Shown here piece after piece: positions 1-41,832 of a stretch of 41,832 nucleotides of DNA. The DNA is from Opitutaceae bacterium (lineage in GTDB: Bacteria > Verrucomicrobiota > Verrucomicrobiia > Opitutales > Opitutaceae). Numbering within the stretch: position 1 is the stretch's first letter; each line of letters starts with the position of its first letter. A program made the position numbers and the translations under genes. Location of the stretch: NCBI GenBank assembly GCA_046704465.1, contig JBJKRV010000097.1, positions 1-41,832 on the forward strand, in the 5' to 3' direction. Under the pieces are notes generated by a model. That model was not told where the DNA came from, ran no database searches, and saw only the letters and a program-made list of their open reading frames with translations.

Positions 1-1
1 C

Positions 2-1150
2 CGGCTGCGGATCGCCGACGGCTTTGCCCCTGCGCCCACCGACGCCGTTTGCGTGGACACCGTGGTGCGGCCCCGCAAGGGGGTTTCGGCCGATCTCGAT
101 GCCCTGAGCGCCGAGGGGGACAGCATCGTCGCCGTTCCCGGCGGCGACTGTGTAAAAATCCACCTCCACACCGACCGGCAAGAATCGGTCCGACGCCGCC
201 TCGCCGATCTCGGCGAAGTCATTTCCTGGCGGGAAAGCCCCATGAGCGGATCGCCCGACCCGGTGCCGGCTTCCGGACCTGCCGCCGGCATCCACCTCAT
301 GACCGATGCCGCCGGATCCCTCACCCGGGACAGGGCAAAACGCCGTGGCATCACCCTCTTGGACAGCGTCCTCGTGGTGGACGACGCCCCGATCCCCGAA
401 ACCCTCTTCGCCCCCGAAGCGCTCTACCGCGCCATGCGCGCCGGGCGGCCCGTTTCCACGGCCCAGACCTCGATTTTCGGCCGCCACCAGAGCCTTCAGA
501 GCATGCTCAGTCGCCACAACCGGGTGCTCTACCTCTGCGTCGGCTCGTTTTATACGGGAAACTACCGGGACGCCTGTGCCTGGAAAGTCCAAAACGATCC
601 CGAAGACCGGTTGACCATCATCGACACCGGTGCCGCCTCCGGCCGGCTCGGGCTCATCGTCCTCGCCGCGGCCCGTTACTTGGCCCAAGCCCCGGATGCC
701 GCCGCCGTGGTCCGGTTTTCCCAAGAGGCCATCGCTCGATGCGATGAACTCGTTTTTCCCGAGGAACTCAAGTACCTGGCCCGGGGCGGGCGAATCTCCA
801 GGACCCGGGGATTTTTCGGCGATCTGTTAAACAAGAAACCGGTGATCCGGCCCATGGCGGGCGGGGTCGAAAAGGCCGGGGTTTTAAACGGGACCAGCCG
901 TCAACTCCCCTTTGCCATCGATTACCTGTCCACGCGGATTCCTCCGGGCGCCTCCCCCTGGATTCTTTTGGAATACACGGACAACCGCGAATGGGTGGAA
1001 GGGCCGGTAAAAGACGCCGTGGCCGACCGATACCCGACTGCGGAAATTACCGTCGTTCCCTTGTCGCTCACCTCCGGCGCCCACATGGGCCCCGGCACCT
1101 GGGGCTTCGCGTTTTTTCCGGAATGGCCGATCCCCGGGGAGATGCCATGA
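2..1150 (+). CDS. DegV family (fatty-acid-binding) protein, 5'-truncated by the window edge
   Basis: The frame is open from the window start, so the GTG at 53 is only the first in-window start. The translated ORF has a DegV-like layout. Its stop overlaps the next gene's ATG (ATGA at 1147-1150). Confidence 0.75.
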   Translation, partial: RLRIADGFAPAPTDAVCVDTVVRPRKGVSADLDALSAEGDSIVAVPGGDCVKIHLHTDRQESVRRRLADLGEVISWRESPMSGSPDPVPASGPAAGIHLMTDAAGSLTRDRAKRRGITLLDSVLVVDDAPIPETLFAPEALYRAMRAGRPVSTAQTSIFGRHQSLQSMLSRHNRVLYLCVGSFYTGNYRDACAWKVQNDPEDRLTIIDTGAASGRLGLIVLAAARYLAQAPDAAAVVRFSQEAIARCDELVFPEELKYLARGGRISRTRGFFGDLLNKKPVIRPMAGGVEKAGVLNGTSRQLPFAIDYLSTRIPPGASPWILLEYTDNREWVEGPVKDAVADRYPTAEITVVPLSLTSGAHMGPGTWGFAFFPEWPIPGEMP

Positions 1151-1947
1151 CGAACGCGCCCCACGCCCAACCCGGAGAGAACTCCCGATTCCCGGGTTTT
1201 GCCGTGGTAATCCCGGTCTTCAACCACGGCGCCACCGTGGCCGCCGTGGCCCGGGACGCTCTGACGCTGGGGTTTCCCGTCATCGTGGTGGACGACGGAT
1301 CCACGGACGGCACCGCCGCGGCCCTTCGATCCGTCTCCGGCATCCAATGCCTCCGGCACCGCCGCAATCGCGGGAAAGGCGCGGCCCTTCTCACCGGCAT
1401 GACCGCGGCCGCGAAGATCGCGCTCTGGGCCGTGGCCATCGATGCCGACGGCCAGCACGCCGCCGGGGATGCCGAAACCCTGATCCGGGCCATCCCCGAA
1501 GGATCCCGACCCATCGTGGTCGGCCGGCGCCGGGACATGAACGCCGACCGGGTCCCCTGGACCAGCCGGTTTGGAAGGGAGTTTTCCAATTTCTGGGTCC
1601 GGGCCGCCGGCGGTCCGCCCATCGCCGACACCCAAAGCGGGTTCCGGATCTACCCCTTGCCGGAAACCCTCGATCTTCGGGTACGGGCGCGGCGTTACCA
1701 GTACGAAATCGAGGTGCTCGTCGCGGCCCGAAATGCCGGCATCCCCATCCTGGAAACCCCCATCGGGGTCCATTACGGGGAGGGCGGGGAACGGATCTCC
1801 CATTTCCGGCCGGCGGTCGATTTTTTCCGGAACACCGCCACGTTCAGCCGCCTCATCACCCCGCGGGTGCTGAAGGCGCTTTTTGCCATCATCGTTTCCC
1901 CCAAACCACGGGACCCGGCACACCGGGCCGATGATGCCGACCAATGA
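1147..1947 (+). CDS. Family 2 glycosyltransferase
   Basis: Translation contains VVIPVFNHG...VVDDGSTDGT...NRGKGAA...DADGQH, the typical GT2 signature. ATG 1147 is in frame with track ORF 991..1947 and overlaps the upstream stop. Confidence 0.85.
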   Translation: MTNAPHAQPGENSRFPGFAVVIPVFNHGATVAAVARDALTLGFPVIVVDDGSTDGTAAALRSVSGIQCLRHRRNRGKGAALLTGMTAAAKIALWAVAIDADGQHAAGDAETLIRAIPEGSRPIVVGRRRDMNADRVPWTSRFGREFSNFWVRAAGGPPIADTQSGFRIYPLPETLDLRVRARRYQYEIEVLVAARNAGIPILETPIGVHYGEGGERISHFRPAVDFFRNTATFSRLITPRVLKALFAIIVSPKPRDPAHRADDADQ

Positions 1948-2198
1948 CCGATCGTTTTTACGCCGTCCTGGCCTGGTTCTCCCGAATTTTCGGCCTCTGG
2001 TTTTTCGCTTTGGTGGCCCGGGGCATCGCCTTCGGCTACCTGGTGCGCTTTCCCGGACGGGCCGCCGAGGGAATCCGGTTTTACCGGGCGCTTTCCCCGC
2101 ACCGGGGACGACTCTACGGACTGTGGTGCACCTTCCGGCAGTTTCAGAATTTTACCACCGTGTTCATGGTGAAGCGCGACGCGAAAAAGCGCGCCTAA
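1944..2198 (+). pseudogene. 5' fragment of a host membrane-protein gene (possibly a lysophospholipid/lipid A acyltransferase-like N-terminus), interrupted by the prophage left end at about 2161
   Basis: The 84-aa ORF has a hydrophobic N-terminus. Its last 12-13 codons (FMVKRDAKKRA) and its stop lie inside the phage terminal repeat. Its ATGA overlap with the GT2 stop suggests an operon. Confidence 0.45.
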
Positions 2199-2225
2199 AA
2201 ATTGCGAAAAGTGGCCGACGAAATC
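2161..2225 (+). repeat. Left-end transposase-binding repeats (CGAAA-type sites at 2182, 2205 and 2219)
   Basis: AAATTGCGAAAAGTG at 2199-2213 is the exact reverse complement of 41767-41781. The two outer CGAAA sites are 23 bp apart at both ends. Confidence 0.6.
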
Positions 2226-2255
2226 CGCTTGATATCATCAAAAATAGTTTGACAC
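2226..2255 (+). promoter_or_regulatory. Operator-promoter block, copy 1 (TTGAT-ATC-ATCAA dyad at 2229-2241, then TTGACA at 2249-2254)
   Basis: 26 of 30 positions match copy 2 at 3031-3060. Confidence 0.5.
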
Positions 2256-2281
2256 AACCTAAGAAAAGCGGAAAATAACCG

Positions 2282-2310
2282 TTGACATTAATACGCATAA
2301 TGCGTATTAT
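2282..2310 (+). promoter_or_regulatory. Sigma70-like promoter with an embedded palindromic operator
   Basis: TTGACA (2282-2287), a 17-nt spacer, then TATTAT (2305-2310). The perfect 9+1+9 palindrome AATACGCAT-A-ATGCGTATT (2290-2308) fills the spacer. It lies about 50 nt upstream of ATG 2360. Confidence 0.6.
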
Positions 2311-2359
2311 TGTACTTAAAGGATGAGGCAATCAAGGCCAAAAACAAAGGGAGCAAGCC

Positions 2360-2668
2360 ATGATCATCAGCAGCCAAAGATACATCAACGACGACATCGT
2401 AGACGAAAAAATCGAAGCCGAGGATTACGAGGTAATGTTGAGCCCGGCTTTTGAGATCGACGGCGAGAGCTATCAGGTTGTTTTGGACGGCCATCACTCC
2501 TTGGCCGCAGCCATCAAAGCTAGTGTTGCCCCTGAGTTTTGGGAAGCCGATGCGAGCGATCATGACGCGATCGGATTGATCGAAAGCAACCCCGATGATT
2601 TTTTGATGACCGTCCACATGGGCGACGATTACTACAACATCGAAGATGGGAGGTGCGTATGGCAGTGA
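2360..2668 (+). CDS. Small, very acidic protein with a ParB/Srx-like DGHH motif
   Basis: An AAGGGAG Shine-Dalgarno sequence lies upstream. The motif is YQVVLDGHHSLAAAIKA. By hand count there are 24 D/E against 4 K/R in 102 aa. Confidence 0.6.
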   Translation: MIISSQRYINDDIVDEKIEAEDYEVMLSPAFEIDGESYQVVLDGHHSLAAAIKASVAPEFWEADASDHDAIGLIESNPDDFLMTVHMGDDYYNIEDGRCVWQ

Positions 2669-2781
2669 GAATAAGCATGTACAGCGTTTTATGGATGCGG
2701 GTCTGGTGTTTTGTGGCCAAAGCAGCGAAAAAGCTGCTTGGCTGGATCCCAGGTGTAAAAATCGAGATTGAGGAGGGGTAA

Positions 2782-3015
2782 ATGAGACTGACAACAAATC
2801 ACAGCATGTCGAGCTACGGTATCCCAATCTTTGTCGATGATGACAACAACCCAATGGACTACGCGCCAGCAATAAAGCAATTACGGTCTGCCAAAGGGTT
2901 GAGTGTGGCAGACCTCGCCAACGAGTGCGGGGTGTCTCCACGCACTATCGAGGGTTGGGAGCAAGGTCGTATGCCATCTGTGCCAGCATTAAAAATCCTC
3001 GGTAAAATTATCTAA
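2782..3015 (+). CDS. XRE-family helix-turn-helix protein
   Basis: A GAGGAGG Shine-Dalgarno sequence lies upstream. The C-terminal HTH is LSVADLANECGVSPRTIEGWEQGR. Confidence 0.75.
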   Translation: MRLTTNHSMSSYGIPIFVDDDNNPMDYAPAIKQLRSAKGLSVADLANECGVSPRTIEGWEQGRMPSVPALKILGKII

Positions 3016-3030
3016 AATCGCACAACAAAA

Positions 3031-3082
3031 CGCTTGATATCATCAAGAAAAGCTTGACGCGATGAGATCGCGGTAGTATATT
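3031..3082 (+). promoter_or_regulatory. Operator-promoter block, copy 2
   Basis: The same TTGAT-ATC-ATCAA dyad lies at 3034-3046. It is followed by TTGACG (3054-3059), a 17-nt spacer and TATATT (3077-3082). The palindrome CGCGAT-GAG-ATCGCG (3058-3072) sits in the spacer. GGGCAATTGCCC follows at 3096-3107. Confidence 0.6.
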
Positions 3083-3225
3083 TTGATTACCAATCGGGCA
3101 ATTGCCCATCACACTAACTCGCGACACGATAGGCGAGACGATGCTCCCAGAATCCCGACAGAGACAATCCGAGACAGACCAGGGATCCGACGCAAATCGC
3201 CAGCGTGTCGCATGTGGAGGCGACT

Positions 3226-3309
3226 ATGCGCGGATCGTATATTGTGATGGTGGTGGCTATCTGGGGCACGCTATGGGCATCGTGGATCATCAGTGGATTG
3301 CTCGCGTAG
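3226..3309 (+). CDS. 27-aa hydrophobic peptide MRGSYIVMVVAIWGTLWASWIISGLLA (candidate small membrane protein or toxin)
   Basis: Too short for the ORF track. GGAGG at 3216-3220 lies 5 nt before ATG 3226, and the stop is TAG at 3307-3309. It could form a single transmembrane helix. It sits inside a leader of about 365 nt. Confidence 0.35.
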   Translation: MRGSYIVMVVAIWGTLWASWIISGLLA

Positions 3310-3452
3310 CGCCTCGCGGTCAGGTATGCGGATTGACCTCTTTGCCTACGGCCCGGGCGGGTTCCGGGCCGGTGGTTGAGCGGCCGATGCGGCCCCCGTG
3401 CCTCGCATGGCGAGGCGAGGCGATCACCATCACATCTAAGGGAGGCAAAAAA

Positions 3453-3644
3453 ATGATAAAAAAATTCGCACTCCGAGAAAGCGACCAGGGTCATTACATC
3501 GGGACATTTTCTGCCGAAAATGCCTCCAATGATTTTATCCTCAGGCTCATACATGCCGCTGACGAGGCTGGAGGCTGTGCCACCATGTATGACCCTGAGG
3601 GATGTCCTGTCACGGCCTGCATTGATCCAGACGGGCCTTTCTAA
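3453..3644 (+). CDS. Hypothetical 63-aa acidic protein
   Basis: The internal ATG at 3453 is preceded by AAGGGAGG. The upstream part of track ORF 3102..3644 does not look protein-like. Confidence 0.5.
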   Translation: MIKKFALRESDQGHYIGTFSAENASNDFILRLIHAADEAGGCATMYDPEGCPVTACIDPDGPF

Positions 3645-3671
3645 AAAAAACGCTCCAAAGGAACTGCCATC

Positions 3672-3709
3672 CCCGCATCGATCCTGCATGATCGATGCGG
3701 GCTTTTTTT
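3672..3709 (+). terminator. Rho-independent terminator
   Basis: A perfect 12-bp stem (CCCGCATCGATC / GATCGATGCGGG) with a 6-nt loop, followed by C and T7. Confidence 0.8.
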
Positions 3710-3726
3710 GGGGGGGGAGTATACGA

Positions 3727-4911
3727 ATGCAACGACAAACTCAGCATCTGATCGACATCGGACGCAAATATCCGGACGCCTGGCGCCGGCTGGATCAATT
3801 CCGCGCCGAGCGCGGGGAGACGCTCCCGCAATGGCCCGGATGGTGTCTCATGCCCATGGCCGGGTGGTATGCGATCGTATCCGGAGGGCGTGCCATCGCG
3901 GCGGGGAGCGAGGCCGTGGCAGACATCGGCCGCCTGGCCGGCCTCGGCGCATGGCGCTACTCGCAGTCCATCTATCGCTACGATCCGGAGCTCTACGCGC
4001 ACCTAGTGGCCACTCCGCTCGACGGGGATATGCCGGCGGAGGTGCTGCTGCGGCTCCCGGAGTGGGGTGTCTATGTGGAGACCCCGCACGGGGCTGCTCC
4101 CGAGCCGGAAATGCCTACAAATTATGGAGCGAATGGAGGCCTGCACGGCCAGTCAGCGGAATCGCTTCTTTGCGGGCGGGAACCTTTTTGTGATCTGGAA
4201 TCGGGAATAGGGCCTTTGCGAACGGGAACCTTTTCTCTTTGCGGGCGGGAACCTTTTTGTAATCCGGAATCGGGAATAGGGCCTTTGCGAACGGGAACCT
4301 TTTCTCTTTGCGGGCGGGAACCTTTTTGCATGCACGGCTTTTATGCGTCTCTGGAATGGGACGCAAATGATGGGCGAACGGAATTGCGTCTTTTGTTGGA
4401 CACAGAGACGGGGCTGCTTCCGGTCCCGTTACATATCGGGGATTGGCCGCTCACGGAAGCTATCGCGCGCGCCATCGATGAGGCGCTGCGGCGGCAAGAA
4501 AAAGAGGTCTTGCCGCCGTCGCCTCCGGCCGCCAACGCGGCCTTGGCGTTTGCACTTGCGCCGATCGTGAATCTGCTTCTTTATCTTTGCTCGGATTCTC
4601 CCGATTTCGGAGACGCGCGATCGACGAGACCGCAACGGCCCCGACCCAAGCGGGTGAAAGGCGGCTGGCGTCTGTTTCCTCCCCCGCGCCCGACACTGCG
4701 CCTGATCGGGGAAACAGTCGGAAGGGCCATACGCAATGTCGGCAAAGAAGAAATCGACCCCGGCGAAACCGATGCGCCCCGACCCGAGCGGAAATCCCCT
4801 CGCCCGCACCTGCGCCGGGCTCATTGGCACGGCTTCTGGCACGGGCCGAAGGAGGGACTTCGCCGGTTTCGGTACCGATGGATCCCCCCGACATTTGTTG
4901 CGAGTAGATAA
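3727..4911 (+). CDS. Hypothetical 394-aa protein with an internal 23-aa tandem repeat and a basic C-terminus (...RAHWHGFWHGP...)
   Basis: ATG 3727 follows the terminator and a G-rich Shine-Dalgarno sequence. I recognise no family. Confidence 0.6.
   Translation: MQRQTQHLIDIGRKYPDAWRRLDQFRAERGETLPQWPGWCLMPMAGWYAIVSGGRAIAAGSEAVADIGRLAGLGAWRYSQSIYRYDPELYAHLVATPLDGDMPAEVLLRLPEWGVYVETPHGAAPEPEMPTNYGANGGLHGQSAESLLCGREPFCDLESGIGPLRTGTFSLCGREPFCNPESGIGPLRTGTFSLCGREPFCMHGFYASLEWDANDGRTELRLLLDTETGLLPVPLHIGDWPLTEAIARAIDEALRRQEKEVLPPSPPAANAALAFALAPIVNLLLYLCSDSPDFGDARSTRPQRPRPKRVKGGWRLFPPPRPTLRLIGETVGRAIRNVGKEEIDPGETDAPRPERKSPRPHLRRAHWHGFWHGPKEGLRRFRYRWIPPTFVASR
4168..4328 (+). repeat. Tandem repeat, 2.3 copies of 69 bp, in frame (LCGREPFC-ESGIGPLRTGTFS)
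   Basis: Units start at 4168, 4237 and 4306. Each unit contains the sub-repeat TTTGCG-NNC-GGGAACCTTTT twice. Confidence 0.9.
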
Positions 4912-5050
4912 CTGAAAAAGCATGCTTTTCCCAAAACCGAGGACCTCGGCGGTCACGAGCCGGAGGCCTCGGTAATGGCCGTGGCCACCCATGCCTTGGC
5001 CTGCTGTCGATATGCCTGATAATCCGCATAGTCTTGTGCGCCGGCAGCGC

Positions 5051-5236
5051 TGAGGTCCTTGTTGTCTTTTTGTAATAGCGTTTGTTCGCAGCGACGATTA
5101 ACCGCAAAACCTTGTACATTTGGTCTTTGATGTCGGCCTCGAGCCCGAATTTTTCGGCTTTCGGAAACTGTCTCAATGCGACATATGTATAGGCTATCGT
5201 GTCAAGCATTTTCTGGTAAACGATCAGATTTTCCAT
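5051..5236 (-). pseudogene. avd: Truncated or disrupted DGR accessory variability determinant (Avd-like four-helix-bundle protein, N-terminal ~62 codons only)
   Basis: MENLIVYQKMLDTIAYTYVALRQFPKAEKFGLEADIKDQMYKVLRLIVAANKRYYKK resembles the first half of Avd / 23S-IVS family proteins. The remainder of track ORF 4460..5236 is antisense to CDS 3727..4911 and is not protein-like. Confidence 0.5.
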
Positions 5237-5244
5237 ATTTCACT

Positions 5245-5266
5245 GCGCCATGCTATCGCATGGCGC
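5245..5266 (-). promoter_or_regulatory. GC-rich hairpin (9-bp stem, 4-nt loop) just 3' of the fibre gene stop
   Basis: GCGCCATGC-TATC-GCATGGCGC on the + strand. On the coding strand the loop reads GATA. It lies 9 nt after stop 5275-5277. Confidence 0.55.
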
Positions 5267-5274
5267 CACAGATA

Positions 5275-6510
5275 TCAGGAGACGGATTGACGGATAGCCA
5301 AGGCGGAGCGCAACCCGACACTGCTATAGACATCGGAGGGCGAAATGCGGAAATTCGCAATCAGGCCAGTGCGGGCATAGGCACCACTGCTCCAGTACCC
5401 ACAGCGCTGAAGCGCACGACTATCGCCGTTTGAATAGGCATATGCAGAGTCGAGATAGGTCGAATAATTGGTCGATAGATCAGAAAAATCCGGCAATGCC
5501 AAATATTTTCCGGCGCTATCTTCCAATAGCTTTCCGATAGTCTTCCATGCCCCTACCCCTGAGGCCAGGCCCGTCTTGGATATAGATGAAATGTCCAGAG
5601 CAGTCTTTAACTGAATCTGACATCCATCCCCATGGTTGTAAATCATGCCAGCACTCAATTTCGCGACCCCTGCAAATCGGCCCATAGGCGAGACATAAGA
5701 TATCGTCACGTCTTCATCGCCGTTAACGGCATCGGTGATGCGGCATATTCCAGGGCTCAAATGGCATATATTGACGCCGTCGCCCAGCCCACCATCATCG
5801 TAATAGAGGTATGCATCCCCTGCAGCTCTGACACCATTCAGAAATGCTTTCGGCTGAAAAATACCCCCTTCCATGCGGCAATCTTCCCACTCAAAGATAT
5901 TGCCGACCAGATCCGCCAATCCAGCACCGGCAATACCATTACTCCACCAGCTCGCAGGCCCGGAGCCTGCCAGGCATCGTCCGGACACAGTGGCATCCAT
6001 AACTCCATAATTGCCCCAATTGTCGGCGTCACGTAGGTCTATGCCGTTGTTGTTGTTGCCCCTCACTTGGCCCCAATTGCCGGATTTTCTAATCCACGAC
6101 AAAATCCCGAATCGCTCAAACGGGGTCAGTAAATGGCAGGCCTCGCCATTGATCACCCGATTGCTCGCGGCGATCCGCGCCGACGGCCACGATATAGAGG
6201 TCCACGGCACGACTCCAGGGCGACAACACGCCGCAACCGTGCCGGGCGCATCTGGCGAAGTGCTCCCCATGCTCGCGGAACTCGCATCTGGCTGGCAGCT
6301 CTCGCAGACATCCACCCAGAAAGAAGGGATATTGATGCCATTATGCGCCGCCTGGGGCCAGCCGGATGTCACGAATTTTGGGATCATGGCCATGGTCGAT
6401 GTCACATCGACCCCGGACCCATCCGATTCGCTGTTATGGATGAAATCGCGCACCTCAAGCGATGCGCTCAAAATATCCTGGATCCCGCCCAAACTCAGAT
6501 CGATATCCAT
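5275..6510 (-). CDS. Receptor-binding tail fibre with an FGE-sulfatase / C-type-lectin-fold C-terminus (DGR target-like)
   Basis: Contains FWVDVCE...VPW..ISW, GNIFEWEDC and the C-terminus ALQRCGYWSSGAYARTGLIANFRISPSDVYSSVGLRSALA. ATG 6510 overlaps the upstream stop (TAATG). Confidence 0.7.
   Translation of the reverse strand: MDIDLSLGGIQDILSASLEVRDFIHNSESDGSGVDVTSTMAMIPKFVTSGWPQAAHNGINIPSFWVDVCESCQPDASSASMGSTSPDAPGTVAACCRPGVVPWTSISWPSARIAASNRVINGEACHLLTPFERFGILSWIRKSGNWGQVRGNNNNGIDLRDADNWGNYGVMDATVSGRCLAGSGPASWWSNGIAGAGLADLVGNIFEWEDCRMEGGIFQPKAFLNGVRAAGDAYLYYDDGGLGDGVNICHLSPGICRITDAVNGDEDVTISYVSPMGRFAGVAKLSAGMIYNHGDGCQIQLKTALDISSISKTGLASGVGAWKTIGKLLEDSAGKYLALPDFSDLSTNYSTYLDSAYAYSNGDSRALQRCGYWSSGAYARTGLIANFRISPSDVYSSVGLRSALAIRQSVS
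5278..5415 (-). other. Putative DGR variable region (VR)
   Basis: About 15 of 34 codons are NNY types (TAC, AGC, AGT, TAT, ACT, ATT, AAT, TTC, GAT, GTC...), as expected if they derive from diversified AAY codons. No template copy is available in the window to confirm this. Confidence 0.4.
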
Positions 6511-6824
6511 TATGCAATGCCTCCCAAATCCCATAATGTCAGATGCACATCATCGGCCGACAGCGGCACCATTTTCGGCACCGCCTCTTCCCCCTCAGCG
6601 CCGGCATCCGCAGATACCCATTGCGCCGCCGGGATCGCCACTTCGGCCACCAGCCAATACCCGGCGGCCTCAACCAAAGCGCCGTTTTCGTCCCGATAAA
6701 TCCGCATAACGCGAGGATCGCATGTCCGCACCGCGCTCAAATTAAACTCCTGTCTTGGGAACTCGCTAAACCCGAGAATCAGTGCATCCCCATCAACCCG
6801 AAAACTGGCATTTGCTTTAGCCAC
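6510..6824 (-). CDS. Hypothetical tail-module protein
   Basis: The ORF is translationally coupled to the fibre gene. I recognise no family. Confidence 0.55.
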   Translation of the reverse strand: MAKANASFRVDGDALILGFSEFPRQEFNLSAVRTCDPRVMRIYRDENGALVEAAGYWLVAEVAIPAAQWVSADAGAEGEEAVPKMVPLSADDVHLTLWDLGGIA

Positions 6825-6833
6825 TGCACCTCC

Positions 6834-7538
6834 TCAATATCCGACGCTCAGCGTCCATCCGAACGCCGTGCTCTGGTCGGACCCGCTGTTTTTGACGACG
6901 AATGCATTCGCCGCTTTGGCGACCGAAATGGTGCCGATATAATCGCTCTGCGCCTCCGGCATGATGGATACCTGGTAGTCAGTGGTGCCGACATCCGTGA
7001 TGGCCACCGTGACACCGCTGCTCCCGGCGAAAACACCGCTCCCACGCTGAAAATATTGGCTGAATTTGACCTTGGCAGCGGAAATTTCATCGGCCGGAAT
7101 CATGGCGTCGGTGACGCCCGTCACCGTGATATCGACCGTCCGCAAATCCCATACCGAGCTGGCGTCTATGTTCCCAGACCCGTCTGTTTGGAAACCTCCT
7201 ATTTGGCGCGACGTGGCCGCAGTCCATCCGGTAGGATATGTGGAATTTTTGGAGAGCATAAAAACAGGGACGGATCCGACCAGCGGGATACAGGCGTAAA
7301 TATAATAGGTAGCGGATGCATCAAATGCCGCTCCGCTATCCAGATCCGCAACACCGAGATCCGTGTCCTCGTCGACAATCAGCACGGCAGGTTCGACGAC
7401 CACGAAAAATTCCGCCCAAATGCGGAGGGTTTGGGCGGCCTGTTTGGACAAAAAATACTCTCGCGATGGGCCGCGCACCGTATAATCGCCCATTAGCGCA
7501 ATGGATCCACTCGTGTTGAAAAGGGTTTTATTTGCCAC
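6834..7538 (-). CDS. Hypothetical tail fibre / structural protein
   Basis: Position in the fibre module and a beta-rich sequence. Confidence 0.55.
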   Translation of the reverse strand: MANKTLFNTSGSIALMGDYTVRGPSREYFLSKQAAQTLRIWAEFFVVVEPAVLIVDEDTDLGVADLDSGAAFDASATYYIYACIPLVGSVPVFMLSKNSTYPTGWTAATSRQIGGFQTDGSGNIDASSVWDLRTVDITVTGVTDAMIPADEISAAKVKFSQYFQRGSGVFAGSSGVTVAITDVGTTDYQVSIMPEAQSDYIGTISVAKAANAFVVKNSGSDQSTAFGWTLSVGY

Positions 7539-7905
7539 GGATTACCTCCTCGTGTTTGCGCTCAAGCTCGGCGACCTCTGAGCGTAGGTCGACAACCGCC
7601 CTATGTGCTTTCCGATGGCTCAACATGGCCTCGTCCCAGGTGCGCCTGGCCTCTATAAGCCGCTGCCGCGCTTCCATCAATTGCCTCGCGACGGCCGCCG
7701 ATGCGTCTTCTTTTTCCGCGTCCAATTGTCGTGCCACGATCACATTATTCCGAAGGATCTGGAACTCCTGGGCCGTGATCTTGACACGCTTCAGATCCTT
7801 CTTTTTAAGCCCGTCCAAAAATTCGATGGCGCGGGCTGGCGGCAAATCCATGGCGAGATTATAAATATCCTCGCGGGTGCCGATCTCCCTTGGAATTCTG
7901 CGCAT
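7528..7905 (-). CDS. Coiled-coil hypothetical protein in the tail module
   Basis: The ORF has charged heptad-like segments. Confidence 0.55.
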   Translation of the reverse strand: MRRIPREIGTREDIYNLAMDLPPARAIEFLDGLKKKDLKRVKITAQEFQILRNNVIVARQLDAEKEDASAAVARQLMEARQRLIEARRTWDEAMLSHRKAHRAVVDLRSEVAELERKHEEVIRGK

Positions 7906-7914
7906 GTCCCCCCC

Positions 7915-8622
7915 TTAGTTTTTTAGCCAGCATACGAGCCATGATATATAGCCGCCGGTAGCCGCATTGATTTTGAACGGAACCACTCCGGACATGCCGG
8001 ATACATCCAGGTCTTGGCTATGAGTTCCGACATTGAAACCGGACATTAGCGTACCATTCAGATATAGGGAGCAATTGGTCCCTCCGTTGAAGAAGCTTAC
8101 CGACAGCGTCGATGCTCCATTCGGGACAAGAACATAGCAGTCGATGATGGTCCACGGGTTGGAGGTATCGGCATCCATCCGTTGTGTAATGGTCAATACC
8201 GGGACCATATCAGAAGCCAGCTTCGGCGCCGTCACCTTGCCGTCGCCAATCGTCAGCGCATTGGACCCCGTCACATCCCCCGTGTGAGAGGCATGCGAAA
8301 TCGTCCGGTCGGCACTCAGCGCACCGCCACCACTCAATCCGGTCCCGGCGTTTACCGAGATCTGGCTGCATTTGTCTGCGTCCTTGGCCCGACCGGTGAC
8401 CAGGTCTATAGCCGATAGCCACGCGTTATTTACGGTATTCCGCAGCTTGAATAGACTGTTTCCGGTATCGGACCATCCTTGCCCGGCAACCGGATTCGAC
8501 GGTTCCGAGGCTCCTGAGAACATCGATCGAAGCGTTTTGAGCATCAGCTCGATGTTGGTCATAATGAGATCGGCGGATTTTCCGACGGCCACATAAAGAC
8601 TGCTATCCCAATCCTGGCTCAT
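7915..8622 (-). CDS. Tail fibre protein
   Basis: The N-terminus ...PSNPVAGQGWSDTGNSLFKLRNTVNNAW is typical of phage fibre N-terminal domains. Confidence 0.6.
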   Translation of the reverse strand: MSQDWDSSLYVAVGKSADLIMTNIELMLKTLRSMFSGASEPSNPVAGQGWSDTGNSLFKLRNTVNNAWLSAIDLVTGRAKDADKCSQISVNAGTGLSGGGALSADRTISHASHTGDVTGSNALTIGDGKVTAPKLASDMVPVLTITQRMDADTSNPWTIIDCYVLVPNGASTLSVSFFNGGTNCSLYLNGTLMSGFNVGTHSQDLDVSGMSGVVPFKINAATGGYISWLVCWLKN

Positions 8623-8631
8623 GCCATCTCC

Positions 8632-11115
8632 CTATGCGATGCCGGTGTAGGCGCTCATGTTGAGCGCGAGGCAATAGAGGTTCGAATCAAGGGTCGGATC
8701 CGTCAGAGAGATCACGACATAGATATATCGCGCCTCGACCTCGGCCGCCTGGAGCGCGAAGTATTTCACTTCCGTGAAGTTGGTTCCGTCCGTTGAATAG
8801 AAGAGCGATGCCTTTAGCTGTCCGGCTCCGGTAGAGGCGAAAATCTCGGCGAAGGATCGATCGGCAGCGTCGACCGATGCAAAATCCGCCGGATCCGGCA
8901 GCACGCCTCCGAACGTTCCGGCCGAGCTGACAAAATCCGTGACGAAATCCCCCCAGACCCGCACCTTCTCGACCGCTCCCAAATCCCGCGTCGGGCTCGT
9001 CCATGTGCCTGTCAATACGCCGCTTGTATGGCTGCATTTTAGGGCATCGTCCGTGCCATAGAGGGCATATTCCGTGTTGCTGAAAGTTCCGATCCCGTTG
9101 AAATCCCAGGTCCAGGCATCAAGCGAAGAAAACCCCGGCGGAATGAATACGGTGGCCGTGGCGCTGACGGCCGTGCCATAGGTCCCGGAATTGTTCCGCG
9201 GCGCCACCCAAAACGTGTATGTCCCGGGATGCAGGCCGGCCAGGCGGATGTTGCAGCTCTTGTCATAGCTCAGGAAAATCCCGCCGTCCCAGGACGATCC
9301 GATCCGCGTCTCGTACCCGTCAATGTCCGGATCCGTCAGCGGCGTCGCAAATAGGCTCACCGAGTCCCCGTTCGCCACCGCCGCAAGGTCGCTAATGGAT
9401 CCCGGCGCAGAGATCCCGTCCTGTATGGTCCGGCTGACCGTGTGCGCCGAGTTGAAGTCCTGCTCGACGCCGTAGACGTTCACGCTCTGAATCTTGCAGT
9501 CGTAGGTCGCACCCTCCTGGACCGGATCGAGCTGATAATCCCCCTGGCTCGTGGTCTGGAATTTCCAGGCCCCGCCATTGATCCGGATCCAGATGTTCGC
9601 GTGCTTCCACCAGGGATAATCCGTGGCCGCCGGCGCCGAAAACCCGATGTTCCACCGCGTGAATGTCCGCCCCCGGTAGTCGTAGGATTCCTGCGCCTCG
9701 GTAACATTGATGACGCCGGCGACGGCTCCGGTCGGATCCGGCAGGGTGGTCTCGTATCGCGTCTTGGCCAGCGGGTTGTAGACCTGATCGTAAAGCTCGG
9801 CCTTTTCCTCGATCAGCGTCAGCGCCGTCAGATGCGTCGCCGGATCCAGGTCGACCTGGCCGACCCGGAAGGTCCTGGACGTCCAGCCCGGAATGTCATG
9901 GGTCAGCGTGACCAAATCGCTCACGTCCAGTTGAGCGCACCGGTCCCGGAAGCTTCCGGTCGCCTTATGCCCCCAACGCGCCCGCTCCAGGACATAGTCC
10001 GCCATCGGCTTGACCAGCGACAGGTCGTTCAGCCCCGGCAGATCGATCGACAGCTCGCGCTCGTCCTCTCCGCTCGTCACGGCGTCCGGATCCATGAGGC
10101 TGTATTGGTCTTTCACCCAGTTGAGTTCCGAGGAGTAGAATGTCGCGACGACCTTGTTCGGACGATCCTGCAACGTGGCCACGGGCTTGATCGACAGACT
10201 GCTCGTGTCCGACCCCCGGGCCACGTCGTCCATGGTCAGGTCCATTACCGTGTTTTCGTAGCCCAGGTCGTGGTATTTGATGAAGTATTTCGTCTGGCTG
10301 TAGATGATCTCGCCCCGGAAGCAATTCAGGATCGGCTGGATCGAGTCGGTGAACCCTTTGCCCAGGGTGATGGGCGCGTTGAAGGTCCAGCCCTTGGTGT
10401 TGCAATAGTCCCGGGCGGCGGCCACGCTGGCCACGTCGATGCGCTCGGTGGTCTGGGCCTCGTGCCATTTCCCGATCCCCATGCCGCCCCGCACGCTCGG
10501 CCGGGTCAACCGGTCGTAGAGCACCAGGGCGTCGTTCGGCGAAAAGAAGATGCTGTCGAGGTCCGGATCGTAGAGCAAAAGACCCTCCAGCCCGCAGGTC
10601 ACATCCGGAATCCCGAGCCACTTGTTGGAATCCCATTTCAGCCGAAGATAGAGGTACGCCGTATACTGGTAGCAATCCGTCCATTCCGGAATCGCCGCGT
10701 TGAGCGTCGCGCAAACGGTCTGGTCGGCCGTGCCGGTGAACAGCTCGTAATGGACGTAATCGCTCCCCCAGTCGGTCCACAACTTCCCGTCAAGAAACAG
10801 TTGATCCACCCCGTCGACCTGGTGCCATCCGTTGATCGGCCCCTCGCCGAGCGTATATATAAGGTGCACGTACTGGTTGTCGGACCCGGTCGTTCCGGCA
10901 TAGGCCCGGTTCCCGCCGACCCGGCAGTATCCGTAAAGCAATGGCTTTTTCGATCCCGTGGAACTCGTATTGACCAGGACCCCGAGCCCCTTGCTGGCCG
11001 CCGCGTCTTCTTGCGCCGCGTGCTCCTGCCGCTGTTGCTCGTAGCGGGCGACGATGTTGCTCAACACCAGCAACGCCACCAGCTTGATCAATCCGAGTAC
11101 CGTGAAAAACGCCAT
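8632..11115 (-). CDS. Host specificity / central tail protein (lambda J-like or GTA ORFg15-like)
   Basis: 827 aa, positioned after the DUF2163-like gene. It has an N-terminal transmembrane-like segment followed by LLYGYCRVGGN...YTLGEGPINGW. Confidence 0.8.
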   Translation of the reverse strand: MAFFTVLGLIKLVALLVLSNIVARYEQQRQEHAAQEDAAASKGLGVLVNTSSTGSKKPLLYGYCRVGGNRAYAGTTGSDNQYVHLIYTLGEGPINGWHQVDGVDQLFLDGKLWTDWGSDYVHYELFTGTADQTVCATLNAAIPEWTDCYQYTAYLYLRLKWDSNKWLGIPDVTCGLEGLLLYDPDLDSIFFSPNDALVLYDRLTRPSVRGGMGIGKWHEAQTTERIDVASVAAARDYCNTKGWTFNAPITLGKGFTDSIQPILNCFRGEIIYSQTKYFIKYHDLGYENTVMDLTMDDVARGSDTSSLSIKPVATLQDRPNKVVATFYSSELNWVKDQYSLMDPDAVTSGEDERELSIDLPGLNDLSLVKPMADYVLERARWGHKATGSFRDRCAQLDVSDLVTLTHDIPGWTSRTFRVGQVDLDPATHLTALTLIEEKAELYDQVYNPLAKTRYETTLPDPTGAVAGVINVTEAQESYDYRGRTFTRWNIGFSAPAATDYPWWKHANIWIRINGGAWKFQTTSQGDYQLDPVQEGATYDCKIQSVNVYGVEQDFNSAHTVSRTIQDGISAPGSISDLAAVANGDSVSLFATPLTDPDIDGYETRIGSSWDGGIFLSYDKSCNIRLAGLHPGTYTFWVAPRNNSGTYGTAVSATATVFIPPGFSSLDAWTWDFNGIGTFSNTEYALYGTDDALKCSHTSGVLTGTWTSPTRDLGAVEKVRVWGDFVTDFVSSAGTFGGVLPDPADFASVDAADRSFAEIFASTGAGQLKASLFYSTDGTNFTEVKYFALQAAEVEARYIYVVISLTDPTLDSNLYCLALNMSAYTGIA

Positions 11116-11120
11116 TGCCG

Positions 11121-11735
11121 TTACCCCTTAGGCCCCCACCAGATCTTCTTTTCCTGTATGCTCGGTAGCCACCGGTCGCCGCCGAAGTGCACCGTGTTTC
11201 CCAGTTCCGCGCACTTGTCATAGGTCTGGTCGCATGTGCCCGTTCCGGCATATCCGCATTCGGTCCCCATGAACGGCCACGGGCAGCTCGCCATGGATTC
11301 CCGTCCGGTCGATTTGTTCCAGAAAAGCAGCTCGTTCGCGATCGTGATCTTGACCGCATCCTCGAGGACTTCGAAGTCGTCGACCATTCCCTTGAACAGG
11401 TCATAGGAAGCGATCTCCTGCCCCGTGTCTCCGATGGCCATAAAGGAAATCGTGCACCACTCTCCCAGGATCCCGCTGTTGAAGATGATGGACGACGGGA
11501 TCAGGTCCGCATTTCCGATCTGGAAATCCACCCGGGCCACCGATAGCCCGGCCCCGCCCGACACCTTCCCGATGGAAAGCGGCCGGTTGGAGTCGTATCG
11601 GTTCCCGCCGTAGTACCGGTCGATGTCTCCGGACGTGACGTAAAGCGGCGAAGAGAATTCACACGCCACCATCCAGGCCACGCTCGCATGGCCCGAAAGC
11701 AGTTGCGCGATCAATCCCGCCGGCCAGTTCTTCAC
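11121..11735 (-). CDS. Distal tail protein, DUF2163 / BR0599-like (GTA ORFg13-like)
   Basis: The C-terminal Cys-rich motif is CPWPFMGTECGYAGTGTCDQTYDKCAELGNTVHFGG. Confidence 0.75.
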   Translation of the reverse strand: MKNWPAGLIAQLLSGHASVAWMVACEFSSPLYVTSGDIDRYYGGNRYDSNRPLSIGKVSGGAGLSVARVDFQIGNADLIPSSIIFNSGILGEWCTISFMAIGDTGQEIASYDLFKGMVDDFEVLEDAVKITIANELLFWNKSTGRESMASCPWPFMGTECGYAGTGTCDQTYDKCAELGNTVHFGGDRWLPSIQEKKIWWGPKG

Positions 11736-12304
11736 GCCTTCACCCCCTTGAGATCGATCGCCTGAAACCCGAACAGCAACGCAGAAAACATGCTCCGCGT
11801 CATCTTGTCCTGGGCAAACCGAGCCAGGATCCGAAGATACCCGGAAAAATCCGCCGTGATGATCCCGCCTTCCGCCGGCGCCGCCGCGAACTGGACCCGA
11901 TCCGAGGCCGCGTCCCCGCCGCCGGTCAGGATCGTGATGCCGGACGCCTGCACCGCGTCGTCGACGTAAATGACCTGCGAGGCCGTGCCCTTCCCGGGCA
12001 GGTCCCAGATCGTCGTGGCCCCGTCGGCCGTGCCCACGTATTGCGTCGCGTAATCGAGCGCGGCCAGGTCATAGATCGCGAACGTCTTCCCGGCCCCTTT
12101 CTGGGCGCAGTAGAATGCCCAGAGCACGGCCATTTCGGACTCGGAGATCCGCTGGTTGAAGCGCACGGTCACGTCATACAGCGGCCAGGTCCGACGGCTC
12201 CGCCGTTGCTCCGCCGCGCTGTCCAGCCCCGAGATCAGCGTGTCAAAGACCGGCGTGATGTCGAGCGGGTCCGCGATCGGGATCGTTGTCGGAAATTGGT
12301 CCAT
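11732..12304 (-). CDS. Distal tail protein, DUF2460-like (GTA ORFg12-like)
   Basis: The internal ATG at 12304 (MDQFPTTIP...) lies directly after the tape-measure stop. The upstream part of track ORF 11732..12862 overlaps the tape measure gene. Confidence 0.7.
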   Translation of the reverse strand: MDQFPTTIPIADPLDITPVFDTLISGLDSAAEQRRSRRTWPLYDVTVRFNQRISESEMAVLWAFYCAQKGAGKTFAIYDLAALDYATQYVGTADGATTIWDLPGKGTASQVIYVDDAVQASGITILTGGGDAASDRVQFAAAPAEGGIITADFSGYLRILARFAQDKMTRSMFSALLFGFQAIDLKGVKA

Positions 12305-12306
12305 GC

Positions 12307-15024
12307 CTACGTCCTTGACCGAATGGTATGCCGAAGACTGCCGTTGTCCTTGATGTTCTGCCCGACGGCCCCGATCATCGCGGAATGCACCGGGCCGCCG
12401 TTGGCGATGTCGCTTGCCACCGCGCCGATAATGATGTCCACGTCGCCGTTGGGATATGTCTGCTTCGAAACCGGGCCGCCGCTGTAATTGAAGACGTTCA
12501 CCGTCGATCCCCCGCCGGAAAGCGCAGACGCGACGCCCGCCGCCTGGCCTTCCGTCAAAACGACTTCCTTCCGCTTCAGGATCGCAGCGATCTCGTCGTT
12601 CCCGAGCCCGGTGTGATATCGTGGGGCTCCGAAGTAGAGCGAGGCCGGAACGTTCCGGGTAAATGCCCAGTCGCTCCCGGCCACGCCGCCCCCGTGCATC
12701 CCGAAGGCAGTGGTCATGCCGGATCCGAGCTCGATCGGCGACCCGATGTTCATCCCGCTCCCGAACAATCCGGTGATCCAGTCCCCGATCGAACCCGTCG
12801 CCTGCCCGAGCACCCCGCCGCCGAGCGATGACTTCCCGCCGTTCGCCCCGCCGAAAAGCCATTCCTTGGTCATTTGCCCGAGCGAGTCCGACGCCGCCCT
12901 GGCGATGGTATTGAATATCCCGACGACATAATCCCCGAACGTCTTAAACTTGTTCGTCATGACGTCGAAGTAAAAGTTGCTGAAATTCTGCTCCATCGCT
13001 TTGGCCGTCCGCCTGCTGAACTGCTGCATGGCGAGGTCCGATTCCTGGCTCTTTTGTACCAACAGATCCAGGGATCTGGATTGCACGGCGTCCCGGTCCC
13101 GTGCCTCGATGAGCCAGGAATCCGTGTAACCCTTGTTGTCGTCCTCCAGGGACTTGATCCTCGACTTATCCAGCTTGACCTGGATATCCGAAGCCGCTTT
13201 GTCCTTCGCCACCAACAGATCCAGGGATCTGGATTGCACGGCGTCCCGGTCCCGGGCCTCGATGAGCCAGGAATCCGTGTAACCCTTGTTGTCGTCCTCC
13301 AGGGACTTGATCCTCGACTTATTCAGCTTGACCTGGATATCCGAAGCCGCCTTGTCCTTCGCCACCAAGATATCAACGGTCCGAGACTGGACGTTGTAGT
13401 AATCGTCGGCCTGGACCTGCCAGATATCCTTCAGCTTCTTCCCGCGCGCGATGGCGGCCTTGATTGCGGGGTCGCTTGAGATGTCGAGGGGTGGAGGATT
13501 CGGCTCATATGTCGTCCCCGACGGCACCGCCATGGTCATGCCCGGGTTTGCCTCCGGGGTTTCGTTATATAAATTCGGCTTGGGGGCCGTCGCCTGGTTA
13601 AGCCTGTCGAACACGGTCCAGGCCGTTGAAAAAGGCCCGCTCGCACCCCTCGCGGCGACCTTCCCGAGCCAACTCGTAATGCCGAGAAGCCAATCCCCAT
13701 TGGTCTGAGGCGCCAAGTCTTTGATGCTCTGGGCCAGGCCGTTGATGCGGTCCATGGTCGAGCCGAGCGCCCCGGACTCCATGGCTCCCCCGATTCGGAC
13801 GATCGAGTTGGCGATGTTCGTCAGAACCCCGGCGGTCGTCTTGAGCCGCTCCGTGTCGCGTAAAAACTTCTGGTTCCACTGGATCGTATGGGTCTTCTGG
13901 TCGATCGTGGCCACGCTATCCAGGATCGATTTCAGGTCGGTCTTGACCGTCTCGAAAATGGGTTCCGAGACCGTCCCCGAGGTCTGCTTCCAGAGATCGA
14001 TAAAATTGCTTAAAATGCCGTTCCAGGTATTCTGCGTAGCAACCCCGGCATCGGAAAAGGCGGAGAGCCGGTTCATCAAAAAATCGAACAGGCCCTGGGC
14101 GTCGTCCTTATACTTCGCGATGTCGGAGTTTCTGAGCCCCAGCACCGTGGCGATCCGGCTCGTACGGGGGTTGATGGCGCCCGTGAGGAGGGATCGCGTC
14201 TCCTCTCCCATCTGATCCATGGGCAGCCCGATGGCTCCCGCCGCCTGCACCATCGCCGTGTTGAATTTCATGACCTGGTCGGTATTGAACCCCCGCGCGA
14301 GCGCCACGGGGAGCGCCTCCTGGTAGCTCCGGATCATCTGATCCAGGGTCGCTATGGTCTTGAAATTCTCGCCCTGCAGCTCTTTCGACGCACTCACGGC
14401 ATAGGCCTGCGCGGTCTGGAATGCCTTCAGCCCGGTCAACGTTTTCCCGGTGAATTGGTCGACGTATTTCCCGTTCGAGAGATACGCCGCAGCAATGCCG
14501 ACCTGTGCCGTCTCGATAGTGGATTGGTACTTGAAGACCAGGTCGTTCATGAGCTGGAAGGCTTCGACCGTGGCGAAGCGAAGCACAATGAATTTTCCTG
14601 CGATGGCGGTCAGCGATCCGCTCAACCCGGAGAACCCGCTTGTTCCGGATTTGGCCGCTTCCTGAAGCTTTCCGCCGGTATTCTTGGCCTCGGCCCCGAG
14701 CGCAGCGAGTTTTTCCTTGGCGCTTTTCTGCGCGGCGGCGATGTCCCGGGCCGATGCCGTTCCGGAATTTTTGATCTCGTTGAATGCGGCGATGACCTTG
14801 TCGCGCTCTGCGGAGATGTCGAGCGAACTCCGGATATCGAGGGTACGGAAGGCTTCCTTGAGTTTATCCACAGGGGCCTTCATACGCTCCAGGCTGGCAG
14901 AGGCCTTGTCTGCCATCTGCTGGACCCCGGCCGCGATCTGCTTCGTGTTGGCGATGATCTGCGCAAACGCCGCCTCGCTGCGGTTCATCATCTCGACGGT
15001 GATGTTGACCTGGTTCTCGCTCAT
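12307..15024 (-). CDS. Tail tape measure protein
   Basis: 905 aa, helical and Gly-rich, positioned downstream of the chaperone gene. Confidence 0.9.
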   Translation of the reverse strand: MSENQVNITVEMMNRSEAAFAQIIANTKQIAAGVQQMADKASASLERMKAPVDKLKEAFRTLDIRSSLDISAERDKVIAAFNEIKNSGTASARDIAAAQKSAKEKLAALGAEAKNTGGKLQEAAKSGTSGFSGLSGSLTAIAGKFIVLRFATVEAFQLMNDLVFKYQSTIETAQVGIAAAYLSNGKYVDQFTGKTLTGLKAFQTAQAYAVSASKELQGENFKTIATLDQMIRSYQEALPVALARGFNTDQVMKFNTAMVQAAGAIGLPMDQMGEETRSLLTGAINPRTSRIATVLGLRNSDIAKYKDDAQGLFDFLMNRLSAFSDAGVATQNTWNGILSNFIDLWKQTSGTVSEPIFETVKTDLKSILDSVATIDQKTHTIQWNQKFLRDTERLKTTAGVLTNIANSIVRIGGAMESGALGSTMDRINGLAQSIKDLAPQTNGDWLLGITSWLGKVAARGASGPFSTAWTVFDRLNQATAPKPNLYNETPEANPGMTMAVPSGTTYEPNPPPLDISSDPAIKAAIARGKKLKDIWQVQADDYYNVQSRTVDILVAKDKAASDIQVKLNKSRIKSLEDDNKGYTDSWLIEARDRDAVQSRSLDLLVAKDKAASDIQVKLDKSRIKSLEDDNKGYTDSWLIEARDRDAVQSRSLDLLVQKSQESDLAMQQFSRRTAKAMEQNFSNFYFDVMTNKFKTFGDYVVGIFNTIARAASDSLGQMTKEWLFGGANGGKSSLGGGVLGQATGSIGDWITGLFGSGMNIGSPIELGSGMTTAFGMHGGGVAGSDWAFTRNVPASLYFGAPRYHTGLGNDEIAAILKRKEVVLTEGQAAGVASALSGGGSTVNVFNYSGGPVSKQTYPNGDVDIIIGAVASDIANGGPVHSAMIGAVGQNIKDNGSLRHTIRSRT
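13058..13368. repeat. 153-bp (51-aa) tandem duplication inside the tape measure gene
   Basis: Copies lie at 13058-13210 and 13211-13363. I see 3 mismatches between them. Confidence 0.9.
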
Positions 15025-15300
15025 TCAATTCTCCAGTCGCAGCGTTTCCGGCACATCGCGCAGGCTTCCGGGTGCCGGCACTTCGGAGCGCTCGATGGGT
15101 CCGATTTCCCGGCCCCGGCTTCGAGATCCACCCCGAAAAACTTGCAGAGCCCGATCACGGATTCCCGGTAGAGGATTTCTCGTTCGATGTGCTTGAGCCA
15201 GTCGTCGGCTTCTCTTGGGGTGCATCCCCATCGGACGGCATCCCGGCGGGTGATGTCTCCCCGGCAGAGGGCGACGACGCATCGGCTTGGCCAATCGGAG
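15021..15300 (-). CDS. Putative -1 frame extension of the chaperone (T-like part of a G-T fusion)
   Basis: The -1 frame reads ...ITRRDAVRWGCTPREADDWLKHIEREILYRESVIGLCKFFGVDLE... with high third-position GC. It has no in-frame ATG. Its TGA (15021-15023) overlaps the tape measure ATG. Confidence 0.35.
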
Positions 15301-15685
15301 GTAAATGCGCCGTCAGGGTCTCGATCATCCGCACGGCCAGGCGGCCCAGCCGGCCCGCGATGGAGCTGACCGGGTTGCAGTCGAAAAAATCGTTCAGCAC
15401 CTCCGAGGCCGTGGTCGACGTGACGGAAAAGAGAAGCTCCTGCGTCAGCTCATCGATATTTTTGTCCCGGATTGCCGTTCCCTCGGGGATCAGGAGGATG
15501 GCGAGGAGGCGCCCCATCCGCCCCTTGTCGGAGACCTCCTGCAGGATGTCGTTCAGCCCTCGACCGGTGATCGCGATCCCGTCCAGGACCTTGAGGAGCT
15601 GTTCCCACTGGCCCAGGACCAGCTCCCGCTGGAAGTATTTCGTTTCCCCGATGGTGTATTTGGCAGATTCCACGATTTCCCCCAT
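15155..15685 (-). CDS. Tail assembly chaperone (G-like)
   Basis: Lies between the tail tube and tape measure genes. The C-terminus is low-complexity. Confidence 0.65.
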   Translation of the reverse strand: MGEIVESAKYTIGETKYFQRELVLGQWEQLLKVLDGIAITGRGLNDILQEVSDKGRMGRLLAILLIPEGTAIRDKNIDELTQELLFSVTSTTASEVLNDFFDCNPVSSIAGRLGRLAVRMIETLTAHLPPIGQADASSPSAGETSPAGMPSDGDAPQEKPTTGSSTSNEKSSTGNP

Positions 15686-15700
15686 TTTTTTAGAATGCGT

Positions 15701-16624
15701 TCAGGTCAGCGCGATCGACCACTCGTCGTCGCCGGCGTTCCGGTTCAGTTGGCAGTTGATCCCGAGGGTCGCGATCCCGCCGCGGTTCGCCTCGGCGAGG
15801 TCGTGGTACTGGACCTTCGGCGCGGTGATGGTGACGATGTTCCCCGGCGTGGCCCCAAGCACCGCCGTGAGCGCCCCTTCCGCTCCTGACCGCATCTTTC
15901 CGAAGAAGTCGTAGGTCGCGACCGTCACCATCTCTGGGTCGATCGAGAGCGCGCCCTTCCGGATGGTGGAGATCCGCGCGCTCTGGTAGCCTGAAGAGGC
16001 GTTGATGTCCTTCCGAAGGGTGACCGTGTTCCCCATCTTGAACTGGAGGCTCTGGACGATCGCGGCATAGGCGTCGACCGTGAAGGTCGCCCCTAAAAAT
16101 GCCGGAGGAATCGTGGCGTCGTAGGCCATCCCCGTGAGAAGCGCCGCATCCGCCACCGAGAAATCCGCCAGGGTGAAGAGAAAGGAAAGTGCCGCCGGCT
16201 TCCCGGCTTCGAGCTTCCATGAGACGTCGCCCCGGCCGCCCCAGGCCTTCTTCACGATCCCGTCCATGTACATGGCGAGGGTGATGGACGGGATCTGATC
16301 CGATGCCGGCGCGTAGGTGACCGATGTCCCGGCGACGATCACCTCGTCGCACCCGCAGGCCTTCATGAGCTCGCCCCACTCCGGAGGCGTGCCCGTGACA
16401 CCGCTGCCCTTCAGCTCGACGTCGAAGCCCAGGGTCGCCGAGCGGCTCCCGGGAATCGAGGCGAACTGGGAAAGGGAAGAGGACACCAACGTCCGGTCCG
16501 TGTTTTCCGGCTTGGGAGTGAACACGGGGTTTGCGACCAGGAAGGCTTCCGCCGCGGTCAGGACCTCGGCGACGCCTTCCGTCGCCTCCACTTTTCCCGC
16601 CATGACAACTCTGTTCGAAAGCAT
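15701..16624 (-). CDS. Major tail (tube) protein
   Basis: 307 aa and beta-rich, positioned upstream of the chaperone. Confidence 0.7.
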   Translation of the reverse strand: MLSNRVVMAGKVEATEGVAEVLTAAEAFLVANPVFTPKPENTDRTLVSSSLSQFASIPGSRSATLGFDVELKGSGVTGTPPEWGELMKACGCDEVIVAGTSVTYAPASDQIPSITLAMYMDGIVKKAWGGRGDVSWKLEAGKPAALSFLFTLADFSVADAALLTGMAYDATIPPAFLGATFTVDAYAAIVQSLQFKMGNTVTLRKDINASSGYQSARISTIRKGALSIDPEMVTVATYDFFGKMRSGAEGALTAVLGATPGNIVTITAPKVQYHDLAEANRGGIATLGINCQLNRNAGDDEWSIALT

Positions 16625-16643
16625 GCTTTGCTCCTCTCGGTGT

Positions 16644-17102
16644 TTAAGGAATGATCCGCTCGGTCACAGACAAATGAATCTCCGCGATGTGGCATAGCAC
16701 GTCGCCGAACAGCCGGATGTCGTTCGCCGTGACCTGGCACGGCGCCATGTCCGGAGACATGGCGTTCGCGTACCACCAGTAGGCTTTTTCCGGCTGTTCC
16801 CGAAACTGGGCGCAGACATCGTCGATCGTCTGCTGGAAGGTCTTGTCGCTCGCGTTGGCGTCTTCGAGCTGGAGATGCCCCCGCAAAATGATGTCGTGGA
16901 CGCGCAGGTAGGCCCCGGACTTCTTCTCGGCGACCTTTCCGCGGGATATCTCCCAGCCTCGGATCTTCTTGTCCGTGTCCTGAAAAAGGGTAATATATTT
17001 CTTCCAGTCGAGGGTGAACCGGCTGTAATCGTGCACGACGCCGACCCCGGAAACCTCTCCGAGCAGCGTCGCGATGTCTCCCAGAATAGTCGCATAACTC
17101 AT
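16644..17102 (-). CDS. Tail completion / terminator-like protein
   Basis: The internal ATG at 17102 (MSYATILGD...) overlaps the upstream stop (ATGA). The call rests on position. Confidence 0.5.
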   Translation of the reverse strand: MSYATILGDIATLLGEVSGVGVVHDYSRFTLDWKKYITLFQDTDKKIRGWEISRGKVAEKKSGAYLRVHDIILRGHLQLEDANASDKTFQQTIDDVCAQFREQPEKAYWWYANAMSPDMAPCQVTANDIRLFGDVLCHIAEIHLSVTERIIP

Positions 17103-17626
17103 GCCGTACCCCCCAGGGCGAGACTGATTTCGAGCCCTTCCGCTTGCGCCATCCGAGCGATCGCGTCCTGGTTTTCCCAGTAGGCCCGGAAGAACATCGC
17201 GGCGCCCTTGAACCCTACCCGTCCGATCTTCCGACGGACCAGAAATTCCAGTTGGTCGAGCTTCTTTCCCGCCGCTCCGAACTTCAGGATGAGCCAGGGG
17301 AGAAGGGGCCGCTCGGAAAGGGCTTTGTCTTTTCCGCCCGGCGGCCATTTCCCGGGCCGTCTGCCGCGCTCGATGATGTCGCCGTAGGGATTCGCAGTCA
17401 TGACCATGCCCCGGATGAGGGGCGTCCCCAGGCCTTCGAGCTCCATCTGAATCGACCCCAGGAGGCCGCCCTGTGCCCCGTGCGCGCCGATCGGGGTGCG
17501 CTGCTTCACCTCGCGCAGCAGGTAGGCCGTCAGCATCGTCATGAAGCGGTCCAGGTGCTCTTGGACCACGTCCGCCGGCCTCTCGAAGAGCGGGCCGGAA
17601 ACGGTCATTTTAAGGGAAAAATCCAT
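17099..17626 (-). CDS. HK97 gp10-like head-tail joining protein
   Basis: The internal ATG at 17626 (MDFSLKMTVSGP...) overlaps the upstream stop (TGATG). The sequence ...RTPIGAHGAQGGLLGSIQ... is typical of the gp10 family. Confidence 0.65.
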   Translation of the reverse strand: MDFSLKMTVSGPLFERPADVVQEHLDRFMTMLTAYLLREVKQRTPIGAHGAQGGLLGSIQMELEGLGTPLIRGMVMTANPYGDIIERGRRPGKWPPGGKDKALSERPLLPWLILKFGAAGKKLDQLEFLVRRKIGRVGFKGAAMFFRAYWENQDAIARMAQAEGLEISLALGGTA

Positions 17627-18297
17627 CAATTGCCCCAGGTCCGGATCCAGGTGTTTTTGCCGTGGGTCATCCGCAGGTCGTCCTGCGGGTAGGATGCGCT
17701 CGCCGATGCGCCGGGAGGCCCTCCCTGCTCGTCCGCGCCGATATGGTCGAGGAAGAGCTGCCGCAGCCGCTTCGCGCGGTTTCCGGCCTCGGTGCTCTTC
17801 GTCCGGAAGTTCACGACGTCGGCCGAAATCGTCGGATCCGATGCGTCGAGGTAGCTGTTTGCCAGCGTTTCGAGACACATGGCCGCTGCGAGAGAGGCCA
17901 CGGCGTCGATGTCCGCGGCCGGGATGTCCGCCTCGGCCCGGGACACCGTGTAGTTGATGCGGACACTCTCTCCCGTGGCCGGCTGGACGTAGACGAGCCT
18001 GAGCTGGGTTGCGGCCGGAGACCGGTAAATCTCCCACTCGTTATCGTCCACCACGGCCGTCGGGACTTCGCCCACTGGGTATTCGACACCCAAGATCGCA
18101 GAGAGATCGGCCTCCCAGTCGAGGGGGAGATCCAGCTCGTGCCCGTCCGCTCCGGCGAGATCCGCCGTAACGATCTTCGGCCGGAACTCGCTGTAGCGTC
18201 CGATCGCCGCCGCCACCGCCGGCGTGTAGTCGACGTCATCGGTCAACCGCCCCGTCGAATCCTTCACCTTCGCCTTCACCGTATCGATCAGAGCCAT
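17626..18297 (-). CDS. Putative head-tail connector / structural protein
   Basis: The call rests on position. I recognise no family. Confidence 0.45.
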   Translation of the reverse strand: MALIDTVKAKVKDSTGRLTDDVDYTPAVAAAIGRYSEFRPKIVTADLAGADGHELDLPLDWEADLSAILGVEYPVGEVPTAVVDDNEWEIYRSPAATQLRLVYVQPATGESVRINYTVSRAEADIPAADIDAVASLAAAMCLETLANSYLDASDPTISADVVNFRTKSTEAGNRAKRLRQLFLDHIGADEQGGPPGASASASYPQDDLRMTHGKNTWIRTWGN

Positions 18298-18304
18298 TTT
18301 CTAT

Positions 18305-18340
18305 GTCCGCATCCGTCCGTGGGGGTCCATGTCAGTCCGT
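18305..18340 (+). repeat. Phased GTCCR array C (four units, 10-bp spacing)
   Basis: GTCCGC at 18305, GTCCGT at 18315, GTCCAT at 18325 and GTCCGT at 18335. The array ends 7 nt from the start codon at 18297. Confidence 0.8.
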
Positions 18341-18444
18341 AATTTCTTCTTTCTCCGCGGCCACCGCCGTTTCTGCGGGAACCCCGGAGAAAGCCCGACG
18401 AGCCGATTTCAGCCCGCCGGGCTCGGGCCTGGGAGGGACCCGCG

Positions 18445-18906
18445 CTACTGCCGTTTGAGCACAAGAAATACGGTACAATCCGTCAGGCTCGGCGTGGTCC
18501 CGCCGAGCGTCAGCACAACGGACATCGTACTTTCGTCCGTAAGCGCGGACGTCTTGATCGATGCCTGGTATGTCGTCGCCTGGGCCGCCAGGCTCAACGC
18601 CGCGTTCAGAACCGACGTCGAGCCCATTTTAAGATCGACGGTGTACGTCTCGTCCCCGCTGCTCGTATCGAGCACTTCACCCCGGGCCGTCATACTGACA
18701 AGTGTGCAGGGATACGGTAGCTGAAAGACGATCGGCGTCGCCGTCGCGGTGATCGTGCGGCTGAAGGTCAGCGGCAACACGATATAGCCGGGCGATGCCG
18801 GCGACGGATTCGTCGTCGAAACCGTGGCCCGCGCCGTCATGGGCATCATGGTCAAAAATACCGCCGCCAAGGCGATCAAGGATACTTTGAAAAGGCCTTT
18901 CTTCAT
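18445..18906 (-). CDS. Secreted beta-rich protein with a cleavable signal peptide
   Basis: MKKGLFKVSLIALAAVFLTMMPMTARA-TV... An AGGAG Shine-Dalgarno sequence lies upstream. The gene is flanked by GTCCR arrays B and C. Confidence 0.7.
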   Translation of the reverse strand: MKKGLFKVSLIALAAVFLTMMPMTARATVSTTNPSPASPGYIVLPLTFSRTITATATPIVFQLPYPCTLVSMTARGEVLDTSSGDETYTVDLKMGSTSVLNAALSLAAQATTYQASIKTSALTDESTMSVVLTLGGTTPSLTDCTVFLVLKRQ

Positions 18907-18922
18907 GTCTTGCTCCTAATCC

Positions 18923-18947
18923 GGCCGGCCGCCTCGCGCGGCCGGCC
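18923..18947. terminator. GC hairpin after the capsid gene (10-bp perfect stem, GGCCGGCCGC / GCGGCCGGCC)
   Basis: A T-run (TAATTTTT) follows only on the + strand. On the - strand the hairpin sits between the capsid stop and the next Shine-Dalgarno sequence. It may act as an attenuator or RNA stabiliser. Confidence 0.45.
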
Positions 18948-18955
18948 TAATTTTT

Positions 18956-18992
18956 GTCCGCGTCAGTTCGTGTCAGTCCGCGAAAGTCCGTA
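18956..18992 (+). repeat. Phased GTCCR array B (four units, 10-bp spacing)
   Basis: GTCCGCG at 18956, GTTCGTG at 18966, GTCCGCG at 18976 and GTCCGTA at 18986. The 26-nt core 18966-18991 matches 27449-27474 at 24 of 26 positions. Confidence 0.8.
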
Positions 18993-19002
18993 TTCTTCCC
19001 CG

Positions 19003-21453
19003 CTATCCAGCGACCACTTCCATGCGCGCGTTCCGGTAGTCGTCGATCTCGCACTCATACTCGTGTCGGACCTTGTACTGGATCTTGTCCGCGACGAACA
19101 TCTGGCCGACGGCCGGGTTGTCCGCGACGAACATTTCCGGCTCCTGCCGCCCGTGGAGGAAGGCAAGCTCCAGGATCGGGCAAAGGGCCGGATCCCCGAG
19201 CATGATCCAGTCGGTCACGTCCGTCATGAAGGGGTTCACGAAGATCCCTTCATTGTTCGCGCCGAAGTACTGGAACATGGCGTTCCCGAAGTTCGGAGAG
19301 CCCGGGAGTCCCCGGCTCTGGTTCAGTTCCGTGGCCGTGCCCCAGAGATCGGTCGGGATGGAGAGCGTCTTCGGGGTCAGGCCGATGCGCTCGCCGCTCC
19401 CGGGCTCCGCCTGCTTCTCGAAGGCGATCTTGGCCGCCACCGCCGGATCGTGGGCATAGGCCGTGGACCCGAGATTCCCGTGATCGACGTGGAACATCGC
19501 CTTCCCATCGCCCTTGTAGTTGTCGTTATTGATGAGCTTCGCCCAGCAGCGCTTCGCGAGGGTTCTCCTCGCGGCCCGGGGGATCCGGCTTCGGATCCGG
19601 TCCACGGCCCGCATGTCGTCGTTCAGGATCATCTGACGGGTGATGGTGATGATCCCGCCCTTCTGGTTGATGGCGTAGGAGATCTCCTCGTCGGAGAGGA
19701 CGCCGAGATCCGGATAGTCCACCGTCTCCGGGGTGATGTCCGGGAGGTCACCGAAATAGGCGATCTTCACCGATTCCATGGTCCGGAAGTCCTGCGCGTT
19801 CCGGATGTTCGGACCGACCAGGAGGCTCACGCCGTAGTCGCTCATTTCCCGGTAGTCCGCGATCATCTGCCGATAGAGGGAATTCCCGAGGACGTAGGAA
19901 AAGGTCGTGCTCCCGAACGCCGCCTGCATGCGCTGGATCTGGCCCGGGTCGAGATAGCCGCGGACCTCCGAATCCCCGGTCATCTCGATGTAGGCTGCCT
20001 TCAGGCTCCGGAACTGCGGGACGTCCTTGAACGTATCCCCCACCGGAACGCCGAAGAGCTTGTCGACGGCCGCCTGGAACTTCTCGTTCCCCTCGCGACC
20101 GACCCGCGCCTGTCCGGCGCCCGCTACCGCGCCGGATCCGTTGAGGCTGTCCACGAGTTCCTTGGTCTCCTGGATCGCCGCCTGGAGTTCTTCCGGCTTG
20201 TATTCGATGTCCGCGAACCGGCGACGAAGGGATGCCTGGAACTTCTCCGGGAGCTTCGAGGCCGTAAGCGTCTGGTCCAGGATCATCCGGGAAAGGGACG
20301 CCTGGAGCGTTTTCACGGCGGGATCCGGGCCGATCGTGAGAACTTTTTTCAGCTCGGCCGCGACCGCCGCGACAAGCTTGCCGTCAACGGCGCCGTCGCC
20401 CGGGCCGGGCGCTTCCGCCATCGCCGCGACGAGCTTTTCAAGGGCCTGGTCTTCGGTGATCGTTCCGGCGGTCATCGCCTCCTCGATCTCTTTCACCAGG
20501 TCGGGCCGCGTTTTCTTCATGGCGACCAGCAGTTTTACCAGCATTTCGCGCTCTCTTTCTCCGCCGGCCGAAGCGGCGGCCATTTGAATGAATTTTCCGG
20601 CGTTTGTCGGGTCGTACACAACGTCGACCTCTACGGATTTGATCGTCACGGGCTGCCGGGCCTGTCTCCCCGCGACCATCACGGTCTTCGACGTCCCCAG
20701 GGCGTCGAGCGACAGGCCGTAGAGATCCGGCTTTCCCCGGTCGAAGGAATCGATCAGGCCATCCCGGAGCCATTTCGCGGACGTTAGGATGTTGAAATTC
20801 GCCTCGATGGCGGTTCCCGTGTCCGTGACGTTCGAGAGCCAGCCCACGATTTCCTTCACCGATTTGCCGAAGGTCTTCCCGCTCTGGTGCTGGCTCTCGT
20901 TCAAAGCAAAGACACGCGCGCCCTCCATGAGCGGGATCGCCGCGACCAGGGGCTCCCGGGTCCAATTGATCCGGCCATCCTTTCCGAGCCCGTATTCGTT
21001 TACCTGAACACGCCAGGTGTATCCGTAGGAATCGTCCGCGGGGTCTCCGACCGCGCCCAGAAACCGCGTGCTCCCCGGGCCGTGGCCGTCGAAAAGGGTT
21101 TCGCCGGATTCGGCCGCCTTCATCCCGTCGATCGCGGCGATGAGTTTCCCGGCCTCCTCGAAAATAGCCGTATCCTTCTGCTGAGCGGCCCGCTGGCGGA
21201 TCGCGATCAGGGCGCTCCGATAGACCTTCCCGCCCTTTCCGAAGGGATACGCCCAGGCGTTCTTTACCGTCTCCGGCACTCCCGGCGATACCCCGAGGTG
21301 CATGGCGCCGAAGGCCTTCCAATCCTTCGGATCCCCGAGCATCCGGTTCTCGTCATCTGCCGAGATCGACCAGGCGCTCGCCTTGTCGACCGCCCCGGAT
21401 TCGATGAGGCCCTTGGCATGGGCCGCGCCGCTCTTGTTCAGTCCGTGGGTCAT
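19003..21453 (-). CDS. Prohead protease - scaffold - major capsid protein fusion (816 aa)
   Basis: Residues ~170-300 are protease-like (ARVFALNESQHQSGK...LYGLSLDA). Residues ~330-480 are helical and Ala/Glu-rich. The C-terminal ~330 aa look like a major capsid protein. Confidence 0.7.
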   Translation of the reverse strand: MTHGLNKSGAAHAKGLIESGAVDKASAWSISADDENRMLGDPKDWKAFGAMHLGVSPGVPETVKNAWAYPFGKGGKVYRSALIAIRQRAAQQKDTAIFEEAGKLIAAIDGMKAAESGETLFDGHGPGSTRFLGAVGDPADDSYGYTWRVQVNEYGLGKDGRINWTREPLVAAIPLMEGARVFALNESQHQSGKTFGKSVKEIVGWLSNVTDTGTAIEANFNILTSAKWLRDGLIDSFDRGKPDLYGLSLDALGTSKTVMVAGRQARQPVTIKSVEVDVVYDPTNAGKFIQMAAASAGGEREREMLVKLLVAMKKTRPDLVKEIEEAMTAGTITEDQALEKLVAAMAEAPGPGDGAVDGKLVAAVAAELKKVLTIGPDPAVKTLQASLSRMILDQTLTASKLPEKFQASLRRRFADIEYKPEELQAAIQETKELVDSLNGSGAVAGAGQARVGREGNEKFQAAVDKLFGVPVGDTFKDVPQFRSLKAAYIEMTGDSEVRGYLDPGQIQRMQAAFGSTTFSYVLGNSLYRQMIADYREMSDYGVSLLVGPNIRNAQDFRTMESVKIAYFGDLPDITPETVDYPDLGVLSDEEISYAINQKGGIITITRQMILNDDMRAVDRIRSRIPRAARRTLAKRCWAKLINNDNYKGDGKAMFHVDHGNLGSTAYAHDPAVAAKIAFEKQAEPGSGERIGLTPKTLSIPTDLWGTATELNQSRGLPGSPNFGNAMFQYFGANNEGIFVNPFMTDVTDWIMLGDPALCPILELAFLHGRQEPEMFVADNPAVGQMFVADKIQYKVRHEYECEIDDYRNARMEVVAG

Positions 21454-21459
21454 GTCGTG

Positions 21460-21708
21460 CTAACCCTTCCCTTTCCCGCCGGCGACATCCGCCGGCGCCT
21501 TTCTCTTCGGGACCCGGTGCTTGCGTCCGTCGGAGCCGACGATCACCACATGCTCGCCCGTATCCGCCCAGGACAGCACGTGTTCCGGGGTCATCTCCTC
21601 TTCCCTGGGGATGATGACGGCCTTCGCTCCGGGTTTCACGGTTTTTTGGGCGCTGCGGTGTGTCAGCCCCTCCAGCCATTTCTTGTCGATCGGTTTGATC
21701 GCTGCCAT
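21460..21708 (-). CDS. Hypothetical small head-module protein
   Basis: An 82-aa ORF directly upstream of the capsid gene. Confidence 0.5.
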   Translation of the reverse strand: MAAIKPIDKKWLEGLTHRSAQKTVKPGAKAVIIPREEEMTPEHVLSWADTGEHVVIVGSDGRKHRVPKRKAPADVAGGKGKG

Positions 21709-21886
21709 GTCGGTCTCCTTTGCTCGGTTTCGCTTTGCGTGGCCGATCCGGGAAAACCCGTCCCGGCAAGTGCGTGAATTTTAATCCCAGGGCATTCAGG
21801 GCCGTTTATAAACGGGGTAAGCCCTCCCAACCCGGGGGATTGCCTGCCCCGTCCCGGGATCGTCGATCCTGGGGCCTCTCAGCGCG

Positions 21887-22696
21887 TCAGCCCCAATCCG
21901 GGTGATAGGGCACGAGATCGCACCCGCAATGGATCACTTCCTGGATCGGGGCCTTGGGGTCGCGCGGGAAGCGCAGGGCGTAGCCGTTCGACATGAAAGG
22001 CTCGCCCGCCGGCTTTCTCACCCCGTCGAGCGCAAGGTGACTGATTCGCGCCCGCATCGGGTGCCCGGCATGCCACCACTCCCCCATCATTCCCGGCACC
22101 GTGGCCGCGGCCTGCCGGATCCCCTTATAGGTCGCGTAGCTGTAGGCGCGCCCCATTTCGAGCTCCGTGACCGTCTGCGCCCGGGCCTCGATGCTCTTGA
22201 AGATCCCGGGGCTTTCCAGCGTGCCCGCGATGTTCCGCGCGACCTGAAAAGGCGTCTGCTGGCCGAGGAGTCCCAGGGAAAGCTCTCCCTGGATCTTTGA
22301 CATCATGTCCTCGGAGAGCCCGTCGATGCGGAATGCCGTGAACTCCTTGAGGCTCTCCAGCACCGTCCGGGGCACGTACCCCGTGGCGAACCCGATCTGC
22401 CCCCCCGCCTGGGCCGCGGCAAAGGGCAGATCCCCCCCGGCCGTCCACATCGTATCGAGTTGTCCGGAGAGAGCGTTCTTCGCCTGGGCCGCGAACCGGT
22501 CGATGTCCGCCTGGATCTTCGGGAGCATCGCCCGGATCCGCGCGCCGGAGACGGTGTCCTCCGGGGTCGCCTGGATCTCCGCCATCACCTGGCGCTTCAC
22601 CTCGGCAAGGAGGCCTGCGACCACTGCCTGGCCGTCAAGAATTCCTTGATCCCGCTCCTGGATGAGCGCCCGAATTTTCGGCGTAACGATGGCCAT
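21887..22696 (-). CDS. Head morphogenesis protein (Mu F / SPP1 gp7 family)
   Basis: The C-terminal region reads WWHAGHPMRARISHLALDG...HCGCDLVPY. The gene follows the portal gene. Confidence 0.8.
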   Translation of the reverse strand: MAIVTPKIRALIQERDQGILDGQAVVAGLLAEVKRQVMAEIQATPEDTVSGARIRAMLPKIQADIDRFAAQAKNALSGQLDTMWTAGGDLPFAAAQAGGQIGFATGYVPRTVLESLKEFTAFRIDGLSEDMMSKIQGELSLGLLGQQTPFQVARNIAGTLESPGIFKSIEARAQTVTELEMGRAYSYATYKGIRQAAATVPGMMGEWWHAGHPMRARISHLALDGVRKPAGEPFMSNGYALRFPRDPKAPIQEVIHCGCDLVPYHPDWG

Positions 22697-22699
22697 CGG

Positions 22700-24124
22700 T
22701 TATCCCGCCGTCCCGGGCTGCGCGTCCGGCTGCGGCTTCGCATCCGGAGACGTTCCCGTCTTCTTATAGTCCTGGTAGTTCTGGGTTAGATCCATCGAGT
22801 CGGGGTGGATCTCGAAGCCGATCAGATCGGAGATGTGCGCGAACATTTTTACTGCGGTCGGCTCATCGATGAGTCCCTGGGTCTCGGCCGCGACGATGGC
22901 GGCGGTCAGGTCCTTCACCGCGCCGCTGACGAGGGAGACGTCCCGCTCCATGGTCTCCGGCTTCTGGACCGCGAAATCAAACGCCTCGTCTTCCGGAACA
23001 TGGAGATAGCCCGCATCGATCGCGCCTTGAATCGCCGTCGTGAACATCGTCTCCAGGATGAACTTCACCAGGTTCTGCCGGGCGTCGATCAGGGCCTTCA
23101 TGGGCTCGTTTCCTTCCTTCGCCGCGGCACGGTTCACGTCCATGGCCCCTCCGTACCAGTGGGGGGGGATGCATTTCGAGCTGATGATGTGGAGCCGGAA
23201 GACCCCGGCCGCCTCCTTCATCTCGACCGATTTCAGATTCGGCGCGACGGCCTGCCAGGTGACTTTTTCGTTATGCACCCGCACGGCCCCGTCCGGGTTT
23301 CGAGCGAACTGCCGGGCCATCGCGTCGCATTGCTTATCGTCCGCGTTCTGAACGGTCACGTCGTAGATGAAATTGTTCTGCTTTTTCGCCTTCTCGGCCG
23401 TCGCGAACACGAATTCCTCGTACTCGTTCAGCCAATCCGCGATGGCAAAGAGGTCGCTCGTTCCGTAGGGATCGTTCGAAACCCGGTTGATAGCGATCAG
23501 GAAGCACTCCCCGTCCGTGTATTTGTCCCGCAGATCTTTTGCGGACTGGGAGATCACGGTCTCGGTCTCGCCGATCAGGATGGTTTTTAGCTTCCGTTCC
23601 TTTCCGGTCTCGATGTTCTGGACCGCGACCCCGATCAGGACCTCGGCGTTTTCCGGGTCGGCCACGACCTGCACGACCTGGCCCGGATCGACCATGCCGA
23701 GCCGGATCCGCCCCGTCTGCTCGCTTCTGAACACCGGCCAGCACTGCAGCCCGAAGATGGAGAGCTCCCGGACTTTTTGCTCCAACTTGATATCCATCCG
23801 GTTGATGGCGTCGTACCAAAAATCGTCCATGATCTTTTTGACGTCCGGGTTCTTCGCCGTGTAGGTGAAGCCCTTCCCGGCGGTGAGGGCCGCGAGGATC
23901 TCGACGATCCAGTTGGCGAGGGGGTTCGTTTTCCAGAGCCAGTAGCAGATCTCGACCTGTCGCTGCCAGGTCGCGACCGGGAGCTCCCGCACGCTGTTCC
24001 CGGTCAGCCGCCGCCACTGGATATCGTCCAGGGCCTGGGAGGCCGCGGCCGGCAGCCGATCCTCGACCGCCCGCTCGATCGTCCCCGAAAACATCCGCTC
24101 GGCCACCTTCTTCAGAACTCCCAT
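22700..24124 (-). CDS. Portal protein
   Basis: Size and position after TerL. ATG 24124 overlaps the TerL stop (TGATG). GTG 24127 is an alternative start. Confidence 0.8.
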   Translation of the reverse strand: MGVLKKVAERMFSGTIERAVEDRLPAAASQALDDIQWRRLTGNSVRELPVATWQRQVEICYWLWKTNPLANWIVEILAALTAGKGFTYTAKNPDVKKIMDDFWYDAINRMDIKLEQKVRELSIFGLQCWPVFRSEQTGRIRLGMVDPGQVVQVVADPENAEVLIGVAVQNIETGKERKLKTILIGETETVISQSAKDLRDKYTDGECFLIAINRVSNDPYGTSDLFAIADWLNEYEEFVFATAEKAKKQNNFIYDVTVQNADDKQCDAMARQFARNPDGAVRVHNEKVTWQAVAPNLKSVEMKEAAGVFRLHIISSKCIPPHWYGGAMDVNRAAAKEGNEPMKALIDARQNLVKFILETMFTTAIQGAIDAGYLHVPEDEAFDFAVQKPETMERDVSLVSGAVKDLTAAIVAAETQGLIDEPTAVKMFAHISDLIGFEIHPDSMDLTQNYQDYKKTGTSPDAKPQPDAQPGTAG

Positions 24125-25812
24125 CACGCGCTCCTCCGCTGAAACAGCCGTCCCAGGCCGCCCCGGATTCCCATCAACGGCTCCCGTCTCGCGTCCGCCT
24201 CGTCATCGGCGCCGGCGCACGCCGCCGGAACCATGCCCTGCTCGCAAAGCCCCAAAAGCATCTCCAGGCAGTCCGGCCCGTCGTCATGGCCCCCGCGGTT
24301 CCCGGGCCGGTAGTAGATCAACTGCCGCTTCAGTTCCCGGTGCTCCGCCCGGAATCGGATCCATCCGTTCTTGATCCATGGCTGCAGCCGGATGATCCGC
24401 AGGTCCTTGTCCGTGGTCGGCTTGTGCTCGTCGATGTTGATGGTGAGCCCCTGGGCGTGCGCGAGCTTTTCGAACTCGCGCGAGAAGAATTCCTGAAACT
24501 GCACCGTCTCCATCCGGAACCGGTCGAAATGATCCCGCTCATGATAGGTGAGGATGTCCGCCATGATCCGGTCCGGCTGCCGCTTCTCGATGTCGGCGAT
24601 GTCGAGGTAGAGGATCCCCTCCTTCATCCGTCCGCCCATGATGGCCGAGGGGTCGTTTCGCTTGTTTTTCTTCCCCAGGGAGGGGTCGCAGGCCCCGGCA
24701 TGGGGTATCCCCTCGAAATCCACGTCGCCGTCTTCCCAGTCGCGGAACCATTCTTCGAGAAAGATCTGGTCCTCTGGATTCAGGGGCTCGTTCTGTTTTT
24801 CGGAGTCGAAATAGGCCGGCCCGTCCGCCACCCGCATCTTCATCAGGTAGTAGTAAGGCTCCATCTCCGGCCAGAGGACCAGGGCACCGGAGAGCATCGT
24901 TTCCTGGTGCTGTTCGAAGAAGGCATCGGCAAGCTCTTCGGCTTCCTCTTTCCCGAGGTTCGTGTCGGAAAAGATCCCCTCCCACTGGCCCCATAGGGTC
25001 TTTGCCGGGGACCACTTGATGACCGATTGGAACTTCCGGCCCTTCCATCCGGGCCGTTCCAGGAGCCGCTGCAAGAGGCTTTCGTGGTGAAGGATCGTCC
25101 CGATCACGATGTAGACCGTATCCGGCTGGCCGATCTTCATCAGCGCCTTGAAGAACCAGTTCTCGAGTTTCCTCCGCTGGTCCGGACTCTCAACCGATTC
25201 GTCGTTTTCGAGGTCGTCCCCGATCACGAGGTCCGGCCGGAAGCTCCCGTGCCGGAGTCCCCGGAGCTTCTGCCCGCTCCCCGCGCCCTGGATCTTCACA
25301 CCGTTCCGGGTGATGATCTTATCCGAGCGCCAGACCGGCCCCTCGCCGTAGAGTTCCGGGAAGTCCTGCTTGATGCGCTCGTTCGTTTCGAGCTCCAGCT
25401 TGATGAAGGAGATGAACTCCTCGGCTTGCCCTTTGGTCTCTGAAACGATCAGGGCGTAGCGCCGGGTACGGAACATCGCGGCCGAAAGCGGCAGGAGAAA
25501 GGTCGTCCATGTCGACTTCGCGTTCCCGCGCGGGGCCGCGTCGGCTTCCCGGTCGCCCTCTCCGGAATCGTTCGCGCGGGCGATCATCTCCGGGTAGCGC
25601 TTCGCGAAATACTTGTGAAGGGCGGACGATGGCTTGTTGAAATAGTGCGGAAAATAGGTGCGGCCGCAGAAGTCGAGATCCTTTTCCGCCCGGGCCTTTC
25701 GTTCCCGCTGCGCCTTCTTGTTTTCGGGGAACGGCCGGGCCGCCGCCTGGATCATCTGGCGGATCGCCTCGACTTCCTTCGAAAACTGTCGCTCTTTTGC
25801 GTTTCCCGCCAT
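24124..25812 (-). CDS. Terminase large subunit
   Basis: A Walker-A-like PRGNAKST, then LVIGDDLEND, and a C-terminal nuclease-type region. Confidence 0.9.
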   Translation of the reverse strand: MAGNAKERQFSKEVEAIRQMIQAAARPFPENKKAQRERKARAEKDLDFCGRTYFPHYFNKPSSALHKYFAKRYPEMIARANDSGEGDREADAAPRGNAKSTWTTFLLPLSAAMFRTRRYALIVSETKGQAEEFISFIKLELETNERIKQDFPELYGEGPVWRSDKIITRNGVKIQGAGSGQKLRGLRHGSFRPDLVIGDDLENDESVESPDQRRKLENWFFKALMKIGQPDTVYIVIGTILHHESLLQRLLERPGWKGRKFQSVIKWSPAKTLWGQWEGIFSDTNLGKEEAEELADAFFEQHQETMLSGALVLWPEMEPYYYLMKMRVADGPAYFDSEKQNEPLNPEDQIFLEEWFRDWEDGDVDFEGIPHAGACDPSLGKKNKRNDPSAIMGGRMKEGILYLDIADIEKRQPDRIMADILTYHERDHFDRFRMETVQFQEFFSREFEKLAHAQGLTINIDEHKPTTDKDLRIIRLQPWIKNGWIRFRAEHRELKRQLIYYRPGNRGGHDDGPDCLEMLLGLCEQGMVPAACAGADDEADARREPLMGIRGGLGRLFQRRSA

Positions 25813-26310
25813 CTATTTCCCCTGGTACTTCACGCGACCCCAGGTCACGATGTCGTCGAAATTGTCCTCGATCACGGCGACGATTCCGGCGTCGTTCCGG
25901 CTGCCGTACTCGATCAGGTCCTTCAGAAAATCGAGAAAAAGGGCCGCGCGGTACTCGGCGCTCTTCATGGCGCCCTCCCGCTCGGACTGCTCGAAGCGCT
26001 GGACGAGCGCGCCGAGCTTCGAAATACCGTCGAGCGCGGCCGGCGTGATCTTCCCGGCCGGAGCCTCCTCGGCGAAACCGAGCTCGCGCTCCAGGAGATT
26101 CTTCAGCCGGAGGCACATCGTCTGCTTCTGCGCCCTGGCCTTGTCCCAATCGTCGAGCTCGTCCCCGGGCCGCTTCGTGTCCGCCTTCCACTGTGAAAGC
26201 GTCTGCCGGGATACCCCGAGCGCCGCCTCGATGTCCGTCAAGGATTTCCCCTCGGCGAACATATGGAACGCGACATCGTAGAGTCGCTCCTTGGCGCCTT
26301 TCTCAGCCAT
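25813..26310 (-). CDS. Small-terminase-like DNA-binding protein (Mu gp27 / DUF1804-like)
   Basis: The internal ATG at 26310 (MAEKGAKERLYDVAFHMFAEGKSLTDIEAALGVSRQTLSQWK) overlaps the upstream stop. Confidence 0.65.
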   Translation of the reverse strand: MAEKGAKERLYDVAFHMFAEGKSLTDIEAALGVSRQTLSQWKADTKRPGDELDDWDKARAQKQTMCLRLKNLLERELGFAEEAPAGKITPAALDGISKLGALVQRFEQSEREGAMKSAEYRAALFLDFLKDLIEYGSRNDAGIVAVIEDNFDDIVTWGRVKYQGK

Positions 26311-26555
26311 CAGGCCAGCCCCCGCTTCAACCGCTCGACCTCCAGGATCACGGCCTGAAGTTCGCCCCATGCCTCGGTCAACTGGCTCCACTGCTCGGCC
26401 AGCATCGGCACCGGCAGCTCGGCCGCCGGCGTGAGCGCGGTATTCAGCCCGGTCCGGATGGCTTCGGCGTCGCCTTCGATCCGGAGTTCCAGCCGTCTTT
26501 TTTTATCTTCGGCCTCGGATAGTTTTCCGCGCATGGCGGCCCTTTCCATGCTCAT
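26310..26555 (-). CDS. Hypothetical coiled-coil protein
   Basis: ATG 26555 overlaps the upstream stop (ATGA). Confidence 0.45.
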   Translation of the reverse strand: MSMERAAMRGKLSEAEDKKRRLELRIEGDAEAIRTGLNTALTPAAELPVPMLAEQWSQLTEAWGELQAVILEVERLKRGLA

Positions 26556-26929
26556 GCCGCACTCCCTCCCCGTCGGAGCATCGGGCAAAATTGGTTTTGG
26601 TCGATCCGCTGCACCAACCCTTCAAGGGTCCGTGTCGATAGCGTGATGATCGATGTCAGATCGCCTGCGAGCCGCTCGTATCCTTTCACGAGCAGAACGT
26701 TGTCCTCGTAAAATCGCGTGACTTTCGCGACGTCTTCGCGATATTGACTCAAGACCTTCTGGAGCTCTTTCCTGTGATCTTCCGCCGCTTCCTGGAACTG
26801 TTGCCGATGCTCCCGCATAATCCGGTCGATCTTCCGCTGATCGATGTACCAAAGCACCAACACCGCACCCGGCATCCCGAGAATTGAAATCACCAGAGCA
26901 ATCAACGACATCGACACCCCTTCAATCAT
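26552..26929 (-). CDS. N-terminally membrane-anchored coiled-coil protein (i-spanin-like or lysis regulator)
   Basis: One N-terminal transmembrane segment (LIALVISILGMPGAVLVLWYI). A GGGGAG Shine-Dalgarno sequence lies upstream. GTG 26932 is an alternative start. Confidence 0.45.
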   Translation of the reverse strand: MIEGVSMSLIALVISILGMPGAVLVLWYIDQRKIDRIMREHRQQFQEAAEDHRKELQKVLSQYREDVAKVTRFYEDNVLLVKGYERLAGDLTSIITLSTRTLEGLVQRIDQNQFCPMLRRGGSAA

Positions 26930-26990
26930 CACCGGCTCCCCTCAAGAAAGGTTTGGCGGCCGGATGGCCCGCCTATCGCCACCGCTGCAC

Positions 26991-27080
26991 GTCCACGCAT
27001 GTCCACCATGTCCACACCGTACATTTCGTCCATGCCTTTTCGTGTTGTTGTGGAGAAAACCATCCGGCCGCCTCGTCCAC
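26991..27080 (+). repeat. GTCCAY array D
   Basis: GTCCAC at 26991, 27001 and 27010, GTCCAT at 27028 and GTCCAC at 27075. All lie in the 193-bp intergenic region 26933-27125. Confidence 0.7.
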
Positions 27081-27125
27081 TGGGGCGCGATCGCCCCTAT
27101 CCACTACGCACCGCCTGCGTGTTGG

Positions 27126-27434
27126 TCAGTGAAGAAAATACTGCGCGATTGTGAGCCCAACCGAAATCCCGGACGCAAAAACAATGAGGACAATGCCCCA
27201 ATATTCTTTGATGAAGGATTCACTGGTCACGAATATTTTGTGGGTTTTGACCAGCCCCTCGTTCGCCAGCTTTTCGACATCCTTTTTCAATGCCTTCAAG
27301 CCGTCAGCATATGCAGCCATTTCTCTGTCGATGAAGGCCTTGACCGCCTCTTCCGTCTTCATTACATCCCCTTCGACTGTCTCAGCGGTCTTTTCCGCAA
27401 AATCCTTGTATGGCTGAGGCGCATTTGTCGTCAT
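27126..27434 (-). CDS. C-terminally membrane-anchored hypothetical protein (lysis cassette)
   Basis: The C-terminal transmembrane segment is YWGIVLIVFASGISVGLTIAQYF. Confidence 0.45.
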   Translation of the reverse strand: MTTNAPQPYKDFAEKTAETVEGDVMKTEEAVKAFIDREMAAYADGLKALKKDVEKLANEGLVKTHKIFVTSESFIKEYWGIVLIVFASGISVGLTIAQYFLH

Positions 27435-27448
27435 CTTTCGATCTCCCC

Positions 27449-27485
27449 GTTCGTGTTAGTCCGTGAAAGTCCGTGACCGTCCGTG
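27449..27485 (+). repeat. Phased GTCCR array A (four units, 10-bp spacing)
   Basis: GTTCGTG at 27449, and GTCCGTG at 27459, 27469 and 27479. The array lies between the holin stop and the next start codon. Confidence 0.8.
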
Positions 27486-27496
27486 TTCGTTTTTAC

Positions 27497-28096
27497 CTAC
27501 TTCTTCCCCGAAATCACCGAGGCCATCGCAGAAATCATTCCGGCGGGCTTCACGGTCGATTGACCGATCGCCATGTTGTACCGGGCGGTCTTCTCCGTGG
27601 TCCGTTTCCCGAAATATTGATAGACGATGGTCACGGGAGCCGCGAACACGGATCCAATGATCGGCCATGCCGACGACAGGTCGTTCAGCGCTGTCGGCTT
27701 CAAAAATATGGCGGCGATCACGGCCAGCGTGAGCGCGACGGTCTCGAAAATGAGCAGCCGGGACATGTTCTCCGCGATCTTCGGCCGCGTGCTCGACCCG
27801 GCCGCGTCCGCCTGGGCAAGGCTCGCCTGGACAGCCGCGAAGGTGGTCAGTTCCGTCGATTGCAGCCCGATTTTTGCCTTCGCGATATCGGCCTCGATGG
27901 CCTTCAACTTCACCATCGTCGCCGGGTCCGCTGCCGCAAGCGCCGTATTCACGACATCGGGCGATGCCGTGGATTCAAGACCCAGGCTTTGCGCGAGCGA
28001 GGATGCGATCCCGGCCCCGGCAGGGCCGCCGAGCGCCGTCCCGATCACTTTCAACCCGATGTCCCCGGCCGTCTTCGCAACATCTGTCCAGTCCAT
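27497..28096 (-). CDS. Holin (GTA-type 3TM holin family)
   Basis: The internal ATG at 28096 (MDWTDVAKTAGDIGLKVIGTALGGPAGAGIASSL...) overlaps the endolysin stop (TGATG). Confidence 0.7.
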   Translation of the reverse strand: MDWTDVAKTAGDIGLKVIGTALGGPAGAGIASSLAQSLGLESTASPDVVNTALAAADPATMVKLKAIEADIAKAKIGLQSTELTTFAAVQASLAQADAAGSSTRPKIAENMSRLLIFETVALTLAVIAAIFLKPTALNDLSSAWPIIGSVFAAPVTIVYQYFGKRTTEKTARYNMAIGQSTVKPAGMISAMASVISGKK

Positions 28097-28593
28097 CACA
28101 TCCCTCCCCAATGCCGCGCCACCGTGAAAACCCGAGTCAACCATCCTTCGCCGTACTTGCTGAAGTTGCGCGAGCAGGTGTATCGGATCGCCCGGATCGC
28201 CATGAACCGGTCGGCGTACCATGCAGCGGCCCGCTTCATGGCTGCCGTGGTCTTCGGCCCGATGACCCCGTCCATCGTGAGGTCCAGGGCATCCTGCATC
28301 ATGTGGATGGCATCGTCAGGGGATTGATTCACCGCCGAGTCAAAAACGAACAGGGCCAGCGGCCACGACATGTCGTCGCAGTGGCATTTGTCCCAGTATT
28401 CTTTCCGGTAGATGGCGACGGCCTGGTCGCGGGTGAGGTTTTCGACGTCTACGTCGGGGTGGAATTTCTGAGCGATGCCGAACTTGGTGGTTCCGCCCGG
28501 GTCGTCCGGGTCACGGGTGACTTTGTCCAAGCCTTCAAGGTCGACAACCAGGTCGACGGCATACTCAAACGGGTTGGCCGGTGCATGCGTCAT
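28096..28593 (-). CDS. Endolysin (glycoside hydrolase family 108 with a C-terminal peptidoglycan-binding domain)
   Basis: Contains EGLDKVTRDPDDPGGTTKFGI...YRKEYWD...DGVIGPKT. ATG 28593 has GGGAGG 7 nt upstream. Confidence 0.8.
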   Translation of the reverse strand: MTHAPANPFEYAVDLVVDLEGLDKVTRDPDDPGGTTKFGIAQKFHPDVDVENLTRDQAVAIYRKEYWDKCHCDDMSWPLALFVFDSAVNQSPDDAIHMMQDALDLTMDGVIGPKTTAAMKRAAAWYADRFMAIRAIRYTCSRNFSKYGEGWLTRVFTVARHWGGM

Positions 28594-28664
28594 GGTCAAT
28601 CCCTCCCAGAAACAAACCATTCAAATTTTCTTGACCGGAATACTCCGGATGACGTATGCACCAT

Positions 28665-28707
28665 AAAAAAAAGCCGGAGCGCTGTCGCTCCGGCTTTGCT
28701 TCTTTTT
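28665..28707. terminator. Bidirectional rho-independent terminator
   Basis: A 10-bp stem (AGCCGGAGCG / CGCTCCGGCT) with a 4-nt loop. It is flanked by A8 on one side and by the T-rich TTGCTTCTTTTT on the other. It separates the lipoprotein genes from the late operon. Confidence 0.8.
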
Positions 28708-28783
28708 GCACACATTGTGAGGTGTTTGCCCCTTATTGCTTCCTAATCTGGCACCCCTTACCTGCTCCGTCCATGAAACTCAA

Positions 28784-29203
28784 TCACCCCGGCACCCGAT
28801 ATCGCAACATTTCTGCCCGGATATCTCCATCATCCCCAAACCCCATTTGCTGGGCATAATAATACGTTAACGCCGTGGAGGTGTCGGAGGATGCCTTGAA
28901 CTCGATCCGGATCACTGGAGAGTCGGCAGATAGCTCTTCGCATACTTCCAGGAAGCCCGATTTCGATTCCGGGTAAATTCGGGAGATGATATGGGTTCCT
29001 CCGCCGCCTAATAAAAGATCGCCATTAGATGCGACGTTATCTTGTAGCCAATAACGCATTCGGTCGTAGAAATTCTTGTAATTTTCGGTGACCTGGTACT
29101 TATCCATGGTCCCATTGGATATCAGCCAGGCACGCGCCTGTTTCGTTGTAGTGCACCCGAGTAGCAATATGAGGAAAAAGCCCAGATATGTTGCTTTCTT
29201 CAT
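28784..29203 (-). CDS. Lipoprotein (moron)
   Basis: MKKATYLGFFLILLLGC carries a lipobox. By eye the GC content is visibly lower than in the flanks. Confidence 0.7.
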   Translation of the reverse strand: MKKATYLGFFLILLLGCTTTKQARAWLISNGTMDKYQVTENYKNFYDRMRYWLQDNVASNGDLLLGGGGTHIISRIYPESKSGFLEVCEELSADSPVIRIEFKASSDTSTALTYYYAQQMGFGDDGDIRAEMLRYRVPG

Positions 29204-29231
29204 GCTGTGTCTCTCCTTTGTTTTCGCGACA

Positions 29232-29696
29232 TCACTTTTCCAAGCTATTCTTTAGGCCATATAGCTTCAACTGGAGATCGTTATACACATTTTTCCAATC
29301 AAGAAGTGACGCCTTGGAAACGGATCCGTTAGGCATCTTCGCTCTGGCATCTGCCGAGGCGATTATTTTCACACCATCCCCCATTTTGATAAAAATATAG
29401 GTAATTTCCTCATCATTCGTGCTGTATCCGTTTCCAATGGAGAAAATGACCGCCATATTCTGATCGCTATCAAGCGGATGTGTCATTCTCAACATGGAAG
29501 GGCTTTCTTCTTCGAATTCATATCCATTTTGAATGTCTTCTGACATGATTTTGGATTTTACAGCGCTGATACCAGCCCCTTTGATAATGACTTCCGGCTT
29601 ACCCGATGAAGTATATGTAAACTTTTTAGCTGGCGTAGCACATCCGTAAAACGCCATAATTGTTATACAAAGACAAACTGTTATATACTTTTTCAT
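29232..29696 (-). CDS. Probable lipoprotein (moron)
   Basis: MKKYITVCLCITIMAFYGC carries a lipobox-like motif. GC content is low. Confidence 0.65.
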   Translation of the reverse strand: MKKYITVCLCITIMAFYGCATPAKKFTYTSSGKPEVIIKGAGISAVKSKIMSEDIQNGYEFEEESPSMLRMTHPLDSDQNMAVIFSIGNGYSTNDEEITYIFIKMGDGVKIIASADARAKMPNGSVSKASLLDWKNVYNDLQLKLYGLKNSLEK

Positions 29697-29793
29697 CCCT
29701 TACCCCTTTTTTGATTTCCTATGTTCTATTCAAACCACTCCTGGGCTTCGACCATCCGCAAGAACACAACATTCCCGACTTCCGCCACCCGTC

Positions 29794-30276
29794 TCAGCCC
29801 GCCTTTTGCGTGGTTTTACCCCTTGTTTGCTCCGCGATTGGAGCGTCGTGACTTTTCCCGCCGGCCGATTTCAGCGCGTCAACTGCCCCTTTGACGTAAT
29901 ATTCCATCCGCTTCATGGCGTCTGGATCCAGCTTTTCCAATTCCATGAGCCCGCGATTGATCGCCAGGGCTGTCTGTTTGTCTATAAAATCCCGGATCAC
30001 AGTGATGTGTTCACGATCTATGGCCGTTTCCCCATTCCCCATGATATCCGGATCTCGCTGGTGATGATGACCGCATTCGCGGTTTTTTCCAGTCAGCAAC
30101 CAAGCCGGATCAACCCCATATTCGGTCAATTTTCTCAGAAAAGATCCAGGGACATCTCGCTCCCCACGCTCATAATATTGGTATGTACTTAATGCACACC
30201 CCATTTTTTGAGCCATATCCTTCTGTGATAATTGCCATTTTTTTCTTGTCTCACGAATCCGGTTTGACAACTCCAT
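29794..30276 (-). CDS. XRE-family repressor (Mu c-like by position)
   Basis: The HTH is LSQKDMAQKMGCALSTYQYYERGER. The gene is divergent from the ner-like gene. The first ATG is at 30276, and the track start at 30306 is a GTG. Confidence 0.7.
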   Translation of the reverse strand: MELSNRIRETRKKWQLSQKDMAQKMGCALSTYQYYERGERDVPGSFLRKLTEYGVDPAWLLTGKNRECGHHHQRDPDIMGNGETAIDREHITVIRDFIDKQTALAINRGLMELEKLDPDAMKRMEYYVKGAVDALKSAGGKSHDAPIAEQTRGKTTQKAG

Positions 30277-30376
30277 TTTGCGTTTTTCCTGTTGACAAAT
30301 AACCACGTTGCCGGTTACAAATCAAGTGTCTATTTGAGTTCTCTAATTCTGACAGCAAAAAAAGAAAGCGGACTTC
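30277..30376. promoter_or_regulatory. Divergent immunity control region
   Basis: TTGACA at 30292-30297, then 18 nt, then TACAAA on the + strand. TTGACAA-like repeats lie at 30264 and 30292, and CTGACAG at 30349. Confidence 0.45.
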
Positions 30377-30643
30377 ATGCCCAAAGCAACGGAAAAGACC
30401 GATATGCACCCCGCCGATATCAAGGCGGCCCTGGCGAAAAAGGGGTACACCTTCGCCCGGATCGCCAGGGAACACGGCTATGCGCCGAACTCCCCGAACG
30501 CCGTGCTGAACAGGTCGTGGCCGGCGGTGGAGGAGATCGTGGGCCGTATTCTGCGGAAATCCCCGCGCAGCATCTGGCCGAGCCGCTACCAGGGCCGCAA
30601 GCTGGTCACGGCCCGTCGTAATCATATGAGAACTCGACTTTAA
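30377..30643 (+). CDS. ner: Ner/Nlp-family DNA-binding protein
   Basis: MHPADIKAALAKKGYTFARIA...SIWPSRY matches my recollection of the Ner/SfsB family. Confidence 0.85.
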   Translation: MPKATEKTDMHPADIKAALAKKGYTFARIAREHGYAPNSPNAVLNRSWPAVEEIVGRILRKSPRSIWPSRYQGRKLVTARRNHMRTRL

Positions 30644-30657
30644 TTTAGCGGAACCGG

Positions 30658-31143
30658 ATGGAATTGGCAATGTCCAAAAGGCGCGCGAAATCAGGCAGTG
30701 ACCAGCCCCTCCTCGATTACCTGGAGCGAATCCAGGCCGAGTCCAGGAAGTCACGAAGCGACGAAGGAAGCCTGAATATCGCGGACCGGCTACGCGTGTC
30801 GATGCGCCAGGCCATCAAACGCTGCCCGATGTCCGTCCATCAGATCGCGGGTGAGATGTCGCACCTACTCGGCGAAACCATCACCGCCGAGATGATCTAT
30901 TCCTGGACCAGCGAAAGCAAGAGCCTGCATCAGATCTGGGGCACCCGCCTCCCCGCCTTCTGCAAAGTCACCGAAAGCCGCGAGCCCGTTGAAATCATCG
31001 CGGACGCCGCCGGGCTTTTTTGTGTCCCAGGCCCGGAAGCGCTGAGAGCCGAAATCCAGCGCTTCTCCGAAGCCGAAAGCAAGGCCCGCAAGGAAAAAAG
31101 GAAACGTCAACTCTTTTTGGAGGAACTGGAGGGAAGAAAATGA
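30658..31143 (+). CDS. Hypothetical early protein
   Basis: The ORF lies in the early operon. I make no confident family call. Confidence 0.55.
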   Translation: MELAMSKRRAKSGSDQPLLDYLERIQAESRKSRSDEGSLNIADRLRVSMRQAIKRCPMSVHQIAGEMSHLLGETITAEMIYSWTSESKSLHQIWGTRLPAFCKVTESREPVEIIADAAGLFCVPGPEALRAEIQRFSEAESKARKEKRKRQLFLEELEGRK

Positions 31144-31499
31144 ACCCCGACCGCCTGCGCCTCGAAAACTGCCACAAAAGGGACCTGGTCCGTCACCTGC
31201 GCCAGGACCCGGCCACGAAGAGCCTCTTCCCCCAGGAAACCCTGGACCGGATCATCCTCCGCAGAAAGCTCTGCGATTGGGCGAGCATCAACCGGCGCGT
31301 CGACGCCCTGGCGGTCCAGGCCGGCCGCTCGCGCGACTACAAAGAGCGCCGCCGCCTTCTCCGGAGCGTCAACAGCCTCATGAAGCGGGCCAACAAGATT
31401 TACCTGGAGATCGACTCCCTCCTGAAACGCTTCCCGTCCCTGGCCCAGTACGTTTCCACCCAGTCCATAACGTCCACCACCACGGAGGTCGCCCAATGA
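31140..31499 (+). CDS. Hypothetical early protein
   Basis: ATG 31140 overlaps the upstream stop (ATGA). Confidence 0.55.
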   Translation: MNPDRLRLENCHKRDLVRHLRQDPATKSLFPQETLDRIILRRKLCDWASINRRVDALAVQAGRSRDYKERRRLLRSVNSLMKRANKIYLEIDSLLKRFPSLAQYVSTQSITSTTTEVAQ

Positions 31500-31786
31500 A
31501 AACATACCGCCGTATCGGCGCCATTTCCCTCACGTTCGACATCCTCCATCACCTGGCGGACCAGCAAGAGCCGGTCTCCGGCGCCGACATCGCCCGTGCC
31601 CTGGAGGCCCCGGTAGCCACGATCATGTGTCACCTCGTGACCCTCGCAGATAAGCGCATCGTCCGAAACATCGGCGGCGCATGGGAATTGGACATGGGCC
31701 TGGCCCTCTTCTGGGCCAGGAAAAAGGCCAACCTCGAAGGCACCATCGACCGCGCCCGCCAACAACTCAATCAACTGGAGGTATAA
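31496..31786 (+). CDS. Winged-helix DNA-binding protein (IclR/MarR-like HTH)
   Basis: ATG 31496 overlaps the upstream stop (ATGA). The sequence reads LTFDILHHLADQQEPVSGADIARALEAPVATIMCHLVTL. Confidence 0.55.
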   Translation: MKTYRRIGAISLTFDILHHLADQQEPVSGADIARALEAPVATIMCHLVTLADKRIVRNIGGAWELDMGLALFWARKKANLEGTIDRARQQLNQLEV

Positions 31787-31789
31787 TCC

Positions 31790-32716
31790 ATGCCACGAAA
31801 GACCGACCCCACCACCGAAGCCGCCCTGGAAGTCGTTCGAATGGAACAGGCCTTGGAGTCAAAGGCCATGAACGACCAGGCCGAGAGGGAGCGCCTGATC
31901 GCTGAATGCCACCAGGTGATCGGGCGCGTTCAGGCCAATCAGCTCATGGCGAAATTCGGCAACGTTGCCAGTTTGGTCTACCTGAAGCAAGTCAAGGATT
32001 CCAAGATTTACAAGGACCTTCCGGGCATCGGAACATGGGATTTGTTCTGTGAATCCATCGGGTTGGCTCGGCGCACGGTAGACGAGGACCTCCTGAACCT
32101 GTCGACCTTCGGTGAGGATTTTTTGGAAACGTGTTGCCAATTACAAGTCGGCTACCGTGACCTCAAAAAGCTCCGGAAGATCACCCACGAAGGCACCGCC
32201 ATCGCCACCGAAGAAGGCCTCGTCATCGGTGACGAGATCGTTCCCTATGACGACAAGGAAGAATTCCAGGCCGCCATCGAGCGCCTTCTGGAAGAAAGAG
32301 ACCGCCAGCTCGAAGACGCCAAGGCCAGCCTCCGGGCCAACGAAAAGGTCCTGAAATCCAAGGCCGACCTCCTCAAGAAGCAGGAAAAGGCCCTGGCCCG
32401 CTTCGAGCAACAGGCCGAAGCCAAGGGCCTCACCCCCGAGGAAGACGCCTTCGTCCAGAAATGCGAGAACGCCCGAATCACCATCGATGGTTTTCTGAAC
32501 CAATTCGACCCGGACATCAACCCGCTCCCCGATGACGCAACGGAACGCATGAAAAACGCAATCATGCACACCCTGTCTTGGTTCAAACGCTGCATCCTTA
32601 CCAGCTTCGATACCGCCGCCGATCTCTACGGCCTGCCGGACATGGACGACGGCGGCGGTTGGACCCCTCCGCACCTCCAAGACACCGAACCGGACTCAAC
32701 GTCCATCGAGGAATAA
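31790..32716 (+). CDS. Hypothetical coiled-coil early protein
   Basis: A GGAGG Shine-Dalgarno sequence lies upstream. 308 aa, upstream of the transposase. Confidence 0.6.
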   Translation: MPRKTDPTTEAALEVVRMEQALESKAMNDQAERERLIAECHQVIGRVQANQLMAKFGNVASLVYLKQVKDSKIYKDLPGIGTWDLFCESIGLARRTVDEDLLNLSTFGEDFLETCCQLQVGYRDLKKLRKITHEGTAIATEEGLVIGDEIVPYDDKEEFQAAIERLLEERDRQLEDAKASLRANEKVLKSKADLLKKQEKALARFEQQAEAKGLTPEEDAFVQKCENARITIDGFLNQFDPDINPLPDDATERMKNAIMHTLSWFKRCILTSFDTAADLYGLPDMDDGGGWTPPHLQDTEPDSTSIEE

Positions 32717-32719
32717 GCC

Positions 32720-34402
32720 ATGGATTGGGCTCAAACCATGACCGACCGACTGTCCCGGGCCGTGAACGGCGAAAAGGACAGGATCATTGCCGAATACCGG
32801 GCCATGACCGGCAAAAGTGCGGCGACCCTTTATCGGATCGCGAAGCAGCACGGGTTCGATTCGGGCCGCAAGCCACGGGAAGACAAGGGCTGCCTGCGCT
32901 GCGGCATCTCCGAGGATGTCCTGCAATTCATATCCGCGCTGATCTCCGAGACGCGCCGCCAGGTCAAGGGCACGATCCTTCCGCTGTCCGAGGCCATGGA
33001 GATCGCCATCGACAACGGCGTGATCGAGCGCGGCCAGATATCGGAAGCGCGCCTTCAGGCCATACTCCGGGAGCGAGAGATGAACAGCACCGCCCTGAAC
33101 GCCGAAGACCCGTCCATCCGCATGGCGAGCCTTCACCCGAACCACGTTCACGTCTTCGACGCTTCGATCTGCATCCAATACTACCTCAAAAATTGCCGTG
33201 GCCTTGCCATTATGGATGAGCGGGATTTCCGGGAGAAAAAGCCGAAGAACTTCGAAAAGATCAAGCGCCGCATCTTCAGGCTCATTCTCGCTGATCATTT
33301 CAGCCATTTTTTGTTCGTCAAATATTTTGAAACAACTGGTGAAAACCAGCTCATGACCTACGATTTTCTGACCTCGGCATGGCACGCCAAGGATCACGAA
33401 AAATGCCCGTTCCGGGGGGTGCCGAAGTTCTTGTTGATGGACGCCGGATCCGCGAACATCGCCAAGGGCATCATGGGCTTGCTCGGACGTCTTGACGTCG
33501 AATTGCCCAAAAACATGCCCCACAACCCGAAACGGCAGGGCTCGGCGGAAGAGGCGCAAAACCTCATCGAAACCCACTTCGAAGCCCGCCTGCGCCTGCA
33601 ACCCGCCACCACGATCGAGGAGCTGAACGCGTGGTGCGAAGACTGGCTGATCTGGTGGAACGGAACCCGGAAGCATCGCCGCCACCGGATGACCCGCACC
33701 GCATGCTGGTTGACCATCACCCAGGAACAGCTCCGCGACCTCCCCTCCGACGACATCCTCCGCGACCTCTATGCCGAGCCCGAGGTCGAGCGCACCGTCC
33801 GGCAGGACAACAGTATTTCATTTCGCGGGGAAGAGTACCGCGTCAAACATATCGCCGGGATCCGGCCGGGCCGGAAGGTCCGCGTCATCCTCCGGCCGTA
33901 CGACTGGCCGGCCGTCGGCATCGTCTACGGCGAAGACGAATACATCGTTCAGCCCATCGGCAAGATGGCCGGCGGGTTTGCCGCAGACGCCGCGATCATC
34001 GGCCAGGAATACAAGTCCAACCCGGACACGCCGGTCATGAAGGTCAAGAAGGCGAACGAAAACTTGGCCTTCGGAACCGAGCGGAAAAAGGACGATGCCC
34101 CGTTCGGCGAGACCCTGCAAGTCTTCGGTCACCAGGCCGAAAAAGTCCAATCCATCCCCATGCCGCGCCGAGGAACCCCGATGCCGATCGGCCGGGATAT
34201 CGCCGCCATCTCCATCTCGATCATGGAGTTGTTCAAGCGCCTGCGCGACGCCGGCGTTCAGCTCACGCCGACCCTTAACGCGGACCTCCGCGCATCCCTC
34301 GGGGACAGCGTCTCCGCCGGCCGAGCCGACGAGATCGTGACCGCCCTGGTCGACGGACAAGACTGGCATGGGACCGACAACAACCTCGAAGCCGTCATGT
34401 AG
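32720..34402 (+). CDS. Mu-type DDE transposase (A protein)
   Basis: The rve-like core has VFDASIC, LLMDAGSANIA and RQGSAEEAQ, with DD35E-type spacing. An N-terminal HTH is present. Confidence 0.9.
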   Translation: MDWAQTMTDRLSRAVNGEKDRIIAEYRAMTGKSAATLYRIAKQHGFDSGRKPREDKGCLRCGISEDVLQFISALISETRRQVKGTILPLSEAMEIAIDNGVIERGQISEARLQAILREREMNSTALNAEDPSIRMASLHPNHVHVFDASICIQYYLKNCRGLAIMDERDFREKKPKNFEKIKRRIFRLILADHFSHFLFVKYFETTGENQLMTYDFLTSAWHAKDHEKCPFRGVPKFLLMDAGSANIAKGIMGLLGRLDVELPKNMPHNPKRQGSAEEAQNLIETHFEARLRLQPATTIEELNAWCEDWLIWWNGTRKHRRHRMTRTACWLTITQEQLRDLPSDDILRDLYAEPEVERTVRQDNSISFRGEEYRVKHIAGIRPGRKVRVILRPYDWPAVGIVYGEDEYIVQPIGKMAGGFAADAAIIGQEYKSNPDTPVMKVKKANENLAFGTERKKDDAPFGETLQVFGHQAEKVQSIPMPRRGTPMPIGRDIAAISISIMELFKRLRDAGVQLTPTLNADLRASLGDSVSAGRADEIVTALVDGQDWHGTDNNLEAVM

Positions 34403-34410
34403 GAGGACAC

Positions 34411-35649
34411 ATGGCTGCCAAAATCTACGCACAGGATCACGCCCCGATCATCCTCCGAGAGTTGACCCAACGCTGCGGAATCAGCCAATCGGACCTTGCG
34501 TTCGTCCTCGGGAGAAAGCTCGGCCGGAGCATATCCAAGGCCCTGGTCAATTTGGCCGTGAACAAAGGCTATCTGCCGCCGAGCATCCCCGAATTCAAAG
34601 CGGCCGTCGAATCGTTCATCGCAAGGAACGAATGCACGTCGGCCTGGCTGAATGACAACGGTCTGGGTGTGAAAGACATCTGGGAGGAAACGAACAACGC
34701 GGTCAAGGGGAAGCTGCCCGAAGGCTGCCGTGACAAAAGACGATCGCCGGCGATCAAGGCCGACGACCCGGAAATCACTACACCCTGGGAGGTAGAGATG
34801 ATTACACCCGACGCTTTAAAACATTTCCATCTGTTCCGCAACCCCTTCATCGATGACATCCAGAAGGATTCCGACGTCTATATGTCGGATGAGCATCGCT
34901 ACATCGAGGCCGCCATGCTGGACGCCTCGAAGCACGGCGGATTCATCGCCGTGATCGGAGAAGTGGGAAGCGGTAAATCCGTGATGCGCCGCAAGGTCGT
35001 CGAGAAGCTGAAAAAAGACGGAGACGTCCTGGTCATCTATCCGCAGATGATCGACAAGACCCGGTTGACCGCATCGAGCATCTGCGATGCCATCATCCAG
35101 GACATCAGCAACGAGAAATGCCGGTCGAAGCTCGAAGACAAGACCCGACAGGTGCAGCGTCTCTTGATGGATCGGGCAAAGAGCGGCTACCGGCACGTCC
35201 TGATCGTAGAGGAAGCCCACGACCTGCGCATCCAGACTTTGAAATACCTAAAACGCTTCTACGAGCTGGAGGACGGCTACCGGAAGCTCCTGGGGATCAT
35301 CCTGATCGGCCAAAGCGAATTGAAGCACACCTTCGACGAAGGCCAGAATATCGACATGCGCGAAGTGATCCGCCGCGTCCAGGTCGCCGAGATCCGGGGC
35401 CTAAACGGCAACCTCAAGGCCTACCTGTCCCTTAAGTTCCACCGTATAGGCAAGGATATCGCCGATATCTTCGACGATTCCGCATTCACCGCATTGAGCA
35501 ACCGTCTCACCAGCACCGCCAAGGACGGCAAGGCTAAAGTGTCCCATGCCTACCCGTTGCTCGTGAACAACTACGCCGCCCGGGCCATGAACACGGCCCA
35601 CGAACTCGGAGAAACCAAAATCACCGCCGACGTCATCGACGCGATGTAA
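34411..35649 (+). CDS. Transposition ATPase (B protein, AAA+)
   Basis: Walker A is GEVGSGKSV and Walker B is VLIVEEAHDL. An AGGAGG Shine-Dalgarno sequence lies upstream. Confidence 0.9.
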   Translation: MAAKIYAQDHAPIILRELTQRCGISQSDLAFVLGRKLGRSISKALVNLAVNKGYLPPSIPEFKAAVESFIARNECTSAWLNDNGLGVKDIWEETNNAVKGKLPEGCRDKRRSPAIKADDPEITTPWEVEMITPDALKHFHLFRNPFIDDIQKDSDVYMSDEHRYIEAAMLDASKHGGFIAVIGEVGSGKSVMRRKVVEKLKKDGDVLVIYPQMIDKTRLTASSICDAIIQDISNEKCRSKLEDKTRQVQRLLMDRAKSGYRHVLIVEEAHDLRIQTLKYLKRFYELEDGYRKLLGIILIGQSELKHTFDEGQNIDMREVIRRVQVAEIRGLNGNLKAYLSLKFHRIGKDIADIFDDSAFTALSNRLTSTAKDGKAKVSHAYPLLVNNYAARAMNTAHELGETKITADVIDAM

Positions 35650-35683
35650 TCGCCACCAAGTCCATAAAAGGAGCAAAACAACC

Positions 35684-36136
35684 ATGACCACCGCCACAAC
35701 CACCGCCCTCGCCAACCCCATCGGATTCCGCTTCATCCAGTCCAACGGATTCGTCAAGGAAATGGATACCTGCCCCGTCTGCGGAGAAATCTGGTTCATA
35801 AACGAAGGCTTTAACTATCCGGAACCCATCAGAGAACAACTCAACGCCGTCTGCGACAAGTGCGATCGCATCGCCCAGAACCTCATACCCGACAAGATCC
35901 TGTCCACTCTCTGCCGCGGAGGCGAAATCGAAACCTATGAAAACCTCGTCCACGCCGCCGTCGGCCACGTCCGCCTGGAAACCCTCGTACAGAAAACATA
36001 CGACGCCTGCCAATCACTCATCATGGACCCGTTAATGGACGCCTGCGACGTAAGGGAAATCATCCAGGCCTTCGGCGAGTTCTGCGCCGGCCTCAACATC
36101 CGGGCCATCACCATCAAATTCGACCAGGCCGAGTAG
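35684..36136 (+). CDS. Hypothetical protein with CxxC...CxxC
   Basis: An AAGGAG Shine-Dalgarno sequence lies upstream. Confidence 0.55.
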   Translation: MTTATTTALANPIGFRFIQSNGFVKEMDTCPVCGEIWFINEGFNYPEPIREQLNAVCDKCDRIAQNLIPDKILSTLCRGGEIETYENLVHAAVGHVRLETLVQKTYDACQSLIMDPLMDACDVREIIQAFGEFCAGLNIRAITIKFDQAE

Positions 36137-36141
36137 CCCGA

Positions 36142-36174
36142 GTCCGCTTCGTCCACAACGTCCACCCTGTCCAT
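36142..36174 (+). repeat. GTCCR array E (four units, 9-bp spacing)
   Basis: GTCCGC at 36142, GTCCAC at 36151 and 36160, and GTCCAT at 36169. The array lies just upstream of the Shine-Dalgarno sequence of ORF 36190. Confidence 0.75.
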
Positions 36175-36189
36175 AAAGGAGCCCGCAAA

Positions 36190-36642
36190 ATGGCAACCAC
36201 ACCAACAATAAAAATGAAAGTCACGACCGGCGAAAACCCAATGCATGAAATCCTCATCTCCGCTACCGAAGCCTCAACCGAAATGAACAATTTTCTCTAT
36301 CTTTTCGGCAGGAGGACCAATAGCCGCTTCATCACCGACAGGCTCGACAAAATCAAACAACTCGCCCGCAAGGAACTCGGCTCCTCACATCAAAAAGTCG
36401 CCCTCATTGCGAGCATCACCAAATCACCAAAAGAGCACCAGACGGCCAAGCATCGTGTCCTCAACGGTTATTGGTCCGACATCGAAGACCTCATCGCCGA
36501 TCTCATGCCGCGCCTCATGGACATCGTCCAGAACGGCGCCACCGACGAAAAGCTCACCGAAACCCTTCTCCAGGGCGAAACCCTTACCGCCAGGATCCAG
36601 TCGTTCCTGGCCGTCAAAGACCTCGCAGGAAAAAAGGAGTAA
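36190..36642 (+). CDS. Hypothetical early protein
   Basis: An AAGGAG Shine-Dalgarno sequence lies upstream. Confidence 0.55.
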   Translation: MATTPTIKMKVTTGENPMHEILISATEASTEMNNFLYLFGRRTNSRFITDRLDKIKQLARKELGSSHQKVALIASITKSPKEHQTAKHRVLNGYWSDIEDLIADLMPRLMDIVQNGATDEKLTETLLQGETLTARIQSFLAVKDLAGKKE

Positions 36643-36645
36643 TCC

Positions 36646-37170
36646 ATGACCACCAAACGCACGAAACCGGTCACCATTCAACCCATCAAAGACCTCACCG
36701 AGGCAAACGACGCACTGGCCGAGATCGCCTCGGTGAAACGCCGCCTTTCCGAGATCGACATCGACATGAACGAAGCCATCGATCACGTGAAGGCCTCGGC
36801 CGACCAGCTCGCTGCCCCGCACCAGCTCCGGCTCAAGGAGCTGGAAAACGGGCTCACGGCCTTTGCCGAGCGGAATCAGTCGAAGCTCTTTTCGAAGAAG
36901 AAAAGCGTCGAGGTGGCCTTCGGCACCATCGGATACCGCAAATCCACCGAGGTTAAGCCCAAGCCGAAATTCAAATGGTCCGTGATCCTCGAAAACATCA
37001 AGAAATACGGCTTCACCACGGCGATCCGCACTAAGGAAGAGCCTAACAAGGACGAGCTGCACTCCTGGCCTCTGGAGCGTCTTGACCTTATTGGCGCCCG
37101 TCTCGTGACCAAGGAAGCATTTTGGTATGAGATCAACGAATCCGAAGTCGCCAGACAGTCGAAGGCGTAA
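36646..37170 (+). CDS. gam: Host-nuclease inhibitor Gam
   Basis: Length and pattern match Mu Gam-like proteins (LTEANDALAEIASVKRRLSEIDIDMNEAIDHVKA...KKKSVEVAFGTIGYRKS). Confidence 0.8.
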   Translation: MTTKRTKPVTIQPIKDLTEANDALAEIASVKRRLSEIDIDMNEAIDHVKASADQLAAPHQLRLKELENGLTAFAERNQSKLFSKKKSVEVAFGTIGYRKSTEVKPKPKFKWSVILENIKKYGFTTAIRTKEEPNKDELHSWPLERLDLIGARLVTKEAFWYEINESEVARQSKA

Positions 37171-37174
37171 CCCC

Positions 37175-37378
37175 ATGCCGAAACTCAATCACATATGGTT
37201 ATGTCGGGAATGTGAAGAGGTATTCCCGATGCCCCAAGGCCAGGTCCCGAGCCTATGCCCGTGTTGCATGCAACTCAAAGCCTACCCGCTCGTGGCCTGG
37301 CTCCGAATCATCGCCGGAGACGTCTTCATCCGAACCCCGGAAACCACCTGCACGATTCACCCGGATGGAAAGGAATAA
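37175..37378 (+). CDS. Small zinc-ribbon protein
   Basis: The start is the internal ATG at 37175. The Cys pairs are CRECEEVF...CPCC. Confidence 0.5.
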   Translation: MPKLNHIWLCRECEEVFPMPQGQVPSLCPCCMQLKAYPLVAWLRIIAGDVFIRTPETTCTIHPDGKE

Positions 37379-37383
37379 CGCAA

Positions 37384-37635
37384 ATGATCACCGAACAAAA
37401 AGTTCTATCCCTGGTCCCCACCGACAAGCTGCTTCACTTTTTCGCCGGCGGATTCATTGCCGGCGCCGTCGGTGGCTTGTGGGGCCTGCTCGTGGCGATC
37501 ATCATTGGAGCGGCCAAAGAGGTCATCGACCCATATTGGGGCGGAACGCGCGATCCGCTCGACTTCGCCGCCACCGCCGCCGGCGCCGTCGTCGTATTTG
37601 CCGTCCATCTGTTCATTGCCTGGTTGTTCATGTGA
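37384..37635 (+). CDS. Small membrane protein
   Basis: The internal ATG at 37384 is preceded by GGAAAGGA. Two or three hydrophobic segments are present. Confidence 0.55.
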   Translation: MITEQKVLSLVPTDKLLHFFAGGFIAGAVGGLWGLLVAIIIGAAKEVIDPYWGGTRDPLDFAATAAGAVVVFAVHLFIAWLFM

Positions 37636-37696
37636 CCCAACATCATTGGATGGGGTTCGGTCTGCCTGATTGAGCGACCGAACCCTTGGGAGTGAG

Positions 37697-37879
37697 ATGA
37701 ACGAGATGCTTTTTGAACTCTGCCCGGAATGTGGATCCGATGTTCACGTACAAACGAAGGTGGATTCGGATGGAGATCTCGAAATTATCGTCCGATGCAG
37801 GGGCAACAGATGTGATGGCAACACCTGCAATTACAAGGCCTGGACCGTCGCTTATCAGTATGATCTGACCCGCGACTAA
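37697..37879 (+). CDS. Small Cys-rich (zinc-ribbon) protein
   Basis: ATG 37697 is preceded by GGGAG. The sequence contains CPECGSD... Confidence 0.45.
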   Translation: MNEMLFELCPECGSDVHVQTKVDSDGDLEIIVRCRGNRCDGNTCNYKAWTVAYQYDLTRD

Positions 37880-37892
37880 GGAGACATCCCCG

Positions 37893-38078
37893 ATGCGCAT
37901 CGGCACAAAAAGCGTTGTTTTCGGAGCCCATCAATTCTGGATTCACCCCTTTTTCGTCTTCATCGCCTGGTGGCGGCTCTACGGCTTCCCCTGGGATCCG
38001 CGCCTTTGGGTCGCGGATGTTTGCGAAATCCGTCTTCACTGTCTTGTTATAGCGCACAGGGTACTATGGATAAAATGA
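37893..38078 (+). CDS. Hypothetical 61-aa hydrophobic protein
   Basis: An AAGGAG Shine-Dalgarno sequence lies upstream. The stop overlaps ATG 38075. Confidence 0.45.
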   Translation: MRIGTKSVVFGAHQFWIHPFFVFIAWWRLYGFPWDPRLWVADVCEIRLHCLVIAHRVLWIK

Positions 38079-38809
38079 AAAAATATCTATCATTTGGTGG
38101 TGGGGTTAATTCGGTGGCTTTGTATCTTCACATGATCGAACTTGGTGAAGACTTCGAAGCTATCTTTGTGGATCACGGAGGCGATTGGCCGGAAACATAT
38201 GAATACGTTGAAATGTTCATGAGGCACTATCCTATAACCATTCTTAAACCTCAAAGGAAAACAACGCCTATCGGTGGAGATGATAGTGTTATATTCAGCA
38301 ATATCATAGATTTTTGCTTTGCCCGGAAGATGTTCCCCCACCGGACACAAAGATGGTGTACTTCCGATTTTAAAGTTAAGGTGATTTCCAAATACATCGA
38401 AAAGCCGTGCTTTAACCTACTCGGAATAGATGCTGGTGAGGCGCACCGGGCAAAAATCGTCAACCGCGATGGTGAGGAGTTGCGCTACCCGTTGATTGAG
38501 GACGGAATTGATAGGGATGGTTGTAAGGCTTTGATTAAAAAGCATGGCTTCCCCGTCCCGATGAAATCTGGTTGCTATATCTGCCCCTTTCAGCGTGTCG
38601 GCCAGTTGCGGCAACTACGGAGAGATCATCCGGAATTATTTTGCAGGGTAGAACAACTCGAAAACGAGAACAACGAATATCGTGCGAGTATCTGTAAAGA
38701 ACCTTTTTACAGCTTCAAAAAGCCTGTTCGTGAGGTTGCCGAAAAGAACATAAAACAAGCGCAGTTATGGCCGGAAGACGAATACCCGCCGTGCCAGTGT
38801 GCGCTATAA
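38075..38809 (+). CDS. PP-loop ATP pyrophosphatase, PAPS-reductase family (DndC/IbrA-like)
   Basis: The PP-loop is LSFGGGVNS. The C-terminal Cys motif is SGCYICPF. ATG 38075 overlaps the upstream stop (ATGA), and ATG 38066 is an alternative start. By eye the GC content is lower. Confidence 0.8.
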   Translation: MKKYLSFGGGVNSVALYLHMIELGEDFEAIFVDHGGDWPETYEYVEMFMRHYPITILKPQRKTTPIGGDDSVIFSNIIDFCFARKMFPHRTQRWCTSDFKVKVISKYIEKPCFNLLGIDAGEAHRAKIVNRDGEELRYPLIEDGIDRDGCKALIKKHGFPVPMKSGCYICPFQRVGQLRQLRRDHPELFCRVEQLENENNEYRASICKEPFYSFKKPVREVAEKNIKQAQLWPEDEYPPCQCAL

Positions 38810-38811
38810 CG

Positions 38812-39459
38812 ATGAAGCTAACCGGCATGAATGAAGCGCAGCGAAATGAATGTCCGAGTTTAGCGACTTGTTATGTGGCGGCTCTCTACGTGCAGCCTGA
38901 CGGGTGTTACTCGGACTGGCCTTGGATCGATTCATGGCACGAAACCCGGGACGCCCGGAATTACAAAGGGCCGCTGCCGGTGGTGGCGCACCCGCCCTGC
39001 CAGTTGTGGGGAGCGATGGCCGCAGTAAATTACGCCCGATGGGGTGGAGTGCACAACCGACCCGGGAACGACGGTGGTTGTTTTGCTGCTGCGCTGGATG
39101 CAGTAAACCGGTGGGGTGGAGTGCTTGAGCACCCGGCGAAGACGAGGGCATGGAAAGCCTACAGGCTGGAAAAGCCGGTCGGTGAAGGGTGGAGCCGGAG
39201 CGGATTGGGTTGGGTTTGTGAGGTGTGGCAAAGCGCCTATGGGCATCGAGCGAACAAAGCCACGTGGCTCTACTACAAGGGCCGCTCGAAACCACCGGAA
39301 CTGCGCTGGGACCGGCCCACCGGGACGCACCAGATAGGGTTCCATGATCAAAGAGGGAAGGCGGCGAACAAGCCGACCCTCGGCAAACGAGAGGCGAATG
39401 CAACGCCACTAGCGTTCCGCGATGAACTGCTGAAGCTGGCACTGCACTCAGCCACATAA
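38812..39459 (+). CDS. Protein resembling a C5-cytosine-methyltransferase core, without a recognisable SAM motif I
   Basis: AHPPCQLWG resembles motif IV (PCQ). LEHPAKTRAW resembles ENV. QSAYGHRANKATWLYY resembles motif VIII. I saw no FxGxG. Confidence 0.45.
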   Translation: MKLTGMNEAQRNECPSLATCYVAALYVQPDGCYSDWPWIDSWHETRDARNYKGPLPVVAHPPCQLWGAMAAVNYARWGGVHNRPGNDGGCFAAALDAVNRWGGVLEHPAKTRAWKAYRLEKPVGEGWSRSGLGWVCEVWQSAYGHRANKATWLYYKGRSKPPELRWDRPTGTHQIGFHDQRGKAANKPTLGKREANATPLAFRDELLKLALHSAT

Positions 39460-39579
39460 CAAGGGATTCTATGGACGGAATCCGTCCTGATAATACCTCA
39501 AAATGCGGTGTTATCGAGAATGTAACAAATGTGACAGACTTTGGATCTTGCCGATTTTTGTCTGCCAAGCAATCAGGTC

Positions 39580-40083
39580 ATGATGAAGACCAACTTGGAA
39601 CAATGCCGGCCTGGGCGCAAATTGGTTAATCTTAAGTTTACCGGCGATTGGGAGGGAACCATGAATGTACGTGAGATCGTAAAAGAGTGGCTTGATTCGC
39701 ATGGATACGACGGGCTTTACGACGGTGGCGAATGCTTTTGCTTCAAGGATAGTGAAGATTACGAGTTTATGGAATTTTGCTCCAACTTGGAACAATGCCG
39801 GCCTGGGCGCGAACTGGTTAATCTTAAGTTTACCGGCGATATAGCTGAACGTCCATATGTCATCGGATTACGGCATGCCATGCCAAGGACGCCTTTAGTT
39901 CATGACATCGTCAAGGATTTCATCGAGCTCCACGGCTTCGATGGCCTTTACGATTTGATCGGATGCGGGTGTGACGCGGGGACGCTAATGCATTGCAATA
40001 TCGGTTGCCAGGAGTGCCGGGCCGGTTATCGGATGATGGATCAGGACACGGGCAAACCTATCTTTAGCCCGAAGAAAGGATGA
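39580..40083 (+). CDS. Cys-rich protein made of two duplicated modules
   Basis: NLEQCRPGR-LVNLKFTGD and HG(Y/F)DGLYD...C.C each occur twice. Confidence 0.55.
   Translation: MMKTNLEQCRPGRKLVNLKFTGDWEGTMNVREIVKEWLDSHGYDGLYDGGECFCFKDSEDYEFMEFCSNLEQCRPGRELVNLKFTGDIAERPYVIGLRHAMPRTPLVHDIVKDFIELHGFDGLYDLIGCGCDAGTLMHCNIGCQECRAGYRMMDQDTGKPIFSPKKG
39591..39840 (+). repeat. 58-bp direct repeat, 192 bp apart (39591-39648 and 39783-39840, 2 mismatches)
   Basis: Direct reading of the sequence. Confidence 0.9.
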
Positions 40084-40087
40084 TTCG

Positions 40088-40309
40088 ATGACTCTCCATT
40101 TTGCAAAAAACGCTACATTTAAAGATGTTGTTGAAGACGGCTTCAATGGAATGAAAGCGAATAATTGCGATGGATTCGAATATATCGTCGGGACGATTAA
40201 GGGCGGACAATTAAAAGTTGTTTTCGAGCCCCCATATTCCTGCGAGATGTTAGAAATTGGTGGACCGGAAGACTTCGCCTTCACACTGGTTTCTGAAACG
40301 GAGGATTAA
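40088..40309 (+). CDS. Hypothetical protein
   Basis: A 73-aa ORF in a low-GC stretch. Confidence 0.45.
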   Translation: MTLHFAKNATFKDVVEDGFNGMKANNCDGFEYIVGTIKGGQLKVVFEPPYSCEMLEIGGPEDFAFTLVSETED

Positions 40310-40837
40310 TTGAAGCTCACCTGCCCGAATCCAAACTGCCGCCTGGTGGCATCCATAGAGGCATGGTTCAATGAAAAGGATTTCATCCGATTTATGACCT
40401 GCTACGGCACGCTGCCCCATGACGTGATGCGCCTGATTTTCCCCTATTTAGCCTATTTCCGACCGAAATCGAACCGAGGCCTGTCCTGGGAGCGAGCGGC
40501 CAACCTCCTGGAACAACTCAAAGCCGAAATCTACTCGGACAGCATTTGGTGGGGAAGCAGCGTCGCCAGGCCGAACAAGCCGGAGTTTTGGATCGAAGCC
40601 ATTCAAAAGATCGTCAACCAGGCTCCAAAAACGCTCCCTCTGAAAAACCACGGCTACATCAAGCACATCGCCTATGACCTGGCCGACGACGCGGATCGCG
40701 CCACCGAGCGCTCTCACATCGAGGCCGAGCGCAAGGGCACCCTCCGCCACGATCGCGAAGCTACCACCGCCGTTCCGGAACGTCTGGACCCGGAATGGAT
40801 GCATGAACGCTACCTAAAAAATACGGGCAAAAAATGA
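40310..40837 (+). CDS. Hypothetical protein (CxxC at the N-terminus)
   Basis: TTG start with GGAGGA 5 nt upstream. Confidence 0.5.
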   Translation: MKLTCPNPNCRLVASIEAWFNEKDFIRFMTCYGTLPHDVMRLIFPYLAYFRPKSNRGLSWERAANLLEQLKAEIYSDSIWWGSSVARPNKPEFWIEAIQKIVNQAPKTLPLKNHGYIKHIAYDLADDADRATERSHIEAERKGTLRHDREATTAVPERLDPEWMHERYLKNTGKK

Positions 40838-41388
40838 GAATCCATCCCAAACAGATCCGCATCATCAAGATGGCCCAACGCCAACTGGGCATTTCGGACG
40901 ACGACCATCACGATGCCTTGGAGCTCCGCTACGGCGTGAGATCATCGACGCGGTTGTCCATGGATCAGGCCAACGATTACATCGACGATTTGCAATCACG
41001 CGGATTCGTCCTGACGCCCACCAAGCCGAGAAAACCGAATTACAGGCGCCCTAAAACGGTGAAACAGGGGAAAAACGTGGTCACACTTGCCAGCCCGGCC
41101 GAGATCGACAAAGTCAACAACCTGGTCGCCCTGGTCCGCTGGAATGTCGAAAACGGCCATCAACGTTTCTTTGAAAAACGTATGGGCATCAAGTCCGGAA
41201 GGGTCCGCACCTCGAATGATGCCTACCTGGCCATCGAAGGCCTGAAAAAACTGATCGACCGCCAACTGGCCACGGACTTCGGACCCCGCTGGAAAGAGGA
41301 CATTCATTTCGGCCACGTAACAGCAACCCAGGACGTCAAGGAATACCTCCGGCTGCATCACTGTGACGCCAAGGGCCTCCTTTTATAA
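40834..41388 (+). CDS. gemA: GemA-like protein (Mu gp16 / DUF1018)
   Basis: KQIRIIKMAQRQLGISDDDHHDALELRYGVRSSTRLSMDQANDYIDDLQSRGF matches the DUF1018 pattern. The start is an ATGA overlap. Confidence 0.75.
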   Translation: MRIHPKQIRIIKMAQRQLGISDDDHHDALELRYGVRSSTRLSMDQANDYIDDLQSRGFVLTPTKPRKPNYRRPKTVKQGKNVVTLASPAEIDKVNNLVALVRWNVENGHQRFFEKRMGIKSGRVRTSNDAYLAIEGLKKLIDRQLATDFGPRWKEDIHFGHVTATQDVKEYLRLHHCDAKGLLL

Positions 41389-41399
41389 ATAGGTACCCA

Positions 41400-41696
41400 A
41401 TGTCAAAGATACTCGATAGAATGCTTGAGATCGCCGAGATCAAAAAAAAACCGACATACCATCGCGAAGAGGTATGCCGGATCCTCGGCATCTCGGACCG
41501 CACTTTCTGGACATTCGTCACATCGTTCGAACCAGGCCCCGACGGCCCCCGCCATCCGGCCACTCTAGATTCATTCATGACCCGAGGCCACCGCCGCGTC
41601 ACATATCAGGAACTCGAAGATTTCCTGGCCAGAAATCGCACATACGAACGCCGACACGCCGCCGACACCCAAACCCAAATCCCCCTCCCATTTTAG
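41400..41696 (+). CDS. Excisionase/MerR-type HTH protein, at the position Mor occupies in Mu
   Basis: The HTH is YHREEVCRILGISDRTFWTFV...RRVTYQELEDFL. Confidence 0.6.
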   Translation: MSKILDRMLEIAEIKKKPTYHREEVCRILGISDRTFWTFVTSFEPGPDGPRHPATLDSFMTRGHRRVTYQELEDFLARNRTYERRHAADTQTQIPLPF

Positions 41697-41717
41697 TCAT
41701 CAAGAATTTCTTGATGA
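41697..41717. promoter_or_regulatory. Perfect 10+1+10 palindrome TCATCAAGAA-T-TTCTTGATGA
   Basis: Begins directly after stop 41694-41696. It shares CATCAAGAA with the left-end operator copy at 3041-3049. Confidence 0.5.
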
Positions 41718-41766
41718 ACCCCCCGATCCCCTGCCATGTAAAGCAACCGTAAACCAAAGCAAAAGG

Positions 41767-41819
41767 CACTTTTCGCAATTTCAGGTGGTTGGGTTTCGCA
41801 CCCCCCATCACGTTGGTCG
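41767..41819 (-). repeat. Right-end transposase-binding repeats (TTTCG at 41771-41775 and 41794-41798)
   Basis: CACTTTTCGCAATTT mirrors the left end. Symmetry of spacing places the terminus at 41819. The nearest CA dinucleotide is at 41809-41810. Confidence 0.5.
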
Positions 41820-41832
41820 ATCGATTTGAATC

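Follow-up and report, generated by a model that had tools for sequence, protein, structure and literature searches.

The window, by which we mean the whole 41,832-nucleotide stretch analysed here, carries what remains of a diversity-generating retroelement (DGR), positioned where the tail module of a Mu-like prophage ends; the variable region (VR) of its target gene is most likely frozen after a deletion. An orphaned or decayed DGR had been proposed in the initial annotation, and its elements, a VR-like C-terminus, a hairpin, a broken avd and the absence of a template repeat (TR) and a reverse transcriptase (RT), were all borne out. Measured against a complete DGR, the cassette retains a C-type-lectin (CLec)/FGE target with a VR and a target-site hairpin, and lacks RT and TR. 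The case is one of decay of an already known system, ordinary and recurring in related phages.

The target gene ends in a DGR variable region

The DGR target gene occupies 5275..6510 on the minus strand (ATG at 6510, TGA at 5277-5275; an open reading frame translating to 411 aa), and structure and homologues place its product among tail-fibre or receptor-binding-type proteins with a C-type-lectin/FGE-like fold. Direct searches of the protein against Pfam and NCBIfam gave no family match, so the fold is assigned from structure and transitive homology. An AlphaFold (AF2) model made from a 99-sequence input reached a pLDDT of 92.8 (a 28-sequence input reached only 48), and its best Foldseek match was TaqVP of Thermus aquaticus (PDB 5VF4; E = 1e-12, TM 0.50-0.57); a sequence-profile match to 5VF4 covers residues 120-220 (E = 1e-9). 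Five of ten distant relatives reach the Pfam FGE-sulfatase gathering score, which together with TaqVP as top structural match upholds the earlier assignment of the C-terminus to an FGE/C-type-lectin type. Both TaqVP and the window protein are DGR variable proteins on a CLec/FGE-like scaffold (PMC6328139), but their identity is only ~18-19%, and where the DGR of TaqVP is bacterial and complete, the window protein is part of a phage tail and its DGR is truncated. A protein scan of the genome contig collection returned distant relatives only (≤34% identity).

The last ~40 codons of the target gene (residues 365-404; 5299..5418, minus strand) are a genuine DGR VR. The TR of the metagenomic relative L001 aligns to the window over 5418-5299, and among 99 collected target homologues residues 368-397 hold 12 of the 30 most variable columns, interspersed with near-invariant ones. 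Codons of the form NNY stand at 11 of the 12 hypervariable positions in the window VR and make up 75% of residues 365-404 versus 56% of the rest of the gene, in agreement with the NNY richness first noticed at the fibre C-terminus; A content is 11.7% in the same residues versus 21.8% elsewhere in the gene. Differences between the window VR and the TRs of relatives fall mainly at TR AAY codons. The 3' end of the window VR, GCCTTG, is of the VR type found in the VRs of relatives, whose TRs end in GACTCG or GACTTG.

The locus invites comparison with the prototype DGR of Bordetella phage BPP-1 (mtd-avd-TR-brt). In both, the target ends the tail module, its VR is C-terminal within a fold of the C-type-lectin type, avd follows directly, and just past the VR stands a GC-rich hairpin whose 4-nt loop has the GRNA form (PMC3240598). 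The likeness extends to a neighbouring protein with an Mtd second domain: the upstream tail-fibre module (6510..7538, minus strand), ordered as in L001, comprises this 234-aa protein (6834-7538, minus strand; PF21916 mtd_2nd, E = 3e-16) and a 104-aa protein (6510-6824, minus strand). The window differs from BPP-1 in having neither TR nor RT and only the first half of avd, which precludes mutagenic retrohoming in cis, and its target model is nearer to TaqVP than to Mtd, for which the Foldseek match was weaker (E ~1e-2).

A target-site hairpin is retained

The hairpin lies at 5245..5266 on the minus strand, with stems at 5245-5253 and 5258-5266 and a loop at 5254-5257 that reads GATA on the coding strand. 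The 9-bp stem and 4-nt loop had been placed correctly at the outset, but the spacer between the stop codon and the hairpin is 8 nt, not 9. Its GC-rich stem of nine perfect pairs has a DNA folding energy of -13 kcal/mol (z = -4.2), and none of 200 shuffled sequences folded equally well. Relatives carry the hairpin with other stem sequences, and across ten loci we counted 20 double-change cells of covariation, a number reached in none of 500 shuffles; the core GCGATAGC is common to the window and the intact relatives, and the window hairpin is the most perfect of its family. According to Guo et al. (2011, PMC3240598), DGR target-site hairpins have a GC-rich stem of 7-10 bp and, on the sense strand, a GRNA loop of 4 nt, a rule that the window hairpin satisfies with its 9 bp and GATA. 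The hairpin is thus real and matches the DGR target-site hairpin; its suggested resemblance to the BPP-1-type post-VR hairpin holds on the published rules.

avd breaks off at a junction

Beyond the hairpin, HMM and alignment delimit a stump of avd, codons 1-59, at 5060..5236 on the minus strand, corresponding to helices 1-2 of the four-helix bundle. Pfam bAvd (PF22296) matches over positions 1-55 of 107 (E = 3e-11, 44.1 bits versus a cut-off of 40) and NCBIfam DivGenRetAVD (NF033474) over positions 1-55 of 104 (E = 1e-12, 48 bits versus a full-length cut-off of 80), so that both Avd profiles recognize 5051..5236, the interval whose Avd likeness had been left to an HMM search to decide. The stump falls short of a full-length Avd, a ~105-130-aa four-helix bundle spanning the whole profile. 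Its start codon is intact and it has no internal stops; aligned with the Avds of L001, L003, L005 and L006, it is 69-78% identical to intact Avds, which are themselves 67-97% identical to one another. Because the stump is as conserved as intact Avds and the hairpin is the most perfect of its family, either the loss is recent or the remaining parts are still constrained.

Homology to Avd runs past KRYYKK through KKTT to base 5060 and ends at 5057..5060 (a junction, with no strand assigned), within avd codon 60, where the sequence of every relative goes on as KK[TN]T[LMI]Q[DE].D and that of the window reads KKTTRTSALP instead. HMM and alignment detected no Avd continuation after residue 59 in any reading frame of the window. 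The initial annotation was therefore right that an Avd-like frame starts at 5236 and later ceases to be Avd, but the conserved part is 59 residues rather than ~62, and the change comes at the junction rather than at the A5 run after KRYYKK. We considered a frameshift at the A-run and rejected it: the -1 frame tail (38 codons) leaves the Avd HMM match at 55-58 and its peptide has no homologue in the protein database, and relatives carry AAAAAG in frame. Since no frame continues Avd and the homology passes the A-run, the break is a junction and not a frameshift; judged from the alignments, the break at about 5057-5060 is a deletion or illegitimate-recombination breakpoint.

Alternatively, the truncated Avd-like ORF might itself be functional, as a two-helix version of Avd or with the help of a programmed -1 frameshift at C AAA AAG, and the locus would then be an operative DGR of non-canonical form. 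The intact start codon, the lack of internal stops and the slippery-looking AAAAAG before the junction, with a -1 frame open for 38 codons and then a stop and a terminator-like hairpin, are compatible with this, but we consider it extremely unlikely because that continuation extends neither the HMM match nor any other homology, because AAAAAG and ACNAC belong to the normal avd of relatives, in which the zero frame continues, and because an Avd without TR and RT has no substrate to act on.

TR, RT and the second half of avd are absent from the window

No TR, that is, no second copy of the VR, was found in the 41.8 kb by repeat search, by blastn with short words, using the window VR and the TR of a relative as queries, or by an adenine-tolerant scan of both strands; the same blastn recovered the TRs of L001 and L090, used as positive controls, at 89-92% identity. 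Likewise, tblastn of the 41.8 kb with two DGR RTs of close relatives gave nothing better than E = 0.1, whereas the L001 RT as a control query finds the RTs of other loci at 35-68% identity. The original failure to see a TR or an RT in the window was thus reproduced with controlled searches, and the C-terminal half of Avd was found nowhere in the 41.8 kb.

What follows the junction is an unmatched spacer of ~150 bp (4912..5056, no strand assigned) that reaches to a convergent gene. It has no homologue by tblastn or blastn against 186 loci, nor in the protein database. Its minus strand holds an open frame ending in AKAWVATAITEASGS and a stop codon, followed by a GC hairpin (4937-4949) and TTTT (4933-4936), and the spacer may be what is left of a lost minus-strand gene, its 3' end with the terminator. 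The convergent gene, an AcrVA2-like predicted gene at 3727..4911 on the plus strand (PF26125; phrog_6160, E = 2e-47), lies outside the DGR and now sits where TR and RT would be. Its PF26125 assignment is a precomputed Pfam one, yet local Pfam and NCBIfam scans gave no family; it has more than 300 homologues, some of them named 'AcrVA2 family anti-CRISPR protein' by NCBI, and two (P0101 and P0131) are on contigs with unrelated contexts. A viral-contig scan with this neighbour protein found no relative. We rejected the idea that the AcrVA2-like cassette had simply been inserted into avd, as neither its far side nor the rest of the window holds the avd C-terminal half, TR or RT. The proposed contrast with a low-GC cassette on this side proved weak, the target/avd module itself having only ~51% GC. 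An Rfam scan of the window found no known RNA, no tRNA was found in it, and the contig has no terminal overlap.

Intact and truncated relatives

The arrangement from which the window departs is preserved in L001 (ERZ27250894 k141_47525), which is syntenic with the window at the target gene and the upstream tail module and has the order mtd_2nd, small ORF, target, avd (111 aa), TR and RT (353 aa). Target, hairpin, avd and RT are found in eight further loci (L005, L006, L007, L088, L090, L093, L098 and L110), bringing to nine the related loci with the target-hairpin-avd-TR-RT cassette. The intact metagenomic relatives resemble the window in gene order and tail synteny, with targets 54-61% and Avd N-termini 69-78% identical, and differ from it in having an avd of 107-111 aa, a ~120-nt TR with AAY codons, an RT of 331-353 aa and adenine-specific mismatches. 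In four ungapped TR/VR alignments from relatives, 15/16, 15/16, 17/20 and 16/20 mismatches were at TR adenines; as far as these alignments indicate, mismatches fall almost only there.

Other relatives are themselves truncated. avd is cut after 35 aa in L085, 18 aa in L120, ~3 aa in L115 and ~104 aa in L003; in L124 and L126 it is cut at the start codon, at one common deletion junction, and L012 has lost the VR end and hairpin. At least five relatives are thus cut independently at other avd codons, and loss of the diversifier is recurrent in the family. These cuts bear on whether the junction is a metagenome assembly chimera, in which the avd 5' half of a real phage with intact avd-TR-RT was misjoined to an AcrVA2-like contig. 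DGR loci, which contain repeats, do assemble poorly (the VR of L002 passes directly into post-TR sequence, and L096 and L124 have near-identical gene bodies but different downstream sequence), and the window proteins are each known from one contig only (clusters of one contig), the junction likewise coming from a single assembly. We nevertheless regard a chimera as very unlikely because the junction falls in a unique part of avd, at a distance of ~240 nt from the VR and outside the VR/TR repeat where collapses happen, because other samples, assembled independently, show similar cuts at further unique avd positions (L003, L085, L115, L120, L124 and L126), and because a convergent accessory gene followed by host-like DegV and GT2 genes, the layout past the junction, makes a coherent prophage end.

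Is the orphaned VR still rewritten?

The VR, though orphaned, could also still be undergoing diversification in trans, with the DGR located on the host chromosome or in a related phage that is co-resident or co-infecting; the RT, Avd and compatible TR RNA of that DGR would then supply cDNA that homes via the retained VR 3' end and hairpin. In remote- and multiple-target DGRs, TR and RT are demonstrably in the same genome. Surveys of DGRs, among them Wu et al. 2018, reportedly include remote or multiple targets in which a VR with its recognition signals is still serviced away from the RT. In the window, where no TR or RT was found, the avd stump shows that the cassette was formerly local and was then cut.

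We consider servicing of the window VR in trans unlikely, even though the known cis target signals, a 3' end of the VR type and a GRNA-loop hairpin with a 9-bp stem, are all intact. The 41.8 kb hold neither TR nor RT; a degenerate VR/TR pattern also had no match in the genome and viral contig collections, a result that says little because the source contig is absent from both. The VR of truncated L115 is identical to that of intact L001, and the VRs of the orphans L011 and L100 are identical to each other, consistent with frozen VRs. Evidence on the other side comes from L124 and L126, which share a junction and have identical flanks but VRs only 75.5% identical, and from L094 and L099, which have no avd or RT next to them and whose upstream sequences are identical while their VRs are 78% identical. 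The L124/L126 difference hints that orphan VRs in the family can still change, and the sample series Ga0307928 yields both an intact locus (L093) and a truncated one (L120). However, the L124/L126 differences include third-codon positions, so one common TR cannot be their source, and they may derive from recombination or mixed-population assembly. For the family as a whole, it is quite improbable, in our estimate, that orphaned VRs are still rewritten in trans by co-resident DGRs, possibly with heterologous TRs, and that the VR end and hairpin are kept for that reason. Of the two readings offered at the outset, replacement or deletion and servicing in trans, we take a deletion that left the VR frozen to be the more likely.

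A model for the loss, and its implications

Under the deletion reading, the ancestor would have had the full cassette seen in relatives: a target with a C-terminal VR, a hairpin, avd, TR and RT. A deletion or illegitimate recombination at ~5057-5060, probably a single event, would have removed TR and RT along with the distal half of avd, and the stump would then have been joined to ~150 bp of unrelated sequence abutting the convergent AcrVA2-like gene. The survivors would be the receptor-binding gene, a VR diversified by past adenine mutagenesis, the VR-type 3' end, the hairpin and 59 avd codons. As TR RNA, RT and a complete Avd pentamer are absent, cDNA synthesis is impossible in cis, and the fibre tip would consequently be a fixed allele that changes only by ordinary mutation and recombination.

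Loss of the diversifier is predicted by theory under stable selection (bioRxiv 10.64898/2026.02.18.706561). Surveys of DGRs begin with the reverse transcriptase, so targets that have lost it go uncounted. We caution against reading an Avd match next to a CLec-type VR as proof of an active DGR. The window and its relatives form a series in which the diversifier is cut at varied points in avd while the receptor-binding gene, the VR and often the hairpin are kept, and this series lets one ask when phages abandon hypermutation and whether orphan targets receive servicing in trans. If they do, phages would still have borrowed hypermutation after losing their own RT, and the L124/L126 pair is the lead to follow.

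The target protein is a genuine DGR variable protein

The tail-fibre gene at 6510..5275 on the minus strand (411 aa, stop TGA) starts at the ATG at 6510 (MDIDLSLGGIQ), as in the collection's gene call and all homologues, and its sequence profile, structural model, variability and codon usage mark it as a genuine variable protein of a diversity-generating retroelement (DGR). Pfam and NCBIfam scans gave the protein no family match; a profile of 28 homologues matched PDB 5VF4 (E = 1e-9), which is TaqVP, the DGR variable protein of Thermus aquaticus (PMC6328139), and five of ten distant relatives found with the target-family profile reached the Pfam FGE-sulfatase gathering score. AlphaFold, given 99 homologues, produced a high-confidence model (pLDDT 92.8, pTM 0.92); TaqVP chains are its only strong PDB matches (E = 1e-12, TM 0.50-0.57), with Mtd of phage BPP-1 among the weaker structural ones. 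Across the 99 homologues, entropy reaches 3.0-3.8 bits at residues 368, 372, 374, 375, 378, 386, 388, 389, 393, 395, 396 and 397, which make up 12 of the 30 columns with the greatest variability in the entire protein and alternate with near-invariant R369, G371, W373, A379, R380, G382, L383, P391, G399, F400 and R401. NNY codons occupy 11 of these 12 positions in the window, and adenine makes up 11.7% of the variable region (VR) versus 21.8% of the remainder of the gene. The initial annotation's proposal of a VR-like C terminus of FGE/C-type-lectin type is borne out by the TaqVP matches and the hypervariable NNY positions.

L001 is an intact relative in which the upstream order is that of the window (825-aa gene, mtd_2nd gene, small ORF) and the cassette comprises target, hairpin, the accessory gene avd (111 aa), a template repeat (TR) of ~120 nt abundant in AAC/AAT codons, and a 353-aa reverse transcriptase (RT; Pfam RVT_1). 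Eight further loci (L005, L006, L007, L088, L090, L093, L098 and L110) have target, hairpin, avd and RT. Among loci with ungapped TR/VR alignments, mismatches fall at TR adenines in 15/16 cases in both L007 and L088, 17/20 in L006 and 16/20 in L110; the non-adenine mismatches lie mostly at the extreme 3' end (VR GCCGCCTTG versus TR GCCGACTCG). The window VR aligns with the L001 TR across 5418-5299, has a VR-type 3' end (GCCTTG) and differs from the relatives' TRs mostly on TR AAY codons.

Template repeat and reverse transcriptase are absent

The contig has neither TR nor RT anywhere, as originally reported. A repeat finder returned no partner for 5275-5430; short-word blastn of the window with its own VR, the L001 TR and the L001 post-TR sequence gave chance matches only, while the same search recovered the L001 and L090 TRs at 89-92% identity. 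An adenine-tolerant scan of both strands peaked at 101/150 in an A-rich stretch with 47 true matches (background 65 ± 7). With the RTs of two relatives, tblastn of the window gave a best E value of no less than 0.1, although the RT query from L001 picks up RTs as low as 35% identity in other loci. The locus is the remnant of a BPP-1-type DGR: its target fold, VR and hairpin are those of a DGR, but without RT, TR and full-length Avd it does not qualify as one, and the reading of an orphaned or decayed element stands. At present it works like nothing; it is a decayed member of an already known kind.

The hairpin is conserved in structure

Beyond the target, the minus strand carries a 9-bp inverted repeat free of mismatches (5245-5253 paired with 5258-5266) around a 4-nt loop, GATA on the coding strand. 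Stem and loop are as first described; the spacer is not, since the hairpin starts 8 bases past the TGA rather than nine. Its single-stranded DNA form has a folding energy of -13 kcal/mol (z = -4.2; 0/200 shuffles equal). Across ten distinct loci the core GC-G[A/G]TA-GC is invariant, and the outer stem varies in sequence with pairing kept (GCGCCATGC, GGCCTGC, TGCATCGC, TGTGCGC, TGCCTGC, GCCCCGT). The nine-pair structure leaves 82% of cells paired versus 62.5 ± 3.8% in shuffles, with both-side changes in 20 cells versus 9.7 ± 2.0 (0/500 shuffles as high), and pairing drops to 26-54% when the partner is slid by 1 to 3 columns. Hairpins of BPP-1 and other phage DGRs have a GC-rich stem of 7-10 bp and a 4-nt sense-strand loop (consensus GRNA), lie at varying distance from the VR, and are needed in retrohoming for stem structure, not stem sequence (PMC3240598). 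The window hairpin fits these rules and is a functional element conserved across the loci.

avd is truncated at a junction

An ORF starting at 5236 on the minus strand (MENLIVYQKMLDTIAYTYVALRQFPKAEKFGLEADIKDQMYKVLRLIVAANKRYYKKTT) is Avd-like in its first half, as had been proposed: it matches only positions 1-55 of 107 in Pfam bAvd (E = 3e-11, over the gathering score) and 1-55 of 104 in NCBIfam DivGenRetAVD. All nine intact Avds go on KK[T/N]T[L/M/I]Q[D/E][L/M]D[I/V].HE.LRRQ...; in the window, KKTT gives way to RTSALPAHK, and the ORF continues for 200 Arg/Pro-rich codons antisense across the neighbouring gene. The initial annotation put the break at the A5 run, a placement we revise: DNA similarity to avd stops at 5060, plus 3 bases at most, and AAAAAG is ordinary avd sequence in relatives. 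A frameshift at that run was considered and rejected on the same grounds, and because the -1 frame opening there (DNKDLSAAGAQDYADYQAYRQQAKAWVATAITEASGS*) adds nothing to the Avd HMM match and has no homologue in the fetched loci or the protein database; it is scarcely credible that a short or frameshifted Avd is functional. The stump (5236-5060) is 69-78% identical to intact Avds (67-97% among themselves) and, being without stops, has no visible internal decay. On these alignments, avd has been cut and not frameshifted.

Genomic context of the junction

The contig is a Mu-like prophage, with a GemA protein (40834-41388, +) and an AAA_22 (MuB-like) ATPase (34411-35649, +) as markers; its late arm, on the minus strand, includes a capsid gene and ends in the tail-fibre module and DGR stump. 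The early arm (31790-41388, +) is divergent from the late arm and holds a PAPS-reductase-domain gene (37970-38809), a 59-nt direct repeat (39590-39648 and 39782-39840, 97% identical, 192 nt apart) and, in the transposase position, a 560-aa ORF with no Pfam match. Elsewhere, a 153-bp tandem duplication (13058-13423, -; 2.0 copies at 98%, 2.4 at 87%) within a 905-aa tail-region ORF (12307-15024) may be a tape-measure length variant, and two arrays of a ~10-nt GTCCGYGWNA-like unit 8.5 kb apart (18956-18991 and 27449-27484), with a 26-mer in common at 92% identity, could be repeated phage regulatory or binding sites.

Past the junction, a 145-bp spacer (4912-5056) contains a minus-strand GC hairpin (4937-4949) followed by TTTT (4933-4936), and then comes a convergent gene putatively of the AcrVA2-like family (3727-4911, +, 394 aa). 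Within this gene, an in-frame 69-bp tandem repeat (4167-4328; 2.3 copies at 97% identity, with a ~23-nt sub-unit) encodes ...SLCGREPFC.ESGIGPLRTGTF... and may be an insertion specific to it, because homologues are 300-350 aa and most cover only ~48% of the query. Beyond lie ~1.7 kb without annotation and then DegV/FakA-like and GT2 genes, which are GC-rich and resemble flanking host DNA. Simple insertion of the AcrVA2-like cassette into avd was rejected: the avd 3' part, TR and RT were not found on its far side, leaving no insertion signature and pointing to deletion or replacement as the event. The suggestion that a low-GC cassette had replaced TR and RT is weak because the target/avd module is itself ~51% GC. 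Target/avd and adjoining tail-fibre genes have 51-57% GC (5001-9000) versus 59-66% for most of the phage (9001-27000 compared), which suggests that a relative of lower GC content was the source of the fibre/DGR module.

DGR loss recurs among relatives

In other loci the hairpin is kept, RT is absent and avd is cut at varying points: after ~104 aa in L003/L004 (no RT in 8.7 kb downstream), 35 aa in L085 (none in 8 kb), 18 aa in L120 and ~3 aa in L115, and at the start codon in L124 and L126. In L012 the VR end and hairpin are gone and ~12 avd codons remain, and other genes directly adjoin the target in L009, L011/L102, L100, L092, L094, L099 and others. Roughly nine loci are intact versus about a dozen that are not, a tally limited to loci with enough downstream sequence and made rough by duplicate contigs across collections and by DGR repeats that can mis-assemble. 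In L002 (2540-2730), the VR runs directly into the sequence that follows TR in L001, with avd, hairpin and TR missing and RT present; either recombination between VR and TR deleted them or the repeat collapsed in assembly. VR/TR collapse does not explain junctions that fall within unique avd sequence, the window's among them. We regard an assembly chimera at the window junction as very improbable. A gene starting MTIIKTKDNV comes next after the stump or bare target in six loci.

Most probably, a single deletion or illegitimate recombination would have taken away the avd 3' part, TR and RT, so that the VR would now be a fixed allele. Consistent with a fixed allele, the VR of truncated L115 is exactly that of intact L001, and orphans L011 and L100 have one VR in common. 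Service of the VR in trans is unlikely. In its favour, the target-site signals of the window are all intact, and L124 (430-1050) and L126 (340-960) have one avd-deletion junction in common and no difference in their flanks, yet VRs only 75.5% identical, with a similar case in L094 and L099; however, these differences include third-codon positions and may therefore be explained by recombination or mixed-population assemblies. L096, like L094 and L099, is a further orphan with a differing VR, and in L124 and L126 a VR-like 3' fragment, identical in the two, occurs a second time ~390 nt downstream.

Theory predicts that DGR function is lost under stable conditions (bioRxiv 10.64898/2026.02.18.706561). 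The differently placed avd cuts among relatives are a useful, unsurprising observation, and DGR decay is recurrent in this target-gene family.

Follow-up and report, generated by a model that had tools for sequence, protein, structure and literature searches.

CsrA/RsmA site clusters, such as those of the glgC, hag and pgaA leaders and of CsrB, CsrC, RsmY and RsmZ, contain multiple single-stranded GGA motifs in an (A/U)CANGGANG context, about 10-20 nt apart, with one site at or near the Shine-Dalgarno sequence (SD) and many sites per abundant RNA. CsrA needs a single-stranded GGA and can bridge two sites at a distance of 10-63 nt, 18 nt being optimal; the sites of CsrB have a mean spacing of 12.25 nt (PMC3856055). 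The CsrA-FliW system is functional in Geobacter (PMC13407953), and CsrA represses a lysis gene of a mobile element, cel of ColE7 (PMC2896534). At the DNA level, three to six short direct repeats at helical-turn spacing are known from P2 Cox, 186 Apl, lambda Xis filaments, CtsR (7+3), MraZ (5+5) and lambda CII. P2 Cox, for example, binds at least six 9-bp boxes that are 10-11 bp apart, with one protomer per turn (PMC3936717). Further, the stoperators of mycobacteriophages L5 and Bxb1 are single 13-bp sites of a monomeric immunity repressor and flip with the direction of transcription (PMC9283540).

Here, we describe repeat arrays in a Mu-like prophage of about 39.6 kb, which lies in a stretch of 41,832 nt (the window) together with 2 kb of available host flank that is Desulfobacterales-like. 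The arrays share with CsrA/RsmA clusters the multiple GGA motifs, their spacing and the many sites per abundant RNA; single-strandedness is predicted for A-C, and a site at or near the SD is seen for C and nearly so for A. As candidate sites they differ in being strict 10-nt tandems outside hairpin loops, in their placement between late genes of a phage, where the known clusters occupy 5' leaders or dedicated sRNAs, and in having C or U nearly always after GGA. We read them tentatively, with a probability of about 0.4, as intercistronic CsrA-type RNA platforms that would bind CsrA and gate translation or titrate the protein, judging from the sequence.

The resemblance to the DNA-level systems is partial. 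As with Cox, Apl and Xis, small winged-helix proteins are encoded, including one of the excisionase family; however, the sites of those systems overlap promoters or att sites and their binder is present, neither of which was found here, and the spacers here are strand-asymmetric with a mostly fixed sense relative to transcription. Like the stoperators, the arrays are oriented asymmetric motifs in short intergenic gaps of a temperate phage, but they are tandem 10-bp arrays, their motif is common to unrelated phages, and one of them (array E) is unflipped, keeping its DNA strand rather than its transcriptional sense.

Sequence and placement of the arrays

Four phased GTCCR arrays in the gaps of the late operon had been reported in the first-pass annotation of this DNA, and its coordinates hold on checking the sequence. 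Arrays A, B and C each have four GTYCR units exactly 10 bp apart, which read GTTCG/GTCCG/GTCCG/GTCCG at 27449/59/69/79 (with an additional GTTCG at 27485), GTCCG/GTTCG/GTCCG/GTCCG at 18956/66/76/86 and GTCCG/GTCCG/GTCCA/GTCCG at 18305/15/25/35, respectively. A and B share a 26-nt core identical at 24/26 positions, and all departures from GTCCGTG in A-C are transitions. Array D is looser, with GTCCA at 26991, 27001, 27010, 27028 and 27075 (spacings 10, 9 and 18). The count of four is nevertheless one short, as array E in the early operon had been overlooked; its units at 36142/51/60/69 (spacings 9, 9 and 9) fill a 53-nt gap between the early genes 35684..36136 and 36190..36642. Likewise, GTCCR is the 5-base core of the repeat, but the conserved unit is the heptamer GTYCRYR with a 3-bp spacer. 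Every match is on the + strand in a gap between genes. The one-helical-turn phasing is real, and GTYCR x3 at 10-bp spacing gives 6 matches, where 100 dinucleotide-preserving shuffles average 0.00; 4-of-4 windows did not occur in 100 Markov simulations.

On the late mRNA, array A reads CGAAC-a-CGGAC-ggucaCGGAC-uuucaCGGAC-uaacaCGAAC. The units of A-C follow (A/U/G)CRYGGAC, with GGA in 9/12 and GAA in 3, and those of D are, in + strand order, CGUGGAC, GGUGGAC, UGUGGAC, CAUGGAC and AGUGGAC. Array A starts 8 nt past the holin-like stop codon, and 4 nt separate its end from GGGGAG, the SD of the 102-aa protein gene. Array B lies 11 nt past the stop codon of the capsid gene; a GC-rich hairpin comes next, ahead of the SD of the 153-aa protein gene. 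Between array C and the ATG of 17626..18297 there are 7 nt, and the GGA of its last unit, 8 nt before the AUG, is the sole SD-like element there. Array D is 58 nt away from the SD or start of its downstream gene. Array E is on the same DNA strand as A-D, its operon is transcribed oppositely, and the early mRNA carries GUCC, not GGAC.

DnaA-box clusters (TTATCCACA or TTGTCCACA) offer another comparison. Two units of D/E (ATGTCCACA and TCGTCCACA) match the GC-rich box TTGTCCACA at 8/9, but most units reach 6-7/9, the essential ACA is not preserved in the GTCCGTG units of A-C, and arrayed low-affinity boxes have a period of 11 bp as against 9-10 bp here. In addition, a transposable phage needs no origin. 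No Rfam family matched the arrays or the inverted pairs described below, BLAST with the consensus array gave no meaningful match, and the heptamer strings had only irrelevant matches in the literature searched. Exact-protein look-ups of the 153-aa and 102-aa proteins gave no match, a close phage of the prophage was not found in INPHARED, and no public sequencing run containing the window was found.

Table 1. Arrays and neighbouring features in the window
Feature	Position	Strand	Remarks
223-aa head/tail-joining-region protein gene	17626..18297	-	start codon 7 nt from array C
Array C	18305..18341	-	+ strand: GTCCGCATCC GTCCGTGGGG GTCCATGTCA GTCCGTA
Purine tract before C	18343-18356		equivalent to the tract before A
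153-aa protein gene	18445..18906	-	predicted signal peptide; between arrays B and C
Intrinsic-terminator-like hairpin	18923..18957	+	10 GC pairs then TAATTTTTGT; antisense to late genes, abuts array B
Array B	18956..18992	-	+ strand: GTCCGCGTCA GTTCGTGTCA GTCCGCGAAA GTCCGTA
Purine tract before B	18993-19001		equivalent to the tract before A
Protease-major capsid fusion protein gene	19003..21453	-	upstream of array B
i-spanin-like protein gene (phrog_25899)	26552..26932	-	N-terminal TM segment and coiled coil; downstream of array D
Long-range stem around most of array D	26955..27072	-	z = -3.8
Array D	26991..27079	-	GTCCAC/GTCCAT units; between 102-aa membrane-protein gene and i-spanin-like gene
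102-aa protein gene	27126..27434	-	C-terminal transmembrane segment; arrays A and D on either side
Array A	27449..27489	-	+ strand: GTTCGTGTTA GTCCGTGAAA GTCCGTGACC GTCCGTG TTCG
Holin-like multi-TM protein gene (phrog_1544)	27497..28222	-	upstream of array A; true start probably near 28096
Purine tract GGGGAAGAAG	27500..27509	-	ahead of array A (mRNA sense); overlaps last codons and stop of holin-like gene
Repressor operon	29794..30306		co-directional with late operon, just upstream; the phage repressor is an XRE-type HTH protein
Ner-like protein gene	30377..30643
CII-like early protein gene	30658..31143		161 aa; matches regulator family phrog_2345 and, weakly, CII-like phrog_101
wHTH protein gene	31496..31786
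Array E	36142..36175	+	GTCCGCTTC GTCCACAAC GTCCACCCT GTCCATA; period 9
Excisionase-family protein gene	41400..41696

Promoters, terminators and RNA structure

The phasing had been taken to suggest a phage late regulator of the winged-helix (wHTH) or response-regulator type, for example 31496..31786. We found no support for this proposal, because arrays are absent from the region homologous to the conserved late promoter of relatives, which follows the terminator at 28670-28697; no co-occurring protein was found either. Late activator sites were dropped on the same ground. No sigma-70-like promoter was found beside any array in a consensus scan, and a promoter would not fit between arrays A and C and the start codons, which are only 14 and 7 nt away, respectively. 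Transposase end sites were also dropped, as the phage ends carry ATTGCGAAAAGTG/CGAAA repeats, i.e. CGAAA-type sites, rather than GTCCG. Reasoning on mismatches of motif or context led us to discount sigma-54 and ECF promoters, primase sites, Chi, KOPS, gyrase sites and integrase arm sites.

As RNA, arrays A-C are predicted to be unpaired and are not displayed in loops. Most of array D lies within the long-range stem, where GGCGGCCGGATGG (26955-26967) pairs with CCATCCGGCCGCC (27060-27072) over a predicted 16 bp or so. The hairpin next to array B has no U tract in the mRNA sense, and relatives keep a sense-oriented or bidirectional hairpin at this position.

On the + strand, this hairpin resembles an intrinsic terminator and falls exactly between arrays C and B; past array A there is a bidirectional terminator. 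Both would suit activator-dependent antisense promoters, at which the CII-like protein would act on the repeats and + strand transcripts antisense to holin, capsid and neighbouring genes would damp late expression. The assignment of the 161-aa early protein to its regulator family points the same way, lambda CII binds TTGC-N6-TTGC, a 10-bp direct repeat, and TAnnnT hexamers follow B, C and D on the + strand (TATTCT, TAATTT and TACATT). However, array A has no -10-like hexamer, no promoter passed the consensus scan, and the arrays of other phages are followed by TTCTTCC or GTT and not by -10 elements. Moreover, 30 of the 31 loci with a homologue of the CII-like protein have no array in the covered region; the only arrays among them are in the contig previously known to have them, and the CII-like protein was rejected as the binder. 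We consider antisense promoters very unlikely. In a variant of this explanation, the arrays would be RNA polymerase pause or Rho-loading tracts. A 10-nt repeat with YG satisfies the G-10/Y-1/G+1 pause rule, but the rule does not account for why A and C are conserved in the heptamer.

Occurrence in other phages

The first-pass annotation had proposed a scan of relatives. Arrays are absent from the head-module relatives (10/10) and from nearly all early-module relatives, but they recur in unrelated phages. In environmental phage contigs, arrays of GTCCGYG were found at 45 loci and those of ATCCGYG at 103, in comparison with 20-23 for control heptamers. They keep the 10-nt period with differing spacers, lie mostly just past stop codons, and occur in contigs with a GC range of 0.38-0.73. 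Arrays begin 4-25 nt past the stop codon and end 5-45 nt before the next SD, distances too short to hold a promoter. The consensus unit in the mRNA sense is RRR-CACGGAC, with GAA-CACGGAU as the commoner variant. The GGA strand is the mRNA strand at a ratio of about 3:1 (19:6 for GTCCGYG arrays and 42:13 for ATCCGYG arrays), while a looser GTCCR x4 set has no orientation bias. Arrays with non-identical spacers number 25 and 76, as compared to 4 and 6 for two control heptamers; since the core is conserved while the spacers vary, selection on the heptamer core is indicated. No protein family common to the array loci was found by open reading frame clustering and phmmer across all of them, the genomes being partly covered. 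Because the heptamer recurs in unrelated phages without a shared protein, a conserved host factor is suggested.

These data bear on whether the arrays act as DNA. An oligomerising protein could bind with one subunit per heptamer on one helix face and serve as a roadblock or silencer in the gaps, insulating the lysis and head genes from read-through of the upstream co-directional repressor operon (29794..30306). Such a role would fit the heptamer with its 3-bp spacer and exact 10-bp phasing (10, 10 and 10 in A-C, within the 10-11 bp of phased operators with at least three direct repeats), the multi-box precedent of P2 Cox and the small wHTH/HTH proteins encoded at 30377..30643, 30658..31143, 31496..31786 and 41400..41696. 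Further, all five arrays are on one DNA strand irrespective of transcription, and array E in particular favours a DNA-level role. In this phage, but not in its array-less relatives, the repressor gene is followed by the late operon on one and the same strand, and in gut Firmicutes phages GTCCG arrays occur just upstream of promoter-like sequences, by a late-regulator-like gene and terS. Nevertheless, no promoter-like or recombination site was found at the arrays of the window, and no candidate binder tracks them in the partly covered genomes: homologues of the HTH_17 protein (in L005, with an HTH_17-annotated gene at the same position in L212) and of the CII-like protein (30/31) occur in array-less phages. 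The lack of a protein common to array-bearing phages, the strand-asymmetric spacers and the 9-bp period of E, which would turn successive sites off one helix face, also argue against it, and a heptamer found across such a GC range would require a very widely conserved binder. We consider a DNA-level operator unlikely. If the arrays were DNA sites, they would represent a new, very widely shared heptamer operator.

Sporadic occurrence, with absence from 10 head-module and 30 early-module relatives, is also what a selfish or neutral short dispersed repeat (REP, MITE or Rickettsia palindromic element-like) would show if it had spread, or arisen by slippage, and survived only in gaps, with no regulatory role. 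The exact A/B 26-mer occurs in L155 and in nine metagenome loci, L203-L211, whose flanks have no detected protein homologues (L203 and L155 are one contig of 10,247 nt). Inverted array pairs, which fold at -69 to -82 kcal/mol, were found in L206, L208, L210, L211 and L351. One such pair is in frame within a gene, in a loop of a four-helix-bundle protein, and recalls Rickettsia palindromic elements; the end of L211 is a perfect tandem expansion of 8-9 copies, and the copies in the window are all co-oriented. In forming inverted pairs past stop codons, arrays outside the window resemble REP/REPIN, Correia and Rickettsia palindromic elements. In contrast, the window has no inverted pairs: its arrays are single arms of 10-nt phased modules, with no RAYT or other transposase, no terminal inverted repeats and no target duplication. 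The conserved heptamer with variable spacers, the consistent sense bias and the position past stop codons also argue against a selfish origin. By our estimate, spacer preferences may predict the 26-mer to within a few-fold of its actual recurrence; a conserved A/B 37-mer that looked like a mobile element was given no weight, as the same estimate applies to its number of matches. A selfish repeat is quite unlikely.

A candidate CsrA-type RNA element

The first-pass annotation had named, as an alternative to its late regulator, a CsrA-type protein acting on GGA motifs beside ribosome-binding sites. After the phage comparison this alternative is the best supported part of its interpretation, and the late-regulator part is not sustained. 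The link to CsrA is one of motif resemblance and a single co-occurrence. The array unit fits the CsrA/RsmA consensus ACANGGANG; the concatenated unit ACACGGA(C/U)G agrees both with RUACARGGAUGU, the consensus from SELEX, and with the general ANGGA rule. On the mRNA, the context of the GGA core is ANGGA or (A/U)CANGGANG. The cross-phage consensus is A-CAC-GGA-(C/U)-G. Array D fits the context partly, with CA-N-GGA only in its CAUGGAC unit, and E has no fit. Adjacent units 10 nt apart and alternate units (i, i+2) 20 nt apart are within the distances that CsrA bridges. Neither the window nor the first 150 loci yielded a CsrA gene; however, one phage contig (L351/L322) encodes a 59-aa CsrA (PF02599) along with five CACGGAU arrays in 2.2 kb, where 0.14 would be expected.

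Each of arrays A-C, and less clearly D, would offer three to five (A/U)CA-N-GGA-Y-R units in unpaired RNA, 10 nt apart, as a compact cluster of CsrA/RsmA-type sites. Host CsrA dimers, with two RNA-binding faces, could bridge units 10 or 20 nt apart and cover the RNA from the stop codon to the ribosome-binding site that follows. If the final unit touches the SD or itself serves as the SD (C for 17626..18297 and A for 27126..27434), translation of the downstream cistron would be held back. The approximately 15 GGA sites on the abundant late transcript may titrate CsrA in the manner of the sponge RNAs CsrB and RsmZ, and accumulation of late mRNA would then lift repression, providing a dosage or timing device for the lysis cassette and for the region that follows the capsid gene. 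With some reserve, we view A-C, and D less clearly, as putative RNA elements that act in cis from the intercistronic spacers of the polycistronic late mRNA.

Several observations count against the CsrA reading. The mRNA of array E carries GUCC, not GGA, about a quarter of the arrays elsewhere are in the opposite sense, some inverted pairs would bury GGA in long stems, and three units in A and B have GAA. The near-invariant Y past GGA and the strict 10-nt spacing exceed what the CsrA consensus requires, and known CsrA sites are usually in hairpin loops. The orientation of array E, the inverted pairs and the in-gene copies remain unexplained by CsrA.

Whichever reading applies, it is a concrete and testable regularity that a single heptamer array recurs across about 150 phage contigs which share few proteins. 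It is doubtful, though conceivable, that the arrays represent an undescribed, widespread class of phage cis-elements, with tandem CRCGGAY units at a 10-nt period between cistrons that read or titrate host CsrA and with some phages bringing their own CsrA. If the arrays are CsrA platforms, many environmental phages, several of them Mu-like, would tie late translation and lysis timing to the host regulator of carbon, motility and biofilm; alternatively, the phages would disarm CsrA with sponge-like mRNA segments. To our knowledge, phage-host control via CsrA platforms has not been reported. CRCGGAY x3 at 10 nt would then be a sequence signature for such phages and, because their hosts should carry csrA, a clue to host range. 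A further regularity accompanies the arrays: a purine tract (GGGGAAGAA or GGAGAAAGAAGAAA in the mRNA sense) is ahead of each of A-C, the GGAAGA boundary of these tracts also occurs in the arrays of other phages, and the spacers there are purine-rich on the GGA-containing strand.

We tentatively read arrays A–C, and perhaps D, as platforms, acting in the RNA, for a CsrA-type regulator specific for GGA, a reading to which we give a probability of about 0.4. Its basis is the arrays themselves, their sense and position, the fit of the motif, their recurrence without a common phage protein, and the occurrence of a CsrA gene together with arrays in one phage. The arrays may instead act at the level of DNA.

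Phased arrays in the prophage

The window comprises the prophage plus 2 kb of host flank. The late operon lies on the repressor's strand and runs from endolysin, holin-like, 102-aa membrane protein, i-spanin-like and DUF1804 protein genes to TerL, portal, MuF, a protease-capsid fusion and tail genes. Re-reading of the sequence located arrays A–D as described in the first-pass annotation, and the A and B 26-mers do agree at 24 of 26 positions; a fifth array, E, had been overlooked, which occupies the gap separating two early genes. Placement in late-operon gaps stands for A (between the holin-like and 102-aa genes), D (between the 102-aa and i-spanin-like genes), B (preceded by the capsid gene) and C (7 nt before the start of 17626..18297), but not for E, which belongs to the early operon. 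The repeat had been given as GTCCR; this is present as the core of a longer conserved unit, the heptamer GTYCRYR, which is followed by a 3-bp spacer, and all departures from GTCCGTG in A–C are transitions.

All five arrays are carried by the + DNA strand. GTCCR itself is frequent in the window, with 177 copies on the + strand and 100 on the other, and runs of it spaced by 10 bp are confined to the arrays, apart from one two-unit pair at 41193/41203. The phased motif exceeds its frequency in shuffled sequence: GTYCR x3 at 10 bp has six matches in the window vs 0.00 in 100 dinucleotide shuffles, and no 4-of-4 window appeared in Markov simulations.

Arrays and main prophage features in the window
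Feature	Position	Strand	Description
Array A	27449-27485	+	GTTCGTGTTA GTCCGTGAAA GTCCGTGACC GTCCGTG, plus GTTCG at 27485
Array B	18956-18992	+	GTCCGCGTCA GTTCGTGTCA GTCCGCGAAA GTCCGTA
Array C	18305-18341	+	GTCCGCATCC GTCCGTGGGG GTCCATGTCA GTCCGTA
Array D	26991, 27001, 27010, 27028, 27075	+	GTCCAC/GTCCAT units
Array E	36142-36175	+	GTCCGCTTC GTCCACAAC GTCCACCCT GTCCATA, period 9
DegV/FakA-like host gene	2..1150		best named homologues from Desulfobacterales
Phage ends	~2170-2215, ~41765-41800		inverted 13-mer ATTGCGAAAAGTG in both, with other CGAAA-type, MuA-site-like transposase repeats
Strong bidirectional terminator	28670-28697		after repressor and two small genes, before late operon
XRE-type repressor	29794..30306	leftward	
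Ner-like	30377..30643	+	early operon
CII-like regulator	30658..31143	+	early operon
wHTH	31496..31786	+	early operon
MuA-like transposase	32720..34402	+	early operon
MuB-like ATPase, Gam, GemA		+	early operon
Excisionase-family HTH protein	41400..41696	+	early operon

The arrays as RNA

In late mRNA, A reads stop-guaaaaa-CGAACaCGGACggucaCGGACuuucaCGGACuaacaCGAAC-GGGGAG-N9-AUG and B reads stop-cGGGGAAGAAua-CGGACuuucgCGGACugacaCGAACugacgCGGAC-aaaaauua-(GC hairpin)-SD-AUG, while C follows two hairpins as GGAGAAAGAAGAAauua-CGGACugacaUGGACccccaCGGACggaugCGGAC-auagaaa-AUG; in this sense a purine tract lies ahead of each of the three. The RNA of A, B, C and E is predicted to be unpaired, and D to be enclosed by a long-range stem of ~16 bp. 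The commonest units in mRNA sense, GAACACGGAU and RRRCACGGAC, concatenate to ACACGGA(U/C)G, in agreement with RUACARGGAUGU, the consensus that SELEX gave for CsrA, and with the general ANGGA rule. A CsrA site cannot do without its GGA, which has to be single-stranded; one dimer bridges two sites separated by 10–63 nt, optimally by 18 nt, and the mean spacing of CsrB sites is 12.25 nt (PMC3856055). Array units lie 10 nt from their neighbours and 20 nt from alternate units.

CsrA dimers could occupy the spacer RNA, and bound CsrA would block the adjoining ribosome-binding site, a clear possibility in C and A. With its ~15 sites, an abundant late transcript would also titrate CsrA, and we propose that repression would thereby lift as late mRNA accumulates. 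CsrA repression of a lysis gene is known for ColE7 (PMC2896534), and CsrA-FliW functions in Geobacter (PMC13407953). In presumed working, the closest systems appear to be CsrA site clusters (CsrB/RsmZ, mRNA leaders), from which the arrays differ in being strictly tandem-phased, not loop-presented, and intercistronic in phage operons.

No CsrA gene was detected in the window or in the first sets of loci. A 59-aa CsrA homologue (PF02599) is encoded at 2131-2310 of L322, an ATCCGYG-bearing locus, corresponding to 10001-10180 of L351, a longer copy of the same phage that holds five CACGGAU arrays within 2.2 kb, where 0.14 would be expected; of the five, three follow the sense of the genes and two run opposite, and they include one inverted pair. 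The L351 contig is temperate phage- or plasmid-like (integrase, ParB, methylases), and its arrays sit 4-6 kb downstream of the CsrA gene. A CsrA-type regulator, listed in the annotation as an alternative, thus gains from motif fit, sense, position and this one phage, but E fits it badly, since it shares the DNA strand of A–D although its operon is transcribed the other way.

The strand of E and the exact one-turn phasing speak instead for protein binding to DNA sites in helical phase, as with Cox, Apl or CII; such an array might insulate the late genes against read-through from the repressor operon. We consider this unlikely, though a serious competitor, since no sigma-70-like promoter was found near any array on either strand and no co-occurring binder was found. 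Cox-type operator arrays (PMC3936717) have the geometry in common and stoperators (PMC9283540) the dispersal; the arrays lack defining features of both.

The hairpin next to B has a T tract on the + strand only, which points to a terminator for antisense transcription. This + strand terminator between C and B, together with the TAnnnT hexamers that follow B, C and D, would suit antisense promoters dependent on the CII-like protein, or tracts for pausing or Rho; array A, the consensus scan and the other phages are not in accord, and we regard this explanation as improbable. A further antisense terminator-like hairpin (8 GC pairs) occurs at 21477-21506 (+), just past the capsid gene 5' end, inside ORF 21460..21708.

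Relatives of the prophage

Capsid homologues, from Desulfobacterota-type MAGs, reach ~63% identity at most, and the TerL of L005, a head-module relative, is 82% identical to that of the window. Absence from related phages would, by the annotation's own criterion, speak against its reading; no array occurs in ten head-module relatives (L001-L005, L212-L215, L247), but the same heptamer arrays occur in unrelated phages. The terminator-like hairpin after the capsid gene is kept in all eight relatives read there (L004, L005 and L212-L215 among them). The strong terminator ahead of the late operon is followed by a late-promoter region whose homology between the window, L005 and L212 is recognisable and which contains no array; this, with the lack of promoters near the arrays, gives no support to the DNA-binding late regulator favoured in the annotation. 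Only one of 31 viral loci with a CII-like homologue has arrays (L235, the same contig as L148), and a further relative, L234, carries CACGGAT x3 in mRNA sense right after a stop codon of its early operon. Because they are absent from most relatives, the arrays do not belong to the core circuitry of the lineage.

L148 (8170-8236 and 9486-9572) is a Mu-like relative whose arrays lie between MuA and MuB; a hammerhead ribozyme of type II (59 bits) and an antisense RNA of the C4 family (57 bits) also score above the Rfam gathering thresholds there. A distinct phased array, (C/T)GGGAT x3 at 10-bp spacing, lies <300 bp from the contig (phage) end in five relatives that encode the CII-like protein (L236:30, L237:284, L241:158, L242:288, L246:70) and may represent end or operator sites.

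Recurrence in other phages

Among IMG/VR loci, GTCCGYG x3 at 10 bp was found in 45 (40 distinct arrays, 25 with non-identical spacers) and ATCCGYG x3 in 103 (91 and 76), compared with 23 (13 and 4) and 20 (17 and 6) for two controls of the same composition. In ATCCGYG arrays the number of units is usually exactly three, with GTT next. The loci are mutually unrelated, the largest common protein family covering 9 of 103, and a minority are Mu-like or have the window's capsid type (L148, L144, L136/L142, L157, L087, L280, L336). The arrays are mostly intergenic between co-directional genes, starting 4-25 nt past a stop codon and ending 5-45 nt ahead of the next SD, with the heptamer complement on the mRNA strand at ~19:6 (GTCCGYG) and 42:13 (ATCCGYG). 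Spacers are pyrimidine-rich on the GTCC/ATCC strand, hence purine-rich in mRNA, and several contigs hold many dispersed arrays. No description of such an element was found in Rfam or the searched literature.

The looser GTCCR x4 pattern gave >112 loci of mixed kinds without orientation bias, including some DnaA-box-like clusters and, in gut Firmicutes phages, arrays next to terS with promoter-like sequences downstream. In the latter type (L006, L016, L047, L055, L061-L063, L084, L085, L090, L091, L104; AT-rich phages, probably of gut Firmicutes), TGTCCG(C/T)AAA x4 stands between terS and a gene for a 172-aa late-regulator-like protein, with a promoter-like TTGxxx-N17-TAxAAT directly downstream, and looks like DNA-level use of a similar core.

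The exact A/B 26-mer recurs in L155 and in the nine metagenome loci L203-L211, of which L203 and L155 are one contig; no protein homologues were detected in the flanks. In L206, L208, L210 (twice) and L211 it belongs to an inverted pair as one of the two arms, (CACGGAC N3)x4, 10-25 nt, (GTCCGTG N3)x4; two of these (L206, one of L210) have predicted folds of -69 and -82 kcal/mol. The pairs at 787-877 of L208 and 2842-2928 of L210 lie in the reading frame of a four-helix-bundle-plus-suffix protein (TIGR02436 plus TIGR04258), within a loop, and encode ...EHGR(S/T)RT...SVSVRESPC.... L211 ends in a perfect tandem run of 8-9 copies. A selfish palindromic or slippage repeat is a further explanation, which we hold to be quite unlikely.

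Other features of the prophage

The module order is unusual (28670..41800): the late operon diverges from the early operon and follows the repressor gene, whose strand it shares; all relatives compared (e.g. L005, L212, L213) have the co-linear Mu order of GemA, HTH_17 protein, lysis, head and tail. In the left flank, the product of gene 2..1150 is 78% identical to one homologue and ~55% to proteins of Desulfobacterales MAGs. A near-consensus sigma-70 promoter (TTGACA-17-TATTAT, 2282-2310) precedes ORF 2360..2668 at the left phage end and overlaps the perfect palindrome TAATACGCATAATGCGTATTA, and the 2300-6900 region has many promoter-like sites on the + strand. A bAvd-like four-helix-bundle protein in this tail-fibre region (4460..5236, -) suggests that it may hold a diversity-generating retroelement; L212 and L214 have RVT_1 plus mtd beside the capsid module. 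In the early region, a PAPS-reductase-family gene (phrog_424, 37970..38809) may serve DNA modification or another auxiliary function.

Follow-up and report, generated by a model that had tools for sequence, protein, structure and literature searches.

We consider it fairly probable that two adjacent genes in the early region of a Mu-like phage are unrelated single-gene accessory modules of cassette origin, each with a function of its own, and not the two halves of a two-component system. Gene 1 (38075..38809, + strand) encodes a stand-alone protein of 244 aa from the PAPS-reductase/PP-loop family, and gene 2 (38812..39459, + strand) encodes a protein of 215 aa, counted from ATG 38812, which belongs to phrog_12600 and has a stripped-down, C5-methyltransferase-like predicted fold. 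The two genes are placed between gam (36646-37170) and gemA (40834-41388). The element that hosts them is a Mu-like transposable phage, with MuA-like, MuB-like and Gam genes on the contig and a GemA that matches PF06252 (42.8 bits). In Mu-like phages the semi-essential early region, which we take to be the gam-gemA interval, houses early genes that are not essential. The early region gave no match to GenBank phages by megablast. A sequence-only reading of this DNA had likened the location to that of mom, a late gene at the right end of Mu whose product has an acetyltransferase-like fold; this does not hold, as genes 1 and 2 lie between gam and gemA, away from the right-end site. The same reading had pointed to a low GC content of the PP-loop gene and a mosaic origin of the region, and here we agree: the GC content is 44.9% in gene 1, 60.2% in gene 2 and 58.7% in the whole window (the entire 41,832-nucleotide stretch of DNA that was analysed), and mosaicism is supported by this contrast together with the sharp borders of the DNA shared with other loci.

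The sequence-only reading had also proposed a functional pairing of the two genes, and had named a survey of co-occurrence beforehand as the test that could refute the proposal. The pair was not found elsewhere, and we find no support for it. A relative of gene 1 was seen within 4-5 kb in none of 130 non-redundant viral loci that carry a relative of gene 2, by a phmmer search with one query sequence, from which very distant PAPS-reductase-like neighbours may escape. Conversely, in six loci that hold gene 1 relatives, four of them on viral contigs (L083-L086), no relative of gene 2 was found, and in the closest two relatives of gene 1 (90% and 74% identical) other genes come next. The 122 upstream neighbours of gene 2 relatives fall into 106 clusters, and no recurrent partner was found among 150 immediate neighbours. 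The commonest Pfam families among those 150 are N6_N4_Mtase (6), NinG, ResIII and Helicase_C (4 each) and PF00145 (3); PAPS_reduct is absent from the 25 families listed for them. Finally, the sequence of the gene 1-gene 2 junction has no match in the two collections scanned, one viral and one metagenomic.

These counts bear directly on the pathway that a pair would imply, in which a substrate, once adenylated by the PP-loop enzyme, would be passed on to cytosine, itself or as a related group, by the SAM-less C5-methyltransferase-like protein, giving a non-methyl DNA modification. The 2-nt gap would allow translational coupling, gene 2 has no recognisable SAM loop, and both folds fit nucleic-acid modification. 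Against this stand the two sets of 130 and 6 loci in which the genes never co-occur, the lack of a recurrent partner and the unique junction, as well as the observations that each gene moves alone with sharp borders, that the two differ by 15 points in GC, and that the gene 2 family is found in microviruses of 5-7 kb, which have no room for a partner. We therefore regard the pathway as very improbable, and explain the 2-nt spacing by one mobile cassette abutting the next. A juxtaposition that arose by chance could still be functionally exploited in this single phage.

The borders of the shared DNA suggest how the two genes came to lie where they do. One locus (L181) contains a copy of gene 1 that is 86% identical at the DNA level and matches 38075-38810 only, and three others (L003, L010 and L183) match the gene 2 unit only, from 38801/38806 to 39460/39461. 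An ATAAC sequence stands at three of the ends of the shared DNA, namely at both ends flanking gene 2 (38806 and 39460) and at the right-hand end for gene 1 (38810). At these ends the border of the mobile unit lies within a core box, as it does in integron cassettes. Each gene is furthermore associated with a perfect 13-nt inverted repeat. For gene 1 the left arm is GTTATAGCGCACA (38046..38058) and the right arm TGTGCGCTATAAC (38798..38810), which holds the stop codon of gene 1 and serves as the 5′ R box of the attC-like site described below. For gene 2 the left arm is CTTGTTATGTGGC (38867..38879), the 3′ R box of the same site, and the right arm is GCCACATAACAAG (39451..39463), which holds the stop codon of gene 2 and is where the mobile unit has its right border; together they bracket the conserved core of the gene. 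Both repeats share a GTTAT/ATAAC core. The whole window contains four perfect inverted repeats of at least 13 nt, compared with a mean of 0.585 after shuffling, and two of the four are those that bracket genes 1 and 2. A GTTAT.../...ATAAC bracket with compensating changes is present in at least 16 of 117 loci of the gene 2 family, and the gene 1 relative in L084 has an 11-nt bracket of its own, GTTATACAGAC/GTCTGTATAAC.

At the junction we find a candidate attC-like recombination site (38797..38881, + strand), which is 85 nt long and extends into gene 2 as annotated, over its first 21-23 codons. It has AAC/GTT core boxes, a variable loop and an inner stem whose 3′ arm contains a single bulged base, in agreement with the description of attC as an imperfect palindrome of about 57-141 nt with AAC/GTT boxes and an extrahelical base. 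A covariance model (R2) that was built without the site of the window or its close relatives recognizes it with 41.3 bits (E 5.3e-8) as the sole match in the window and in the whole assembly, and a second model (R3) gives 57.3 bits. Across 90 loci the R2 model has 87 matches, of which 86 lie on the same strand as the gene; on related phage contigs they occur in arrays with a spacing of 300-700 nt. Within the site family 97.8% of the pair cells are standard, against 22-43% in slid controls, 138 pair cells have changed on both sides, and the bulge is conserved. The folding energy of the junction site is no better than that of shuffles (z +0.7), which is why our case for the site is built on the covariance model, the covariation and the unit borders. 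Rfam has no match for it.

A weak, degenerate palindrome follows gene 2 (39448..39523), with ATAAC ... GTTAT ends and an inner hairpin. It is marginal by R3 (12.2 bits, E 0.17, minus strand), and its fold has a z-score of -2.9 with predicted pairs that do not join ATAAC to GTTAT; it is possibly a decayed site or a site of another type. Upstream of gene 1 the models detect no attC-like site, and there is no AAC box within 130 nt. As for an integrase, PF00589 has no match on the contig, and TIGR02249 has none above the cut-off in the assembly (85% complete).

It could be argued that neither the repeats nor the junction site serve in recombination, that they are chance features or ordinary signals for transcription or translation, and that the genes were placed by illegitimate recombination, as is typical of phage mosaicism. 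The unremarkable stability of the junction hairpin, the missing integrase and the single significant site in the window fit such an origin. We nevertheless find it hardly credible, since an independent model recognizes the site at E 5e-8 and matches almost exclusively one strand, in arrays, since covariation is strong around a conserved bulge, since the borders of shared DNA coincide with AAC boxes, and since the same bracket with compensating changes is found around a different gene family. We favor the interpretation that gene 2 and the 85-nt site upstream of it would constitute an integron-type cassette of reversed layout, in which the recombined strand is the one that carries the gene. Gene 1 is probably also a cassette, whose own site has decayed or is of a type that the models miss. 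Clusters of attC sites without an integrase (CALINs) are known to occur in phage genomes (Qi et al., 2023, PMC9892861). As no integrase is present, the cassettes were most likely inherited from phages with arrays of such cassettes.

Gene 1 has both motifs noted in the sequence-only reading, namely the PP-loop FGGGVNS (residues 7-13) and a CxxCP cysteine motif (CYICP, residues 167-171), and profile and structure searches identify its product as a PAPS-reductase/PP-loop protein. PF01507 is matched with 24.5 bits (cut-off 22.5) over residues 5-61 only. The match to phrog_424 is far more extensive (E 5.6e-39); residues 1-207 cover positions 161-379 of the 460 in the profile, and gene 1 has no counterpart of the first 160. 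The AF2 model (pLDDT 91.9) has CysH and APS reductase as its best Foldseek matches (E 2.3e-5, TM about 0.5), and the modelled fold is of the PAPS/APS-reductase, adenine-nucleotide alpha-hydrolase type. Six cysteines are invariant in the family, including C240 and C242 of the C-terminal tail, which reads PPCQCAL here and PPCECGL in the family consensus. Gene 1 would accordingly be a PP-loop enzyme of the PAPS/APS-reductase kind with adenylate- or sulfur-handling chemistry, and it is probably an independent accessory gene with a predicted role in DNA modification or anti-defence. The PADLOC model for SspD also matches gene 1 (E 5.4e-24); this match is not diagnostic, because the same model matches control genomes that have no Ssp system. 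The nearest solved structure by sequence is PDB 21fy, "PptA" (E 0.007), for which we found no paper, and we did not retain it as an identification.

For gene 2 the choice of start codon deserves a comment. ATG 38812, two bases past the TAA stop of gene 1 (38807-38809), is unique to the window, and ATG 38827 and GTG 38875 are alternatives. Close relatives have TGA in place of the first ATG and start at the ATG equivalent to 38827, and many members of the family start at the residue equivalent to V22, which is encoded by GTG 38875 here. The protein carries the motifs VVAHPPCQLWG, LEHPAKTRAW and QSAYGHRANKATWLYY (a QxxYGHxAxKxTW block). Across 37 relatives that are 41-60% identical, H60, P61, C63, E106, H107, P108, Q140, G144, K149, T151, W152 and L153 are invariant, and H60, P61 and C63 are so in a set of 46 members as well. 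As residues of catalytic type are invariant in 37 members, the motifs are not chance resemblances. In the N-terminal part L25, Y33 and A48 are invariant, and W42, R46, D47 and Y51 nearly so.

Gene 2 matches phrog_12600 with E 3.5e-63, a very large and uncharacterised phage family. It comprises at least 7,876 significant clusters at 90% identity, 1,850 representatives at 50% identity were matched, and its range extends from Mu-like and tailed phages down to the small microviruses mentioned above. A screen of long family members for fusions returned one NUDIX fusion and one HNH+AP2 insertion only, and gene 2 itself has no Pfam, NCBIfam or PDB sequence match. Our literature search found no biochemistry on the family and one paper on a member, Gp8 of the Rhodobacter microvirus Ebor, which was published as a putative DNA methylase (PMC11980548). 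Ebor DNA gave 1.58% 5mC calls, which the paper was unable to assign (PMC11980548).

The claim that gene 2 has matches to the catalytic motifs of C5 methyltransferases without an FxGxG motif or a target-recognition region was confirmed both in the sequence and in the family alignment. HPPCQ aligns by hhalign to the GGPPCQ of motif IV. Motif VI would correspond to LEHP, with E106 invariant and H in place of the N of ENV, and motif VIII to Q140..YGH..K149, in which the Q is invariant and the arginines of QxRxR have become H and K. Against seven genuine C5 methyltransferases from related genomes, hhalign places motifs IV, VI and VIII collinearly at a probability of 1.2%. Neither the gene 2 protein nor 36 relatives match PF00145 at E up to 5, and a profile search against PDB sequences was empty. 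At the place of the FxGxG of motif I, which is absent, gene 2 reads AALYVQPDGCY and the family consensus AALFVxxxGxY. The AF2 model (pLDDT 92.7) has no helix between the strands at 22-25 and 39-42. As gene 2 ends about 70 residues past the motif-VIII-like block, in a tail modelled as a loop and one helix, it has no target-recognition region and no GNAV motif X. Structure searches give the same impression, that the predicted fold weakly resembles the catalytic half of a C5 methyltransferase. By Foldseek the top 50 PDB matches consist entirely of C5 DNA methyltransferases, with E values from 6.6e-3 to 0.2 and TM 0.24-0.41 (TM 0.30-0.41 for the best match, at E 6.6e-3); among viral proteins, the best matches are methyltransferase-like phage proteins of short length (E 3.9e-5, TM 0.53).

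We propose that gene 2 may be derived from the DNA cytosine-C5 methyltransferase fold. It would have kept the Cys nucleophile (HPPC), the Glu of an ENV-like motif (LEHP) and the motif-VIII-like block. The losses would comprise the Gly-rich loop for SAM, the helices that lie from strand 1 to the catalytic strand, and the target-recognition region along with motif X. Such a protein could attack C6 of cytosine in DNA and act as a stand-alone, self-protective (anti-restriction) modifier. Gene 2 is thus probably, like gene 1, an independent accessory gene, with a predicted role in DNA modification or anti-defence.

Whether it acts on DNA cytosine may be questioned, as the resemblance to C5 methyltransferases could reflect a shared Rossmann-like core only. 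The substrate would then be RNA or a nucleotide, or the protein would bind or inhibit a host defence protein without being a catalyst. Every similarity statistic is weak, and a target-recognition region for holding DNA and flipping a base is lacking, which is compatible with this suggestion. On the other hand, the 50 best PDB matches include no other Rossmann-fold methyltransferases, and the PC, E and Q...K/R motifs match in order and spacing. The strict invariance of Cys63 and Glu106 is our argument for catalysis. We consider a target other than DNA cytosine, or a non-catalytic role, improbable, and retain the view of gene 2 as a DNA modifier.

A more difficult question is the cofactor, and we put the chance that gene 2 still uses SAM at somewhat less than even. 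Classical C5 methyltransferases deprived of SAM deaminate cytosine or remove C5 groups. Non-methylation chemistry is possible for gene 2 alone, and nothing ties such chemistry to gene 1. A SAM-independent protein acting by itself could use the Cys/Glu machinery to drive another reaction on cytosine or 5-substituted cytosine; it might deaminate the base, remove or exchange a group at C5, or carry out a transfer from another donor. In favor of this, the catalytic-type residues have stayed invariant in proteins without the Gly-rich loop, the helices that follow strand 1, the motif III spacing or motif X, and Ebor DNA is without marked 5mC (PMC11980548). However, the invariant and nearly invariant N-terminal residues could make up a SAM pocket of a new type. 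The viral proteins closest in fold carry annotations as SAM-dependent methyltransferases, and ordinary DNA methyltransferases are the neighbours seen most often, which is what one would expect of a methylase accessory gene. We therefore regard a SAM-independent reaction as unlikely, if less so than a target other than DNA cytosine. We hold similarly low expectations for a broader speculation, namely that phrog_12600 is a general phage counter-defence family made up of a new class of minimal SAM-independent Cys/Glu enzymes with a non-methyl reaction on cytosine, or else of methylases with a wholly new cofactor pocket that lack a target-recognition region. The family has thousands of members in tailed phages and microviruses, and it would spread as integron-type cassettes.

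The absence of the proposed two-enzyme pathway spares wet-lab effort on the pair and draws attention to gene 2. Its protein comes from one of the larger families of phage proteins that are uncharacterised, and it retains the catalytic residues of a cytosine methylase but none of the elements known to be needed for SAM binding or for the choice of DNA sequence. Its function, once known, would make it either the smallest DNA methylase known or the source of a new DNA-base reaction. The locus as such offers a clean case in which integron-style cassettes of reversed layout appear to have moved accessory genes between unrelated phages, with borders that can be given to the base.

Compared with PAPS/APS reductases (CysH, 1sur and 6vpu; APS reductase, 2goy), gene 1 shares the fold, the PF01507 match and a PP-loop-like SFGGGVNS. 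The CxxC pair is in common with Fe-S APS reductases, and the CxC tail resembles the ECGLH tail of CysH. A sulfate-assimilation context is absent. In phosphorothioation systems (Dnd, Ssp and BREX type 4) a PAPS-reductase-domain protein adjoins an NTPase, which is DndD, SspC or BrxC (PMC12914056). Unlike DndC, SspD and BrxP, gene 1 stands alone: a search of the assembly for SspC gave no match, and no ORF of the size of an NTPase partner lies near gene 1 on the + strand. With the mom function of Mu, genes 1 and 2 would share a self-protective DNA modification, if one is present here, but neither protein is related to Mom.

Gene 2 has the order and spacing of motifs in common with PF00145 enzymes (M.HaeIII, 1dct; M.HhaI; DNMT1; DNMT3), HPPCQ being the counterpart of the PC-Cys, LEHP approximately that of ENV, and Q...basic...basic approximately that of QxRxR. 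It differs from them in that the FxGxG loop, the target-recognition region, motif X and the helices that link strand 1 to the catalytic strand are absent, about 20 fewer residues precede the Cys, and the PF00145 HMM gives no match, and also in its length of 190-215 aa, where the classical enzymes have roughly 330 aa or more. Ebor Gp8 belongs to the same family (38% identity by tblastn over residues 22-171, E 2e-11) and is likewise an optional accessory gene, but at 163 aa it is shorter than gene 2 and is without the C-terminal helix.

In comparison with usual integron cassettes the layout is the opposite, as the site travels ahead of the gene and the gene is on the bulge-carrying strand, and unlike in integrons there is one clear site only, and neither the contig nor the assembly has an integrase. 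With integron attC sites and phage CALINs, the site described here shares the AAC/GTT boxes, the bulged inner stem, the variable loop and a length of about 75-85 nt. As in phage CALINs, the units contain single genes and form arrays in related phage contigs, and methyltransferase genes are typical cargo of those clusters (PMC9892861).

The window is an entire contig, and its layout is that of a Mu-like transposable phage, with the structural genes on the minus strand and genes for a MuA-like transposase (32720-34402), a MuB-like ATPase (34411-35649), Gam (36646-37170) and GemA (40834-41388; PF06252, 42.8 bits) on the plus strand. The PP-loop gene (gene 1, 38075-38809, 244 aa) and the following gene (gene 2, 38812-39459, 215 aa) are found between gam and gemA and thus in the semi-essential early region. 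In Mu, mom is located at the right end, so the positional analogy with mom drawn in the sequence-only reading fails. Both open reading frames and every motif quoted in that reading are present, two bases separate the stop of gene 1 from the ATG of gene 2, and the GC contrast of gene 1 is real (44.9% vs 60.2% for gene 2 and 58.7% for the window). A second low-GC island (46.7%) lies 3′ of gene 2 (39460-40309); it contains a Cys-rich ORF of 180 aa (39541-40083) with an internal duplication of ~20 residues (NLEQCRPGRKLVNLKFTGD / NLEQCRPGRELVNLKFTGD) and no match in Pfam or PHROG.

The two genes had been proposed to form a functional pair, a proposal that staked itself on their co-occurrence in other genomes. 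No gene 1 relative was found within 4–5 kb of a gene 2 relative at any of 130 non-redundant viral loci (phmmer, E up to 0.01), and an HMM search found no gene 2 relative at the six contig loci holding gene 1 relatives (L083-L086, L181, L182). As the genes do not co-occur elsewhere, the pair hypothesis is refuted on its own terms. The nearest copy of gene 1 (L181, 86% DNA identity) is similar only across 38075-38810, the nearest copies of gene 2 (L003, L010 and L183, 78–83%) only from 38801/38806 to 39460/39461, and a junction-spanning pattern occurred in neither the viral nor the metagenome collection. The 122 upstream neighbours of gene 2 relatives fall into 106 clusters, and Pfam revealed no recurrent partner among 150 immediate neighbours, where the commonest families were ordinary DNA methyltransferases (N6_N4_Mtase, 6; PF00145, 3), NinG (4) and the helicase domains ResIII (4), Helicase_C (4) and DEAD (3). 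These comparisons show the two genes to be independent of each other, and nothing links their reactions. In L182 (1726-2310), a 74%-identical gene 1 relative precedes an ORF beginning MGTKIEWADEVWNPVTGC, which is probably DUF5131-like (phage Gp37/Gp68 family); a DUF5131 protein occurs once among the neighbours of gene 2 relatives.

Profile and structure searches bear out the description of gene 1 as a PAPS-reductase-like PP-loop protein. It matches phrog_424 (“PAPS reductase”, E 5.6e-39), while its match to PF01507 is barely over the cut-off and limited to the N-terminal PP-loop part. Its confident AlphaFold model (pLDDT 91.9) comes nearest to the folds of PAPS and APS reductases (E 2.3e-5, TM ~0.5), with the Fe-S PP-loop sulfurtransferases TtuA and LarE and GMP synthetase next. 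C95, C150, C167, C170, C240 and C242 are invariant in 42 relatives, and the family tail PPCECGL resembles the ECGLH tail of CysH. We conclude that gene 1 encodes a Cys-rich PP-loop enzyme of PAPS/APS-reductase type, which may perform adenylate- or sulfur-handling chemistry. The PADLOC SspD model also matches gene 1 (E 5.4e-24), but this is not diagnostic, since the model matches control genomes without Ssp systems as well. Phosphorothioation requires a PAPS-reductase-domain protein and an NTPase partner (PMC12914056), whereas no such partner of gene 1 was found here, SspC having no match anywhere in the assembly. The closest solved structure by sequence is PDB 21fy chain C (‘PptA’, 270 aa; E 0.007), whose match covers residues 93-198 and shares the CT..K and CxxC motifs; a literature search did not find a paper describing it.

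Gene 2 belongs with phrog_12600 (E 3.5e-63; PHROG function label: unknown) and has no match in Pfam, NCBIfam, PADLOC or PDB sequences. The family has very many members: 7,876 of 8,000 candidates from a 90%-clustered collection were significant, a lower bound because only 8,000 were scored, and 1,850 representatives of a 50%-clustered library match, mostly of ~200 aa. In GenBank, members are found in tailed phages of Ralstonia, Pseudomonas and Caulobacter, in Xanthomonas phage fSU1 (PQ067315.1, 10,956 bp) and in several microviruses (including MK765587.1, MH572337.1 and PP754850.1). Its presence in such very small genomes argues for working without a dedicated partner, and gene 2 could act alone as a protective DNA modifier. 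The microvirus member Ebor Gp8 was called a putative DNA methylase from HHpred alone (PMC11980548). A further, divergent paralogue (~42–47% identical to the window protein) lies a few kb from the first copy in four viral contigs (L009 82-810, L012 1313-1978, L025 1241-2026, L074 5269-6021), and in one 50%-cluster representative (P0209) the match is divided into two stretches by an HNH_3 + AP2 module, which looks like a homing-endonuclease insertion.

The 50 best PDB fold matches of the confident gene 2 model (pLDDT 92.7) are all DNA cytosine-5 methyltransferases, albeit weak (E 6.6e-3 to 0.2, TM 0.24–0.41); among viral proteins, the model best matches short phage ones with SAM-dependent or cytosine methyltransferase annotations (E 3.9e-5, TM 0.53). 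Compared profile to profile with seven genuine C5 methyltransferases of related genomes, gene 2 gave an insignificant match (probability 1.2%), although the alignment pairs HPPC with PPCQ, LEHP with ENV and YGHxAxKxTWLyy with GVPQxRxRxF; with no Pfam match either, we do not place gene 2 in PF00145. In the model, strand 22-25 leads to the catalytic strand 57-59 without a helix, and only ~11 residues separate Y51 from C63, compared with ~32 in the equivalent stretch of M.HhaI, so that little remains of the SAM-binding half. The target-recognition region and motif X are missing too. The term “half C5-methyltransferase” is apt. Invariant positions are L25, Y33, A48, H60, P61, C63, W66, D87, A94, G103, E106, H107, P108, A113, Q140, G144, K149, T151, W152, L153, P199 and F202; Cys63 would attack C6 of cytosine, assisted by Glu106.

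An imperfect palindrome of 60–110 nt lies 5′ of many gene 2 relatives. It begins with a YYTAAC box, runs through a 5–6-nt spacer, a GxTAA inner box, a variable loop, a TT(G/T)AxC inner box that has a single bulged base, and another spacer, and ends in GTTAT, the same architecture as integron attC sites. A covariance model of 12 such sites, with the window and its close relatives left out, scored 38797-38881, at the junction of the two genes, at 41.3 bits (E 5.3e-8), its sole match in the window and the whole assembly. Across 90 loci it found 87 sites, all but one of which lie on the gene strand (86); they often form arrays, 300–700 nt apart. In 79 sites, standard pairs fill 97.8% of pair cells, vs 22–43% with partners slid, and 138 pair cells have changes on both sides, counts that lean towards structure because the alignment was fitted to the model. 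The ATG at 38812 is peculiar to the present junction: relatives sharing this site carry TGA there and start at the ATG equivalent to 38827, within its loop, and residues 1-20 of gene 2 are modelled poorly (pLDDT 62–64). Five viral contigs (L035, L009, L068, L039 and L031) hold 6–9 attC-like sites at 300–700-nt intervals, every one on the gene strand, and so represent complete cassette arrays of phages. Tyrosine recombinases with a Phage_int_SAM_4 domain occur twice among the immediate neighbours of gene 2 relatives. Integrons and integrase-less attC clusters are known in phages, often with methyltransferase genes (Qi et al. 2023, PMC9892861).

Perfect 13-nt inverted repeats with a GTTAT/ATAAC core enclose both genes, 38046-38058 with 38798-38810 for gene 1 and 38867-38879 with 39451-39463 for gene 2. 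With arms 100–1000 nt apart, the whole window has four such perfect repeats vs 0.585 expected from shuffles, the others being 5485-5497 with 6076-6088 (AAAATCCGGCAAT) and 26955-26967 with 27060-27072 (GGCGGCCGGATGG). The same bracket surrounds gene 2 relatives with compensating changes in at least 16 of 117 loci (GTTATGCGCC/GGCGCATAAC, GTTATACACCAC/GTGGTGTATAAC, GTTATTGTGC/GCACAATAAC), and a gene 1 relative (in L084) is likewise flanked. Cassette-type borders are shown for both genes. The locus has one significant attC-like site only (38797-38881): none was found 5′ of gene 1, the palindrome 3′ of gene 2 has a marginal score (12 bits, E 0.17), and the stability of the junction hairpin is not unusual. 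The contig has no tyrosine recombinase, and the assembly, which is 85% complete, yielded no integron integrase; the cassettes are probably inherited, not actively exchanged, in the present host.

The left box of the site (TGTGCGCTATAAC, common to the window and L181) moves with gene 1 and the portion right of the AAC box with gene 2, which places the crossover at the 5′ AAC box of the gene-sense strand; the bulged base is in the 3′ arm of that strand. In canonical attC sites, these two properties are those of the recombined bottom strand, so gene 2 has the reverse orientation to the gene of an ordinary cassette. In a circular cassette, the end GCCACATAA would pair with GTTATGTGGC, which would explain the perfect 13-nt repeat. 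The remaining interest lies in the candidate mini C5-methyltransferase-like family of gene 2 and in this reversed cassette, in which the site precedes the gene.
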